Assembly (NCBI GenBank): GCA_051362555.1
Contig: CM120643.1
Span: 11,036,001 to 11,100,000 of the forward strand
From: Lingula anatina
Lineage: Eukaryota; Animalia; Brachiopoda
Direction of reading: 5' to 3'
Length of the DNA stretch: 64,000 nt
Part shown: positions 1 to 64,000 of the stretch, piece by piece
Position numbering within the stretch: position 1 is the stretch's first letter
Layout: the number at the start of each line of letters is the position of its first letter
Notes under the pieces: generated by a model
Database searches by the model: none
Told to the model about the DNA's origin: nothing
The model's input: only the letters and a program-made list of their open reading frames with translations
Made by a program: the position numbers and the translations under genes

Positions 1-62
1 AAAAGCACCATTCCGGCATTAAAGAATAATAAAAACACTCACCACTGTATTCCCGACTCTAG

Positions 63-305
63 TGTTAGAATATGCCTTCGTGTTAATTTTCATTCTCTCA
101 GGGAGAGGCCCAACTTATAGGTACACTTTCATTGTAACTGTCATCCGAAAGCGAACTTTCCCGAGAGACTGAACCAGCATCCGAATAATCGTCAGAAATT
201 TCAAATTCCGAATTGCTAGCGCCAGACGTAAAACGTGTCATTGATTAGTTTCCTTTGTTTTCCGGTGTGTACTCAGCTACCCCCGGAGATACATCAATAA
301 AACGG
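63..305 (+). CDS. Possible signal-peptide exons of the receptor (~63-120 and 277-305); start codon probably upstream of the window
   Basis: Donor at 121, acceptor at 276 and donor at 306 join in phase to give ..YAFVLIFILSGRGPTYS/YPRRYINKT/ECPQ, with a hydrophobic core. There is no in-frame ATG in the window. Confidence 0.45.
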
Positions 306-428
306 GTAATATCATGTAATGTGATTGACTTAGGAGTTAAGTAAGTGTAAATATTGAATATTCAAAATGTTTTCTAATGATCCCAAAAAGTGACCCCCAT
401 GCCTAAAACCTGCACTTTAATATTTCAG

Positions 429-1330
429 AGTGCCCCCAGGTAGGGGAGGTATACCCAGTGCAGAATGGGAACTGGAGTTGCTCGGGTTATAGGGATAACT
501 GGTTCAAGACGAAGTGTACACTGGAGTGCCTGCCTGGCTTTGTGGTCCCTGTGGCAAATGTTACCATGGAAAATGTTACCGTGGAAACGGTTACGGTGAC
601 ATGTGGAATACATTTGAACTGGACTGGTGTATCAGCAACAGCACCACAGTGTCTCCCAGTGCCTGGTAAGAGAGTGAGAGAGAGAGAGAGAGAGAGGGGG
701 GGGAGGGGAGGGAGAGAGAGAAAAAGGGGTAGAGCAGGCAGACAAAAGGACGAAAGACGAGAGCGTGTTAGGGAGGGTGGGGAAAGAGGTACAGCTTGTA
801 ACAATGTAATGAACATAAAATGTTCATGTTACTGAGACAACATTTTTGAAATAAAAATAAGCCAGAATAATGAAATGTTCTGAGAGTAAGAAGTGAAAGT
901 ACAGTGAGGCAAAGAGTCAATTATTTTGTTCTGTAGCATAATTAAAAAATCATTATTAAAACTGTGGAATATCATTTACTAATATTATTACATGTACTGT
1001 ACTAGTAACCTTATAGTGCGTCATTTTCCTTAAACCGCTGTCCCCTCTACAGAAACAACTACACCACAGGCAGCCATAGTACCAGTGACCAGCACTGTGG
1101 AACAAAGCACAACTACGGTTCACAATGTGAATTTATCATTGCCAGTCGTCCTGAGTAATATTACCATGACAACTGGTACAAGTTACACAACTGAAGGTGG
1201 CAGCACTGGTACTAAAGATGGAGGTCACACGGTCCCAGTTTTTCCAATAGTTGGAGGTGAGTAAAGGGGAAGAATATGGTCTTGTGCATTGCATTTCTTC
1301 AAGTGCACCAGCTGAGTTTTATTGATTGAT

Positions 1331-1369
<39 letters not shown>

Positions 1370-4300
1370 TTATTATTTTTTTTTTATTAACAAGATCAAC
1401 TACAGAAGTTATTTGCCTCATGGTCAATGCAGGTGGGTTGAGAATGTTGTTGTTGTTGTTGTTGTTGTTTTTCTTTACTGTATAATGGTGTTTTGAATAA
1501 TGCATTGGCAAGAAGCAGAAGTGAAAAAATGAATTTGTCTGATTTACATGATACTTATTCATGCCTTTACAAGGTTTACTGCAGACCAGGCTGGGTAGAG
1601 GGTGCTAGAGAGATTATGTTTCAGAGAGGAAGATTAACACACAAATACATGCACAAATAAAAGTAAAGCTTTCTTATTTTTTTCATGTGACTGTCTACGC
1701 AATGATTTCATACAGACATACCTGAATATGAGTAAGATGTGTGTACTTATTTATCAATAATGTATTGCAGGTGTGTTAGGATCACTGATAGCCCTGATAG
1801 TCTTGGCAGTCCTAATTTATGTAGTACGGAGGAAATGTTGTTACTCTCCAAATAAGTGCTTCGAAAGGAACTATTCACTTGGTAGGAAAATACTTTTGAT
1901 GAGAAAAACTTATATAGTTTATGCTTTTATTATGTAATTTTTTTACATGTTTATCAGTTATTTTAATTAATTGTTAATTTTTCTTTTCATTGACTGTTGC
2001 CTCATAGAAAATTGCACTGGTACATTTCGCTGTATTTCTTGATAATTTTTAAATGCTTACTTGATACTTACATAATTATATGTGTAGATAATTATTTTTC
2101 ATATCAAGAATAAATCATTTAAATGAATATTTCAGTTATGTGGTACTTCATACAATTTTTCTCATTCAGCTAATTCAGAATCAAGTGATGGCTCAGACAG
2201 TAAATTTGGTAAGTAGTTAAAATAGATTATTTTTAAAGCTTAAATATACATATTACAGGTAGAGTTTTTTAATTAAATAGCTGAGGAGTAGTGACCTATG
2301 AGCCATTTGAATGTTTTGCCGTTATGATACATGTATAATACTTTCAGCACTAGTACCCAATATTTGTGCAAAATTTAACCAAATGGCATTTTCCACTTTT
2401 TTCAAAATAACCATTTCATTTAAAACTTTTTATTTAATCTAAATTCATGTTTGACCTTCATTAAGGTGCTGTGAACATGTGATTATGAATGCTTTTTTTT
2501 TTTTTTTTTTTGCAACATTTGCACTGTTTATAAATAAATCTATATCCAGACAGACGTGTCAGCTCTAAACTGAATCCCACAATGACAATTTAATATATTT
2601 ACCTGTGATTTGATTTCTTCTGACCCCCCTGGGTAAACTTACAATGGGTGGGGTAGACAAAGGGGTGGGGTCTACAAACAAAGGGGCGGGGTCTGCAGAC
2701 CAAGGGGCAGAGTCTGAAGACAAAAGACTATTCTTATTTGTGGACCTCAGACTCTGTAGCGCTTGGCCTGCCATACTTTTTATGGGTGTAAACAATCTTT
2801 CTGGATATGCACCTATGCATTAAGTATATTTGTTCTTATTTGTTATTATATGCACAGTGTATATTTTCCAAACCAGTAAGAGTATCCTTTTTAAGCCACA
2901 GACTGGTCTATTCTGCCATTTTTCTAGGAATGGTGAAGGAATCTGAGTTTTGATTTGAAAAGGCAATAGAGAGGGGATGGGGGGGGGGGGGGGGAGACAG
3001 ACCCTCAAAGATGTCCACTTGTGAAATGCAAAGCACCTCATAATATAAGCCCTCACCAGTCGAACCTGTTTAAATTTCAACTAGTAATGAAAAGCATGCT
3101 CATGCATGCCACAGTTTGCTAGGCACATGCATCTGTGTATTGGTTTTTGTAAAGAAGAAGCTGACACCCACATTTATGTTGTCATCCTGAGTTATTGGAA
3201 GCATAGTCTACTTTTGTGCTGGAAGTAGAGGGCGTGTCAGAGATGAAAAGGTTTCCTCCTTTATGTTTTCAAACAGGGGTACAAAAAAAATCTGGATTTT
3301 GTGTGAAATGTTCAAAACTTGAAAATAAGGGCATCTGCCCCTCGCCCTGAGAGTTTGTTTCTCGTGCACCCAGAAACCCAGGATGACACTTATAAATGTT
3401 TAATGAAGATTATAGGCCAAGTGTATTGTGTTTTTGCATCCACAAGATTGCTGCATGCCTATTCTGAATGTTTTATTTTGACAGATAAAGACGCTAAAGA
3501 GGAATTATTACCCCCTAAGCCAGGTTTGTAAATGCCTTCCCTTAAGTGTTCTGTTTCAGTTTGGACACGTATTTGCATGGTTATTAATTTTGAAAACTTG
3601 GTTTACTGCATCTTTACATTGTTCCCTCTCTCTCTCTCGTTGTTAGTAGGTCATTAAAAGGAACCATAACAGCTGGGTAAATGACAAAAAAGATGATGTT
3701 GTCTCGACATACATATATATTGTTTTCCTTGAAACTTTCTGTCAAAAGGCAAGAATGAAAATAAAACATCCAAAAAACAAGAAATTAGTAGTGGATTTTT
3801 AAAAATTGGTATCATTTTGGTAATGTCTCAATCTTTTCAATGAGCAAATATTATCAAACTTTCAGATACATAATTTTATAATCACAAAATTATATTTCTA
3901 TATAGAATTTGTGGTATTAGAATTATGCACTTGTTTTTACTAATTCCTTGCTTATTCAACATTTAATTTAGTTAGGTTTGAAAAATTATTTGCTGCTGAA
4001 TGTTTCCTTTGGGTGATATCATGATATGCTTGAATTCAGATCAGTATTTGAAAGATAAAAAATTGACAAAGAATGATATATTTGGCTTCCTTCGATGGGA
4101 GTTACAGTAATGTTAATTAAAATGCTTCATGTGTTACCGTATGTAAATTGTAAGACTTCTCATTTGAGATATTTCACATCATTTGTGGCAAGTCCACCTA
4201 CATTGCTCTTTTTTTTTTTTTTTTTTTTGGGGGGAGGGGGGAGGGGGGCTTATAGTAAGAGCATTATTTTAGGAAAGATGTTTTTATTTCATTTATTGTG

Positions 4301-7300
4301 ATTGATAGCCACACTTCAAAAAGAAAAGTTCAATTGTCGTAATTCTATTTTGGGTGCATGGTTTTTCTTCCAGTAGTGGGTTTTCAGGATGTCCTAGTAG
4401 TACATGTATTTGACATTTATGCTTCTTATATTTTGTCCCAGTGCTTTTATTTATTTTTTTCTTATCATTGCCATTTGCCTCGTGTTTAATGTGTAGGGGA
4501 TGGAATGACTCATTCTCCGTCACTGTAACAAGTATAAATATCTATAGTGCTACTGGCATGTGCTTCATTAAACCAGACATCTTTAAATTATTACCAAAGT
4601 TTATGATGATTTGACAAAATGCATAAAATAAATTTCCATAATCAGTGTGATAAGGTGAATATTTATAGATATTTATAGATAATATTTTAGTCTTACATCA
4701 GAGATTCCCCATGCATTTTTATATGATTATTCTTTTCCACCCTCTTTTTATTGCAGGACTGACCAATGATGCCTGTCGTGTAGAAGAAGATGGCACTCCT
4801 CATTCAGTAAAACCAACTTCCCATATAATTAATGTTTACAGCCCAAATGTGACTATCACCTCTGATAAAGTTGACCAGTTTACTGTGCAAAAAGTAGAGG
4901 ACAGTCGTGTGCCATGCGACTCAGAAAGAAATGTACAAACATCAGTTGAGGACAATTGCTGTGTCGATTTTACCTCAGGTGACCTTGACCTATCTGAAAA
5001 GGTTGAATGTGAGGACACAAGTGCTCTTTCAGCTATGACATCTTTACCGTCATTTTCCTTCGAAAAAGGTGAATTGAGTCATATTGAGACCCCACGGAAA
5101 TCCTTAATGTATACTGGAGATGGAGAGGGTGATGGCAATTTCAGGTCTGATTCCACTGATGACTGGTCTTCCCCAACTGATAACAGGACAAGCACAAGAG
5201 ACAAACCACACAAAAAAGAAGTCCCATACAACTTACAATCGCAGTTGTCAGACGATAGCACAAAATCCTCAGAAAACGGAAGCAACAATAACAACAACAA
5301 AAAAGGTGGGATTAATATCAAGAAGGCGTCCAAAGTGAGAGCGAACCAAAAGACTGTGGTGTCAGGGAACGCGAGCCCAGAAGACCATGCGTTTGCCTCT
5401 GGTTACGACTTTGGAGGCATTAACATAGAAGAAGCAGACGATGTGGAGGCAAACCAGGAGCTCCATCTGGTGGGAGATCAGAGCCCAACTGAGGGACATC
5501 CACCAGGGGGCAGTAGTGTCAGGAAGCCTCCTGTTGGTGCAAGTTTATCTACAGTAGGTGAGTGAATGATTGTGATTTCAAATCTTGTTTGAATTGTTTT
5601 AAAAAATGGCCTCATATTTATATTCTTCCATTACCTTCTTCAGCCAGCCAAGGTTTTTATAAGTCACTCATTCTTTTTCTAACTTTTTCCTTCAGTTGTG
5701 CAATGTCCCATTCACCATATGCTTTTGAACATTGAATTATGAATTGATGTGTGTTATGGTCTTGTTTCTCAGACACCAGTACAGCTGCAGAGGGCCAGTC
5801 TGACTCCACTGTCCCCAAGTGTCCTCCTCCTACTGTTGGACCGTACTGTGGAGTAGCAATTCCCACAAGCCAAGTAAAAATTGGTAAGTAAGTGCAGAAA
5901 CAAAGTTGCTGTTAAACTGTTTGACCAGTAGTAGTCTCAGTTTTCTGTGTTTTTTCTTGAAGTGTATTGTGCCTGGAACTATTGTTACAGTAGTAAAATA
6001 AAGGAAATGGCTTAATCACTAAGCAATATCCAGAATTGTAAGTTGACATGCAACAGTAAGGATTTTGTATGGATGAGAAATTTAGCTAAAACTCAGAGAA
6101 GAGAAATAGTATTTAAAAAATGTGATATAGTACCATCATAGATTTACTGTATTTTCAATGGGCATTTCTGTATTCCCTTGTTTTGATTTTTTTATCATCG
6201 TGTTTATGATTTTAAACGAATGGTTTGTCTTCCTATCTAGGCTCAAGCACAAGTCTAGCTATAGTAAAACTGCCAAGTCATTGTAATGATGGCCGCCAAG
6301 AAATTTTCATCTGGTACCACCTGGCTTCAGCAACAGCTCTTTTTGGATCTCAGACCTACACCATCACCAGTGCCAGCCCAAAGGATTCTGGGAAATATCA
6401 CTGGACAGTTTTGCTAAGTGATGGAAGTTTATTTCATGGACTGGTTGAAGTGACAGTCACAGGTGACAGCCTTGACCTTTGACCCAATAAAAAACCCAGC
6501 CTTTGACCCTGGAACTTTCTAAGCTCCACCCACTGACCTTGACCTTTTTAGATCCCACCCACTGACCTTGATCTCACCTATATAACCTTGCTAAACTAAA
6601 TCCAGCAAACTGAGCCTCTTTCAACTATCTCAGGTTTTCTAGATTTGCTCTGTTTACCTTTTCAGCATGTTACTTAAAAAATATTGTTTTGGTAAAAAAA
6701 TTATGATGTTATTCTAAATCCAGTAACCATACACTGGAAACTTTATTTATTTAATTTTATATTTACTTGTTTGTTTGTTTAACATGCTTCAGGAGACCAG
6801 CATTCTGAGGACAACTTAATGCCGTCAAAGACAGCTGATGTCTCCATCCAGCCACTCACTGCCAGTGGAGGACAGAATAGGCTGATAGAAGGTACTGGAA
6901 ACAGCAGTTCATTATCATGTAGAGCCTGAAGTGGTCTAATGCTGGACAAAGGCCTTGGCAAAAATTAGTAACATGGTTTCTGCTACTTGTAGAGTATTGT
7001 ATGTATATCTGAAGCATTCACTTCAAACCTTTCAAATTCTTTATATACTTAAGAAGGTCTGTGTTTTGTGACAAGTTTTGATATTTCCCCTAAAATTTCA
7101 CACATTTCTTAATTGTCAGGACATTGGCCAATATTGCAGCCTAGTTGAAGCATTCAATGCCAAAATAAACAAAAGTATAAAGTTGAAAACCATATTGTTT
7201 ATTTTAGGCTCTTCTGGCAGCCTCCCCCAGCCTGGGCTGACCTTTGACTTCCTGCGTCTTGTCACAAACATGAATCCCCTCCTGGTTCCAGTCAACGGAA

Positions 7301-9359
7301 TCAGGAACAGGACCCATGGTCAGAATTGTGGTCAGCCAGGGGGCAGTACTAGTCAAGGCACAGCTAGTATACACCAAAAAAGTGGTAACTGGGACCTTAG
7401 TTTGCATGAAGGTGATCAGACTAAAGGACGCACAGATGGGAAGGACAAGTCAAGCTCTTATAGTTTGGACGCAGGGACACAAACTGAAGGTTTGGTGCCC
7501 AAGTGGGTCCACAGTGATAACAGTACTGGGTCAGAGTCTGCTGTAGGTGATCACTGCTTTCTACAGCTGGGAGACCCTTATCTCTCCTCTTTGTCGGACT
7601 TTGGCCAATGGTCATTTGCTGACCACTCCAGTGTAGACAGTGGATATGTACAGCTGGCTGCTGGACAGGGCGGATGCAGCACCATGGAGACAAATTTCAG
7701 TAGCATGTGTCCACCATCCTTGGTGACGTTATCCGACAGTTCACAAAGCTCTGTTGTGAGCAGCGACTCTGTGTACAATAGTGGAAGTGAAAACAGCAGT
7801 AGTTATGATAGCAGTCACTATGGAAACAGTCACCTTAGCAATCGTAGCCGTGACAGTGGAACTCAGACTGATTTATACAGTAATAGCCTGCAGCAGGATC
7901 AGACATTCAGAAAAGAGTTGATTAACTGTAGTGAGCACATGGGCAATCACAGTAATAACATTGATAGCAATGGGATAAGTTATATTGGAAATGGGGAAGG
8001 ATTGGCTATGGGTGCAAATGCTATAGAACTTGCAGATTTTCCCAAAGCAGAGGGTAGGATATGCTATTTTATGACACAGTATGATAAGATGTCAGTGTAA
8101 ATGTATAGATATTGTGCACTTAAGTCTTTACTTAGTCATTTTGAACAACTTGGTGATGCATTTAAATTATTATTTAATTTTTCAGATCTTTATTGTTATT
8201 TGTCTGTATCTCAAAAAGTGAAAATTATAGATACAGTATAATTTTTTAGCTGGGAAATCTAACACAAAGTTGAGCTGGAAAAAAGGAGTCTATGCCTAAC
8301 AGTGGCCTGTCCCTCCTTATGATAGGGAATACCTTGCGACACGGCTGTTTCATGGCATTATCAAAATTGATTCAGTGAAAAGAATTTAACAGTGGTTTTA
8401 AAATACAAGTAGTTATCACAGAGCTGACAAGGAAGTTAAAGAATTATAGTTTGTCACTGTTCATTTTCCTTTTCTAAATTGTGTATTTTCTTTTCTCACT
8501 GTCAGATTCCAACAGTTGCACCATGCTCCTCTCAGAGCTGATGGAATGCAGGGAATTCGTGGATGATTTCTGTATACTGATGGACCCAGACAAGAATTGG
8601 GAAGAAATGGCAGCCATTTTGTTCAGCTTGCCTCCACATGTACTGAAGTATATAGAGTGAGTGTCGATATTTGTAGGCAGGGGAGTTTGGAAAAAACCTA
8701 TTTTGGTTGGAAAAGGGTTTTTTTTTTTTTTTTTTTTTCTTTTTTTTTGTATCAAAGTTTGTTCTGGGTTCAAGTTGGGCCTATTAAAACTTAAGAGAAC
8801 AAGTTGACTTTTTTCAGTTAAGACCCCCCCCCCTCTGAAATAATTGGCTTCAGATCTATCAACTGGCTGCATCTAAGTCATATAACAGATGGATGCTTCT
8901 GATTCCATGGGGTTGGGCCTTGAACATTTAAAGATGTGACCTTTTCACATATGGTTTTTCCATTACAGTGTTCCTTCTCTTCATGTGATACTTTTATTTC
9001 TGCACTCCCTTATTAACTAATTTACGGCCCTAGTTCTGGCTAACATGAAAAAAAATCATAAACTGAGGAAAAAAATGATTTGTTTCATTTTCTGAGTCCA
9101 TTTTTTTGTCCCACATTTGACTTGACTACAAGTCTAGGACTTTCTTTGCAGTTTTAAGACGCGTTACTTTGGTTACTGCACCGAGGTGGCATTGGACAAA
9201 GCCATGGCTGAGAACACGGGGTTCAAGGTCAGTCAGCTGGTACTCTGGCTAGTCATACGGGGTCACGGTCAAGCCGTAGAAGTAATCCTTCGCCACCACC
9301 GTGACTGCCACGTGTGCTCCAAGATGGCTGCTGTTCGTAACCAGGAGGTCTATGTGTAA
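429..9359 (+). CDS. Multi-exon type I membrane receptor: Sushi/CCP - Thr-rich stalk - TM - disordered tail with amyloid-like repeats - Ig-like domain - Ser-rich region - death domain (~1020 aa; 5' end uncertain)
   Basis: GT-AG exons that join in frame: 429-665, 1053-1256, 1771-1881, 2170-2208, 3485-3523, 4757-5557, 5773-5883, 6241-6462, 6793-6891, 7208-8053, 8506-8656, 9152-9359 (TAA). Sushi: ECPQ..NGNWSC..TKCTLECLPGF..VTC..NW..APQC. TM: VFPIVGGVLGSLIALIVLAVLIYVV-RRKCC. Death-domain pattern: FVDDFCILMDPDKNWEEMAAILF..TEVALDKAM..FKVSQLVLWLVIRGHGQAVEVIL. Confidence 0.85.
2625..2725. repeat. Short ~21-bp G-rich tandem repeat (ACAAAGGGGYGGGGTCT-like) in a receptor intron
   Basis: 3-4 degenerate copies visible. 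Confidence 0.55.
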
Positions 9360-12300
9360 CAGAGAGGACTCTGATGACAGCTGTGGTTTTATTTCAAGAT
9401 GGCTCTTCTGTGTGTTGAACATATATTTAAACGCCAGTGGTGACATCTGGTGTCAGAGTGAGGTGCAGAGAGACAATCCAAACAGGGGTCATTATTAGAG
9501 GACAAAGCAGTTTTACCGTGAATTTAAATCATGAATGATTTACCGACTTTATGGTGTTGTGATTATAAATGTATGATTGTGATTTGTTTTAATGTAAGAA
9601 CTACATGTACAATGTACCTCTATGCATCTTGTTCTTTATAATTACAGAGGGATCCTGGGAAATCTTACTTAACACAGTGATAACAATCAAGATGGACAAG
9701 ATACTTATTTTCTTACATGTATCTCTTTTTTTTGTTAGTAATGGACACATCTTATGATGTAAGACACATTTGATATGTTATAGCATTTTTTCTGCTAGAT
9801 AGTCTGCATCATGGGCCATTGTTACATGTAGGATGCATCTGATTTACAGTACACATTTGATGTCAAACAAGTTAAAAGACCACATTTTTGAAAGTAGCTC
9901 AAGCAAATTGACAGGATTTTAAACAGATGTTTAAGAGAATTTCCATTATCCGTAGATACTAGGTACTAGTTTATTTTGATTTGGATTGGTAGTTTTTTCT
10001 TGATAAATAATACAGTTGGGCTGCAAAGTTAAAGATACTGCTGGTTTTTCTTAAAGATGTTTTGTAAAGAACACCATTGTAGCTTTGTGTGTGATATGTT
10101 ACTGCTTTTAGTTAAGCATTCATATGGATACATTTGGCATTACAGTTGTTATTTGATATGAAATTATAGGAGAATGGTGGACTGGGAACCATTAGTTGTT
10201 AGATAATACCTTTTTGTACATACCACATTTTTATATGTATTTAATTCTGCTGGCAGAAGATGAAAGTGAAGAAAAGATTGATCTCTGCATCATAGCAGTT
10301 ACCATGTGGGTTGGGGGGAGGAGGTTATATCTTCACAAAGATATGCCTATTTTGATATACTCAGTGATAATAAACTCGGGACCGTAGCCAGAGGGTGGGG
10401 GGGGGGGGGGGGGTGAACGGGAAAAGGTCCAGTTTGGGTAATATTTAATTTAGGAACATGTGTGCACAAAGGTTTCGTGCTTAAAGGTCCACTTTAGGAC
10501 TCGTAGACGATAATTGCTGTATGCTATCATGAGCCTTAATAGATTTGGGAGCACGAATGCCCAAATTAATGACTAGGTCCACGAATTACGTACCCCAAGG
10601 TAAAATTTGTGGACACGAACTCGGTGTCAGAGCGGACCGTGTGTCGTAACAGTGTGCTTTTAATTCTACGTGACTTAAGTTCATAAACTCCTATTCCATT
10701 TATAAGGCCAGACTTTTCAAAAAAAAAAAAAACTTTACAATGGCTGTTTAGGGCCTAAATCTACTTAAGGCATTGAAGTGATTTATGAAGTATTCCAGCG
10801 AAAAGAGGTCAACTTCAGATTGAGAATTGTCGAGACAGCAGTGTGATTGAAATCAGCCCTTAGCAATGTATGAACACATATGCTTCAATGAGGTACCATG
10901 CATAGTTTGCACATGTATATGTGCATAAATGAGAATAATTGACGTTGGATACATGTAATAAATCCACTGTTGAATAATTTGTGGAAGGTGTGGAAATAGA
11001 AGAACCATTAGAGGATATGAATCCACCCTGGCTGAACGTTTGAATATTAATGCTAGTATTAAGTAATAAGAATCATGAAAATGTAAAATAAATCACGGAA
11101 CGTATCATGAGGATGCTTGGTGAAGTTTTACGACGACTGAATTAAAAAAAATAGTGATCTTGGAAATGCATTTCGAAAGCGAGTTTTGAGTAATAGGATA
11201 CGGTGAAATTGATGAAAGGTATCGAAAGAAAGATAAAAATTCCACTGCCTTGCTGACAACACTGGTTAGGATCTAGGTTGAATGAATGATTGGATATGCA
11301 ATTTATAAGCTTTTAATTTTATAATTTTGAATATTCTGCTTTCATTTCCATAATTACTAGTAGCTGCGCAAGACTGAAAAATGCATCAATGTGTTAAGGT
11401 CATTAAAATTGTTCCATTTCTGTCGCCCAATACGCAATTGTCAATTCTTTACTTGTGATGCTGTATTATGTATGTTGGAGAAACGATGCAAGTTTTAAAA
11501 TTGCTTAAATGTCATTGAGAACATGAAATGTTCATATCGTGTGAAACGTTTTTGTGTAGGACTTTTCTACGGTGTATGAATAAAACTTCTCCAGGCAATG
11601 TCTAGGTTGTTTGTATTTTATGAAGTATTCTTGCTGGTGAGTCGGGAAGTAGGAAGTTGCAGGCTCAGAGTTTGTATTGACCGACGTGAATGACAATATA
11701 AAAGAATGAAAAATGAAAAATTATTATACTGGAGCCTTATTATACTGAAACGGATATCACTTTTCAACCTTGTCACAAGGCCTTCAGTCAGGTGAACTGA
11801 TTTAGAGTTGTGAAATAAATCGTGAAGACGAGTTTGTCTTATTAGGGAAATGATCGATATCATAAGGGAGACGCGTTTACAGCTAACCATCAAAACAGCG
11901 GTTATTGCAATTATTCTGGAATCTCAGAAGAATATCACGAAAAGCCAAACTTTTTAGAAAAAAAAAACATGGACATGGACCCTTTGGTAAGTACAGGAAA
12001 ATCGTCGTTTACCCCAGGAGAATTTGTTTTTTTACCAAAAAGAACACTTGCTATCCCTTTAAAACCAGCAGTAAAGATGCAGTTACAGTTAGCCTATTTA
12101 GTGAACTTTACATTGTACGTATAATACTTGTATACATATACTTACCTAGCTAGTCAACTTCTCCATATGGACCTTAAATTCTACTTTTGTAAATGCTTCC
12201 ATGTTCTCATCATGCTCTCATCTATGCTGTCATCAGATTTCCCCGAGCTTTCTTAGAAATAGAATCTTTCACGCCACTGTTATAACTTGAAACGGTCTTT

Positions 12301-13089
12301 CTTTTTAAAAAAAAAGATTGTATATCGGTCCATGTCATTCCACCTCCGTTTACTGTCTTGCTCTTGCACTCGTCCCGAGGTGACCTCGCGTCCACATAGT
12401 CTATTTTCTCCACTGTTCTCACATTTTCGTCATGTTTTAAAGTGGACAGTCCACACATTGACCCATGTATTGTGCAAATAACGATCTCCGAAGGGAAAAT
12501 GAAAATGAAAGTACGGGGAAAAATTTTCCATTCGATCATTAAGCGCCCAGAACTGATCTGGGGGATTTCCCTTGGACTATTTCCCCGATGACTTCCGAAG
12601 TGAGTTGTTTTTACAGGTACCTCTGACGAGGAATTCACGTGGTTTAACAATGGGGTTGACTTGTACAATCGTTTTAGTTTAAACTGAATTGTTACAAGGA
12701 GATCTATGATTGTTCTTGCAGTCTTACCGACTCCCCCTCCCCCCTCCCCCCCGCCCACCCTACCTAGACTCAGCTTGAATTTATCTAGCAACTTATTAAA
12801 TATCCACGGCTTTGACTTCTCTTATTGTTTGTCCCAATACCTTAATATAATTTACGCCTGTCGGATATTTTGGATTTTAAGACTCTCCCTCAAATGTATA
12901 CTGTACGTCAGTGAGCTCAAGCCGAAAGGAAAATAGTCAATAACAGTGCTTTTTATTTCGTTAAAATGTCATCCATTTAATAATGGATGCACGTCACGAT
13001 TTGACATAGGCATAACACGACGAGACAAACATAAACCCTTCTGCATGGTGGAACTCAAGCTCTGTATATCATGATAAAAGGTGTGTAAT

Positions 13090-13126
<37 letters not shown>

Positions 13127-13561
13127 AGCGGAGAGCGCTAGCAACGGGGGTTGTCAATTACAGAAGTCAATGCTGCCTTATCTTAATTATAAAATAGAAT
13201 TTAGTGTGAATATATTTATTACTGTGAAAATTTCTACTACGTGCAGGCAGCACGATTGAATGTAAATTCTGTTTTGCGACTTTGGAAATACCCATTGTGC
13301 TACTCCACAAATCGAGCCGAATAGCTGCACCCATAGTCTTTTCTGTATTCTCTTTTTTTATTGTATCTATAGGCAAGGTGATGGCAACAGGAGCAGATTT
13401 CAGCATGCGGCATATAAACTACATGTACTGTGGTCTGCAAGACGTAAAATATATCTTGATCACGCATTATTGTGGTTATGTTTGTCAGGCTCTCTCTCCT
13501 GCAAGAGAAGACAGCATGACAGGATAGGTGACATTGAATGCAAACGAATCTTATTAAATAT

Positions 13562-13730
13562 ACAGGCCCGTTGACTGGGGGATTCGGGGGGTTCGAAAGA
13601 ACCGCCTTTTTGTCGGGAAAAGGCCCATTCTGGGTAAAATTTGACCCAAGTACACAAAGGTTCCATTGTAAAAGGTCAATTTTTTTCAGAAAAGACCCCC
13701 CCCCCTTTTGAAATTGCTCGCTACGGACCT
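13562..13730. mobile_element. Short non-autonomous DNA element (CAGGCCCG...GCTACGGACC family); relatives at ~26035-26205 and ~38805-38995
   Basis: Shared internal sequence GGAAAAGGYCCA..AAAAGGTC..TTTTTCAGAAAA..CCCC..TTTTGAAATT and imperfect terminal inverted ends. Confidence 0.55.
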
Positions 13731-13952
13731 TGCTACGTATGTGCAAACCATAAAAGATTCGAAACTACAGCTTCTCCCGTTGCGATTTCATCATTTTAAC
13801 CCTCTCTCTTGTTTTAAAACAAAACGCTCAGCTCATTTCAGTCAGCTCAGTGCGCTGTAACCCCAACGTAAGGTTAACAGTGGTCGTCCTCTTTTGTCAA
13901 TACCTCATAGTTTTCAGTTTATTAACCTTCTGAAAATAAGATAACCTCCACC

Positions 13953-16900
13953 ATGCTTCTGGTCATTGCCACGTCTGTTCTTCCATGTCTTCTACTGCTG
14001 TGTGGTGGTGTGGCGTCCTACCCGTCAGGGGCGTACATACCGTCCGGCGCGTGCGACTCCATGCTACCCAGCCCAAACGCGGACTCAGGCCACGGAGCAG
14101 CGCAGCAGACCGGGTCCAACCCCTTTTCTTTGGTCCTAGGAGCGTCCAAGTACACCCCCGGCCAGCCGTATAACGGTGAGTAGTTACCTTCCACAGGGAC
14201 CACAGAGAAATCTGTACACTTGATAGTCACGGGTATCTGACTGTTTACATTAGCTGTGCACATTTTTATTCTATGCCCAGCAATGATTTTGACACTTGAA
14301 GAGCGTCAATACCCTTTGGAGCTCTGGTAGAAAATAGTAGGCTAAGTACTAGAACTCTCAGTGAAATGCATTTTCAACAACCTCTTTGTATTTCAAACGA
14401 ATTCAAATAACCTCTTCTCCTATAAACCCAAATTCTCAGCCTCGTCTGAAAAAGACGAGACTTGTCAGTTTGCAATAGTGAAACGATTCTATTACGGCTC
14501 TGTAAGCCGTCATATTTGGGACGATGCAGTGCGATTTCTATGAGCAGTGTGGTGTTATGGGAAACCCCATCGTGCCTTCACTATTTAAATCTTTCGGGCT
14601 TAAAGGGGTAGAGTAGTATCGAAAATTCAGGAAGTGAAACTAGTTGTGACCCGAGCATTAAAGATGAATGAAAAACTTATACAGAGCAGCCAGGATCTCT
14701 TTCGTAATTTTTTTTGTCATATTTTCAGTGATTTTTCGGTAGGTAGGCCTATATACTTTAAATATCGAAGTGTTGGAGGGAAATTCCAGTATTTTCTAGG
14801 TAGTTGTTTTGTTTCTCGCATTTTTACAGGACAGTAGATTTTTGATCTTCGTACGCGTTCTATGTTTGTTTGGAATCGTTGGTAGGTTACAAAATGACGT
14901 AAGATCAAAATGTTGGTCCTCTTCATTTCAGATTAAATTCCAAAATAAGGTAACTGTTGTCTAGCATTTCACCTATATCATGCTTCTTAGAAATCAGACG
15001 CAATATTATATATAAGCAGAGTGATTTATTTTATGCAAAATCGATCACATTTTTGTCTGAAAGTGACCTTTTCACACGGAAATTATCCCTGTAGGATATT
15101 TCTAAGCAAAAAGGAGCAGAACGGAAAAGATAAAATTGTATGACATCCCTAATTTTTAGAAGTTGATGAATTCATCTCTGAGAAAAAAATTCCACATAAC
15201 AATAACAACATCATAAATATTGGTATTATAATAATTAGCTAGCTTTACCCGTTTTTGTTTACCTACGTGGGAAGAAACAACGTGTAACTTGCTTACAAAC
15301 GCATTTTAATGTAAATATTATGTTTTCATTTAACTGTTCATTTCACTTATTTCAATGTCGCATACCGAGTGTGTCTGCGTCTCCACTGGAAGGAAAAAGA
15401 AAGTTATAAGCATTGGCACTTTCTAGAATAAACACAATTAAAAAAGCATCAAACGGCGGGGATCATCAGGACTCCATGACATGACACATTTTTATGCAAA
15501 TAATTCAACCACAAAATTGTTGACTCACCTTGTGCTTTTAAACAGGTTCTTATGCCCGGACATGAACATGTAGTTCTAGATTAAAATTTATTATTGTCAT
15601 TATCACAATATATATTTCTTGTTTAGCTCATTTAGTGCATTAACAGAAGGGTCTTTCCACAAAAACTTAATTTTTATGCAGTGGCCCAGACACAACTTTC
15701 ATGTCCAGTAGCAATAGGCCTACTGTGTTGACCGGCAACCCCCTCCCTGCACCTATGCTATCGAAATTACGTGCCTAAGACCTACACCAGTCTTAGACGA
15801 TCCTTGTCTGAACACAGCGCTTAGTATGCGCACCTTTTTTTTTTTTTTTTTGCTTCGTAATGATGACGGTGTAGATTGGAAGCTGCACAGCTTTTTAATT
15901 CAAATCAAAGCGTAATTTGCTTGTTGAAAAGATAAATGCGTGAATTCCACGGCACAGTTAATTGGTCCCGTTTCGTCTGCACACTGAAGTGCCACGATTT
16001 TTTAAATAAAGAAGCAATGAATAAAGATAATAGCGACCACAGGTCAATTTCTTACCTTTCCGTTTCCAACTTTCAGTTTCTCTAATTGGACCTAGTCACT
16101 ATGAGGGGTTCATGATACAAGCCCGGTCTAACACCACAGGGAGCAGAGTTGGGACGTGGCAGACATCTACTCTGACGGTTCTGAATGAAAACTGCAGCGG
16201 TGCAGAAGGCAAAGCGCTGGTTCACAAGGCGACACTAGAGGGTACAGGGAACATGACTTTCACGTGGACAGCGCCGCCTGCAGGCACCGGATACGTTAAA
16301 TTTTAGTAAGCACACGTAGGGATTATAAATCTCATTTTTTGCAAAAAAAAAATATATATATATAATAATAATAATAAATAAATAAATAATAATTATTATT
16401 ATAATGATCGAAATTACCCTTGATTGCGTTGACGGCACGTCCTGTAAATCGGCAATGCCGTGCTCATCCGTCTAATTATTTAAAGAGAAAAACACATTTC
16501 TCGAAGAGTTTGTTTTTAAATCTCAGCTAGGTGCATCATTTTTTAATATAAATGGCATTTCTGTCAACTCATATTAGACAAAGGAAAATATAAAGAACAG
16601 TTTTGAGTGTTTGATGCGGATGATAGGATTAAAAACAGACAGACAGACATCATAACATCCTTTGATTATTTTCAGTGCAACAGTGGTGCAAGAGAAGGAG
16701 GTGTTCTGGGCGAAGTTCCCAGGGCCGATGTTGGTGGGAGAGGTAGGCCTATGTAGACGATTCTCTTCTAAGAGAGGGATTGAGAGGAGGGAGAGAGACA
16801 ATGTGGAAGAGAGAGAGAGAGAGAGAGAGATAGAGAGAGAGAGAAAGAGATGGGGCGGGGAGAAATAAAGAGATAGAGATACGGTTGGAAAAGAGAGAGA

Positions 16901-17100
16901 GAGAGAGGGGGCGAAAGAGAGAGAGATGGGGGTGGAGGGAGAGATAGAGAGAGACGTGGGGGTTAAGTGTATGCATAAGCCGAATTCTTATCCTTGCCGT
17001 GTTTACTATATTTTAAATCTTCTCTAGTTATGTATTTTCATCTTTTAGTTTTCTAACCAACTAATCAACATTTTTATTTTTCTAGGATCCATGTCCGTAA
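13953..17100 (+). CDS. Secreted single Reeler-domain protein (defense protein / FRRS1 reeler-like), ~178 aa
   Basis: Exons 13953-14175, 16077-16305, 16676-16742, 17086-17100. Signal peptide, then YPSGA..ACDSMLP..H, YTPGQ, YEGFMIQAR, VGTW, FTWTAPPAGTGYVKFYATVVQ..VFW, which are reeler hallmarks. Confidence 0.9.
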
Positions 17101-17197
17101 CTTGCCACAGTAGCTCAGGGGACCGCTGGCGTCAAGCGATCACAGGAGCATATACATATGAATTATTTTTCCATTAATTCAATAGCTTTAAAAAATA

Positions 17198-17251
<54 letters not shown>

Positions 17252-18499
17252 TACCAAACTATTTGCCCACATTAATATCCTAGCCATTTAACTATTGCTC
17301 TGCGACTCAAGCCCGCCCCCCCCCCCCCTCACCGCTGTCACAGAAGGGAATAAAGATACTAAATGCCACATCCCCCCGGATTTAAAAAAACTTTGAATGA
17401 CTTTGAATGGTAGAAAAGATAAGTCGCTTGAAGACGTAGCCCAAGACTAACCCTGTTTTAATTAAAACATGCCCCCCAAACAAGCGTTTATGATAAAAAT
17501 GGTGTTAAAATTTGGGATTATTCTACATTTTACACGTACATATCTCTATCATTAGTTATTTGATCACTTATCAAAGAAAGTGTGTGAAGAGAAATCATGT
17601 GAGATATAGCATTTTGGTTTGCTTAGGCCTTTGTGTTCAAGTACAGTAATTTCAACTAAAAGTCCTGGAGACTGGGATCGAATCTACCATTAAACAAACA
17701 CACGCCACATGTATGTTGTACAATGTAGCAATAAGAACAATAATAATGATAATACACGAAACAAGTATTTTATTTGCGTTTTCAATTGCTGGTTTTGATA
17801 AAAATGTGGGTTTCTTATGATCTGTTTAAACACTGGCGTGCTTTCGTGGCTAGGAGTCCTACTCATTGGACACTGTTGACAGTCACTTTGTATGTGTTTT
17901 CCGCATCATTTGAAACCTCTGAGGTAAGCCTGCAGCTGGTTTCAATATAATTTGATTTTTGTTTTATCTGATTAAATGCCTTTGTCATCGTTTGCCAATA
18001 TAATCGCCCATGTGCAAATCTATGTATCGAAGCATTGTGCAATTGCAACTAATTATTTTCTTAAAACAAAGCAAGTTCAAGTCATATTACAGTAAATAGT
18101 CTCACAACTTATGATACTTTTAAACAAAAAAAGAAAAACATCAAATCTTCCTTTAAGATAATTTACGCCACAGTAAACGGGACACTTTCGCTCTAAAGAA
18201 TTTCTATGGTGTTTTTTATTTGGTCGACAGAAATGTACTTTTAATGACGACTGCGCATTAACATTAACATTACGTAAAAACATAAACGCTCTTGCGTGAC
18301 GGAAGTTCACCCTAACTAACGACTGCGCCAAAGGATTCAGTATAATCCTATGTGGAAGAAGAGGGTGCAATGAGGGGAGGGGGGGTCAGTGATGGAGAAT
18401 TGGGTGTGGTGGAATAAAAGTCATTTATTACAGGCGTCAGGTGTCCTTTTCAACTTCTGTGAAATGACTTTGATCAAAGCACTAAATGCTTTTGAAGAA

Positions 18500-21489
18500 A
18501 TAGCCATAATCTAAACGTGCGCCGCGCACTTTAGTTGGCAAACCCTTTGGAGTAGACGAACAATTTCCGAATGAGATCAATGAAAAGAGAAAGCTTTTGA
18601 TGCCCCGTTTGAGAGCAGCAAAAATGGGTTGGAAAGAAGGCTGTTTTGGTTGTGGATAAATTATTCATTGACGATCGTGAGTTTATCCCCCCGACATGCA
18701 TCAGAGCACGGCACGTGGAACAAGTACTACTCAGCAGGATGTGATTCATGCCACGGGTCAACAACGCGCTCGCAGCCTGTCAGACCGTACCGAGAGAGGA
18801 AGACGAGGGAGACCTCGCTAGACGAATTTGCAGTACACCCGTCACATGGAACATTGATAGCGCTAACAACTTGAAATGGCAGAAATTATCAGCGTAAACT
18901 GTCAAGGTATGGGGAGTTTTGAGAAGAGAAAAGACGTCTTTCAATATTTACGAAATTTGAAATGTAATATCCTCTGTTTACAGGATACACATTTTATTAT
19001 GAAAAAAAAGCTCAGATAAGGAATGAATGGGGTTACGAAGCCTATTTCAGTTCTTATATTTCAAACGCCCGAGGCGTAGCAATTCTATTACAAAATAACA
19101 TAAATTTTAAATTGCTACAGGAATTCAAGGACGAATCCGGGAATATACTTATTCTTACATTTGATCTTGATGATAAAATAGTAAAAGTTGCAAATATCTA
19201 TGGTCCTAACACTGATAACCCCGCATTCTTTGATCGATGAAATAGACAGTGAATTCCAAATAATCTGTGGAGATTTTAACCTGCTTCTGAATCCAGATAC
19301 TGATTACTATAATTATTCACGGATAAATAACCCAAAGGCAAGATTAAGTGTTTTAAATATGATAAAAGAAAACGGCTGTGTAGACCCACATGGAGAACTA
19401 TATGGCAATGTGTCTAATTTCACTTGGCGAAAAAGAAATCCAGTTAAACAACCCAGGCTGGATTTTTTTCTCACCTCAGATAATTTAGTTCCAAATTTGG
19501 TCTCAGTTAGCACCCTACTTAGTGATAGATCAGATCACTCACCAATTAAACTTCAAGTAAAATTTGACAGTTTAAGCAAGGAAGAGGACTTTGGAAATTT
19601 ATTAATTCCCTTCTATGACATGACCTATGTCGAAAAAATTAATGAAGCCATACGAGATTTTAAAAATGAATATTGCATTCCTATATATAATCTTGAAAAT
19701 ATTGACAACATTCCTGACCAGGAATTGCAGTTTATGGTGAATTATCAGATGTTTCTAGAACTTTTGCTTTTACGTTTAAGAGGAACGACTATTTCGTATG
19801 CATGTTTTAAAAGAAAAAATTACAAGAGGTAGAAAAAGGGCTTATGAAAGAAATAGAACAATTAACAGAAGATTATGAAAATTCTGATGCCCGTCTTCAA
19901 CTAGAATTTGAAAGGAAAAAACAACAGTTAGTTGAGATGAGAAGTGCAAGGTTAAAAGGTAGCATTATTAGATCGCGCGAGAAATGGTTAACTGATGGAG
20001 AAAAACCCAAAAAATATTTTTTCAGACTTGAAAAAAGAAGATTTACAGAAAAAATTATTCCCCGACTTCAGGTTGGTGAAAATGAATATATTACTAAACA
20101 GAATGAAATCTTAAAAGAAACAAAAAAGTTTTACGAAAAATTGTACTCAGAAAATACACAGTATGCTGATATTGACTGGCAAACAAATTAAAAAGATTTT
20201 AATGTACCAAAACTGACTACAGATGAGAGGGAAAGCCTAGAAGGCCCAATAACTAACGTTGAAGCCAAAATATTCCTCACTAAAATGAAAAATGATTTAA
20301 AGTCCAGGTTCGGACGGATTTACTGTGCAATTCTTAAAGTTTTTTTTTTTTTTTTTTTTTGGACGAAAGTAGGGACCTCTGTCATACGATCTTTAAATTA
20401 TGGTCTTACACATGGGCAGCTCTCTGTCACCCAAAGGGAGGGAATCATAACATGCATCCTGAAGGAGGATAGACCAAAACAATTTCTAAAAAAATTGGCG
20501 CCCTATTACACTATTGAATACCGTTTACAAGATTGCCTCAGGTGTCGTACCAAGTAGAATAAAAACGATATTGGATAAATTGATAAGTAAAGAACAGACT
20601 GGTTTCTTAAATATAAAAGGGAGATACATAGGGGAAAATACTCGTTTAATCTACGATCTCATGCAATATACTGAGGAAAACCATATACCTGGAATATTAC
20701 TTCTAATAGATTTTGAGAAAGCATTCGATAGTATATTTTGGAACTTTCTAAATCAAGTTCTTATCTTTTTTAATTTCGGTCTAGACATAATAAATTACAT
20801 TAAAACTTTTTATAAAAATATTACTTCAAGAGTAAATCAAGGAGGTCATTTATCCGAAATGTTTTAACCACAGCGTGGCCTGAAACAAGGTGATCCGATA
20901 TCACCATATTTATTTTTGATATGTTCTGAAATTCTTTCAGTAAGCAGAAAGAATAACCCTCAAATTAAAGGAATACAAATTGGGGAAAATGAATACAAGA
21001 TATTGCAATATGCAGATGACACGTCCATAATCTTAGATGCTTCTGAACAGTCCCTTAACGCCTCCCTACAGGATCTAAGATGGTTTGAAAAAATTTCGGG
21101 TTTAAAAATGAATTATGACAAAACTCAGGTTATTTGGATAGGGAGTAAAAAAAAATTCAAAAGAGAAACTGTGCAATAATTGGACACTAATATGGGGTGC
21201 AACGTCTTTTAAATTATTAGGTATTAAATTCTATGTTGAACTAGATACTATATGTGAAAAGAATTATCGGGAAAAAATTGAAAATACTGAAAGATTACTA
21301 ATTATGGGAAAGACGAATTTTGACCCCCTAGGCAGAATTACAGTAATTAAAAGTCTCATGATATCGAAATTTAACCATCTTTTTATTTCACTGCCTAACT
21401 CATCTAACCAAATAATTAAGGAGCTAAAAAAGTTAATCTTTGGATTTCTTTGGAAAGGTAAGCCGGATAAAGTAAAAAGGGAAATATTA

Positions 21490-21523
<34 letters not shown>

Positions 21524-21899
21524 TGGAAAACTAAATATGATAAATGTAGAAGCTTCAATAATGGCATTAAAGGAGGTAGAAACTATATACCATATACTTT
21601 GGGATTGGGATATTGTACAAAATTTCTTACGCCAAGTAGAAGCATGGTTAATTTCCTGTAATATATATTTAAATTTCAGTAATATACCGTTTATTCTAAT
21701 TGACATTAATGAACGCAATGTATCCAATATAATCATGACTATACACATTAAATTTTTCATATACAAAACAAAATGTCAGAAAGACGCACTGTCACTCAAA
21801 AAAACTTCAACTTTATTTAGAAAATATATACAAAATCTATAAGAAAAAATACACTGTATCTCAAGATGTAGAAAAATTCAATGTTATATGGCAGAAATG
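18500..21899 (+). mobile_element. Decayed L1/Tx1-clade non-LTR retrotransposon (ORF1 C-terminal remnant + frameshifted ORF2 APE-RT)
   Basis: ORF1 remnant FGVDEQFPNEINEKRKLL..VVDKLFID. ORF2 from ATG 18876: IISVNCQG, LCLQDTHF, GDFN, RLDFFL, SDHSPI (APE); IDFEKAFDS, QGDPISPYLF, QYADD (RT). Many frameshifts and an internal deletion near 21560. Confidence 0.93.
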
Positions 21900-22448
21900 C
21901 ACAGTACACTTTTTTCATTCGTTTAATACGGAGTAAGGTAACATCTATACCGGTATCTGGTCTATAATTCAATCATGCTATTAGTCTCTAGTTCAATGTT
22001 TAATCATTTACTAAGACTTTGTAAGTACTGAAAAAAATATTGCCACCCTAAGATTTCTGTTCAACCTATAAGAAATACGGTGTGAACATTTCGGAAATAA
22101 GTCACAATAATTGTACTAGAAAAACATAACCTGCCACATTCTACAAAAGCACTAATATTTTAGAAGTCACCAGGGGCAGACACGTTTTTCCCCATCATAG
22201 TTTTTTTTTAAGATAGTGCTTTCAGTTAAGTATAATATGAACTTAATCAAACAGCAGACATATATCTCAAATGCAGGTAAAAAATTACAATTTCGTAAAG
22301 GACATGACAACGGCTGCTTTCTCAAATTGTCGTTGTTTTCATGACCATTGCTATGCCTTATATACAAATCAAAATAAAAGGAAATTTGATATAATTGTCT
22401 TATAACAGGGTATTTCAAGAAGTCATTTAGCCACACAAAGGGTACTAG

Positions 22449-25400
22449 TTATTTCAATAAGAACAATAAAATAAGTACATCGAGGACGGGAAATACCGAA
22501 TTCATTCGCGACGCAATCGAAGTGGGACGCACAGCCTCTCTAACAAATGTGGGTGGGTCCCTCTGTTCCAATGACTCGAACGTTACAGCGTCTATGTCAC
22601 CAGACTCTGCGTAGAGACTTTTGAATAATACTCCATTTAGTCTGAGAACAAACGCAGGACCAATTCCTTCGCCGTAGAACTCGTCTCCTCCAACGGGGTA
22701 CAGCTTCCAGCGACCAAATGGACCGTAGAACATGCGGAGAAAGTTCTCCTCGTCCTTGTGAATGATTTCGATTTCGTCATACAGCGGCTCCTTAAATTTT
22801 CCTGTGTAACTCCTAAGAAGTCTATCCGCAGTCCCTGGCGTTCCTTTGGTAGGTTTTGTCGAGTTTGGAGGGTCCGCAAAAGGCTCAGGGAAGGAGCAAA
22901 CTGAGGAGCTATTCAACCACGGACGTTCTCCAAGGAAAAGGTCCAAAATAAGCATCCCCAGCGCCTGCTTCTTTAGCCATGAACTAGGCATCGTGTTGAA
23001 GGTGTAATATATGCCAAGCCCTTTGGATGGAATGAGAACCAAATTTGAAGAGAATCCCCATGATAATCCAGTGTGAGTAACCATGGGATAACCTGAAATA
23101 TTGATTAAAAGTTGGTTTTCTGAGAACGGTTGGCGCTTTCTTTCTCTCTCTCTCTCTCTCTTTTTTTTTTTTTTAAACTAAAACTCACAATTTGCTCGTG
23201 GAGGCGATTGCTTTCTTTTAAAATCAAAACATCTTTTGTGATTGACAACCATGCATACAATTATTACCTCGGTAACTGCCAATCCTCCACCCGAATCCAT
23301 AGTGGGAAACATTGAACGTGACTGGGATGATAGGAGTGGAAAGATATTTGTCCAGTGAAGACGGGCAAGCAATATTCGGTCTGTACGTCTCCTCTAACGC
23401 ATTCACCGACACAACCTGCGACTGATCATGAGCTTTGCCCGAGTTGAGGTGAAACAGCAGCCACTTTGCCATATCCACGGAGTTGCTCAAAATGGAACCA
23501 GAGGGAGAATTGCGGGCCCAGGATCTAATAATGAACGGATTAACATTATCGCAATAAGAACTTTCAACCAGATTAAATAAGATGTTGTCGAATTGTCAAT
23601 TTGAAAAGGTGATGACAAAAAGTAGATCTGAATAAAAAGAAAAACAAGATCAAACTATTTGACGTTGAAACGGAAATTCCGAACACAAGCTATCGAAAAC
23701 TATCAATAATAATAATAATAATGATAATAATAATAATAATGATAATAATAATAATTATTATTATTATTATTATCTGATATCAAACTCACTTTAAAAACTC
23801 TAAAGAGCCTATCCTCAATCCTCCGGGCCGTTCATCATCGTAATAGTGGGGAGATGCAATTGACAGTCCGTCTAACTTGGCGGTGGATATAAAAGTGGTG
23901 GTATCCATTCCCAGTGGAGAGAGAATGGTAGCTCTCACCGCCTCTTCCCAGCTCAGGCCAGTAAGTTGCTCCGTGATGAGACCGGCTAGCCCGTACATTT
24001 GATTGTTGTAAAAGTACTCCGCACGCAGCGGGGCTGAACTGTTGAAATACTTAAGCTTCCTGAAAAAAAAAAAGCGGCCGCACTGTTAGTTCGCTATGGT
24101 CAGCTGCTATGACATAGGAAATAATGGGCCTATTGTCTGACAGTCACGACTGAAGGAGGAGAAAGCGGGACAAAATGTAGGCCTACTTTTCGCTTCAGTT
24201 GCCCCCTTAACCTACCAACAATCATGGTAGAAAATTGGGAAAGAGAACCCCCAATCCAACTGTAGATATACAGGATTACTAAAAACGTAAGCAGCTAGTG
24301 ATACCATGATACACTAGTGTAAAGATCTCTGTCCTTTATTGTTACAAATTGAAAATCACAGTCATAGAACTCTATCGTTTCAATATCAAACATCTTCTTT
24401 ACGTCATGGCATCAACGATAGGATAATTTTAGCAGAAACTATTACGGAGAATACGTTGCCGTTGATTAATTAATTTGTTTATTTATTCATTTATTTATTT
24501 ATTTACGGTGCAATTGACTAGTACCTGACATTGCATGGTTCGCCATTACACGAAGGCAAAGATCGTTCAAAGAATTGGACTTCCCTAAGTAGCAATCTGA
24601 TAGCTTCTATTATGTCTGTTATTTGCAACATTAATAAATAGCATTTAGTGACATTTCAGCTTAGGGACAGAGAAAGACAAAACATCCCAAAAGTCTAAAC
24701 TTTTACGCACATGTTTTGGATTTGACAGATAAATCTTCAGTGTTAAATAACTAAATTTCATTGCATTTACACTAGTACATAGTGTCATATAACATATAGC
24801 CTTCCAAAAAAGGGACTGTGCTGCACTCATTACCAACAAGTGTACTGGCAGTTGAGTAGGTAGAGCCAATTGGGCTCTGCCAAAAATGTTTTGTATTTTT
24901 CTTACAAGTAGTCGTACTATATAACGATTTAACATAATTCATATTTATTTATATTTGCATTCCTATTGTACATTTTCATCTACCCATGTAGATGCATACG
25001 ATACAATGAATAAAGTATATAAAGTATATAACAGCTGACGTTATAATTAATAGATTGTGATTTTGGGGAGAAGATCGCTAAAAAGTTTCTCAAGGTTTCT
25101 GCGCACCCACGAACACCATTTAAACGCCAATGTAACGACACCATTGAGTACTTCAGAACCTTAGCAGCAATTTTATTTAAAAGCCTGACTTCGCAATATA
25201 TCGTTATAAAGGCAAATTAATCCCTTTTTCATTGAAACATTGTAACAGGGGCCCATAATTCCTTGACATAAACTTTGAAACCGGTTTCGGGGCAACCTCA
25301 ATTTGACGGCAAGGGGTTAAAGCCCATAATCCTATTGTCACCTATGCCATTTTCGTGATAAGATCTTGTTTAGGGATGTAGTTATGTCCCATGCCTATTG

Positions 25401-28400
25401 TTATCTCACCTCAAAATAGAAAGCTGTTTAAATGACGATAAACGCTCATGGGTGCAAATGCTTATATTATATTATATTATATTATATTATATTATATTAT
25501 ATTATATTATATTATATTATATATGCTTAGCAACGGGAAATATATATGCCTATATTTTATATTTTCGCGGGGACTTTTTTAATTGTTTTCAATCAGAAAA
25601 ATGGTAGTTATCAGGCATTATTGAACAATTATATGCAGAGTAACCTCATTTTCTGTGTTTTGACGATCATTATACAGTCCCCAAGACTTACTCCCCAATG
25701 GTCTCCAGTGAGAAGTTGTTTTGGAGCCGTATTCTGTTGTAGTCGTTGAGACCCGTCCTGTGGCTTAGAATATCTCTGGCAGTCACTCGGGCCGTGAGTT
25801 CCTCTCGTATAAACGTGAGATTTTTCAGTTCATCGAAAGATGTCAGTGGAGCATCTAAATCATACCTAAAATTTGAAACAAAAGGAATTTAGTTGCTTGT
25901 GTATACAGGTTATGTACTAGTCCTAGATGATTCATTGTCACGTCTGAAAAATAGGCTTACAACAGTCACACAAATCCATAGTGATCTGGAATTCTGCTTT
26001 TTTACAGCCAACGTTTAAATGTTCTATAGATAACATAGGCCTATTTACAGCCAGAATGGCGTGTGATGAATATTGAAGGGGGGGGGGGGGTATAAAGAGC
26101 CCCTCCCTTTTTTGCTGGGAAAAGGTCCACTCATGAAGGTTTCACGGTAAAAGGTCCACTTTTTCAGAAAAAGAACCCCCTTTTGAAATTTCTGGCTATG
26201 GGCCTATATTGATATGAGTGCAGACATGTAACTCTTGTTGGAGGCATGCAGGAGATTAATGGCAGTTAGTGGACTACACGCTAACCGACACGAGACTTTT
26301 ACAGAGAGCATGATGCCAATAACCTTGCGCGCGTTATACGTCACAGGTCTTGCGTAACTACCCACGTGCTACGATTTTTCCCTTGGGGGGGGGGGGGGGG
26401 GGGGGGGGGGCAGCAAGCGGACATTTTGTACAGGAGCAATGCAAAGACGGGTGAAAACGATACGTTGTTTTTAACCAAAGACGATGTCCCCGGGGCGAAA
26501 CTGCCAACACCAAAAGTAAAGGAGCATAAGCTACTCTTACAACCGGTCGTGCGTGCTTCTACGAGCGGTTTGCGTGCAAAAAATTGGCCAAGTAGTAAGA
26601 TACACGCACGTGGAGCGTACTATTTTTGGTGGACGCAAACACGACGCAAAGCACGCAGCCCGAAAACTGGCCGGCCAGTTTTTCGCTACGACCTGTCTGC
26701 GACAAATAGAACGCCTGGATCACGCTCGTAGCACGCAAGACAAAAGTACTGAGTAAGTGCGCTAGGCGTGCGTGTAACGCAGGAAAAGCATGCAGAAATT
26801 ACGGGGTATTTTACCACGAAGACGTACTTACCACGCAAGAGACTCGTAAGTTTAACTTGCTTTCAATGTACGTGTTCACAAAAAGGGGGGTGAGCGCACT
26901 TCTTCCGTGCGTTTATCTTACTTCCAAAGTGCGTGGCGAGGACTACTACCATACCTGTGAAGTGCGTCACACTAACACGACGCACGTGCCCAGCACGATA
27001 AAAGTGCAGGCGATCCCGAGCAACCACTGCCAGCATTGCGTCACGATCTTCGGCCTCCTCTAGCATTAGCAGCTGTAGAAGTCGATGGCGCATCCTTCTT
27101 GGAAGTGCCTTTTTGGAAGCCAAAACAGTGAATGATGAAGAGACTCGGTGCTCCCTTTTATATTATTTTGATTATCCGTGCGTTCCACTTCCGTGCTTAT
27201 TACGTTTCTCTTACGTTTCTCTTACTTCGTAAGTACGGTTTCTGAAAACGTACGCTTCACTTGCAATACACGTATGATTATCTCACTCACTGTGTGCGAC
27301 ACGAGTACAGATCGTACGTGCTCCTTACTTCTTCCTACTTCCAAAAAAAGGCGTACAGACCACTTGCGGGCCCCACGTTTAGAGCACGACACACCTACTC
27401 ATAAAGTACTTACTACTTCGTCCGCTGCGATTTAATTTTCATCCTGCGACAACGCTACGTCTGACGAGAACTCCGAGGACGCACGATCTCTAAGCACGCA
27501 CGACGGGTTGTAAGAGAGGCTATACCAACGTTGTTTTGAAACGATGTGGTTAGCCTGTCAGTGGCAAGTTGGGGAGAAAAGAGCAGCACTGATAGCAAGG
27601 TACTGTGTACACGTGAACCGGCAAAGTTAATGATAATTTCATGTTGCAAAAGCATAATTAAATCAGTTAGTTATTATCCAAACGATATTATTTGAATAGC
27701 AGATACATAGATCAAACTAACAACAATAAAATATTTTGATGACATTGAAAATCAAAGCCTGCGGTGCACGATAGGTTGAGGAGGACATTGCCACAGCAAG
27801 TAATGCATGGATTTTGTTACATAACACCATATGCTTGTGTCGTCGTTAACTCTGTTGTATTATTACTGATCAAATTAATACCTGATATTATTTCTCAGGC
27901 TTCCAAGTACAAATCAACTTATTTTTGTGACTATTGACCTCCATGTCCCATCATGTGTGCAGGTTGTTTATCATTATTATCATTATTATTATTTGTTCAA
28001 GCACATTTTGATAAAGTGGCTATGCTTTAACATGAAAAATTCAAAACTTATGCTGAAGTTTAAAAGATTAAATCATCAGTAGTATTTACAATTAAAGCTA
28101 TTTGATTATGTAGATTTGATTTTCAGTTATCTTGATTATGATATGAGGTTTCTGCCTTTTTCTCTTGCCCTCATTCAATATATAACAAGCAAATTGATAG
28201 TGCTTTATTACAATTTTTGCTTTATACTTTCAGATGTAAAAACTGTGTAGCAGTTGGTAAAGCTGTAGAGATTGATGTGAGCATAGATCAGGGGAAATGG
28301 TATTAGAGAAACTAGGAGGACAAGACATAGATAATGTACTAGTAGATCCATCATCACAGCAAGGGTACATGTAGATGGTGTGATCTTGTCCCTGAAGCTG

Positions 28401-30204
28401 TGCCACAAGTTTTCAACTGGTTGAGTCCTTACTAAGACAAGCTGCTGCGGTGTGAATCGCAATATGTACATTCAGGTTATACGTGGCAGATTTATGACAA
28501 AAGAGACCTTCACAATATACTTCAAAGGAGTTTTTCTGGCGTCTGTGCCTCATCAAAAGTACACAGTTACAGTGACTAGAACATTGTCTGCAAATAGTGA
28601 GGCAGTGAAGGCTGCAAGGTGCCATTGTTTTTCAGTATTAAGAATGACAGTATCTGTTTTTTTATTTATTTTTTTTATTATTCATTTTTAATGGGAGGGA
28701 GACTCACTTTGTTCTTTCTATGCCCATTCAGTTACAGTAAGGGTTGGTGGCAATATATGGTAAATCTGTCATGCCTGTATGTAGAATTTCTCTTGCTCAA
28801 ATTTCTACATTTATTGAGTGCATTATGAAGTTTCCTGACTGATTAATGAGGTTACTTGTAGAAATATCTTGCCTACACACATTTTGTGATATTTTTACTA
28901 CTTTATACATATAATTATTAACATTTCATCAGTGGTGTGTGAAAGGTACTTGGTATTTGCATTTTAGAACTGTAGATCTGTGTACCAGCAGGGTTATATT
29001 GCAGTAATATCTGTTTATGTTTCTAAAAATAAGCTTCATGTTTGATAATTAATTGGTTTGAAATAAATAAATAAATAACCCAAACAAAATCAATTCATTT
29101 TATATTTCACATAATCTGTTTTTATTATTTCTTCTAAGCATTTAATCATAACATCTCCCATCATTATAGTGTTATTGTGTAATAACATTGAAAGGTTCCA
29201 AAATTTTATTAACAGGTTGATGCTAACGTATTACAAATAAATATAAGCATCAAAGCATATTTCCTTCCTCAAATATATCACACGTACCACTGGCATAATA
29301 CCGGTAGAGATACAGGTAAAGATGACAGCCTTGATAACTGGGTTCACAGCTCTGTTAGTGCAGCACGGTTAATTAGTGTCAGATTGTTATCCGATAAAGT
29401 TTGCTACTAGTACCTGGGAACAAAAGGTCTGGCACTTGCCAATCAAGTTGATAAAATCACAAACCCTGTAGAAAATAGAGCATACCTGCCCAACATTGAT
29501 TTGTTCAGATTCTTGACTAAGGGGTGCGTTACTGGTGACAAGGGCCAAGACTTGAACTTAGGGGGTTTGGTATGTCACTGGACATTCCTCTCGATTTCTG
29601 CCCAAATCTAATAAAGCCTGAGTTGATTGCCGTAAATATCAAATTTGTGAACAGAATGAGGAATAATGACAGTAATGATAAAATGCTTGAAAGTACCTGT
29701 CACCTTCGCCACAGTAACTATATGGGCTGTGCCCCCCCCCCCCCCCCCCACACACAACCACAGGCGACACCTTGCGGAGCAAGCGCGCGTAATCCAGGGT
29801 GCAACTGAAAATAACCTTGTCGCGCGACCCGTGTATGGATTTGATGACCTTCGGTGTGGGTTTTTCTACTTTCTGGCCATCTTTTACTTCTGTGAAAATC
29901 ACTATGGAAACTAAGTTTTGAAGGGGTGCATGTTCTTAATTTGGATAAATAGTATAAAATATGGAAATCTTCATCAGTATTTTGAATTTTTTAACCCTTA
30001 GTCATGTTAAATATCTAACGTACCTTAACCTATTAATAATATAGCTTTTAAAACAGAAGTTAATTCGTTGACGAAAATAAATTCACTGGAATTCAGAACA
30101 ATTATAAATTAAAGTGAAAGTCATTTTAGCAGGTTCACAACAGTGGATACCGATGCTGCTCAGTCCCTCGAGATCTCCCTCTCCCCCCTGCCCCCTCCCT
30201 CACC

Positions 30205-30260
<56 letters not shown>

Positions 30261-30558
30261 TGACTTACCCTTTATCTTCCATTACCTTTACCAAAGTTGT
30301 GGCAGCAAACGCTTTTGTTAGGGAAGCGATATTAAACAGCGTGTTATTGGACACGGGTTGATTGCTTTCTCTGTCCATCACTCCATAACTTTTTGCTATG
30401 ACACTTTGCCCGCCTTGTACGACGGCGAGTGTTAGTGCAGGGGCGTTGAAACAAGCCATAGATGCGTTGATCAGATCGTCGATCCTCTCCTCCATTCTGG
30501 TCGCTAAGCCATAGCATATGCACGATAAAACAAGACTGAGTAAGATGATGATATGCAT
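22449..30558 (-). CDS. Secreted serine beta-lactamase/PBP-fold hydrolase (class C/AmpC-like) with C-terminal hydrophobic tail, copy A
   Basis: Exons 30558-30269, 25865-25692, 24059-23790, 23524-23268, 23092-22449 join in frame. Signal peptide; SxxK (FNIASLTKAF); ILSHRTGL; YxN (FYNNQMY); PLGM; YGFGW; HTG. Confidence 0.92.
24795..25025 (+). mobile_element. 5'-truncated retroposon 3' end in copy A intron 2
   Basis: Absent from copy B. Flanked by direct repeat ATATAACA (24787-24794 / 25026-25033). Ends in AATAAAGTATATAAAGT. Confidence 0.65.
26317..29830 (+). mobile_element. Decayed DNA transposon with SAP-like and SWIM-like coding remnants (resembles the accessory gene of ISL2EU/Harbinger-type elements), copy A intron 1 only
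   Basis: Absent from copy B. Removing the nested element restores LTKDDVPGAKLP..EHTNVVLKR(fs)WLAC..KRAALIAR (SAP-like). 28520-28630 reads YFKGVFLASV..KYTVTV..VKAARCHC (lead-in to a SWIM finger). Confidence 0.6.
26529..27521. mobile_element. Nested non-autonomous TIR element (PIF/Harbinger-like), ~30-bp TIR, 3-bp TSD ATA
   Basis: Left AGCTACTCTTACAACCGGTCGTGCGTGCTT; right AAGCACGCACGACGGGTTGTAAGAGAGGCT. ATA at 26526-26528 and 27522-27524. It interrupts the SAP-like frame. Confidence 0.8.
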
Positions 30559-30633
30559 AGCGGTTGTATGTTCTTTTGGATCTGCCCTGATGAGTGTGGA
30601 CCAGACGTGCAGACTGAGTAAGATAAAGCGTCA

Positions 30634-31926
30634 ATAAGGGTTACCGGAGGAGATCAGCATTGGTCTGAATTGTGCCGGAAGTGACGTGTAGTGGTGTAAG
30701 ACGTAAAGCTGAGATGTTATTTTTAGCTGGAGGTGAATGGGAATGAAGACGTGGGCTTGGAGAAAAAAGTAGTTATTCTAACAACAAGGTAAGATAACAT
30801 TTTATCTTTATGCATTTGGGACAGAGAATACTTGTAGAAACAATAGGCACATGATATGAAAACGTGTCACGGAACTTGAAAGTGTAAAATTGTGCTAAAT
30901 TTGCAGTCAATTTGTTTTGAAATACATGCTGCATCGACCGCCAGCGCGACAAAGAACGTAAAGGGAAAAGAATTCCCGGAAGGCTATAAATCTTTGTCAT
31001 GTGGAATTTTGGAATTTATATAATCTGATATGTCCATATCTAAGTATGGGGGTATGGTATGGGCTGCAATTATAACGATGTTTTATGGTCTCTGAAGGAC
31101 CATGTGAAAACCAGGAAGTAGTTCGTAAGTGACAACTGAGTCGTACAGATCCACAACTGCAAATATGAGGAAATTGATTGCCAGTCTCTATTGCTAGTGA
31201 TTTTTAGCTCAGTTAACAGGTTGTCAGAATGTCACCTTTGTCTTGGCATTTGTCACTGATTAGTGCCTACCCCGATGTAAAAGGTGTAAAAGTGTGATCA
31301 TATGTGTGGAATTTCATGTCAGATGAACATATAAAGATCTAAAAATTCGTCACAATATCAAAAAAGATAACTGTACTTCTTTGCACAGCAGTCGTAGATC
31401 GGTACGAATCAGTTGTTAGTTACGAACTACTTCCTGGTTTTCACAAGGTCCTTCAAGAACTCTAATATATCATTATAATTGCAACACATACCATAAAACA
31501 CCCAAAAATACTTAGATATGGACATATCAGATTATATAAATGTCAAAATTCTACATGACAGACAACGATTTATAGCCTCCCTGGAATTCCTTTCCCTTTA
31601 CGCTCTTTGTCTCGCTGGCGGTCGATGCAGCATTATTTCAAAACAAGTTGTCTGCAAATTAAGCACTATTTTGCACCTTCAAGTTCCCTGTAACGATTTC
31701 ATACCATGTGCCTATTTTTTCTACAAGTATTCTCTGCCCAAAATGAGTAAAGAAGAAATGTTATCTTACCATGTTGTCAGAAAAACTGCTTTTTTCTCCA
31801 AGCCCACGTCTTCTCTCCCGTTCACCTCCAGCTAAAAATGACCACTCAGCTTCGCGTCTTACAACACTTGACGTCACATTTCCGGCACAATTCTGACCAA
31901 TGCTGATCTCCTCCGGTACCCCTTAT
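30634..31926. mobile_element. Foldback element with ~530-bp imperfect inverted arms, ~75 bp upstream of the copy A start codon
   Basis: 30634-31160 is the diverged reverse complement of 31388-31926 (ends TAAGGGKTACCGGAGGAGATCAGCATTGGTC). Absent from copy B. Confidence 0.85.
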
Positions 31927-33604
31927 ATAAGGTTGTAAAGGTCGTGCTTCGGTCAGGCGGCACAGCCTGAAAGTTGTTTACCAAACAGCCCTTAGCAAAA
32001 TGATAAATTGCGGCAATAATGCTGCAAAGTAAAATATCGCAGCAACGACTTTGCAAGGTTTTGAAAGAAAAATTTTACTCCTGCTAATTTGCAGCCATAT
32101 TGCAGCCATATTGCTGATATTTTGATAAGGGAGAGATCGCGAACGAGCTGGGGTGCCTTCTCCTATTTTCTTTCGGTGTTTGCATTTTTTATCTGTAGAT
32201 GGCCATGTAGTTACATATTTCAGGCAGTTAATGATAACAATTTAAGTAGGTTTAATGTTAATACCCCCAATGCCTACAACCTATGCTATAAATAGAGGTC
32301 CTGTTAAGTTGAAAAATACGGAAAATTTAGTACGCATGCCTTTCATCATATAAATGAATATTTTTACAGTATATTTTAGTTGCATGTTGGGACACATTGT
32401 TATCTGCTAAATATGCATGAATATCTTCCATCATTGTTCCACAGTACATAAAAACAGAATTAATTATAGTTTAATTACCATATCCGACATGTAGGCCTAC
32501 AATAGCCTATTGTTTACCTTTCAGCCTTTTTGTGTTATGTTGACAACCACCTGTAATCTCAAACACGATTCTTTACTTCAGAATACTCATAACTGTTCCA
32601 TGATAATATTAAAAACAATAATCTGATGGTCATTTCAATTTCAATAAACAACTCCTGTTTGGGCCTGACATTATTTAAGTCATCCTATCCGGGATTTTCC
32701 GGTAAAAAACTAATTTCTTCAAAATTCTTTTCTCCTACTCACAAACCATTTCTCAAACCGCCCCTTCATAAAATTCGTTGTTTTATATCAATGCTAAGTG
32801 CACAATTTAATTAATTCTAAATGATTGTCCATTCACCATGAAAGTTATCGACATTTGGGTACATGTAGGCCCTACTTTATTTGAAGTGTTTTATCATTTT
32901 TAAGGACTGAATTAATTTAGGTCACATAGGGCAGGTAAGGAGCTTTGCAGGAGAGTGCACCTTTGGGAGATTTTTCATTTGAAGCGAAGCACATGGCACA
33001 CGATTTTGATGACTGACTCACCTCCCTCAAATAGTGCAGACCTTTAAAACTATAAATCCCCTCAAATAAAGTAGGACCATACCTGACGTCGTTAGTTCCT
33101 TCGGAAATATACAAGAAGGCATGGCGTTTTTAATGACTAGCTTTTGTTATTAAGTCTCTACTTAAAAGAATAAAATAACTCTCCTTTATAATCCTATCTA
33201 GAAATCATGAAAACTCTTCACCTGCGACCCTGTCCCTACTGCAATGTATGGATATTGGACCATGTATCTTAATTCATGGGCCCAAACATCAATTCAATTA
33301 GAAATCGTTTAATAGGTTTCTATATTTGCCAAAGAATACAAGTTTCTCGTCAAGTTAGTCGTGAAAGAAATGTGATAAGAATCCCAAAGAAAATATACAC
33401 ACAATCTATATTTTCCATCAAAGACACTTTTAACTACTTATAACTTTAACTGGCGTCCACAGTTTTGTCCATTACAATCCAAAACGAGGTCCATGGTTGG
33501 AGGGTTTTTAACTCTCGTTACTCAGATCACACAGTAAATTTGTACAAAGACCAAGCAATAATAATATATATTTTTCTAAAAAAATCATTTTATAATAATA
33601 ATCA

Positions 33605-34063
33605 TAATAGATGGTTCTGAACAGTCCCTTAACGCCTCCCTACAGGATCTAAGATGGTATGAAAAAATTTCGGATTTAAGAATAAATTATGACAAAACTC
33701 AGGTTATTTGGATAGGGAGTAAAAAAATTCAAATGAGAAACTGTGCAATAATTGGACACTTATATGGGATGCAACGTCTTTTAAATTATTAGGTTTTAAA
33801 TTCCATGTTGAACTAGATACTATATGTGAAAAGAATTATCGGTAAAAAATTGAAAGTACTGAACAATTACTTAAACTATGGGAAAGACGAATTTTGACCC
33901 CCTAGGCAGAATTACAGTAATTAAAAGTCTCATGATATCGAAATTTAACCTTTTTTTCATTTCACTGCCTAACTCATCTAACCAAATAATTAAGGAGCTA
34001 AAAAAGTTAACCTTTGGATTTCTTTGGAAAGGTAAGCCGGATAAAGTAAAAAGGGAAATATTA

Positions 34064-34120
<57 letters not shown>

Positions 34121-34672
34121 TGGAAAACTAAATATGATAAATGTAGAAGCTTCAATAATGGCATTAAAGGAGGTAGAAACTATATACCATATACTTTGGG
34201 ATTGTGATATTGTACAAAATTTCTTACGCCAAATAGAAGCATGGTTAATTTCTTGTGATATATATTTAAATTTCAGCAATATACCGTTTATTCTAATTGA
34301 CATTAATGAACGTAATGTATCCAATATAATTATGACTATACACATTAAATTTTTCACATACAAAACAAAATGTCAGAAAGACGCACTGTCACTCACAAAA
34401 CTTCAACTTTATTTAGAAAATATTTACAAAATCTATAAGCAAAAGTACATACACTGTATCTCAAGATGTAGAAAAATTCAATGTTATATGGCAGAAATGG
34501 ATAGGTATATATGGATTTGTGTAGTTGCATGTATACAAGTTATTGACTGTAATTTTTTTATATGTTAAAACCTTGTGGACTTTGCTATTGTAATGAGTAT
34601 TGTGTGCTTGTAAAGTTTATTATGTACTTGCTTTTTTTTCTATTGCAAAAAATTTTTAAAATAATAATAATA
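33605..34672 (+). mobile_element. Second, partial copy of the L1/Tx1 element (RT end to (TAA)n tail), start of duplication unit 2
   Basis: Near-identical to 21030-21899, with the same internal deletion and same downstream flank. Retains the 3' UTR that copy 1 has lost. Confidence 0.9.
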
Positions 34673-35437
34673 ATCTAAACTTGTATTTCTTTGGCCACGT
34701 CTTCAACTTGCTCTTGAACTGAGTACTTTCGACATAGGAAATACTCAGGAAAAAACGAAAACATGTTCCAAAAAAAATATGCAGAAATATTAACTTTACA
34801 AAACTGGAAACCTCGTTTTACATGTTTTAAAGCAGCGGTATTCAGAGTAACAAAAGAATTTTTATCCACACCATTACTTCTTTTTAAAGAAATATGCACG
34901 TTTAAGCACATTACACTTTTTTCATTCGTTACGGAGTAAGGTAACATCTATATCTGGTCTATAATTCAATCATGCTAGAAGTCTCTAGTTCAATGTTTAA
35001 TCATTTACTAAGACTTTGTTACTGTACTGAAAAAAATATTGCCACCCTCTGATTTATGTTCAACCTATAAGAAATACGATGTGAACATTTCGGAAATAAG
35101 TCACAATAATTGTACTAGAAAAACATAACCTGCGACATTCTACGAAAGCACTAATGGTTTAGAAGTCACCAGGGGCAGACACGTTTTTCCCCATCATAGA
35201 TTTTTTTAAGATAGTGCTTTCAGTTAAGAATGATATGGAACTAAATCAAACAGCAGACATATATCTCAAATACAGGTAAAAAATTGCAATTTCTTTAAGG
35301 ACATGGCAACGGCTGCTTTCTCAAATTGTCGTTGTTTTCATGACCATTGCTATGCCTTATATACAAATCAAAATAAAAGGAAATTTGATATAATTGTCTT
35401 ATAACAGGGTATTTCAAGAATTCACAAAGGGTACTAG

Positions 35438-36729
35438 TTATTTCAATAAGAACAATAAAATAAGTACATCGAGGACGGGAAATACCGAATTCATTCGCGA
35501 CGCAATCGAAGTGGGACGCACCGCCTCTCTAACAAATATGGGTGGGTCCCTCCGTTCCAATGACTCGAACGTTACAGCGTCTATGTCACCAGACTCTGCG
35601 TAGAGACTTTTGAATAATACTCCATTTAGTCTGAGAACAAACGCAGGACCAATTCCTTCGCCGTAGAACTCGTCTCCTCCAACGGGGTACAGCTTCCAGC
35701 GACCAAATGGACCGTAGAACATGCGGAGAAAGTTCTCCTCGTCCTTGTGAATGACTTCGATTTCGTCATACAGCGGCTCCTTAAATTTTCCTGTGTAACT
35801 CCTAAGAGGTCTATCCGAAGTCCCTGGCGTTGCTTTGGTAGGTTTTGTCGAGTTTGGAGGGTCCGCAAAAGGTGCAGGGAAGGAGCAAACTGAGGAGCTA
35901 TTCAACCACGGACGTTCTCCAAGGAAAAGGTCCAAAATAAGCATCCCCAGCGCCTGCTTCTTTAGCCGTGAACTAGGCATCGTGTTGAAGGTGTAATATA
36001 TGCCAAGCCCTTTGGATGGAATGAGAACCAAATTTGAAGAGAATCCCCATGATAATCCAGTGTGAGTTACCATGGGATAACCTGAAATGTTGAGTAAAAG
36101 TTGGTTTTCTGAGAACGGTTGGCGCTTTCTCTCTCTCTCTCTCTCTTTATTTTTTTAAAACTAAAACTCACAATTTGCTCGTGTAGGCGATTGCTTTCTT
36201 TTAAAATCAAAACATCTTTTGTGATTGACAACCATGCATACAATTATTACCTCGGTAACTGCCAATCCTCCACCCGAATCCATAGTGGGAAATATTGAAC
36301 GTGACTGGGATGATAGGAGTGGACAGATATTTGTCCAGTGAAGACGGGCACGCAATATTCGGTCTGTACGTCTCCTCTAACGCATTCACCGGCATAACCT
36401 GCGACTGATCATGAGCTTTGCCCGAGTTTAGGTGAAACAGCAGCCACTTTGCCATATCCACGGAGTTGCTCAAAATGGAACCAGAGGGAGAATTGCGGGC
36501 CCAGGATCTAATAATGAACGGATTAACATTATCGCAATAAGAACTTTCAACCAGATTAAATAAGATGTTGTCGAACGTGTGTACGACCACATCCCCATTA
36601 AATGAATTGTCAATTTGAAAAGGTGATAACAAAATGTTAAGAACTGAATAAAAAGAAAAACAAGATCAAACTATTTGATGTTGAAACGGAAATTCCGCAC
36701 ACACGCTATCAATAATAATAATAATAATA

Positions 36730-36761
<32 letters not shown>

Positions 36762-39480
36762 CTGATACTAAACCCACTTTAAAAACTCCAAAGAGCCTAT
36801 CCTTAATCCTCCGGGCCGTTCATCATCGTAATAGTGGGGAGATGCAATTGACAGTCCATCTAACTTGGCGGTGGATATGAAAGTGGTGGTCTCCATTCCC
36901 AGTGGAGAGAGAATGGTGGCTCTCACCGCCTCTTCCCAGCTCAGGCCAGTAAGTCGCTCCGTGATGAGACCGGCTAGCCCGTACATTTGATTGTTGTATA
37001 AGTACTTCGCACGCAGCGGGGCTGAACTTTTGAAATACTTAAGCTTCCTGAAAAAAAAAAAAAAAAAAAAACAGCCGTATTGTAATATCACTATGGTCAG
37101 CTTCATTATGGGACCATTCCCACAGATATTTGGATCGATCTATGTCCCTGGGGAGTCTCACAAAATTGACCTATCAACGATCATGTTAGAAAATTGGGAA
37201 AGAGAGCATCCGATCCAACTGTGGACAGGATTACTAAAACGTAAGCAGCTAGAGATACCATGATACACTAGTGTAAGGATCTCTGTCCTTTATTGTTACA
37301 AATTGAAAATCACAGTCACAGAACTCTATCGTTTCAACATCAAACATATTTACGTCATGGCATCAACGATAGGATAATTTTAGCAGAAGATTTCCCCAAG
37401 ATGCTATCTGACAGCTTCTATTGTGTCTGCTATTTGCAACAAAAATAAATGGCATTTAGTGACATTTCAGCTTAGGAACAGGGAAAGACAAAACATCCCA
37501 AAAGTCTAAACTTTTACGCACATATTTTGGATAAAAGATAAATCTTCAGTGTTAAGTGACTTTGGCGGAGTTCACATGAAAAATCTATTTTCTAAAAATT
37601 TAAAAATCTATTTGCGGTACATTGTGATCACGGTCTGTGCCCTGAATACCCCGCGGCGTAATTACTGGCAGCGCCGAGAATTAATTACAGCTTTGGAAGT
37701 AACTGGCTCTCGCTGCCCGTAATTACGCCGTGGGGTATTCAGGGCACAGACTGTGATCACAAGAAACCGCAAATAGATTTTTAGATTTTTAGAAAATAGA
37801 TTTTTCATGTGAACGCAGCCTTAATTTCATTGCATTTACACCAGTGTCGTATAACAGCTGACGTTATAATTAATATATTGTGATTTTGGGGAGAAGATCG
37901 CAAAAACTGGTTTCTCAAATCTCTTTTACCTGCGCACCTACGAACACCATTTAAACGCCAATGTAACGACACCATTGAGTACTTCAGAACCTTAGCAGCA
38001 ATTTTATTTAAAAGCCTGACTTCACAATATATCGTTAAAAAGGCAACATAATCCCTTTCCATTGAACCATTGTGGGGTCCATAATTCCTTGACATAAACA
38101 TTGAAAACGGTTTCGGAGCAACCTCAATTTGACGGCACAGGGTTAAAGCCCATAATCCTATTGTCACCTATGCCATTTTCGTGATAAGATCTGGTTTAGG
38201 GATGTAGTTACGTCCCATGCCTGTTGTCATCTCACCTCAAAACAGAAAGCTGTTTAAATGACGATAAACGCTCATGGGTGCAAATGCTTATATGCTTAGC
38301 AACTGGAAATATAAATGTCTATATTTTATAATTTCGCGGGGACTTTTTTAATTGCTTTCAATCAGAAAAATGGTAGATATAATTCATTACTGAACAATTA
38401 TATGCAGAATAACCTCATTTTCTGTGTTTTGACGATCATTATACAGTCCCCAAGACTTACTCCCCAATGGTCTCCAGTGAGAAGTTGTTTTGGAGACGTA
38501 TTCTGTTGTAGCCGTTGAGACCCGTCCTGTGGCTTAGAATATCTCTGACAGTCACTCGGGCCGTGAGATCCTCTCGTATAAACGTCAGATTTTTCAGTTC
38601 ATCGAAAGATGTCAGCGGAGCATCTAAATCATACCTAAAATTTGAAACAAAAGGAATTTAGTTGCTTGAGTATACAGGTTACGTACTAGTTTTAAGATGA
38701 TTCATTGTCACGTCTGAAATGTAGGCTTACAATAGTCACCAAAATCCATAGTGATCTGGAATTCTGCTTTTTTTACAGCCAACGTTCAAATGTTCTTTAG
38801 ATAACATAGGCCTATTTACAGCCTGAATGTCGTGTGATGAATATTGAAGGGGGGGTATAAAGACCCTTTTTTTGCTGGGAAAAGGCCCACTCTGGGTAAA
38901 ATTTTATCTACATGTAGGTACATGAAGGTTTCATGGTAAAAGGTCCACTTTTTCAGAAAAAGAACCCCCTTTTGAAATTGCTGGCTATGGGCCTATGTTG
39001 ATATGAGTGCAGACATGTAACTCTTGTTGGAGGCGTGCAGGAGATTAATGGCAGTTAGTGGACTACACGCTAACAGACACGAGACTTTTAAAGAGAGCAT
39101 GATGCTATTGTGTATGTATTTGATGACATTCGGTGTGGGTTTTCTACTTTCTGGCCATCTTTTACTTCTGTGGAAATCACTATGGAAACTTAGTTTTGAA
39201 GGGGTGCATGTTCTTAATTTGGATAAATAGTATAAAATATGGAAATCTTCATCAGTATTTTGGATTTTGTTAACCCTCAGTCATGTTAAATATCTAACGT
39301 ACCTAATTAACTTTATTAATAATATAGCTTTTAAAACAGAAGTTAATTCGTTGATGAAAATAAATTCACTGGAATTCAGAACAATTATAAATTAAAGTGA
39401 AAGTCATTTTAGCAGGTTCACAACAGTGGATACCGAGATCTCCCTCTCCCCTCCCCCCCCCCGCCCCCTCCCTCACCACC

Positions 39481-39527
<47 letters not shown>

Positions 39528-39821
39528 TTACCCTTTATCTTCCATTACCTTTACCAAAGTTGTGGCAGCAAACGCTTTTGTTAAGGAGGCGATATTAAAC
39601 AGCGTGCTATTTGACACGGGTTGATTGCTTTCTCTGTCCATCACTCCATAACTTTTTGCTATGACACTTTGCCCGCCTTGTACGACGGCGAGTGTTAGTG
39701 CAGGGGCGTTGAAACAAGCCATCGTTGCGTTGATCAGATCGTCGATCCTCTCCTCCATTCTGGTCGCTAAGCCATAGCATATGCACGATAAAACAAGACT
39801 GAGTAAGATGATGATATGCAT
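35438..39821 (-). CDS. Secreted serine beta-lactamase/PBP-fold hydrolase, copy B
   Basis: Exons 39821-39532, 38634-38461, 37047-36778, 36507-36251, 36081-35438. SxxK, YxN (LYNNQMY) and HTG motifs are intact. Confidence 0.92.
37564..37820. mobile_element. Palindromic Harbinger-like MITE in copy B intron 2
   Basis: GGCGGAGTTCACATGAAAAATCTATTTTC ... GAAAATAGATTTTTCATGTGAACGCAGCC; almost entirely hairpin; absent from copy A. Confidence 0.85.
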
Positions 39822-39876
39822 AGCACTTGTACATGTACGTTCTTTTGGATCTGCCCTGATGAGAGTGGACTAGACG

Positions 39877-40045
39877 CAGGGGCGGATACAGAGCTATTTT
39901 CTGACAGTCTTCCAAGTTATCTTTGTTGATCCATCCTCCATTTTGACCGTCTTCCGACAGATAAAAAATTAGATACCCGTCAAGGTAAACTTGAAAATCT
40001 GACCGTCTTCTGGAAGACCCAGAAGACGGCCTAAATCCGCCCCTG
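39877..40045. mobile_element. MITE CAGGGGCGGAT...ATCCGCCCCTG with 5-bp TSD AGACG (hAT5-like), 55 bp upstream of the copy B ATG
   Basis: Perfect 11-bp TIR. AGACG on both sides. Empty site in copy A. Confidence 0.88.
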
Positions 40046-41236
40046 AGACGTGCAGACTGAGTAAGATAAAGCGTCGATGCAAAGGTCATGCTGCGGTCAG
40101 GCGGTGCAGCCTGAAAGTTGCTTACCAAACAAACCTTGGCAAAATGAAAGGTTTGCAGCAACGACTTTGCAAGAGTTGAAAAGTAAAAAAATAATTCTGC
40201 TAATTTGCTGCAAATTCACTGCAAATTTGCAGCAGACCTGATATTTTGCTTAGGGAAGAGATCGCGAACGAGCTGGGTTGACTTCTACTATGTTCATTTG
40301 CTTTTCGTGTTTGCATTCTCTATCCGTAGATAGCCATGTAGTTACATATTTCAAGCAGTTAATGATAACAATTTAAGTAGGTTTAATGATAATGCCTTCA
40401 ATGCCTATGCTATAAATAGCTAGAAATCCTGTCAAGTTGAGAAATACAGATAATTCTGAATGCATTCCTCGCAATGAACTAGACCTTTAGCTGGCTGCCA
40501 ATCTTCGACAACTGTAAGCCAATCAGGACAATCAGCGTGCTGTATCTTTTCTAAGTGCCTCAAGTCCTGTCATTAGACATAGCTGTTATTCTGTTATTGG
40601 GTATAATTTTTCAACTAGCAAAAAACACGCCTCGGATAAATCTCATTGGCTATGGTACCGCCGCTGCGCGAAAGAAATGGGCTCAAAAACCTAGTTGCCT
40701 GTTAAGGTAGTGGTTTTCACGAACGCGAGGTTTTTGGGAAAAATGCCATAGAAGGTTTTTCTCTGGATCTTGAAACTCGACCCGATCTTAGTAAAAATGA
40801 TGAAAAGGGTCACTTTGAAGATTCTGCAAAAGACAGTATATTTCCTGAACATTTATCAAGCGCGCATGCTGATCTATTTCCCAAAAACGTATCGTGATCC
40901 GTATATGAATTTCATCATATAAATAAAGATTTTTATATTTTAGTTGCATTGTTGGAACACATTATAATCTGTTAATTATGCATGAATATCTTCCATCATT
41001 GTTCCACAGTAGGCCTACATAAAAACAGAATTAATTATAGTTTAATTACCATATCCGACATGTAGGCCTACAATAGCCTATTGTTTACCTTTCAGCCTTT
41101 TTGTGTTATATGTTGACAACCACCTGTAATCTCAAACACGGTTCTTTACTTTAGAATACTCATAACTGCAGAATATCCCTTTGTATTAGAATTTTATTGT
41201 CAGTGACAACTGTTTAATCTGCTGTATATGCTGAGC

Positions 41237-41488
41237 CAGGGGCGGATCCAGGATTATTTGAAGGGGGGGATCCGCGGATGCGAAGCCGACCCTTTTCCTC
41301 CCCCCCCCTCCCCCCTTGGCGTGGGGTTCGAAAATTTTTGGTATTTTAGAGGGTGAACAATGCCATTTGGTGCGGTGTAGAACTATGATTCAGCTAGTCA
41401 AAATTCTAATTTCAAGAGGGGACCAGAAATTGAAAGGGGGAGGGGTGGTCAGGACCCCCTTGACCCCCCCCCTTTAAATCCGCCGCTG
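41237..41488. mobile_element. CAGGGGCGGATCCAGG MITE with 5-bp TSD TGAGC
   Basis: TIR and TSD directly visible. Confidence 0.85.
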
Positions 41489-42270
41489 TGAGCCCCGTAT
41501 AGGACCCAGCAGAGATATCTTTAAATTAAGCCCTCTGTGGTAACAAATTAAAGAATGCCTCCTGTAACAGAGATACTAGTTAGTAGTTGAAAATGGTATT
41601 CCTTACGAACAATCTGACGCTTAAAATAAAAAGAAAGGTCCAGTTAAAATGTGTGTAGCTCATTTCCCCATAGATACATGGTCCCATGAAAATATTGAAA
41701 ACAATAATCTGGTCAGTTCAATTTTAATAAAGACAATATAGGCCCAAACATCAATTCGTTTCTTTCATAGGTTTCAACATTTGCCAAAGAATACATGTTC
41801 TTCACCAAGTTAGTCGTGAAAGAAATAAGAAAAAATTCCAAAAAAATATATATACACAATCTGTATTTTTCATCAAAGACACTTTTGACTACTTATAATT
41901 TTAACTGGCGTCCACAGGTTGTCCCTTACAATCCAAAACGAGGTCCATGGTTGGAGGGGTTTGAACTCTCGTTACTCAGATCACACAGTAAATTTGTACA
42001 AAGACCAAACAAGCCTTCAGCTGAAATTCCAACAATGTATAGAAATAATATCAACTTTTCCACAAATTGGTTAGGCAAATTCACCCAACAAAATACACTC
42101 AATGGTCTAACGATAGCAAAAATAGCACGATAAATAAACGAGAATCTGCGAGGTTTAACGAGACCTCAGTGTTTTGGTCCGCATGGTGAACGTAAACAAT
42201 CACCTGTCGACGGAGTCCACCATATTTTCAGCTAGACAACTGTTACATTACGGGGAATTACAACGCTAAA

Positions 42271-43978
42271 ATGTCGTTAGTGAACGTGACTGATGGAACT
42301 GTGGCTTTACCCACAAACTATTCTGTAGACAAAAGCATAAAACACAGACGTGAGTAGAAAATAATTTGATTTTTTCAACTGTATACAGATTTTGTCCTGT
42401 TTGAACGTCTTTGACGTTGAGACACAGTGTGTTGGATGAGTTGACGTGAAGTTGAGTGGGAAGTAATATTTACCTTGGTTGGATTAATTAACTTGAAGTT
42501 GAATGGGAAGTAGTATTTACCTGAACCTTAAAGGTCCTGCTCTGGTATTTACCTATGTACTAGCACGAAAATCCATGCGTTAATTAGCACTCCTATTGAC
42601 GATTCTGATATGTACGGTACTGGCTGGCAATGCACAGCCAGTACATATCAGAATCGTCAATAGGAGTGCTAACGCATGAATTTTCGTGCTACAGGACCTA
42701 TGTACCTGCTAAAAAAAGCAGAGTAAAGCCTTTAAAAAATGGAACTTGGAAGGAAAGGGGTTAAATGAAGTACATGTACACATCTGCACGAAGATTGTCT
42801 TCGACTTGAAATTTGAATTAAAATGTGGCTGTCAGTGTCAACATTGTCAAACTGTATGTTTATAATGGTTCGAATTGCTATTGGAGAGAGGGTATTATTC
42901 TAATATGTCTTTTTACTGTGTCATCGTTTCTCTTAGTGCTCATCCCTCAAGATGGACATGGTCAAGTTGAAATCCTATGTCAATACATGTTAAAACACAA
43001 AACATTTTTCCTTCAAAATAATCTGCCTCATGTGTACTGTTTCAGTGCCAGCACTTCAAGCAACACCAGTATTAGACTATGACTTTCTTAGAAGACTTTG
43101 CAAGGATCCTGGATTACAAAACAGGTATGTAAACTATAATTTGGGGGGGGGGGGGGATCTTAAAGAACTAGGTTTTTTGTTTGTTATCTTTTTGCTTAAT
43201 TTATTAATTCTTTTAGTTTTGCTTTTCTTGTCCAAGACTTAGTTTTTCAGTCTCTTTAACAAAAAGATGAGGTTAATTACAAAAAAAGTTGTAAATGCTT
43301 TGAAAATACAGTCTAACCATTTCTTACTAACAGACACAACCCAGAAACCACAGAAGAGGCACATGAGCATTTCATGAAGAATTACCATAAGATGTTTATT
43401 GATCCACATGCCCATCTCAAGTCAAAGCCTCCTGGAGAATTGAATACAGGGTAAGAAAAAACAATTGGGATACATTTAAAAAATCTGTGTTAATTGATGG
43501 CAGTGGTGTGGTTAAGACTAATAAAACCAGTTTTACTTTTTTTTTTTGGTGTGGAATGGGAAAAATATACGCATGTTACGACAAAAAGTAAATTTATTTT
43601 AATGATTTAGGTATGTCTTCATTCTCGTGATTGCGTTATTATTATTATTATTGTTATTATTATTATTCACTCGTTTTTATTTGATAAAATGTTTCTCAAT
43701 ATTGCTCTGTAAATGTATTGAATTTCAGAGAAAGGAAGAAAAAAGCCTCACATCCAAGCTTGATATCACATGCAACTGGTAAGGGCTTATTATTCTTAAT
43801 GCTATGCAACAAACAACTTTACAATTTGCATGACAAACTGTTCTCATTCTAAAAGGCACATAGGCCAATTATTGATGCAAATTACTTGGTTAACTTCATC
43901 TTGCAAGCATTTTTAAGCACTGTATCCAACATAAAACTGTTACCACCTCTGAACATCATCAACTTTTGTGAGTGATCT

Positions 43979-44059
<81 letters not shown>

Positions 44060-44169
44060 TGCAATTAATAAATAAATAAACAAAAGACATGCAATAACCC
44101 CGACTAATTAATTGCAATTGTGTACAAATGCTCCGGACTGTTGAGCACTCTGTTCCACGCTCACGCTTG

Positions 44170-44223
<54 letters not shown>

Positions 44224-44756
44224 TTTGCATCCAAAAAAGCTCTCATGTTTTCAGATGACCAAAACTCTGTATAAAATAATGTTTTTATTCACAAAATATT
44301 ATTGCTTCATTCTGATATGGAAATGTTGCCTCCTTTGCATTTATATTTTACACATTAAGCCTTCTAACTTTTTCATAATTTAAGCTTATCGAATACAGGA
44401 CTCCCTTTATTAAGTTACCAATCAATACCCATTTTATTTGCTAAATATAGACCTAGTTCTTAACAAACTCACTCATATAGCACATAAACAAATTTCCATG
44501 GCAAATAATTTTTATGCTTAACTTTTCTAGGGGGTTACACAGGCAATGTGCCAGCAATGAAGGATTTTCCTCAAAAATCATATCCCATAGATACCATCAC
44601 TCACAATGTTGGAGACTACCTTCCATTTCTACATAAAGAAAGGAAAATATCAGATCCAAAACATGTCAGAAAACAGGGTATCAAAACGCTAAGGAGACTG
44701 ACCAGAAAGTAGTAAGTTGAACTCTCGGTACTAGCCTGGCCTTCCAGTGTTGTGTG

Positions 44757-44791
<35 letters not shown>

Positions 44792-46653
44792 TTAAAGGAA
44801 CAATTTTCATGGAAAAAAATATTAGGAAATGGAAAAATGCTGTAGAATAGCCTTAAAATTGAATGTTAGTAGTTGATCTTTACTTTAGCTTCCATGCATA
44901 TCAATATAACAGCATTACCTTTTTGGAACATGAGAGAAACATCAACTTAGAGCCGTGGGTAGTCTGCTAGTAAAAAAAACTACAACAAACCTCAATTTTG
45001 GACTGATGTTTAGTCTGCTAGTATAGAAGACTATTAAAAACTGCAATAAGCACGTGTTGTATAAAGGTTTGATGCAGTAAATTTGTAGAGATTTCTCCTT
45101 TTTTTTTTTTTTTTTTTGCAATGCCCCTATTACAGGAAGGTTGTGCATGTGTCAGAAAAACAGTGTAGATAAAGAACTGGACATTGACATATGTTTTTCT
45201 TAATCTGTGAAAAACACATCAGTAAATAGACATTTTCTTTTTTATAATTGATACTAAACTGTCATATTGATGTTTGTCTTACATTTGAGAGAATGTGATA
45301 CATTGTGGAGTGATGCAATGTTACAAAAGTAACTTTTTCTTTGTATTTCTTTAATATCTGTATCTTTAATTGCATGTGTTCACATATAAATAATGATATC
45401 AGCCAGTGCTATTTTTCTTTATCTTTTCAATATTTCAGCCCCTTTGAGAGGACAACAGATGAAAATAAAGTCATATTTGATATACTGAAGAAGATGCCTG
45501 TTATAACAAGACAAGTGCCCTCAGAACGTGTGCTCAAGGAATTAGCTGTTGTAGTTACCATAGATATCTGGAAAGAGCCAGAATTCACAGGTGGGCATAG
45601 GAGGCCTCTTGGGAGAAAGACAACTCTTCAAACTCAAAGTGAATTATAGACAAACATAAATAATGATGAAATTTGGCTTTGGAAATAGGGAAAAGTACAC
45701 AATCTGTGATTTTAGATCTGGCCACATGCCAAATGCCAATATAAACTTGGGACCAGGCCAACAAAATTTTATGAATAAGTTATTGGTCACTGTTTCTGAT
45801 TTGGGACACCAGATTCTTAGACAGCAGACCTTCATGGACCCTAGAGGCCAATAGCTTTTTAAGTGTTTGGCACAGACTGAATATGTAAAATATTTTTCAA
45901 TTCTTTGCATACCGGGTAATTTATGGTTGATTTAGCTAACATTTTAATTTTTTATTTGTATCAAAATATCCCTCAAATTATTGCAAAAAGGATTCCACAC
46001 CAATGTGCGTCCAGAGAGAGAGAAAAAAGTAATTGTTAAGTTTATTTTTTAGTTATTAACTACTGTGGCCACAGAGAACGCACTATTAGAGTTACTTCTT
46101 GTCTATACCCCTCGTAGTGTAAATTTGTGGCTCAGTTATTTGATCTAACACCCCATTCTCATAGATTAGATCGACCTACATTGGATCGACCTAACTCCCT
46201 GGGGGTTCACGCTAAATAGCTGTCAGCCGGGCGGACACGAAAGTTAATTACCCCTTAAAGCTTGTAGTAGGCGGGGACGGACACTTAAGGGGGATTATCT
46301 GACAGTAATCTAGTGAGACTCCCCGCGGTGATAGATCGATCTAAAAGTTGTGAGAACAGAGCCTAAGAAAGAGTGACAAAAAATTTACATCAGAAAAATT
46401 TTACAAATGAGGCATGTTAAATTTAAGTTTTCAATTACTTTAAGTAATCTTTTAAACTTTTTTTATCCAGTGTTTGGTAACACAGGGTTACATTTGATCC
46501 TGAAGGGTTCTGTGTCTCCACTGGCAATACCATATGTAAGGACGGAATCGAATGTGGCTGCTTTCAACAGAGTGCCCACACCAACACCATTTGAAGAGGA
46601 TGTCGTAAGTATATACTTATGTCATGTTCAGGTTTGCAGGCAGGCGTCTATGT

Positions 46654-46684
<31 letters not shown>

Positions 46685-47619
46685 GGGGGAAGGGGGGGTT
46701 GCTGCTCCATTTTGCTCATCTCAGGTCTGCTCTTTATCAATTCATTTTTTGCACTTGATCCTCTAAATTTAACATAATATCACTTTGATCTGTGAGAGAA
46801 AATTAAAACCTGTTCAATCTTTTTTTTTTCTCCATTTTTATGTTTAAGTATGTCTTGTTATTCAAATTTGTGTTGGTAAGAAAATTCTTTGTTGAAAATT
46901 TCAGCTGACAGTTGGAGAAGTATTTGGTACTTTAGTCAAAGTAGAGGGAAGAGAGCCGAACAGCAGGTGACTTTTTCACTTTCATTTGAAGTGGTGAAGT
47001 GGTCTGATTTTTTAATGTTTTTTTTATTGTATTTTCTAATCTGTAACTCCGTGTATATACACTTACTGTACATTTTAGTACTCACACACTGTAGCTCATT
47101 CTAGAAGAATTCATGGCCCATGTGAAAAACAAGTTTAACAATAATTCAGTTGACTTGCGTATAGTAAATTCAAAAACATTCCTATTTTCATAGGTGTTCA
47201 CTTTTCTTAAAGAAGATTTTGTCACCAATATTTTCAAAACTATTTTAACCAGTGTATTATATTATCTTCTCTTCCTCAGGCTTTTGACAGTTAAAACTCT
47301 TGAGACAAACTGTGAGTTCCTTCGCATCACAACAACAGATTATAAAAGAGTTATAGAGCAGATTGAGAATCGTGACCAGACAGAGAAAACCAATGTTCTT
47401 TCATTCTGTTCATCCTATAAATACTGGCCACGTCAGCCTCTGTTAGCTTTGGCTAACTTAATAGAATGGACTTCTTTCCAAGCAAACACAGGTAGAGAAT
47501 ATGTTCGGATATTTAATCATTTGAGTATGAAGAGGGTGGGTGGTTCAGGTAGAAAACAAATAGTTTTATTAGTACTCTAATTTAGGATAATTTTTATTGG
47601 CTGTCATCTGTAATTATAG

Positions 47620-47684
<65 letters not shown>

Positions 47685-49175
47685 GTTCCACTTGATTTAA
47701 TTTTTTTAACGTATATGTGGTAATTTGTATATCATGAATTGTATGGAAATAATTTGCCATGTGAAGTCTTATTTCTTGATTTGATATGTACAATGAATGA
47801 TATGGATACAGTGACACAATACAGGTTATCTGCATAAATCAATTATCAAAATAATAAAGCATGGGCGGGATAACAACTGAAACCAATTTATATCAGATAT
47901 AATGATCTTGATGTTATTTTGCAAAATATATTTGAGTTCAAATTGTTTCTTATCTTCTAGTGTTGGTGAGTGAAGGGTTTAATGCCCCCTTCATAGGGTT
48001 CATCAGATCTGGAGAGTGCCATGTGCTGCGCCAAGTGGACGTTAAACACACTTTACCCAATGGAAAACAGGTACAGAATAGTGGAAATCCTTTTTAACAC
48101 ATGTATGTCATATGAAATGCAATAAAAAAAAATGAAGAATGAAGCCCAGTACTTAACAGACATATGTATGAAATACTAAATATTCTTTGAGATTAATTTT
48201 GATATTCTGAATGATATTCTGGAATTAGTTGTTTTTTTTATCTTATGCCAGCTGAACATTGTTCTTCTTTTTTATTATTTTAAATGTAATTTCATGTATA
48301 AAGTATACTGATCACAACCTTAATAACAGTGACCTTGGGAATATTTAAAATCAACTTCATTATGATATTTAAAATTTTACCAACATAGAAAGCAATATTT
48401 AATGACCAACTGAACATTGAGACGGTGTGAAAATAACAAGTTCTTTACTACTTTAATACCAGAATCCTGTTATGCTCTATTTTTAGGAGCAGAGAACCAA
48501 GCAAGTGGTGATGGGAAAGTTGACAGAGTCACAGTCATTTGGGGAAATCAGTGTGCTGCTGGATGAACCAATGACCTGCAGCATAGTAGCATCTACACAT
48601 TTGGAAATGGGAATAATAGATCCAACAAAATTGAAAGGTACAGAATGAATAAAAAAAAAAGAAATAGTTGTCATATTTTTATCTTTAATGCTCGAATTAT
48701 GTGTTGGTAGGTCTATTGAGAGTGTTTCTAACTCTGTAAAATTTGTTCTTGGTACTTGTGTTGAAATAAGTTTACTCACCTGAGAGGATTATTACGCGCC
48801 TTACAGGTCTTCTCATTTTCACACTTTAAATTCAAATTTTGATAGCTGTAATTACTGTGTTTTGAGTCTTGTTGATATTGTGGTAGATGAAACATACATT
48901 CCAAAGCTTTATAATGCTGACAAGACTCTTTTTTAAAATGATTTTGAGTTTTATCTTTTATCATTTTCTTTTTTTCAGAACTAGATGAAGTGACACTGCA
49001 GTTGCTTAAACAGTCAAATCAGAGAACATTTGGCAACTTAACACAAGAAGATATTCACGAGGAATACATGCAACAAGAACTGAAACGAGAGTGGAACGAA
49101 TACAAGCACAGCATTGTAGTGGACGCTATCAACACCAGGGGAATCAGGCCTGGCTACGGGAAATGGGCAAAATAA
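42271..49175 (+). CDS. CNBD1: Cyclic nucleotide-binding domain-containing protein 1 homolog
   Basis: Approximate exons: 42271-42349, 43046-43124, 43334-43450, 43729-43778, 44531-44710, 45439-45590, 46471-46604, 46903-46965, 47280-47491, 47961-48070, 48487-48637, 48978-49175. Peptides [59 protein letters not shown] and [24 protein letters not shown] match recalled vertebrate CNBD1 motifs. Confidence 0.85.
42561..42691. mobile_element. Hairpin MITE in CNBD1 intron 1
   Basis: TAGCACGAAAAT..TAGCACTCCTATTGACGATTCTGATATGTAC and its reverse complement. Confidence 0.75.
46149..46363 (-). mobile_element. ~215-bp MITE with TAA TSD (Harbinger-like), family copy 1
   Basis: Reverse complement of 49329-49543. 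TAA on both flanks. Confidence 0.8.
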
Positions 49176-49328
49176 TGAACTTCTCCCTTAATCACGAAGC
49201 ATTAAAACTTGTTTCTTTTTTTAATCTATTTATTTTCATTTTTATTTTTACCCTACATCACATTACCCACTGTTAATCTGTGACAAAAGCTTTGGTAACT
49301 ATTGACCATACCAAACTCCAGAGACTAA

Positions 49329-49543
49329 GGCTCTATTCCCATAGATTTTAGATCGATCTATCCCCGCGGGGAGTCTCACTAGATTACTTTCAGATAATCC
49401 GACTTAAATGTCCGTCCCGCCTACTACAAGCTGTAAGAGGGTAATTAACTTTCGTGTCCGCCCGGCTGACAACTATTTAGCGTGAACCCCAAGGGAGTTA
49501 GGTCGATCTAAAGTAGGTCGATCTAATCTATGGAAATGGGGTG
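49329..49543 (+). mobile_element. Same ~215-bp MITE, copy 2 (CNBD1 3' UTR region)
   Basis: TAA flanks; short TIR core TTCCCATAGAT/ATCTATGGAAA. Confidence 0.8.
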
Positions 49544-49756
49544 TAAGGCTATGTTCAGAATAGATGTTAACATACTAGTATGATCTATCTATCTCTGCAG
49601 GGATTCTCACTTAGATGCAGTCAGTGTAATCAGCTGATTTGTCTGGCATGTCCTTTCACAAAGCAACATGAACAACATCAAGTTTTCCCGACTTAATCCA
49701 AGTACTTAAAGTCATGAAGCCAGGTTTTGGAAAATGGGCAATCTAACAAGGTTAAA

Positions 49757-49970
49757 GGGTGCATTCCCATAGATTTTAAATCAATCTATCCCCGTGGGGA
49801 GTCTCACTAGATTACTGTCAGATAATCCGGCTTAAATGTCCGTCCCGCCTACTACAAGCTGTAAGGGGGTAATTAACTTTTGTGCCGGCTCGGCTGACAG
49901 CTATTTAGCGTGAACCCCCAGGGAGTTAGGTCGATCTAGTTGGATCCATCTAATCTCTGGGAATGGGGTC
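49757..49970 (+). mobile_element. Same ~215-bp MITE, copy 3
   Basis: High identity to 49329-49543. Confidence 0.8.
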
Positions 49971-50908
49971 AAAGATTAGCCATAAAATTAAGAATTATAA
50001 ATTTTAAAGAATATTATTTAAGTGGTTAACCTGCATCATATATTACCCAATAAGCACAAATCCTGGTATCAGTATGGAAATGGACTGATGAACAATGGAT
50101 TTTGAACATTCAGTGATTGTTTTATCTTTTTTTAAGTACACTCTTGTACAGTATGTACAGTCATTCTGTATATTTATGAAATAGTAAAAGACTGATATAT
50201 ATATTCCTGGTTCATTTCATTTTTGATTTAAGGATAACTGGACTCCAATCGGATATTCTCAGAGAGAAATATGGGTCATATGTTTATCACTGTAATATGG
50301 GCACACAAAGAATAAGCACTGTTCATCGTTTGTAAACAATGACAAGATGAAAAGCTCATGCACTGTTATCATGTGTGTTTTGTGCTATGATCTGCAAAGA
50401 ATATACGTAATTTTGCAGAGCACAGTTTAATACTACATACAATTTTGTTAAATGAGAATAAGAGGATTTATGACAAGTTATTATTAAGGGGGTCAAAGCA
50501 TAGGTTGGTCATTTCAACAACGCATTATAAGGGCACATTCGTATTCCGACATCATAACAGCTGGTTCCGTCTTACTCTCTACGGAATGTGCAATAATGGC
50601 GTGATCATCTTATTGACTTATTTGCTCCTTTATAAGCAGGTAACGGAAATTGTTTAACTATAAAAAATGCAATACGTTTTATTAGCCTTATTCTGGTCAA
50701 CAATGTTTCTGGGGAAAATGCTGCAGGGTGCTTTAAATTTCCACCTTTGCCTGGATCTATTTTACATAAAGACTACATGCAGTTTTTATTTCTTGTTTAA
50801 CAGATTGCAGTGTTAAAATTGACCTTAGATACGGTTGTGCTGCCTTATATTGTGTTAAGTTAATACATAAAATCGATCTCATTAAATAAGGAAAACATCT
50901 TGGTAGAG

Positions 50909-50943
50909 CTTTTCTTGAGATATTAGTGGTTCTGAAAAGGACC
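50909..50943 (-). promoter_or_regulatory. Histone 3' stem-loop plus purine-rich downstream element
   Basis: Minus strand AAC-GGTCCTTTTCAGAACC-AC (50943-50928), followed by CAAGAAAAG (50917-50909). Confidence 0.85.
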
Positions 50944-50971
50944 GTTTGTTTTCTCAATGATAGGTTTGCTC

Positions 50972-51379
<408 letters not shown>

Positions 51380-51632
51380 TTAAAATAGTATAGTGATAGT
51401 TCTGATGGCTTGAAACATTATTAAATGCCTTTTTAAATCATTTAAACTGAACAAGAAAGGCCCAATTAGCTTGTTACTAAGGTAAATCACTTCCTTAGCA
51501 ACGGTTGCTAAGCAACGCTTTGAAATTTTGGGCACTGCCCTTGAAAATGATCAGCATGGTCCAAAGAACATTTGTGCCAAGTTTCATGCTTTTTTCACCT
51601 TTTGAGCAATTTTTTCACCAGTCATCTAGACT

Positions 51633-51778
51633 TACCCTGAGCGTCAGAGCAACGTAAAAGCTAGCTTGCTAAATATACCTTGTGGTGGAGTCGCTTTTAC
51701 TTTTACTGGTATTGCTACTATGGGTTATATATGAAATCAAGATCGAGCTGGCAATACCGGAATCTAGAACCTAGGGTA
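51633..51778. mobile_element. MITE TACCCT...AGGGTA with 8-bp TSD TCTAGACT
   Basis: TCTAGACT at 51625-51632 and 51779-51786. Confidence 0.8.
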
Positions 51779-52108
51779 TCTAGACTATAAGGGCCGGCAC
51801 TGTCAGTCGATTCTCGGTGATTTTTGGGTGTTTTCAATAAGGGCCGACTCACTCATTGAAACAGCATGTTTTAATCGATATTAAAACAAGTTCATTTTTT
51901 TTTTTTTTTGGGGGGGGGGGGGTATACCTAGTAATCGATGAAATATCAGCATTCACCTTATTTCCCTGGTGTTTAGTTTTGTGGCAGTATCAAAGAAATA
52001 TGAAATATGAAAGTATTCATGATAGAAGATGCATGCGCGATATTAGTGGAATTAAGCGGTGTGTTTTAACTAGTTTTGTCAAATCTACGTGTACATGTAC
52101 ATGTACAT

Positions 52109-52354
52109 CAGGGGCGGATCCAGGATTTATTAACGGTGGAGGGGTCCGATTTTGTTACGGGTTCACCCCCTTGGCGTTAGGTTAGGGGCACGCACTAGGG
52201 CCCTCTAAAATTTGGTGTTTTAGAGGGCGAATTGCACCCATTTAGAACTATGATTCAGCTAGATGTTTTTGGTACAATTTTTGTAAATCAGAAATCGAAG
52301 GGTAGGGTCCAGAATCCCCCACCCCACCTCCGACACCCCCTAAATCCGCCACGT
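52109..52354. mobile_element. CAGGGGCGGATCCAGG MITE with 5-bp TSD TACAT; inverted partial copy at ~52398-52553
   Basis: TSD visible. 52245-52300 is inverted at 52430-52495. Confidence 0.8.
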
Positions 52355-52629
52355 TACATATATTTGACTGTGAACATTCGTGAACAGTTTCAACCACAAT
52401 GGAGGATAAAAGGGGTGTCAGGGGAGTCCGGACCTTCCCCTTCGACTTCTGATTTACAAAAATCGTACCAAAAATGTCTAGCTGAATCATAGGTCTAAAA
52501 AACCAATTTTTTTTTGGGGGGGGAGGGGGGGGGGCTACTAGAGCGTGCCACTGTACATGTATTTGACCGTGAACATTCGTCTACAGTTTCAACCACAGTC
52601 CCTCACCTAAAATGAGCCATACCTGTCTT

Positions 52630-52647
52630 TAATTTGCATAACAATAA
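52630..52647 (+). promoter_or_regulatory. Sox-Oct composite motif TAATTTGCATAACAATAA
   Basis: Octamer ATTTGCAT abutting a Sox site ACAAT; identical inverted copy at 59987-60004. Confidence 0.55.
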
Positions 52648-53493
52648 CTTGCTCATTGTAGTGCGAGGTGTCTTCCCGAATGCTCACTAGGCAGTAGGAC
52701 ACAATTGGGTGAAGACGCAACAGCATGTGTGGTGCAGACGCAAGGGCGAGCTTTTATGAGGTGTAGAAGCAAGTGCATGCTTCGTAAGTATTACTTTTTC
52801 TTCAGTGATCTATGACATTAGATGGAAAAAGCGTAGAAGAATGCAAGAAAATTTACGTCAAGTATATATGTTACAACTCTTTGTTATACTTTGCTTGTCG
52901 TTTTTGTTACTCAGTATGTAGGTCCTATATATTAGCTAGCGTATTAGTACATGTAGATGGGCATATTACTTCAAAGATCACGGACTATTTTAGGTGCTAA
53001 TACCGTTCTTGTCACAGTTCTGAATTTTTGACCCATCAACATGTACATAAATTAAATAGAGAGTTTATCAAAAATTCAAACATTTATTTTACGACAATCA
53101 CGATAGTTTGAAAGAAATAAAATACCCTTTTGATTTAAATTATCTTATGGTTACTTTTGTCTCTTTGAAGTTTCATTTCATTTCTTTAATTCAGTTTTTG
53201 TAGGTTTGTTTATTTTATCATACACGTATCCGTAAAAATGATTGTAAGCTATGTTGAAAAAACTGAAAATTAATAGAGAAATACAGTATGGTCCCCAAAC
53301 GTGTGATGCATAGCGATTTTAGATATTACAAGATTAAATAGGAGGTAAAATAAATAAACGTCCCTTGTAATAACCTCCACAAATTAAACAAATATGTTCA
53401 ATGTTTTTCTTTTTCAAAGCATGGTGTCTCAAATACCTTTATCATTAACTTAAGGTTTTAATTTTGGCGTAAGGTAACTTTGATGTCGATTGC

Positions 53494-55320
53494 TTTTTTA
53501 TGTACAGACACAGATGTGCCTGTACTTATTGCCGTCACCTGCGTCTGTTGTCGCCGTCGTCGCCATGCACTTTCACCGATAACACGATAAGTGAAAAACC
53601 ATTTTACTTTTTGGCTTGAAACTTCCAGAACTAATGAATATTCATAATCCGCAGGTCAAGTTCGAAAATCAGCATGATTGGGTCATTTTTACGTAAGTGA
53701 TGCTGTTTTTTTTTCACTTTTTTTCAGCGTATATGTAACACCGATAACACAATTAGTGGAAATCCGTTTTACCTTTTGGCTTAAAACTTACAGAACTGAT
53801 GAATATTCATAATACGCAGGACAAGTTTGAAAATCAGCATGATTGGACCATTTTTTTTTCTTTCTTCAGCATATATGTAACACTGATAACACATTTCAGC
53901 TGATAAGCAATTGTTTTGCAATTTACAGGAGTGATCAATCTTACTTAAATACAGTTTGGGTTTGAAAACCAGCTTGATTGGTTCAGTTTTGATGAAGTTA
54001 TGCCCTTTTTTGTATATAAGTGTTTTTTCCTCAGATTCTCAGGCATGTTAATAGTCTCATTATTAAACTAATTAGATGCGTAAAAGAGTTCTTTTGACAT
54101 TTTCTGCATCTTAACATCATTGTTAGTTGATTATATAAAAATGTCAAAAATGGAAATAAACTCATGAGTCATATCATTGAAGTTTGTCAAATTCAATCAT
54201 TTACTACGTTCAGAATCTCAGAATAGAGCAAATTGGACATTTAAAATTGTTCCATTGATATTTTTCCCCATGTCAACAATTATCATAGATGATCATATTA
54301 ACATGACAGTAAATGGATCATTTTGCTTTATATAAAGTGTTGAAAATGGCAAGAAATGCATTTCAGTAGTGGTCAGTCTGTAATTGTCCCTTGGGTAATC
54401 ACTAGTGAACTTCAGAGCTATTACATCACTTGCCTAATTAAGTTTCAAGTGACCATTAAATGAGATTACATAAAACACACATGTTGTGATTTCCCTGTAA
54501 ACTCCCATCAGTTTAGCTCTCTGCCAGATACAGTTTGTGAAAGTCTAAATCATTAGTGTCGTGTAATTTATAATCAGTGATAATTATGTAGGTAAATATT
54601 GTTTAATATTGCAAATAAGATTACAGAAGAAAAAACTATTTTGTGTAATGCCAACATTAATGCTATAGATGAATAACAGTGCTTTATTATCCTCAAACTC
54701 AATGGGGTTATTAATATCATGTTAATACAGCTGGATTAAAAGTATATATAGCATCTTTATTAGTATATTTTTTTCTTTTTTAATCTTAAATTTTTTAAAC
54801 ACTGGCATTTTCAAATGTGACTTAACTCCCATCCACCTGGCCCTGGTTTCAGAAAAAAACTTCAGTTCCCTGGCTTAGTTGATTAGGATTTCCAAGAGAG
54901 TGCTTTTACACTGCTCCCAGTAGGGTAAGATGTGACCATGTAACCTTGGTAATTAAGTTCTTAGCCAGGGAAATTGACAAGTTTTTGTGAAACATGGGGG
55001 CCTGAACCTCTGTACATTTTATGTATTTCCACATAAGCTATAATATTGGTGTTAATGCAGTTAAATATTATATAATATTGTTTTGCACTGTCATAATTTT
55101 TCACATGTTGGTATTTTCATTATGTGAATTTGAACTCTCATGGTCACGAAACTGTAATCTTAGTGACCATCTTACCTGTTGTGCACGATTAGAATTTAGT
55201 GTTGACTTTGCTGTCACAAGTATTATTTATTATTACATCAAAATTGACAAAGTGACCTATATTCTGCGTCCTTATTTTCTGCTTTTTGTCTGTACATTAG
55301 ACGGCTTTGCTGCCTTTTTT
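53494..55320 (+). mobile_element. Helentron-associated (HINE/DINE-like) element with internal ~165-bp tandem repeats
   Basis: T-run + subTIR ATGTACAGACA (53500); GTC-rich microsatellite; repeats at 53575-54000; matching TGTCTGTACAT (55287), then a short hairpin and T-run. Confidence 0.7.
54839..55003. mobile_element. MITE nested in the HINE
   Basis: Inverted ends GGCCCTGGTTTCAGAAAAA / TTTTTGTGAAACATGGGGGCC plus an inner inverted pair. Confidence 0.6.
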
Positions 55321-56454
55321 GTGCTATCCGAGCCTGAACATCGGACAAGTCAGTAAACACCCACATCAGTTCAAGTGCCCTTTTCTTTTTGATGTAAAAA
55401 GCATGTGTCGTATTTCCCGAGCCTGCCGTTTAGTTATATATTGTTAACATTACCTTCTCATTTCAGGAGTCTACTGAGATACTGAGAACTGTACGACAGC
55501 CGCCTGCTAGCAACCAAGTCTTTCGTCCACGTTCTGGGACCCTACGAGCATTCATGCATCTGTTGTATTAAAGTTGAATAAATACATTTGTAATTCCTTG
55601 TTTTTTTTTCACTTTGATATGAAATAATGACAATAGAAATATTAGTAATAATAAAGCGAAAGGGGTAAAATTATAAAGATATGATTACTGTCTGAGCACT
55701 TTTAAGTTTAGTCTGCTAAAACTGATCTGTAAATATTGAGTTTGATTTTTACAGTAACAGAATGTCTTAAATCATGCAGTGTTTTGTAAATAATTGAGTT
55801 TGAGTATTTTAAGAAAACTACAAAATTTTACAACAGCCCACATTTATAAACACAATTTATATGAATTTACGACTCACTTTTGAAAATCTATTCTACATTT
55901 TGTTCTATAGTTAAACGGTTTTTTAATATTTCTTGGAATGAATTAGTTCGTCCTCCCCGATGTCATTTTCATAATTTTATACGGGTCCATTTTTAAAGGG
56001 TTCTGGTTTTTGCTACAGAAAATTGATTCTAATTTTACGCCCTTCTCATCTGATGAATGCTTCAATTTTAAACAAAAATGAGAAAGTTGACACACTTTTT
56101 GAAATGGTAACAGTTGAAATCTGCTTCTCCAACAAAACATGGGGTCTGTACATTCTGATATTTTTTAAAGAATGAAAATAATATAAAAAATATATTGATC
56201 CTTTAGTTTTGTGACGTATATTTATTTCCAAATAGTCCCAAATGCACAGACAAAAATATAGCATTAAACTGTGGAAATGAAAATTTTTAGACCAAACATT
56301 TAATGTCTATTTCTGCATTATACAAGTTTATATCATCCAAATACTTTGGTAACGTTATTAAAAATGTGTTCTTTATACACTTAATTACAGTGGCATTAAA
56401 ATGTAATTTTGTGATTATTTAACTTGCACCTCAAGTGGGAATAAATTGCCCCAC

Positions 56455-56975
56455 ATGCCATCCCTCATTTGGAATGGACTCACCCTACCTGTCACCCTTC
56501 AAATTGAATGGACTCGCCCTACCTGTCACCCCTCAAATTGAATGGACTCGCCCCACCTGTCACCCCTCAAATGAAATGGACTCGCCCCACCTGTCACCCC
56601 TCTGACGAAATGGACTCGCCCCACCTGTCACCCCTCTGACGAAATGGACTCGCCCCACCTGTCACCCCCTCTGACGAAATGGACTCGCCCCACCTGTCAC
56701 CCCCTCTGACGAAATGGACTCGCCCCACCTGTCACCCCTCTGACGAAATGGACTCGCCCCACCTGTCACCCCTCTGACGAAATGGACTCGCCCCACCTGT
56801 CACCCCTCTGACGAAATGGACTCGCCCCACCTGTCACCCCTCTGACGAAATGGACTCGCCCCACCTGTCACCCCTCAAATGGAATGGACTCGCCCCACCT
56901 GTCACCCCTCAAATGGAATGGACTCGCCCCACCTGTCACCCCTCAAATCAAATGGACTTGACCCATTTGTCACAC
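56455..56975. repeat. Minisatellite, ~34-bp unit GAAATGGACTCGCCCCACCTGTCACCCCTCTGAC, ~15 copies
   Basis: Direct head-to-tail copies with no unique spacers. Confidence 0.97.
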
Positions 56976-58399
56976 TTAAAAAAGGATTCCTCTCATGTCA
57001 CCCACATCTATGCAATCATACAAACCAGACTCCTACGAAACTATAAAACAAAGTCATTCTAGTGTGATATTTATTTATTTATTTATTTAGAACATCTTTT
57101 GCGACAGAAAATCATGGTGAGGAACTGTTATAAAGATAAATATATGCACACTTAGACTCTAGTCAAACTCTAGGCAAATAATTTTAAAAAATATGAATTA
57201 TTGACATTTGGGAAATGTGGTTTGGACTTGCATTGGAACTTGTTCCTAATACTTTCTCTATTTGTACTGGAATTTCAATACCAGCATTCACGCTTTATAC
57301 TTAAAGAATCCAATATTAAATTTAAAAAGGGTGTTGAGCTAAATTTAAAATTCAAGGAAAAAATATGTCGGCTTTTCCATGGACATTAAAAAATATCATT
57401 AGTACTGTATATTGTGTATACATTTATTGCTGTATACAGGATAGACCAAGGGGCGGCATGCTTTTTTATTTGAGCAGACATGATACATCTTTAAATTGGC
57501 AGATCCAGAATTTATATCAATTTTGTGACATACTACACTGCATAATTCTAATCTTGATTTCAGCACAAAAATGGTTAATTGCAACACTTATTTGTACAAA
57601 TTCAATTTTTCTTTTTGTTTCAATTTGAAGGAACGAAATATATTTAAGATAGAGAAGACTGTAATTAATATTACTTTGGCTTTTATGTCTTAGATCGCCA
57701 TTCACAGGATCAGGCACAGAACACATACAAATTTTAAAATAGAAATGACTCCTACAATGCAAATCAAATTAATGTAAACAAAGTAAATTAATTAATTACC
57801 CGAACTTCAACCTGCAACGTTGTGGAAATGTTACTTTCACCTTCAAGTTTGAATGTTGTGATACACAAATGCTTTAAAAATGTATTGTGGCATTTTAAAC
57901 CCTTAAATAATACGTCATTGCACAATAATAAAATTGGAGAAAGACTGATGAGTTTCAAATAGAATCAGATGCATCCCAATTAACGTATAATTTAAAATTA
58001 AAAATGCTCAATAACTGAGTATAACTTGAAAAGGGAACATGATCGACCACATTTTTGAAAAACATTAAAATATGTTCAAATCTGATATGCACATGGTGTA
58101 GTCCTAAAATTTTTGACATTCACAACAAAAAACGTGTACCATTTTCGCCATATTACATGTGCGCTGCGTGTTGGTTCGAGCACGTCAGTGCGTGCGTGTG
58201 TGCCTGTGCAAGGTTCCAAAATCTGAGGCTTTGGAGGATTCTATCAGTCAGATGCACGTGCATTTTGCAGGCTCACCGCAGAGTTGACAGTTCTGAAAAA
58301 TCAAAATAATGTGTTAATTACGATATTAAAATGATATCCCAATGCAATGCAATTTGAACTGAGATAAGAAAATTGAAAAAAAAAACGCATTAATTTTAA

Positions 58400-59985
58400 A
58401 AGAGTTTATTCAAACCATTCCATAAATCTTACAAATTAAATGCATTACACACACCAGCAATATTAAACTAAAATCACAGCAGGGAAGATGTATGTAAATT
58501 ATCCTGACACTACCGTACACTTGCCTCAGTTTTCTGCGTCACATGCTATATGTAACCTTATTATACATAAAGGGAAACCATACACTACAAGGTGCGTCGG
58601 GGGAGGGGGGGGGGACAAGTTCTGACTGGGTGTGTATATTTATGACAACTACAGTCAACAACTACAACACCGGGCGACTTGAGGCCTTACCTGCGGTAGG
58701 CCTATGTGTAACTGCCCGTAACACTCTTTATTTGTTTTCATTTATGGGGGTCATTTATTTATTTATTATCATTATTTTTTTTTCTTTTACAGTATGTCCT
58801 TTATTATCTCCGCCAAGGAGGTTATGTTTTCGCCCCTGTTTGTCTGTCATGAACATAATTCAAAAAGTTATGGACCGATTTTGATTAATTTTTCAGGAAC
58901 TGTCAGAGGTTGGCCAAGAAAGATATGATTAGTTTATGGTGGTGATCCGGATCTATAATCAATCAATAATCGATAATAATAAAAAAAATGCTGCCTTGGC
59001 AGAGGTCTGCGCTCTCGGAGTGCTTTTCTAGTTTATATATTATTCACACGAACTGCATTTTCCTTTCTTTCACGTTTGGCTTCCTTTGCTTTCTCTCGCT
59101 CTACTAATTATAACGTTACAGGCCACCGCACATACCTAACCGCGCCGTCACATGCCTCTGCCACATAATGCACTAAACAGTTCTCATTCCACTGTATATA
59201 TACGGCTTCCTCTCTTGCTTCTTTTTCGCTTTAATATCAACCACAGAACGGGACAGGGAAATTTCTAAAGATATTAGCTCACTTAGTAGGAGGATAAGGT
59301 AATTTATTTCAAACGTAAACCTCTTTGACTTTAGGTCCTTGCAACGTTTCTGTCTATCCTTTTACAACGATATTAGCTCACTCAGTCAGTGGACAGGTAC
59401 TGTAGTCTATTTTAAGGCTTACGGCTTTGGGTCTTAACAGCGTTTCTGTCTATCTTTTTTCTTACTCATTCCTATGTACTTCGTGTAATTTTCAGTTTCA
59501 TTTTTAGGTTATTTTTCTTGTATTTCTAATTTGTGTCCAATATTTATACATGTACATTTTACGTTACACTTTTGTTCCTTTTACCGGGAGGCCTACTTAT
59601 TATTTTATTTCTTTTCTTTCAGTTTAACGGTTGGTTTTTGGGAATAAATTGAATAAACCAAATCAATCAGTGTGAGTTTCTTGACCGAGTGCAGCTACAG
59701 TACGGTTACCTACATTGTAATATTTAAGGGCGACAACTTAGGAAACCAGTGCATTTACGTATGCACTGTACACGTACTACATTATTGGATCATTTAATTT
59801 CTTTCCACTTGTAAACGCTAGTAGACGATACTTTACTCACAAAACATTTTCTTCAACCGTGGTTCCACCAAACATGTACACAATGGGTCCGAGCTTCAAC
59901 CACACATCATCTTGCAGGTCATCTTGTTACAGGGCCCAGCTGTCAGGTTACCAGCCAGAAGCACAGCTCGCACTGCGATGCATGA
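58400..59985 (-). ncRNA. Putative two-exon non-coding transcript, paralog of the 52650 unit (exon 1 ~59985-59841, exon 2 58545-~58400)
   Basis: GTGAGT donor at 59840; TAG acceptor at 58546; AATAAA at 58410-58405. Patchy similarity to the plus-strand unit. Confidence 0.3.
58800..59054 (+). mobile_element. Non-autonomous Helentron/HINE
   Basis: CTCCGCCAAGGAGG..GTTTGTCTGTC..GATCCGGATC..CCTTGGCAGAGG, 3' hairpin GCGCTCTCGGAGTGC, terminal CTAGTTT. Confidence 0.85.
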
Positions 59986-59986
59986 C

Positions 59987-60004
59987 TTATTGTTATGCAA
60001 ATTA
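59987..60004 (-). promoter_or_regulatory. Second Sox-Oct composite motif (TTATTGTTATGCAAATTA on +)
   Basis: 18/18 identical to the reverse complement of 52630-52647. Confidence 0.55.
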
Positions 60005-62039
60005 CAACTGGTACAGTGCATGGCACATTTTTATTGAAGGGGTAGTTGTGGAAATCGGTCTCAAAGAACGGCGAATCTACAGAATATTATTTTATTATTG
60101 TGACAAAACCATAACCCTGGCTGCATAGACCTATTTGTCACCATAGACCCTATTTCTTAAGGACAACAGTTTATATCAAATCAAAAATTGAAAATAACAA
60201 TGACGATAAAAATAACAACTCAAATATTATTAAAGTGAATGATGCTCATACGGTCGGGGAATAGTGTTGCACGAGATGAAAAACATTTGTACGGTCCCCG
60301 GGCTATCTATTTTAATTGAAGATCTATACATTGCATGCAATCTGGCCCTCTCCGTGACAAGCTAAAATGTTTCCAATTGATTTAAAGCATGCCTACGAAG
60401 TTTCTGCGACTCCGCGGTAACTTCGTTGACTTAAAAACATGCCCCAGAAACGGAAAGCCGCGGAAACGAATGCAGGCTCTCCTGGGTCCGGACAAATTAC
60501 AGTTTGCAATTTTAGATAAAATCCGGTATAGTTTAGGATAAGAGAACGATTTCACAACAATTTATTGCACGTTATCATGATGATGTATGCGTCGTCAATA
60601 ATATTTCCTTTCTATTCTTCACTTAAAGGTCTGTAAAATGATGCTTAAGCGGGGATTGTCAGCAGCTGTTGTACCATACTGGGTGAATCTGTACAAATTG
60701 CAGGCCTACATGTATGCCAACTGCTGTCAGAAACACCCTGGCGATTGCTTTAGTGGAGATCAAGTAAGTTTTTCCCCAAACTATCACTCCTTTTATTAAA
60801 ATGAAATGTATACTGTACTCAGTTTAACTAATTGGTGGTCAAATGATTGATGTTTTTAACACTTGTGTAAAAACCCGTCTTCCGTGGCGAACTGTCAGCT
60901 GTTTTTTCATGTAATTTGCTGATTAAACAGAAAATTAATTATTTGAGCATGTTCAACAATTCACTCTGCCTATTTCCATGTCAAAAAGAACTGGTGTATT
61001 TTTTTCTTTTTGCATAAAGTATTTATAGTAAATGAATAAAATAAGAAAGGAGAAAGAAATTTGGCAGAAAATCCAACGACTTAACATTTTCATAAAGCAA
61101 AGCTTGCAACAAAACCAAAAATAAAATTTTGAAATTCCTGTAACAATTTACATAAAATACTATTGGCATCACGCAACATGTACGTAGTAGCCGAAGGAAA
61201 GATGAACAAATAATGAGTAATGACAAAAGCAACAGTGATTTTAGAACAAATATCTATATCGCAAACAAGCTTATTACACGTAGTCTAGCTCACTTAATAC
61301 AAATCACATGTACTGAAAAACGGGCTTTCTCAGATGACTGTTAACTAGGGCTCATTTTTAATAGGTTTAATTTTCCCACTATTTTTAACAACAAACTACA
61401 TATTAACATGGACAATCAACAATGTGTCATGTTGCGCAGTGTTGAACGACCCGCGTTTAATTGGACGCATATTCAATATCTATCTGCAAGATTTTATTGG
61501 GCTTGACTTTTGACTTTATCCTGTTTAGTGCGTTTATACAACGTATTTAAACAATGTGAGTAAAAAAATTCTAGTTCCTGAACGTAACGATCGGCCGTTG
61601 TGGAACGGCCCTCTGGTTTAATTAATCTCATTTCCCTGCTGATGATCTGTCGACCTCAGATTATTTTTTCAGTTAAGTGCTTTATTTATTTCCCCTCCTT
61701 TGTGATATTTCAAGAAAGGGAGAGAGAAAGAGAGAGAATTCAGAAAATGCGTAAAATATATTATAATATAGCGGGCAAAACTTTGATCTCTGTCGATTTT
61801 TGTATAACGGCCTCTTTCGATCATGAGCTTATGACTTGAGCAACAATAATTTGAAATCATCTTTCTTTGTTTAGAAATTAAAGGTAATAAGTTTTTAAGT
61901 TTAAGGAAATGAAAGGTATCGCTCAGTATCGCTATTCAAAACGATTTTGTAGAGTTTATTACTGATACATTACGATACATTAATGTCAGCGAATAAAGTT
62001 TGTTGTGCACAGTCTGCTATTCTAGTTCTTAATAAACTT

Positions 62040-62430
62040 GACCCAATATTCAATACATTTTAGTCATGTATGACACATAAAGAGGAACTCTACCAAATTC
62101 GCTTAATGCTAGAAAATCTGTCACATTTTGTTTTAAGGAAGCCAGTCTTTTGCAAAAACGGGCATGGATTTGTTCGACTTTTGTGCACTGTTGAAATCAC
62201 CATGGTTCTGCTGCATACAAGGTATATTAAAAGTAGTTTAACAGTTGCATCAAACAGTTTAGAGGCTTCTTGATGGTCATAATATCATAAGTATTTTTGA
62301 CAACGGAATATTCCGTTAGATGCCTTTGTCGCTTGTAATGATAGGCGTTCCTGTGTTCTAGACCATGCTAATCGAAGGGTGAACAGGATTCCTAAGTATT
62401 TGTAACTGGATACGACCTCAGTTCTATTTC
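62040..62430 (-). mobile_element. Decayed LINE ORF2 C-terminal fragment (CR1/L2/RTE-like)
   Basis: EVVSSYKYLGILFT..LAWS..QATKA..KLFDATVK; contains stops and frameshifts. Confidence 0.7.
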
Positions 62431-62918
62431 CTTTATAAGTCCGTTTTTCACATTTTACCTGTAATACACAGTGGCGGGTTTCGATTTCTGGTCCCATCTC
62501 GTAATTACATTTTTACAATCCTGGGCACTTTTCAGATTTGCCCACATATTGCTAATAAACAAATTACATACACACGATCAAAGAATTCTTATATCACTTT
62601 GTTAGAGAATGGTGTAAGTAAACACTGAAAACAGAAACTAAATATCACCACCGAGTCCAAAGTTATGCTAAAGCATAGTCAGAAAAATTACCAAAAAGTT
62701 TTCCCGTTTTAGTCATATGAAACAAAAAGCAATCTGAAATAAACTAAAGCAGTGTTTGGCATAGCATTTTTTTTGGATTATAAAACACTCAATAGCATGG
62801 TAGAAGCAAAAAAAATTGAATATTAGCAGGTATGAGAAGTATCCCAGAAAAAAGTCCTTTAATGGCATGATGGTATTTCCGTTGAAATGTCCATTCCGAA
62901 ACAAAACAAAACAAAAAA

Positions 62919-62953
<35 letters not shown>

Positions 62954-63165
62954 AATAAAAATAAAAAAGGAAAATGAATTTCAGAAAATTTCATAAGGCA
63001 TACAGTATAATAAACTATCCTAATCATTACTTGGATGCATTGGTATTGTTTGTATCAAATAATGAAAGCCTTGTAATGATCCTGGAGCTTGACATCGAGT
63101 GCAAAATAACCCTGCCGTATTTTTTCCGTTAAATTTGTCCATTCCAAAACATTGGGTTTCTCTTA

Positions 63166-63205
<40 letters not shown>

Positions 63206-64000
63206 ATGTTGACACCTAGCCTGTAACAATATACATATATATTTCTATAAAGCCCGGGGCATACAGTATGTTATTTATTTTTATATAAGAAAACTCCCAT
63301 TCAACTGTGTTTTTTTTTTAGATGCCTGTTAAGTAGAATACAAAAAGCTGGTGACTATATGAGTATGTTGGAAACAAGAGGAGGCATATCAATCTGTTCA
63401 GCTGATTGCACTTAGCAAGAGTCCCCGCAGAGCTGGGTTGATCCACACAGACTGATGGTGTGTCTATAGGAATGGGGTCTTACATACATGACAAACAAAA
63501 ACTACAAAACAGTTTCACTTATTTGTTATGTCCTCTTGTATTGGGCATTGCACAACCCAAGCATAATAATAACCAAACCTTCTAGACTACTGGAACCTGC
63601 TCTTTTTGGCTTTAAGCAGTTCTTCTGTTGTGGGAGCAGGAACAGGTGCAGTATTTGGACTGAGGTTCCTTGGGTCCCATGGCTCAAGTTGCATCCGTGC
63701 TGTCATGGGACAAATGCTTGTCAGACTCAATGTCACTGCATGAGACTGTAACGTGGGAATGTAATGATATCTTTATAACTTTTTCCCCTTCTACATGTAC
63801 ACTGGATAGGCCACCCATGCTCTTATGTGCTTGCTAATCCAATTTCCATACCTACAAAGTGAGGATCAAATAATTATAATTATCATCTAGCTACATGTAA
63901 TTATAACTTGGACTTTAGAATGAAAAAAATTTTAATTCTTCCTTTGCTCTTAGATTAATTATCCCAGCAGGCACACAACGTTGAATCAACGTTGGCAATT

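Follow-up and report, generated by a model that had tools for sequence, protein, structure and literature searches.

A locus of the brachiopod Lingula anatina, lying in a 64,000-nucleotide window (the whole stretch of DNA that was analysed), was proposed in an earlier note to encode a receptor in which a Sushi (CCP) module, a mucin-like stalk and a membrane helix (TM) are followed by a tail of about 800 residues, with an intracellular Ig domain and a death-domain-like end. This proposal raises the questions of whether these parts belong to one expressed gene, whether the Sushi module is the entire ectodomain, and whether the C-terminus is a death domain.

A spliced and expressed gene

The gene model runs along the + strand, as do all features described below, from an exact start at 429 to an exact stop at 9359, and it comprises 12 exons and 1,022 codons with no internal stop. 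All introns are GT-AG, ten of them in phase 1 and one in phase 2. Evidence for splicing and expression came from four RNA runs, of each of which about 6-25% was read. Joint read rows agreed to the base with 9 of the 11 modelled introns, and for a tenth (6463-6792) there was a loose end of 6 reads carrying the sequence of the following exon. Among the variants listed (40 of 369), 22 of 37 coding read variants were synonymous, as compared to about 22% expected, and none created a stop. The gene is real, spliced and expressed. A neighbouring gene is 98-100% identical in its match to a protein recorded under the name Lingula anatina, which makes this brachiopod the almost certain source and bears out the lophotrochozoan origin guessed earlier.

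Two exons consist of only 13 codons each: a small cytoplasmic exon with joint rows on both sides (2170..2208), and a cassette exon that is alternatively skipped (3485..3523; included according to 8 and 4 reads, skipped in 14 reads from two of the four runs). The stop codon is followed by a long 3' untranslated region (9360..11500), which extends to at least 11500 according to same-strand read depth. AATAAA hexamers are present in this region.

Every junction from the stalk to the last exon was read-supported, and the TM, the Ig and the C-terminal domain therefore lie in one open frame. The sole junction of the 11 that gave no read row in the four runs was 665->1053, which connects the Sushi exon to the stalk exon, so that the one-gene layout was established directly from the stalk onward and not at this step. 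This gap would be expected if the Sushi exon came from another transcript or remained unspliced to the stalk exon, making the Sushi-to-death layout a prediction artefact. We consider this very unlikely, because the gap is explained by the loss of read rows at a repeat adjoining the donor. In addition, the donor (GTAAGA) is in phase 1, the frame fits, and the only pyrimidine-rich downstream acceptor, the single one with at least 70% pyrimidines between 666 and 1060, is that of the stalk exon. Same-strand reads also cover the Sushi exon at a depth similar to that of the stalk exon. Sushi, stalk, TM, long tail and Ig are thus supported as parts of one protein.

From the Sushi module to the cytoplasmic tail

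The Sushi/CCP exon (429..665) is internal and encodes the domain itself at residues 2-75, with six Cys and a Trp. Pfam model PF00084 matched it with 22.9 bits, above the cut-off of 20.7 (E 1.2e-4), and its AF2 model (pLDDT 62.9) was built exclusively of strands. The best Foldseek matches for this model were mostly CCP-containing chains, with probabilities up to 0.99 but E values of at least 0.11, and the matches were generic, being spread over C1r/s, MASP, selectin and PAPP-A. A low-confidence insertion in the domain bears two N-glycan sequons. The next exon (1053..1256) encodes the Thr/Ser-rich, mucin-like stalk (35% Ser+Thr) and the start of the membrane helix, and is joined to the following one by 6 reads from two of the four runs. 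The remainder of the helix, basic stop-transfer residues and a juxtamembrane Cys pair are encoded by 1771..1881, whose joint 1881->2170 was seen in 22 reads and in all 4 runs. Residues 146-167 form the only hydropathy peak of the model (maximum 2.92) and are followed by RRK, and sequon density is 0.041 outside versus 0.014 inside. A single-pass, type I topology is predicted, with the signal peptide located outside the window. The Sushi, stalk and TM assignments of the earlier note were all upheld, as were its long tail and intracellular Ig.

The tail is 855 residues in length. Its part A (4757..5557; joint rows) is acidic, Ser-rich and predicted to be disordered; it has no Pfam match, and a FoldIndex-type score was negative over residues ~200-480. 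A linker exon (5773..5883; joined to its neighbours by 12 and 17 reads) presumably also carries the first Ig strand, which we placed there by the I-set pattern. The I-set-like Ig domain itself (6241..6462) was recognized by the Atlas (0.94; recognition 2843; 10 of the 10 best named matches in the Ig clan) and by a PDB sequence match to FcgammaRI (E 0.009), while in Pfam only Ig_3 appeared, below cut-off (E 0.22). The Ig signature, a C-strand Trp and D-x-G-x-Y, is present as W539, D563 and Y567. We take Ile522 and Trp569, placed by this pattern, to occupy the usual positions of the B-F disulfide cysteines, leaving an Ig without the cysteine pair. Cytoplasmic Ig domains often do not have this disulfide, and its absence here fits a reducing compartment. 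It is unusual for a single-pass receptor to carry an Ig on its cytoplasmic side.

Among the variants listed, 4 of 4 in the Ig exon were synonymous; in the linker exon that follows (6793..6891; reached from the Ig exon by the loose end of 6 reads and joined to the next exon by 16 reads), 5 of 7 changed a residue. Part B of the tail (7208..8053; joints, no Pfam match) is Ser/Gly-rich and, by composition, largely disordered. A motif search found in it two LC8-type sites with predicted binding, D-x-G-T-Q-T-E at residues 709-715 (7468..7488) and D-x-G-T-Q-T-D at residues 837-843 (7852..7872). According to the accessible text of PMC6607443, LC8 sites have a TQT anchor in a disordered region, with a polar residue at -4 and D/E/P at +2 favoured and a small residue at -3 disfavoured. 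Both motifs have the favoured Asp at -4 and Glu or Asp at +2, along with the disfavoured small residue at -3. Two TQT anchors were reached in 207 of 20,000 shuffles.

The two ends of the protein

The putative death domain is divided between two exons. The first (8506..8656; joints of 17 and 20 reads) would contribute helices 1-3, on the basis of motif spacing and low-confidence helices, and the last coding exon (9152..9359) would contribute helices 4-6, an H-H-x-D-C-x-x-C sequence and the stop; the joint 8656->9152 was seen in 4 of 4 runs. Death domains share a core spacing of W-x-x-h-A in helix 2, V-x-x-L-x-x-x-L in helix 5 and hydrophobic residues in helix 6. A generic spacing pattern, written after the sequence had been seen, matched once, at residues 935-1000 across the read-verified junction, and was reached in 1 of 20,000 shuffles. 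The region is hydrophobic and ordered. In a low-confidence structure model (pLDDT 49.6, pTM 0.25) the exon parts were helical, with breaks where death-domain loops fall, and the intron residues were helical too. The helical moment was not above that of shuffles (259 of 2,000). The region lacks two hallmarks of death domains, if not universal ones: the Leu-Gly that follows helix 2 and the Trp of helix 4. Pfam Death (PF00531), CARD and DED matched neither exon nor the intron-containing genomic span, a PDB sequence search gave no death domain (weak best matches, ankyrin repeats, E 0.09), no match at E <= 0.001 was found among 1.84 billion representatives, and the Atlas features for the last exon yielded no assignment at 0.9. 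These searches were weak because the queries were half-domains or still contained the intron. We consider that the region is probably a divergent death domain; the earlier claim is supported at the level of motif spacing, and the Pfam, PDB and library searches gave no match for it.

It is conceivable that the C-terminal region is instead another small helical module, perhaps metal-binding through H-H-x-D-C-x-x-C; the protein would then serve in adhesion or as a scaffold receptor, its tail bound to LC8. The blank profile and sequence searches, the two missing hallmarks and the six Cys in the domain would agree with this. We nevertheless regard it as rather improbable, because the spacing of helices 2, 3, 5 and 6 matches across the splice junction and is rarely reached by shuffles, though the pattern was fitted afterwards, because its far C-terminal position in a single-pass receptor and length of about 95 residues suit a death domain, and because Pfam models miss divergent invertebrate immune domains, in the case of TIR and NACHT according to the part of PMC8662601 consulted.

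At the other end, an 8-read loose end before 426 showed that the Sushi exon is spliced to a further upstream exon, and its letters, looked for in the window, were not found there. The ectodomain in the window is incomplete, and the view of the Sushi module as the whole ectodomain did not hold. The last 30 letters of the upstream exon end in P-L-Y-C, with one Cys preceded by Tyr, and the codon four residues before this Cys ends in GT, giving a 6-fold likelihood for Cys. Since the Grindelwald module ends in C-x3-C (PMC8024323, accessible part), these letters are compatible with the end of its C2 module, with a likelihood ratio of about 6. The odds of a Grindelwald-type TNFR module as the head, with a TNF trimer as its ligand, appear about even, and the Sushi may then be a spacer rather than the sensor. 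No TNFR cysteine-rich domain (CRD) was found by Pfam within the window; a Grindelwald-type head would remove the contrast to classical TNFR death receptors drawn earlier.

The ectodomain might alternatively consist of Sushi only, one or an array, sensing a complement fragment or cytokine and signalling through the death domain. One Sushi is certain from the Pfam and fold matches, the upstream Cys precedes Sushi Cys1 by 8 residues, which is a normal Sushi-Sushi linker length, and the upstream intron is in phase 1, like the introns around the Sushi exon. Spiralians also possess C3, factor B and multi-CCP receptors (PMC9835746, accessible part). However, P-L-Y-C differs from the P-x-C with which this gene's own Sushi closes, the upstream end favours another Cys four residues earlier, and the fold matches are generic, as described above. 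In complement regulators, several modules in tandem are required and the tails are short, in contrast to the 855-residue tail here. We therefore hold a Sushi-only ectodomain to be unlikely, and the complement-sensing role suggested earlier gained no support beyond one Sushi module. Just as doubtful is the fuller version of a receptor without a TNFR module, in which a Sushi head for complement-like or cytokine ligands would be combined with tails pre-paired by LC8 and a MALT1-like platform of Ig and death domain; if true, complement-type recognition in brachiopods would lead directly to NF-kB or caspase-8 signalling.

A candidate death-domain receptor

The reading that we favour, with moderate confidence, is that of a single-pass death-domain receptor clustered through its head by a multimeric ligand. 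The cysteine-bearing head upstream of the window would bind the ligand, with Sushi and stalk keeping it off the membrane, and the dimeric hub protein LC8 may bind both TQT motifs and so pair the tails. Ig domains of MALT1 are adaptor-docking or dimerising modules, and the disulfide-less Ig could be one as well. Once clustered, the likely death domains would seed adaptor assembly by recruiting FADD, CRADD or an adaptor of the MyD88/IRAK/EDARADD type, and NF-kB or DED caspases would be activated as a result. Brachiopods possess FADD, CRADD and DED caspases (PMC11463336, accessible part), which makes the death-fold output proposed in the earlier note plausible. Its suggestion of necroptosis-like signalling found no support, the search for a RHIM-like core in the protein having given nothing except one weak LQLG.

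No homologs were found by sequence search, and we found neither a named family nor a publication in which this architecture is described, in agreement with the earlier note. TNFR death receptors (p75NTR/PITA type, Fas, TNFR1 and EDAR) and Grindelwald-type receptors are alike in their type I single-pass topology, stalk and C-terminal death-domain-like module, but differ from the present protein in its Sushi next to the stalk, the length of its tail, its cytoplasmic Ig, its TQT motifs and the lack of a CRD inside the window. Whereas many TNF receptor superfamily members have TRAF-binding tail motifs, no TRAF6, PxQxT or pLxIS motif was found in this tail, and its two TRAF2-type matches are at chance level (reached in 6,642 of 20,000 shuffles). 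PITA-type receptors with CRD and death domain occur in Brachiopoda (10.1101/2021.12.26.474206), a death domain is present in a Grindelwald homolog of a coral, and annelids and bivalves have expanded sets of such homologs (10.1101/2024.07.27.603686); the word 'Sushi' occurs 0 times in the accessible parts of these two sources, on which all three statements rest.

The present protein likewise shares single-pass topology and a C-terminal death-domain-like end with UNC5. ZU5/UPA, characteristic of the UNC5 tail, had no Pfam match in the 10 of 12 exons scanned, the other two being those of 13 codons. The UNC5 netrin receptors are single-pass proteins with a non-TNFR ectodomain and a C-terminal death domain; here, in contrast, the window holds no extracellular Ig or TSP1, the Ig is intracellular, and most of the tail is predicted to be disordered. 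The soluble paracaspase MALT1 also has a death domain and cytoplasmic Ig in the same polypeptide, in the order DD-Ig-Ig-caspase, whereas here a single Ig lies about 320 residues before the death-like domain of a membrane protein without a caspase domain. IL-15Ralpha, SUSD3, SUSD6, CD46 and CR1 have in common with it a Sushi, a Ser/Thr-rich stalk and one membrane helix, but have short tails without folded signalling domains, and no sequence matches to them were found; CD46 and CR1 have several tandem CCP modules, compared with one Sushi in the window.

Marine invertebrates commonly show domain shuffling of this type. Compared by description only, the amphioxus TNFR-caspase hybrid, in which receptor ectodomain and cell-death module are coupled directly (PMC2575513, accessible part), reflects similar shuffling, with a caspase as its output in place of a death-like domain. 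Given the likely death domain, the gene product would represent a type of immune or cell-death receptor that has not been described. Outside mammals, little is known of the receptors that act upstream of FADD, CRADD and DED caspases (PMC11463336, accessible part), and the present protein, expressed in a brachiopod and likely to have a death domain, is a concrete candidate for this position. If its head is of the Grindelwald type, the gene connects death-domain signalling in lophotrochozoans with single-CRD TNF receptors; a head of Sushi only would make it a new receptor class. The tandem LC8 motifs suggest a possible pre-assembly route for such receptors.

Gene structure, transcription and coding constraint

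The receptor gene has exactly the limits that the earlier note had given it, from 429 to 9359 on the forward strand. The model comprises 12 exons and 1,022 codons with no internal stops. Its introns are all GT-AG; the first ten are in phase 1, the final one in phase 2. For RNA support, reads from four runs bearing the same species label were aligned to window positions 1-11500, using approximately 6-25% of each run, and 127-506 reads were placed per run. The proposed splicing was borne out for the greater part: junction-spanning reads, 4 to 22 per junction, agreed to the base with 9 of 11 introns, and the intron after the Ig exon was seen in six reads whose ends left the window match with the letters of the next exon. 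The junction joining the Sushi exon to the stalk (665 to 1053) was absent from the junctions listed, which excluded those at a repeat beside the donor; a further 52 entries of loose read ends lay outside the listing. A tenth junction represented skipping of the 39-nt exon 3485-3523. Three stranded runs placed the origin of the RNA in a forward-strand transcript, and read depth extended to 11500, forming a long 3' UTR of the receptor gene.

In run X7, 385 of the 506 reads placed over 1-11500 were just 90-95% alike to the window, and despite this divergence 7 of the 10 junctions were shared. These reads come from a divergent population or cryptic species that keeps the receptor gene structure. 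A short intronic repeat at 3830-3915 was read on both strands, with many read ends leaving the match in all four runs, and is probably a dispersed element.

Coding variation was counted in the best-supported 40 of 369 variants, excluding three non-coding ones. The remaining 37 included 22 synonymous changes, 15 residue changes and no stops, as compared to a synonymous expectation of about 22% for random changes. Within this same set, all four variants in the Ig exon were synonymous, and five of seven in the linker exon after it altered a residue.

Ectodomain, tail and C-terminal region

The exon at 429-665 encodes a Sushi domain (Pfam PF00084, 22.9 bits against a cut-off of 20.7). Its single-sequence model was all-beta (pLDDT 62.9), and the top Foldseek matches were chains of C1r, E-selectin, MASP, C1s and PAPP-A, with probability at most 0.99 and E at least 0.11; a sequence search of the PDB with this domain returned no match. 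A short internal duplication at 557-600 (forward strand) gives rise to an extra loop bearing two N-glycan sequons, which was the lowest-confidence part of the fold model. A stalk of 66 residues, 35% of them Ser or Thr, follows the Sushi domain, and then comes the sole hydrophobic helix of the model (aa 146-167), with RRK and a Cys pair behind it. Sequon density before the helix was three times that after it. Type I topology is suggested by this enrichment and by the single helix with RRK behind it.

The ectodomain as seen in the window is incomplete, because in one run eight reads extend past 429 on the upstream side, into 30 letters that are absent from the window. Read in frame, these encode ten residues including P-L-Y-C, whose Cys lies eight residues ahead of the first Sushi cysteine. 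The codon preceding the Pro has GT as its last two letters, an ending six times likelier for Cys than for a residue drawn at random from the receptor gene. In the portions available of the respective sources, the Grindelwald CRD is described as terminating in C-x3-C (PMC8024323), and Grindelwald homologs as expanded in annelids and bivalves and as carrying a death domain in a coral (10.1101/2024.07.27.603686). A head that might end as a Grindelwald-type CRD is a lead drawn from 30 letters rather than a finding; they would fit a second Sushi or other cysteine module equally.

The 855-residue tail, mainly Ser, Gly and acidic residues, was predicted to be disordered for the most part, with order at about aa 500-590 and in the last 120 residues. 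The earlier of these two ordered stretches is an Ig domain, scored 0.94 (recognition 2843) by Atlas, a feature-based protein annotation, with all ten best named matches in the Ig clan. It matched Fc receptors in the PDB (E 0.009), and the Pfam match to Ig_3 was below cut-off (E 0.22). Set against the usual Ig pattern, it retains the C-strand Trp and D-x-G-x-Y, with Ile and Trp at the usual disulfide-cysteine positions; the absence of these cysteines would suit a cytoplasmic location. Two copies of D-x-G-T-Q-T-[DE] lie between the Ig domain and the C-terminus. Two TQT anchors were reached in 207 of 20,000 shuffles and the fuller pattern, fitted afterwards, in none of 20,000. According to the accessible part of PMC6607443, an LC8 anchor consists of TQT with a polar residue at -4, D/E/P at +2 and a large residue at -3; the candidate motifs have the first two of these flanking features and not the third. 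A motif scan of the tail found no TRAF6, PxQxT or pLxIS motifs and TRAF2-type matches no more often than chance, and a RHIM scan of the receptor yielded nothing beyond one weak LQLG.

The death domain is the weakest link of the receptor layout. Pfam, PDB death domains and 1.84 billion representatives gave no match to the C-terminal queries, a blank that carries a handicap because these were single exons (half-domains) or a genomic span including the intron (165 codons). For the last exon, Atlas returned no feature at 0.9. A generic death-domain spacing, written down after viewing the sequence, matched once, at aa 935-1000, across a junction verified by 20 reads; it was attained in 1 of 20,000 shuffles, a figure that overstates the evidence because of that order of events. 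Two features typical of death domains were absent, a Leu-Gly following helix 2 and a Trp within helix 4, and the helical moment was not above that of shuffles. A low-confidence model placed helices in both exon parts, and in the intron part too. The region starts with D-P-x-K-N-W, which we take to resemble EDARADD, IRAK and MALT1-type domains. On balance, a death fold is quite probable for this region. Immediately after it, at 9294-9320 (forward strand), H-H-x-D-C-x-x-C could be a metal-binding site.

Proposed signalling, alternatives and novelty

We favour, with moderate assurance, a death-domain receptor, about half of the weight of this reading going to a Grindelwald-type head with a TNF ligand. 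The upstream head, kept away from the membrane by Sushi and stalk, would be the part that binds a multimeric ligand; LC8 may pair the long tails, and the Ig domain may serve for adaptor docking or for dimerisation. Once clustered, the death domains would engage FADD, CRADD or an adaptor of the MyD88/IRAK type, switching on NF-kB or a DED caspase. FADD, CRADD and DED caspases are present in brachiopods, according to the part of PMC11463336 available. Such action would be like that of TNFR-type death receptors and UNC5, and a cytoplasmic Ig domain with a death domain, here putative, is common to MALT1 and this receptor. By its features it falls outside UNC5, MALT1 and the complement regulators; it may belong to the TNFR family.

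A C-terminal domain of a different fold would account for the blank profile, PDB and representative searches and for the two missing hallmarks, but it is unlikely in view of the death-domain spacing across a read-verified junction. That the Sushi exon is not joined to the rest, as the lack of spanning reads at 665 to 1053 would allow, is very improbable; this junction is likely real, because the donor is GTAAGA, the phases agree and the stalk acceptor is the sole pyrimidine-rich one in the interval. The innate-immune receptor interpretation of the earlier note is supported in part: the death-domain receptor is the favoured reading, and a sensor with Sushi only, coupled to the death domain, is rather improbable. 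Among the features it described, gene, splicing, Sushi, stalk, membrane helix and Ig domain stood, while the death domain came down to motif spacing and the ectodomain proved incomplete.

The protein was not found in protein collections. The claim of an undescribed architecture agreed with literature searches of listings and abstract openings, in which no Sushi-TM-death receptor appeared; nor did one in the portions available of PMC2575513, the PITA preprint, PMC11874512, the TNF-TNFR preprint, PMC11463336, PMC8195603, PMC9835746, PMC9334734, PMC8260672 and PMC6208332. Phrases for an intracellular Ig domain were absent from the listed text of the best 25 of 76 architecture-search papers. However, shuffled receptor-death hybrids are already known from amphioxus (PMC2575513, in part), so the layout is new as a variation on them.

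Neighbouring genes and elements

Just downstream of the receptor, at 13960-16300 (forward strand), lies a gene whose product starts with a signal-like stretch and carries a Reeler domain (PF02014, E 3e-11). Two tandem multi-exon beta-lactamase-family genes (PF00144, with a weak DUF3471 match as well), about 95% alike, occupy 22452-30560 and 35441-39821 on the reverse strand; the first of them matches a protein that its source labels as Lingula anatina LOC106179194, with 98-100% identity in four exon blocks and 96.6% in the remaining one of the five. On this match, the DNA of the window comes from that brachiopod or a very near relative. Frames at 50936-51385 resemble the reverse complement of a histone H4-like sequence; the forward frame had no Pfam match, and the segment is possibly a histone pseudogene. 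A decayed LINE at 18900-21900 (forward strand) retains endonuclease and reverse transcriptase pieces (RVT_1, E 2e-12) in several frames, with partial copies near 33870-34570.

Follow-up and report, generated by a model that had tools for sequence, protein, structure and literature searches.

In the brachiopod Lingula anatina a membrane receptor carries, in its cytoplasmic tail, a pair of 22-residue repeats that appears, from sequence patterns in this one species, to be a candidate of unusually good shape for a functional amyloid motif. It lies outside the definitions of both the RHIM and the HRAM. The repeats, R1 (5305-5370) and R2 (5413-5478), are on the plus strand of the 64,000 nucleotide stretch that we analysed (the window, to which all coordinates refer). 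In the reading that we favour, at about even odds, they would form a cross-beta module of two parallel, in-register rungs, and clustering of the receptor would cause this module to nucleate a signalling amyloid. The original prediction, made from the DNA letters, had proposed such a pair. The pair that it described is real, and we find it to be old and expressed. It lies within the disordered cytoplasmic part of a receptor that crosses the membrane once, and has the design features of an in-register beta-solenoid with two rungs. The 36-residue spacing, which the prediction likened to that of HET-s, is not a signature.

The gene was delineated with reads from four raw-read RNA runs, out of nine that carry the same species label, coming from three studies. 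The exon that holds both repeats (4757-5557), on whose expression the prediction depended, is covered in all four runs and spliced on both sides with GT-AG joints, at a mean read depth over 5161-5504 of about 1, 9, 16 and 9, and the two stranded runs point to a plus-strand RNA. The spliced reads rule out that the frame of the repeats is an artefact of a non-coding open reading frame. The frame stays open for 1008 residues over eleven exons, ending at 9359; eight of the ten exon junctions are joints seen in the reads, the one from 6462 to 6793 was taken from loose read ends, and the one from 665 to 1053 from splice signals (GT/AG) and frame. In the resulting protein a Sushi domain is followed by a Ser/Thr stalk, a transmembrane segment, a polar tail of roughly 215 residues, the repeats (residues 380-437), an Ig-like segment, a stretch rich in Ser and, at the C-terminus, a helical end.

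All of these exons lie on the plus strand. The Sushi (CCP) exon (429-665) matches Pfam PF00084 with 22.5 bits (cut-off 20.7), and the 5′ end of the gene precedes the window, with loose read ends before position 426. The loose ends of eight reads before 429 suggest an upstream exon that ends in a short Cys-containing stretch of the P-L-Y-C type, faintly resembling the end of TACI/BCMA-type cysteine-rich domains. The Ser/Thr-rich stalk exon (1053-1256), recognised from its translation, is joined by reads to 1771, the start of the transmembrane exon (1771-1881; read joints). This exon contains the single hydropathy peak (2.92 at residue 144; the second best is 1.21), which points to one transmembrane helix, followed by basic stop-transfer residues. 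The cytoplasmic part begins with a 39-nucleotide exon (2170-2208; read joints) and an optional in-frame exon of 39 nucleotides in the juxtamembrane tail (3485-3523), whose acceptor is used in five reads and skipped in eight and whose donor was placed by GT and phase. An intronic repeat at 3827-3915 collects partly matching reads on both strands. The large exon with the repeats has read joints on both sides and is predicted to be disordered around them, the charge/hydropathy index being negative over about residues 300-440 with the exception of the segment at R1. It opens with an Ile/Val/Asn-rich stretch (about 4810-4920, plus strand) that has the highest beta propensity there and no Pfam match.

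Beyond the repeats, two exons (5773-5883 and 6241-6462; read joints) encode a cytoplasmic Ig-like segment, which was recognised by eye from its motif, the Pfam Ig_3 match being below cut-off (E = 0.22), and which apparently lacks the usual Cys pair. A Ser-rich, largely disordered tail follows (6793-6891 and 7208-8053; read joint from 6891 to 7208, a loose end for 6462 to 6793, frame open), and then a helical, death-domain-like region in the last two exons (8506-8656 and 9152-9359, the latter with the stop; read joints). The likeness of the C-terminal end to the death-domain pattern was read by eye. Queried singly, the two exons gave no Pfam match, and PDB sequences returned ankyrin-type noise or one weak match; the last exon alone models as all-helical at low confidence (pLDDT 52.5), with no Foldseek match. 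An inner Ig segment beside a death-like domain is reminiscent of MALT1. The single pass and, if the reading by eye is right, the helical death-domain-like C-terminus are features of the death receptors of the TNFR superfamily as well, from which the protein differs in its Sushi domain, its tail of about 840 residues, its inner Ig-like segment and its repeat pair; its N-terminal ectodomain lies outside the window.

R1 (residues 380-401 of the in-window frame, net charge +5) and R2 (residues 416-437, net charge -7) lie where the original prediction had put them, in one shared frame and 108 nucleotides (36 residues) apart, with a non-repeated linker of 14 residues (5371-5412, plus strand) that is modelled as a short helix. 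The matching of hydrophobic and N/Q/G positions that had been claimed is also borne out, with 11 of the 22 columns identical. Aligned without gaps they score 53 in BLOSUM62, a value that none of 300 shuffled versions of the exon attained (mean 27.6, s.d. 4.3, maximum 43), and the pair is the top 22-residue self-match both of the exon and of the whole 1008-residue frame, where the runner-up scores 35. No third copy was found in the six frames of the window, the next score being 17 against 80-83. Of the 11 shared residues 8 are encoded by different codons, and beyond the 22-residue core the DNA is identical at only 13/42 positions, so that the duplication is old and its protein pattern has been kept; we infer that selection maintains this pattern. 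A recent tandem duplication of DNA is ruled out as its origin by the 13/42 figure and by the identity over the whole unit, which is 47/108. The repeats lack Pro, and their fraction of N, Q, G, V and I is 0.55 and 0.45, compared to 0.24 in the remainder of the exon. Amyloid signalling motifs are described as having a similar bias (bioRxiv 2020.01.06.895854).

Read variants are in keeping with the view that the repeats are constrained, though the figures are suggestive only, as they come from the 40 variants listed out of 301, of which 23 fall in the repeat exon. Two of these are in the 132 bases of the repeats, where the remainder of the exon would predict 7.3 (P 0.02). Those in R1 are one synonymous change and one K to R change that keeps the charge, R2 has none among the 40 of 301, and the linker has two changes of A to V. 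Over positions 1-10300 reads labelled as the same species show as many as 5-10 mismatches to the window per 100 letters, the mark of a very polymorphic species or of a cryptic species.

The five opposite-charge pairs claimed for the repeats (K/E, K/E, K/D, R/E and K/E, R1 before R2) are present at columns 6, 7, 10, 12 and 16, and columns 9 and 22 pair S/D and N/D. The in-register parallel alignment is the sole alignment of R1 and R2 that gives five charge pairs with no clash of a charge over a hydrophobic residue; eight other parallel shifts give one or two pairs with three to seven clashes, while 13 antiparallel registers reach at most four pairs, with one clash. The eight columns that we propose to face inward carry no charged residue, a count that is partly circular as we picked the columns ourselves. 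At the composition of the exon, at least five opposite pairs in seven columns would be expected with a probability of about 7.5e-5, a figure calculated post hoc. When the residues of R2 are permuted, column-by-column charge matching has a p of 0.046 if all 11 non-identical columns are used, and of 1.0 for the seven variable polar ones, as all seven are acidic in R2. Once the repeats are oppositely charged overall, this matching adds little and is weak evidence when taken alone; what carries weight is the make-up of the variable polar columns and the restriction of the five pairs to one register.

To that extent the charges would suit a linear motif that was duplicated long ago within a disordered tail and whose copies have drifted or specialised without stacking, the basic patch perhaps for membrane lipids or the import machinery and the acidic patch for another partner. 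Such a motif is also consistent with R1 extending a Lys pair just upstream of it, with R2 lying within an acidic zone, and with the lack of a significant family or fold match for the pair. We nevertheless regard it as unlikely. The variable polar columns are acidic in seven of seven cases in R2 and basic in five of seven in R1, while the hydrophobic, Asn, Gln and Gly columns stayed fixed; a strict alternation of inward and outward residues over 22 positions is long for a linear motif; and AlphaFold makes strands of both repeats at the same offset.

The structure predictions, in which a two-rung beta-solenoid was looked for, give two long strands offset by 36 residues and resolve no arches, as DSSP reports two unbroken strands. 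AlphaFold2, given 67 residues and no alignment, placed strands at 7-24 and 43-60, an offset of exactly 36, with a helix in the linker (mean pLDDT 72, pTM 0.42); the five models have a pLDDT of 72, 70, 60, 59 and 53, three of them under 60. When the model was compared to known structures, Foldseek ranked HET-s(218-289) first of nine matches, at a level that is not significant (E 2.9, TM 0.16), and among 48,161 chains VIA-align found HET-s (2kj3) as the sole chain with Z of at least 2, again a weak match (Z 2.0, rmsd 3.2, 50 residues aligned). A second comparison with the nine Foldseek chains, two of which are HET-s, gave none at Z of at least 2. The nearest solved shape to the modelled repeats would thus be a two-rung in-register unit, with scores far below significance. 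The model is of a monomer in which both repeats are already strands, and together with the antiparallel register of four pairs and one clash this would also fit a pair that closes within one chain, as a two-rung clasp or a hairpin, and serves as a small scaffold or an autoinhibitory latch that does not polymerise. This, too, we think improbable: a two-rung unit would keep complementary open faces, its polar, disordered flanks offer no evident cap, and two strands would probably bury little.

The known system closest in layout to the proposed cross-beta module is that of HET-s and the fungal HRAM1-5 (PF11558), which have two pseudo-repeats of about 21-22 residues (PMC4518210). R1 and R2, with 22 residues each, a period of 36 and a linker of 14 residues (15 in HET-s), conform to it, as HRAM loops span 6-18 residues in 154 of 155 sequences (PMC4518210). 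Because these loops vary so much, a spacing of 36 residues is not diagnostic as a HET-s signature. The likeness extends to opposite charges in register, a trait that marks HRAM repeats (PMC4518210) and amounts to five pairs here, to columns of Asn and Gln, and to a terminal Gly-Asn/Asp. The core spacing differs: in the positional pattern given in the text of the same paper (hydrophobic residues at 5, 8, 10, 16 and 18, and an invariant Gly19), no register of R1 and R2 joins the hydrophobic pattern and Gly19. The best ungapped register has 11 of 16 features, with Asn14 in place of Gly19, and 11 of 500 shuffled controls also reach 11; when gaps are allowed the best is again 11, and 140 of 500 controls reach it, which is chance level. 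Mutation of the invariant Gly blocks the fibrils of both HET-s and the RHIM (PMC4262963). The pair matched no Pfam family at E ≤ 1, PF11558 included; this family captures only 38 of 155 HRAM pairs (PMC4518210), which makes the test a weak one.

Other differences from the fungal motifs concern charge and context. There the bridges are mixed, whereas here one repeat is wholly basic and the other wholly acidic, and the pair sits in the middle of the tail of an animal Sushi-transmembrane receptor rather than after a HeLo domain. Additionally, in fungi the receptor carries one low-charge copy and the effector a charged pair (PMC4518210), an arrangement that is reversed here, the charged pair being in the receptor. 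We also looked for an adjacent NLR gene with one copy of the motif, and found no further copy in the six frames of the window. By its pattern, then, the pair is like the HRAM in layout but is not one of its members.

Nor, judged by its motifs, is it a RHIM. As had been claimed for the VQxG core, the 1008-residue frame has no (I/V)Q(I/V/L)G, the core that defines the RHIM (PMC12119088), and the pair does not match PF12721 (RHIM) in Pfam at E ≤ 1. With the RHIMs of RIPK1, RIPK3, ZBP1 and TRIF, and with fungal PP and bacterial BASS3, it has in common a beta-prone motif of about 20 residues that is set in disordered sequence and has a death-like domain nearby, the unstructured flanks typical of a RHIM (by the charge/hydropathy index), an N-terminal h-x-h...V-x-h spacing and, as in ZBP1, tandem copies; it differs in lacking the G-phi-Q-phi-G core and in being strongly charged. 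The idea of stacking by opposite charge has a precedent, since Kajava et al. proposed it for proteins with tandem RHIMs, namely the sensor ZBP1 and unnamed invertebrate proteins (PMC4262963). Membrane receptors with amyloid motifs in their tails have also been described, for instance PGRP-LC and shrimp SRB2 (PMC10268257), and the cRHIM of PGRP-LC/Imd and of SRB2 is similarly an amyloid-type motif in a cytoplasmic tail (PMC10268257; PMC13506858). The cRHIM is a single motif and not a charge-complementary pair, and the present receptor differs from those that carry it in its Sushi ectodomain and its own Ig-like and death-like regions, with no Imd-like partner identified. Tetrads with Gly as the fourth residue close each repeat (VVSG in R1, HLVG in R2), but the VxxG tetrad is uninformative, as the receptor tail has four of them, and the cRHIM definition (PMC10268257) is too loose to serve as a test. 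That R1 and R2 are highly diverged RHIM or cRHIM copies, co-assembling with a RIPK1- or Imd-like protein that bears an ordinary RHIM, and so a variant of a known animal motif, is quite improbable, for although I3, I5, V11 and A13 fall on HRAM core positions 8, 10, 16 and 18 in the 11-feature register, the closing Gly is the only invariant residue of the cRHIM (PMC10268257) and opposite-charge stacking was proposed for invertebrate proteins with two or three RHIMs (PMC4262963), the core and tetrad resemblances need different registers, the first has Asn for Gly, and the RHIM core and the PF12721 match are both absent.

Searches for relatives gave no orthologue, paralogue or single-copy partner of the repeats in the collections used; these are mostly microbial, and the blank results therefore say nothing on novelty. 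Word-index searches found no homologue of the repeat region among 329 candidates of 467-2000 residues or among 25 of 112-2000 residues, and none of the last exon among six; DNA scans found none in metagenome, viral and prokaryote contigs (0 of 343, 0 of 11 and 0 of 195), and PDB sequences gave no match to the repeats at E ≤ 10. A profile of both repeats run against 1.84 billion representatives had three matches at E ≤ 0.001, all to multi-repeat proteins that sum 5-12 short stretches, which we rejected as unrelated. One 12-residue match among 565 for the last exon was dismissed, being off-frame in a bacterial-type gene. Full-text literature searches, with a coverage that leaves out most subscription papers, returned no title or abstract on such a motif or on a Sushi-transmembrane receptor with such repeats.

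The window contains no paralogue of the six receptor exons tested. Downstream of the receptor gene there is a gene for a secreted Reeler-domain protein (PF02014; about 13955-16306, plus strand). Broken pieces of a non-LTR retrotransposon, with endonuclease and RVT_1 matches, lie at 18968-21842 and 33875-34568 (plus strand), the 3′ part being present twice, and two genes of the beta-lactamase-like family (PF00144), both with introns and nearly identical to each other, stand in tandem at 22449-30630 and 35438-39869 (minus strand). Exon-like open reading frames of another gene, at 45314-47580 (plus strand), look cyclic-nucleotide-binding-like by eye and have no Pfam match, and a fragment with two in-frame stops at 50975-51223 (minus strand), which we take to be histone H4-like, is likely a pseudogene.

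If the cross-beta reading is right, R1 and R2 would fold onto each other, each providing one rung of a beta-solenoid whose strands are parallel and in register. I3, I5, A8, V11, A13, Q15, T/L17 and V/L19 would face inward, N4, N14 and Q15 would form ladders, the five K/R-over-E/D pairs would be outer salt bridges, and arcs would lie near columns 6-7 and 9-10 and near Gly21. Because the folded unit would expose one basic and one acidic face, on which the next chain could dock R1 on R2 with the same five pairs, it is predicted to be self-templating, while R1 alone or R2 alone would repel itself and stack poorly. Clustering of the receptor by its ligand would nucleate the fibre, as has been proposed for NWD2 (PMC4344463). 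The fibre would crowd the downstream Ig-like and death-like regions, and may recruit a partner that bears the motif too; the signalling would be immune or lead to cell death. The idea is directly testable, as the 58-residue peptide is cheap to make and has five predicted salt bridges, and rungs that are all plus and all minus make a clean charge-swap rescue possible. A broader reading, which we consider somewhat less likely than not, is that animals have, besides the RHIM, another family of amyloid signalling motifs. It would be a two-rung solenoid in the style of HET-s, with one rung fully basic and the other fully acidic, carried by a death-receptor-like membrane protein that would nucleate its own fibre and recruit dedicated partners with the same motif. 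If true, the two-repeat design of fungi would be found at the receptor end of a pathway in animals, in one chain with a death-like domain.
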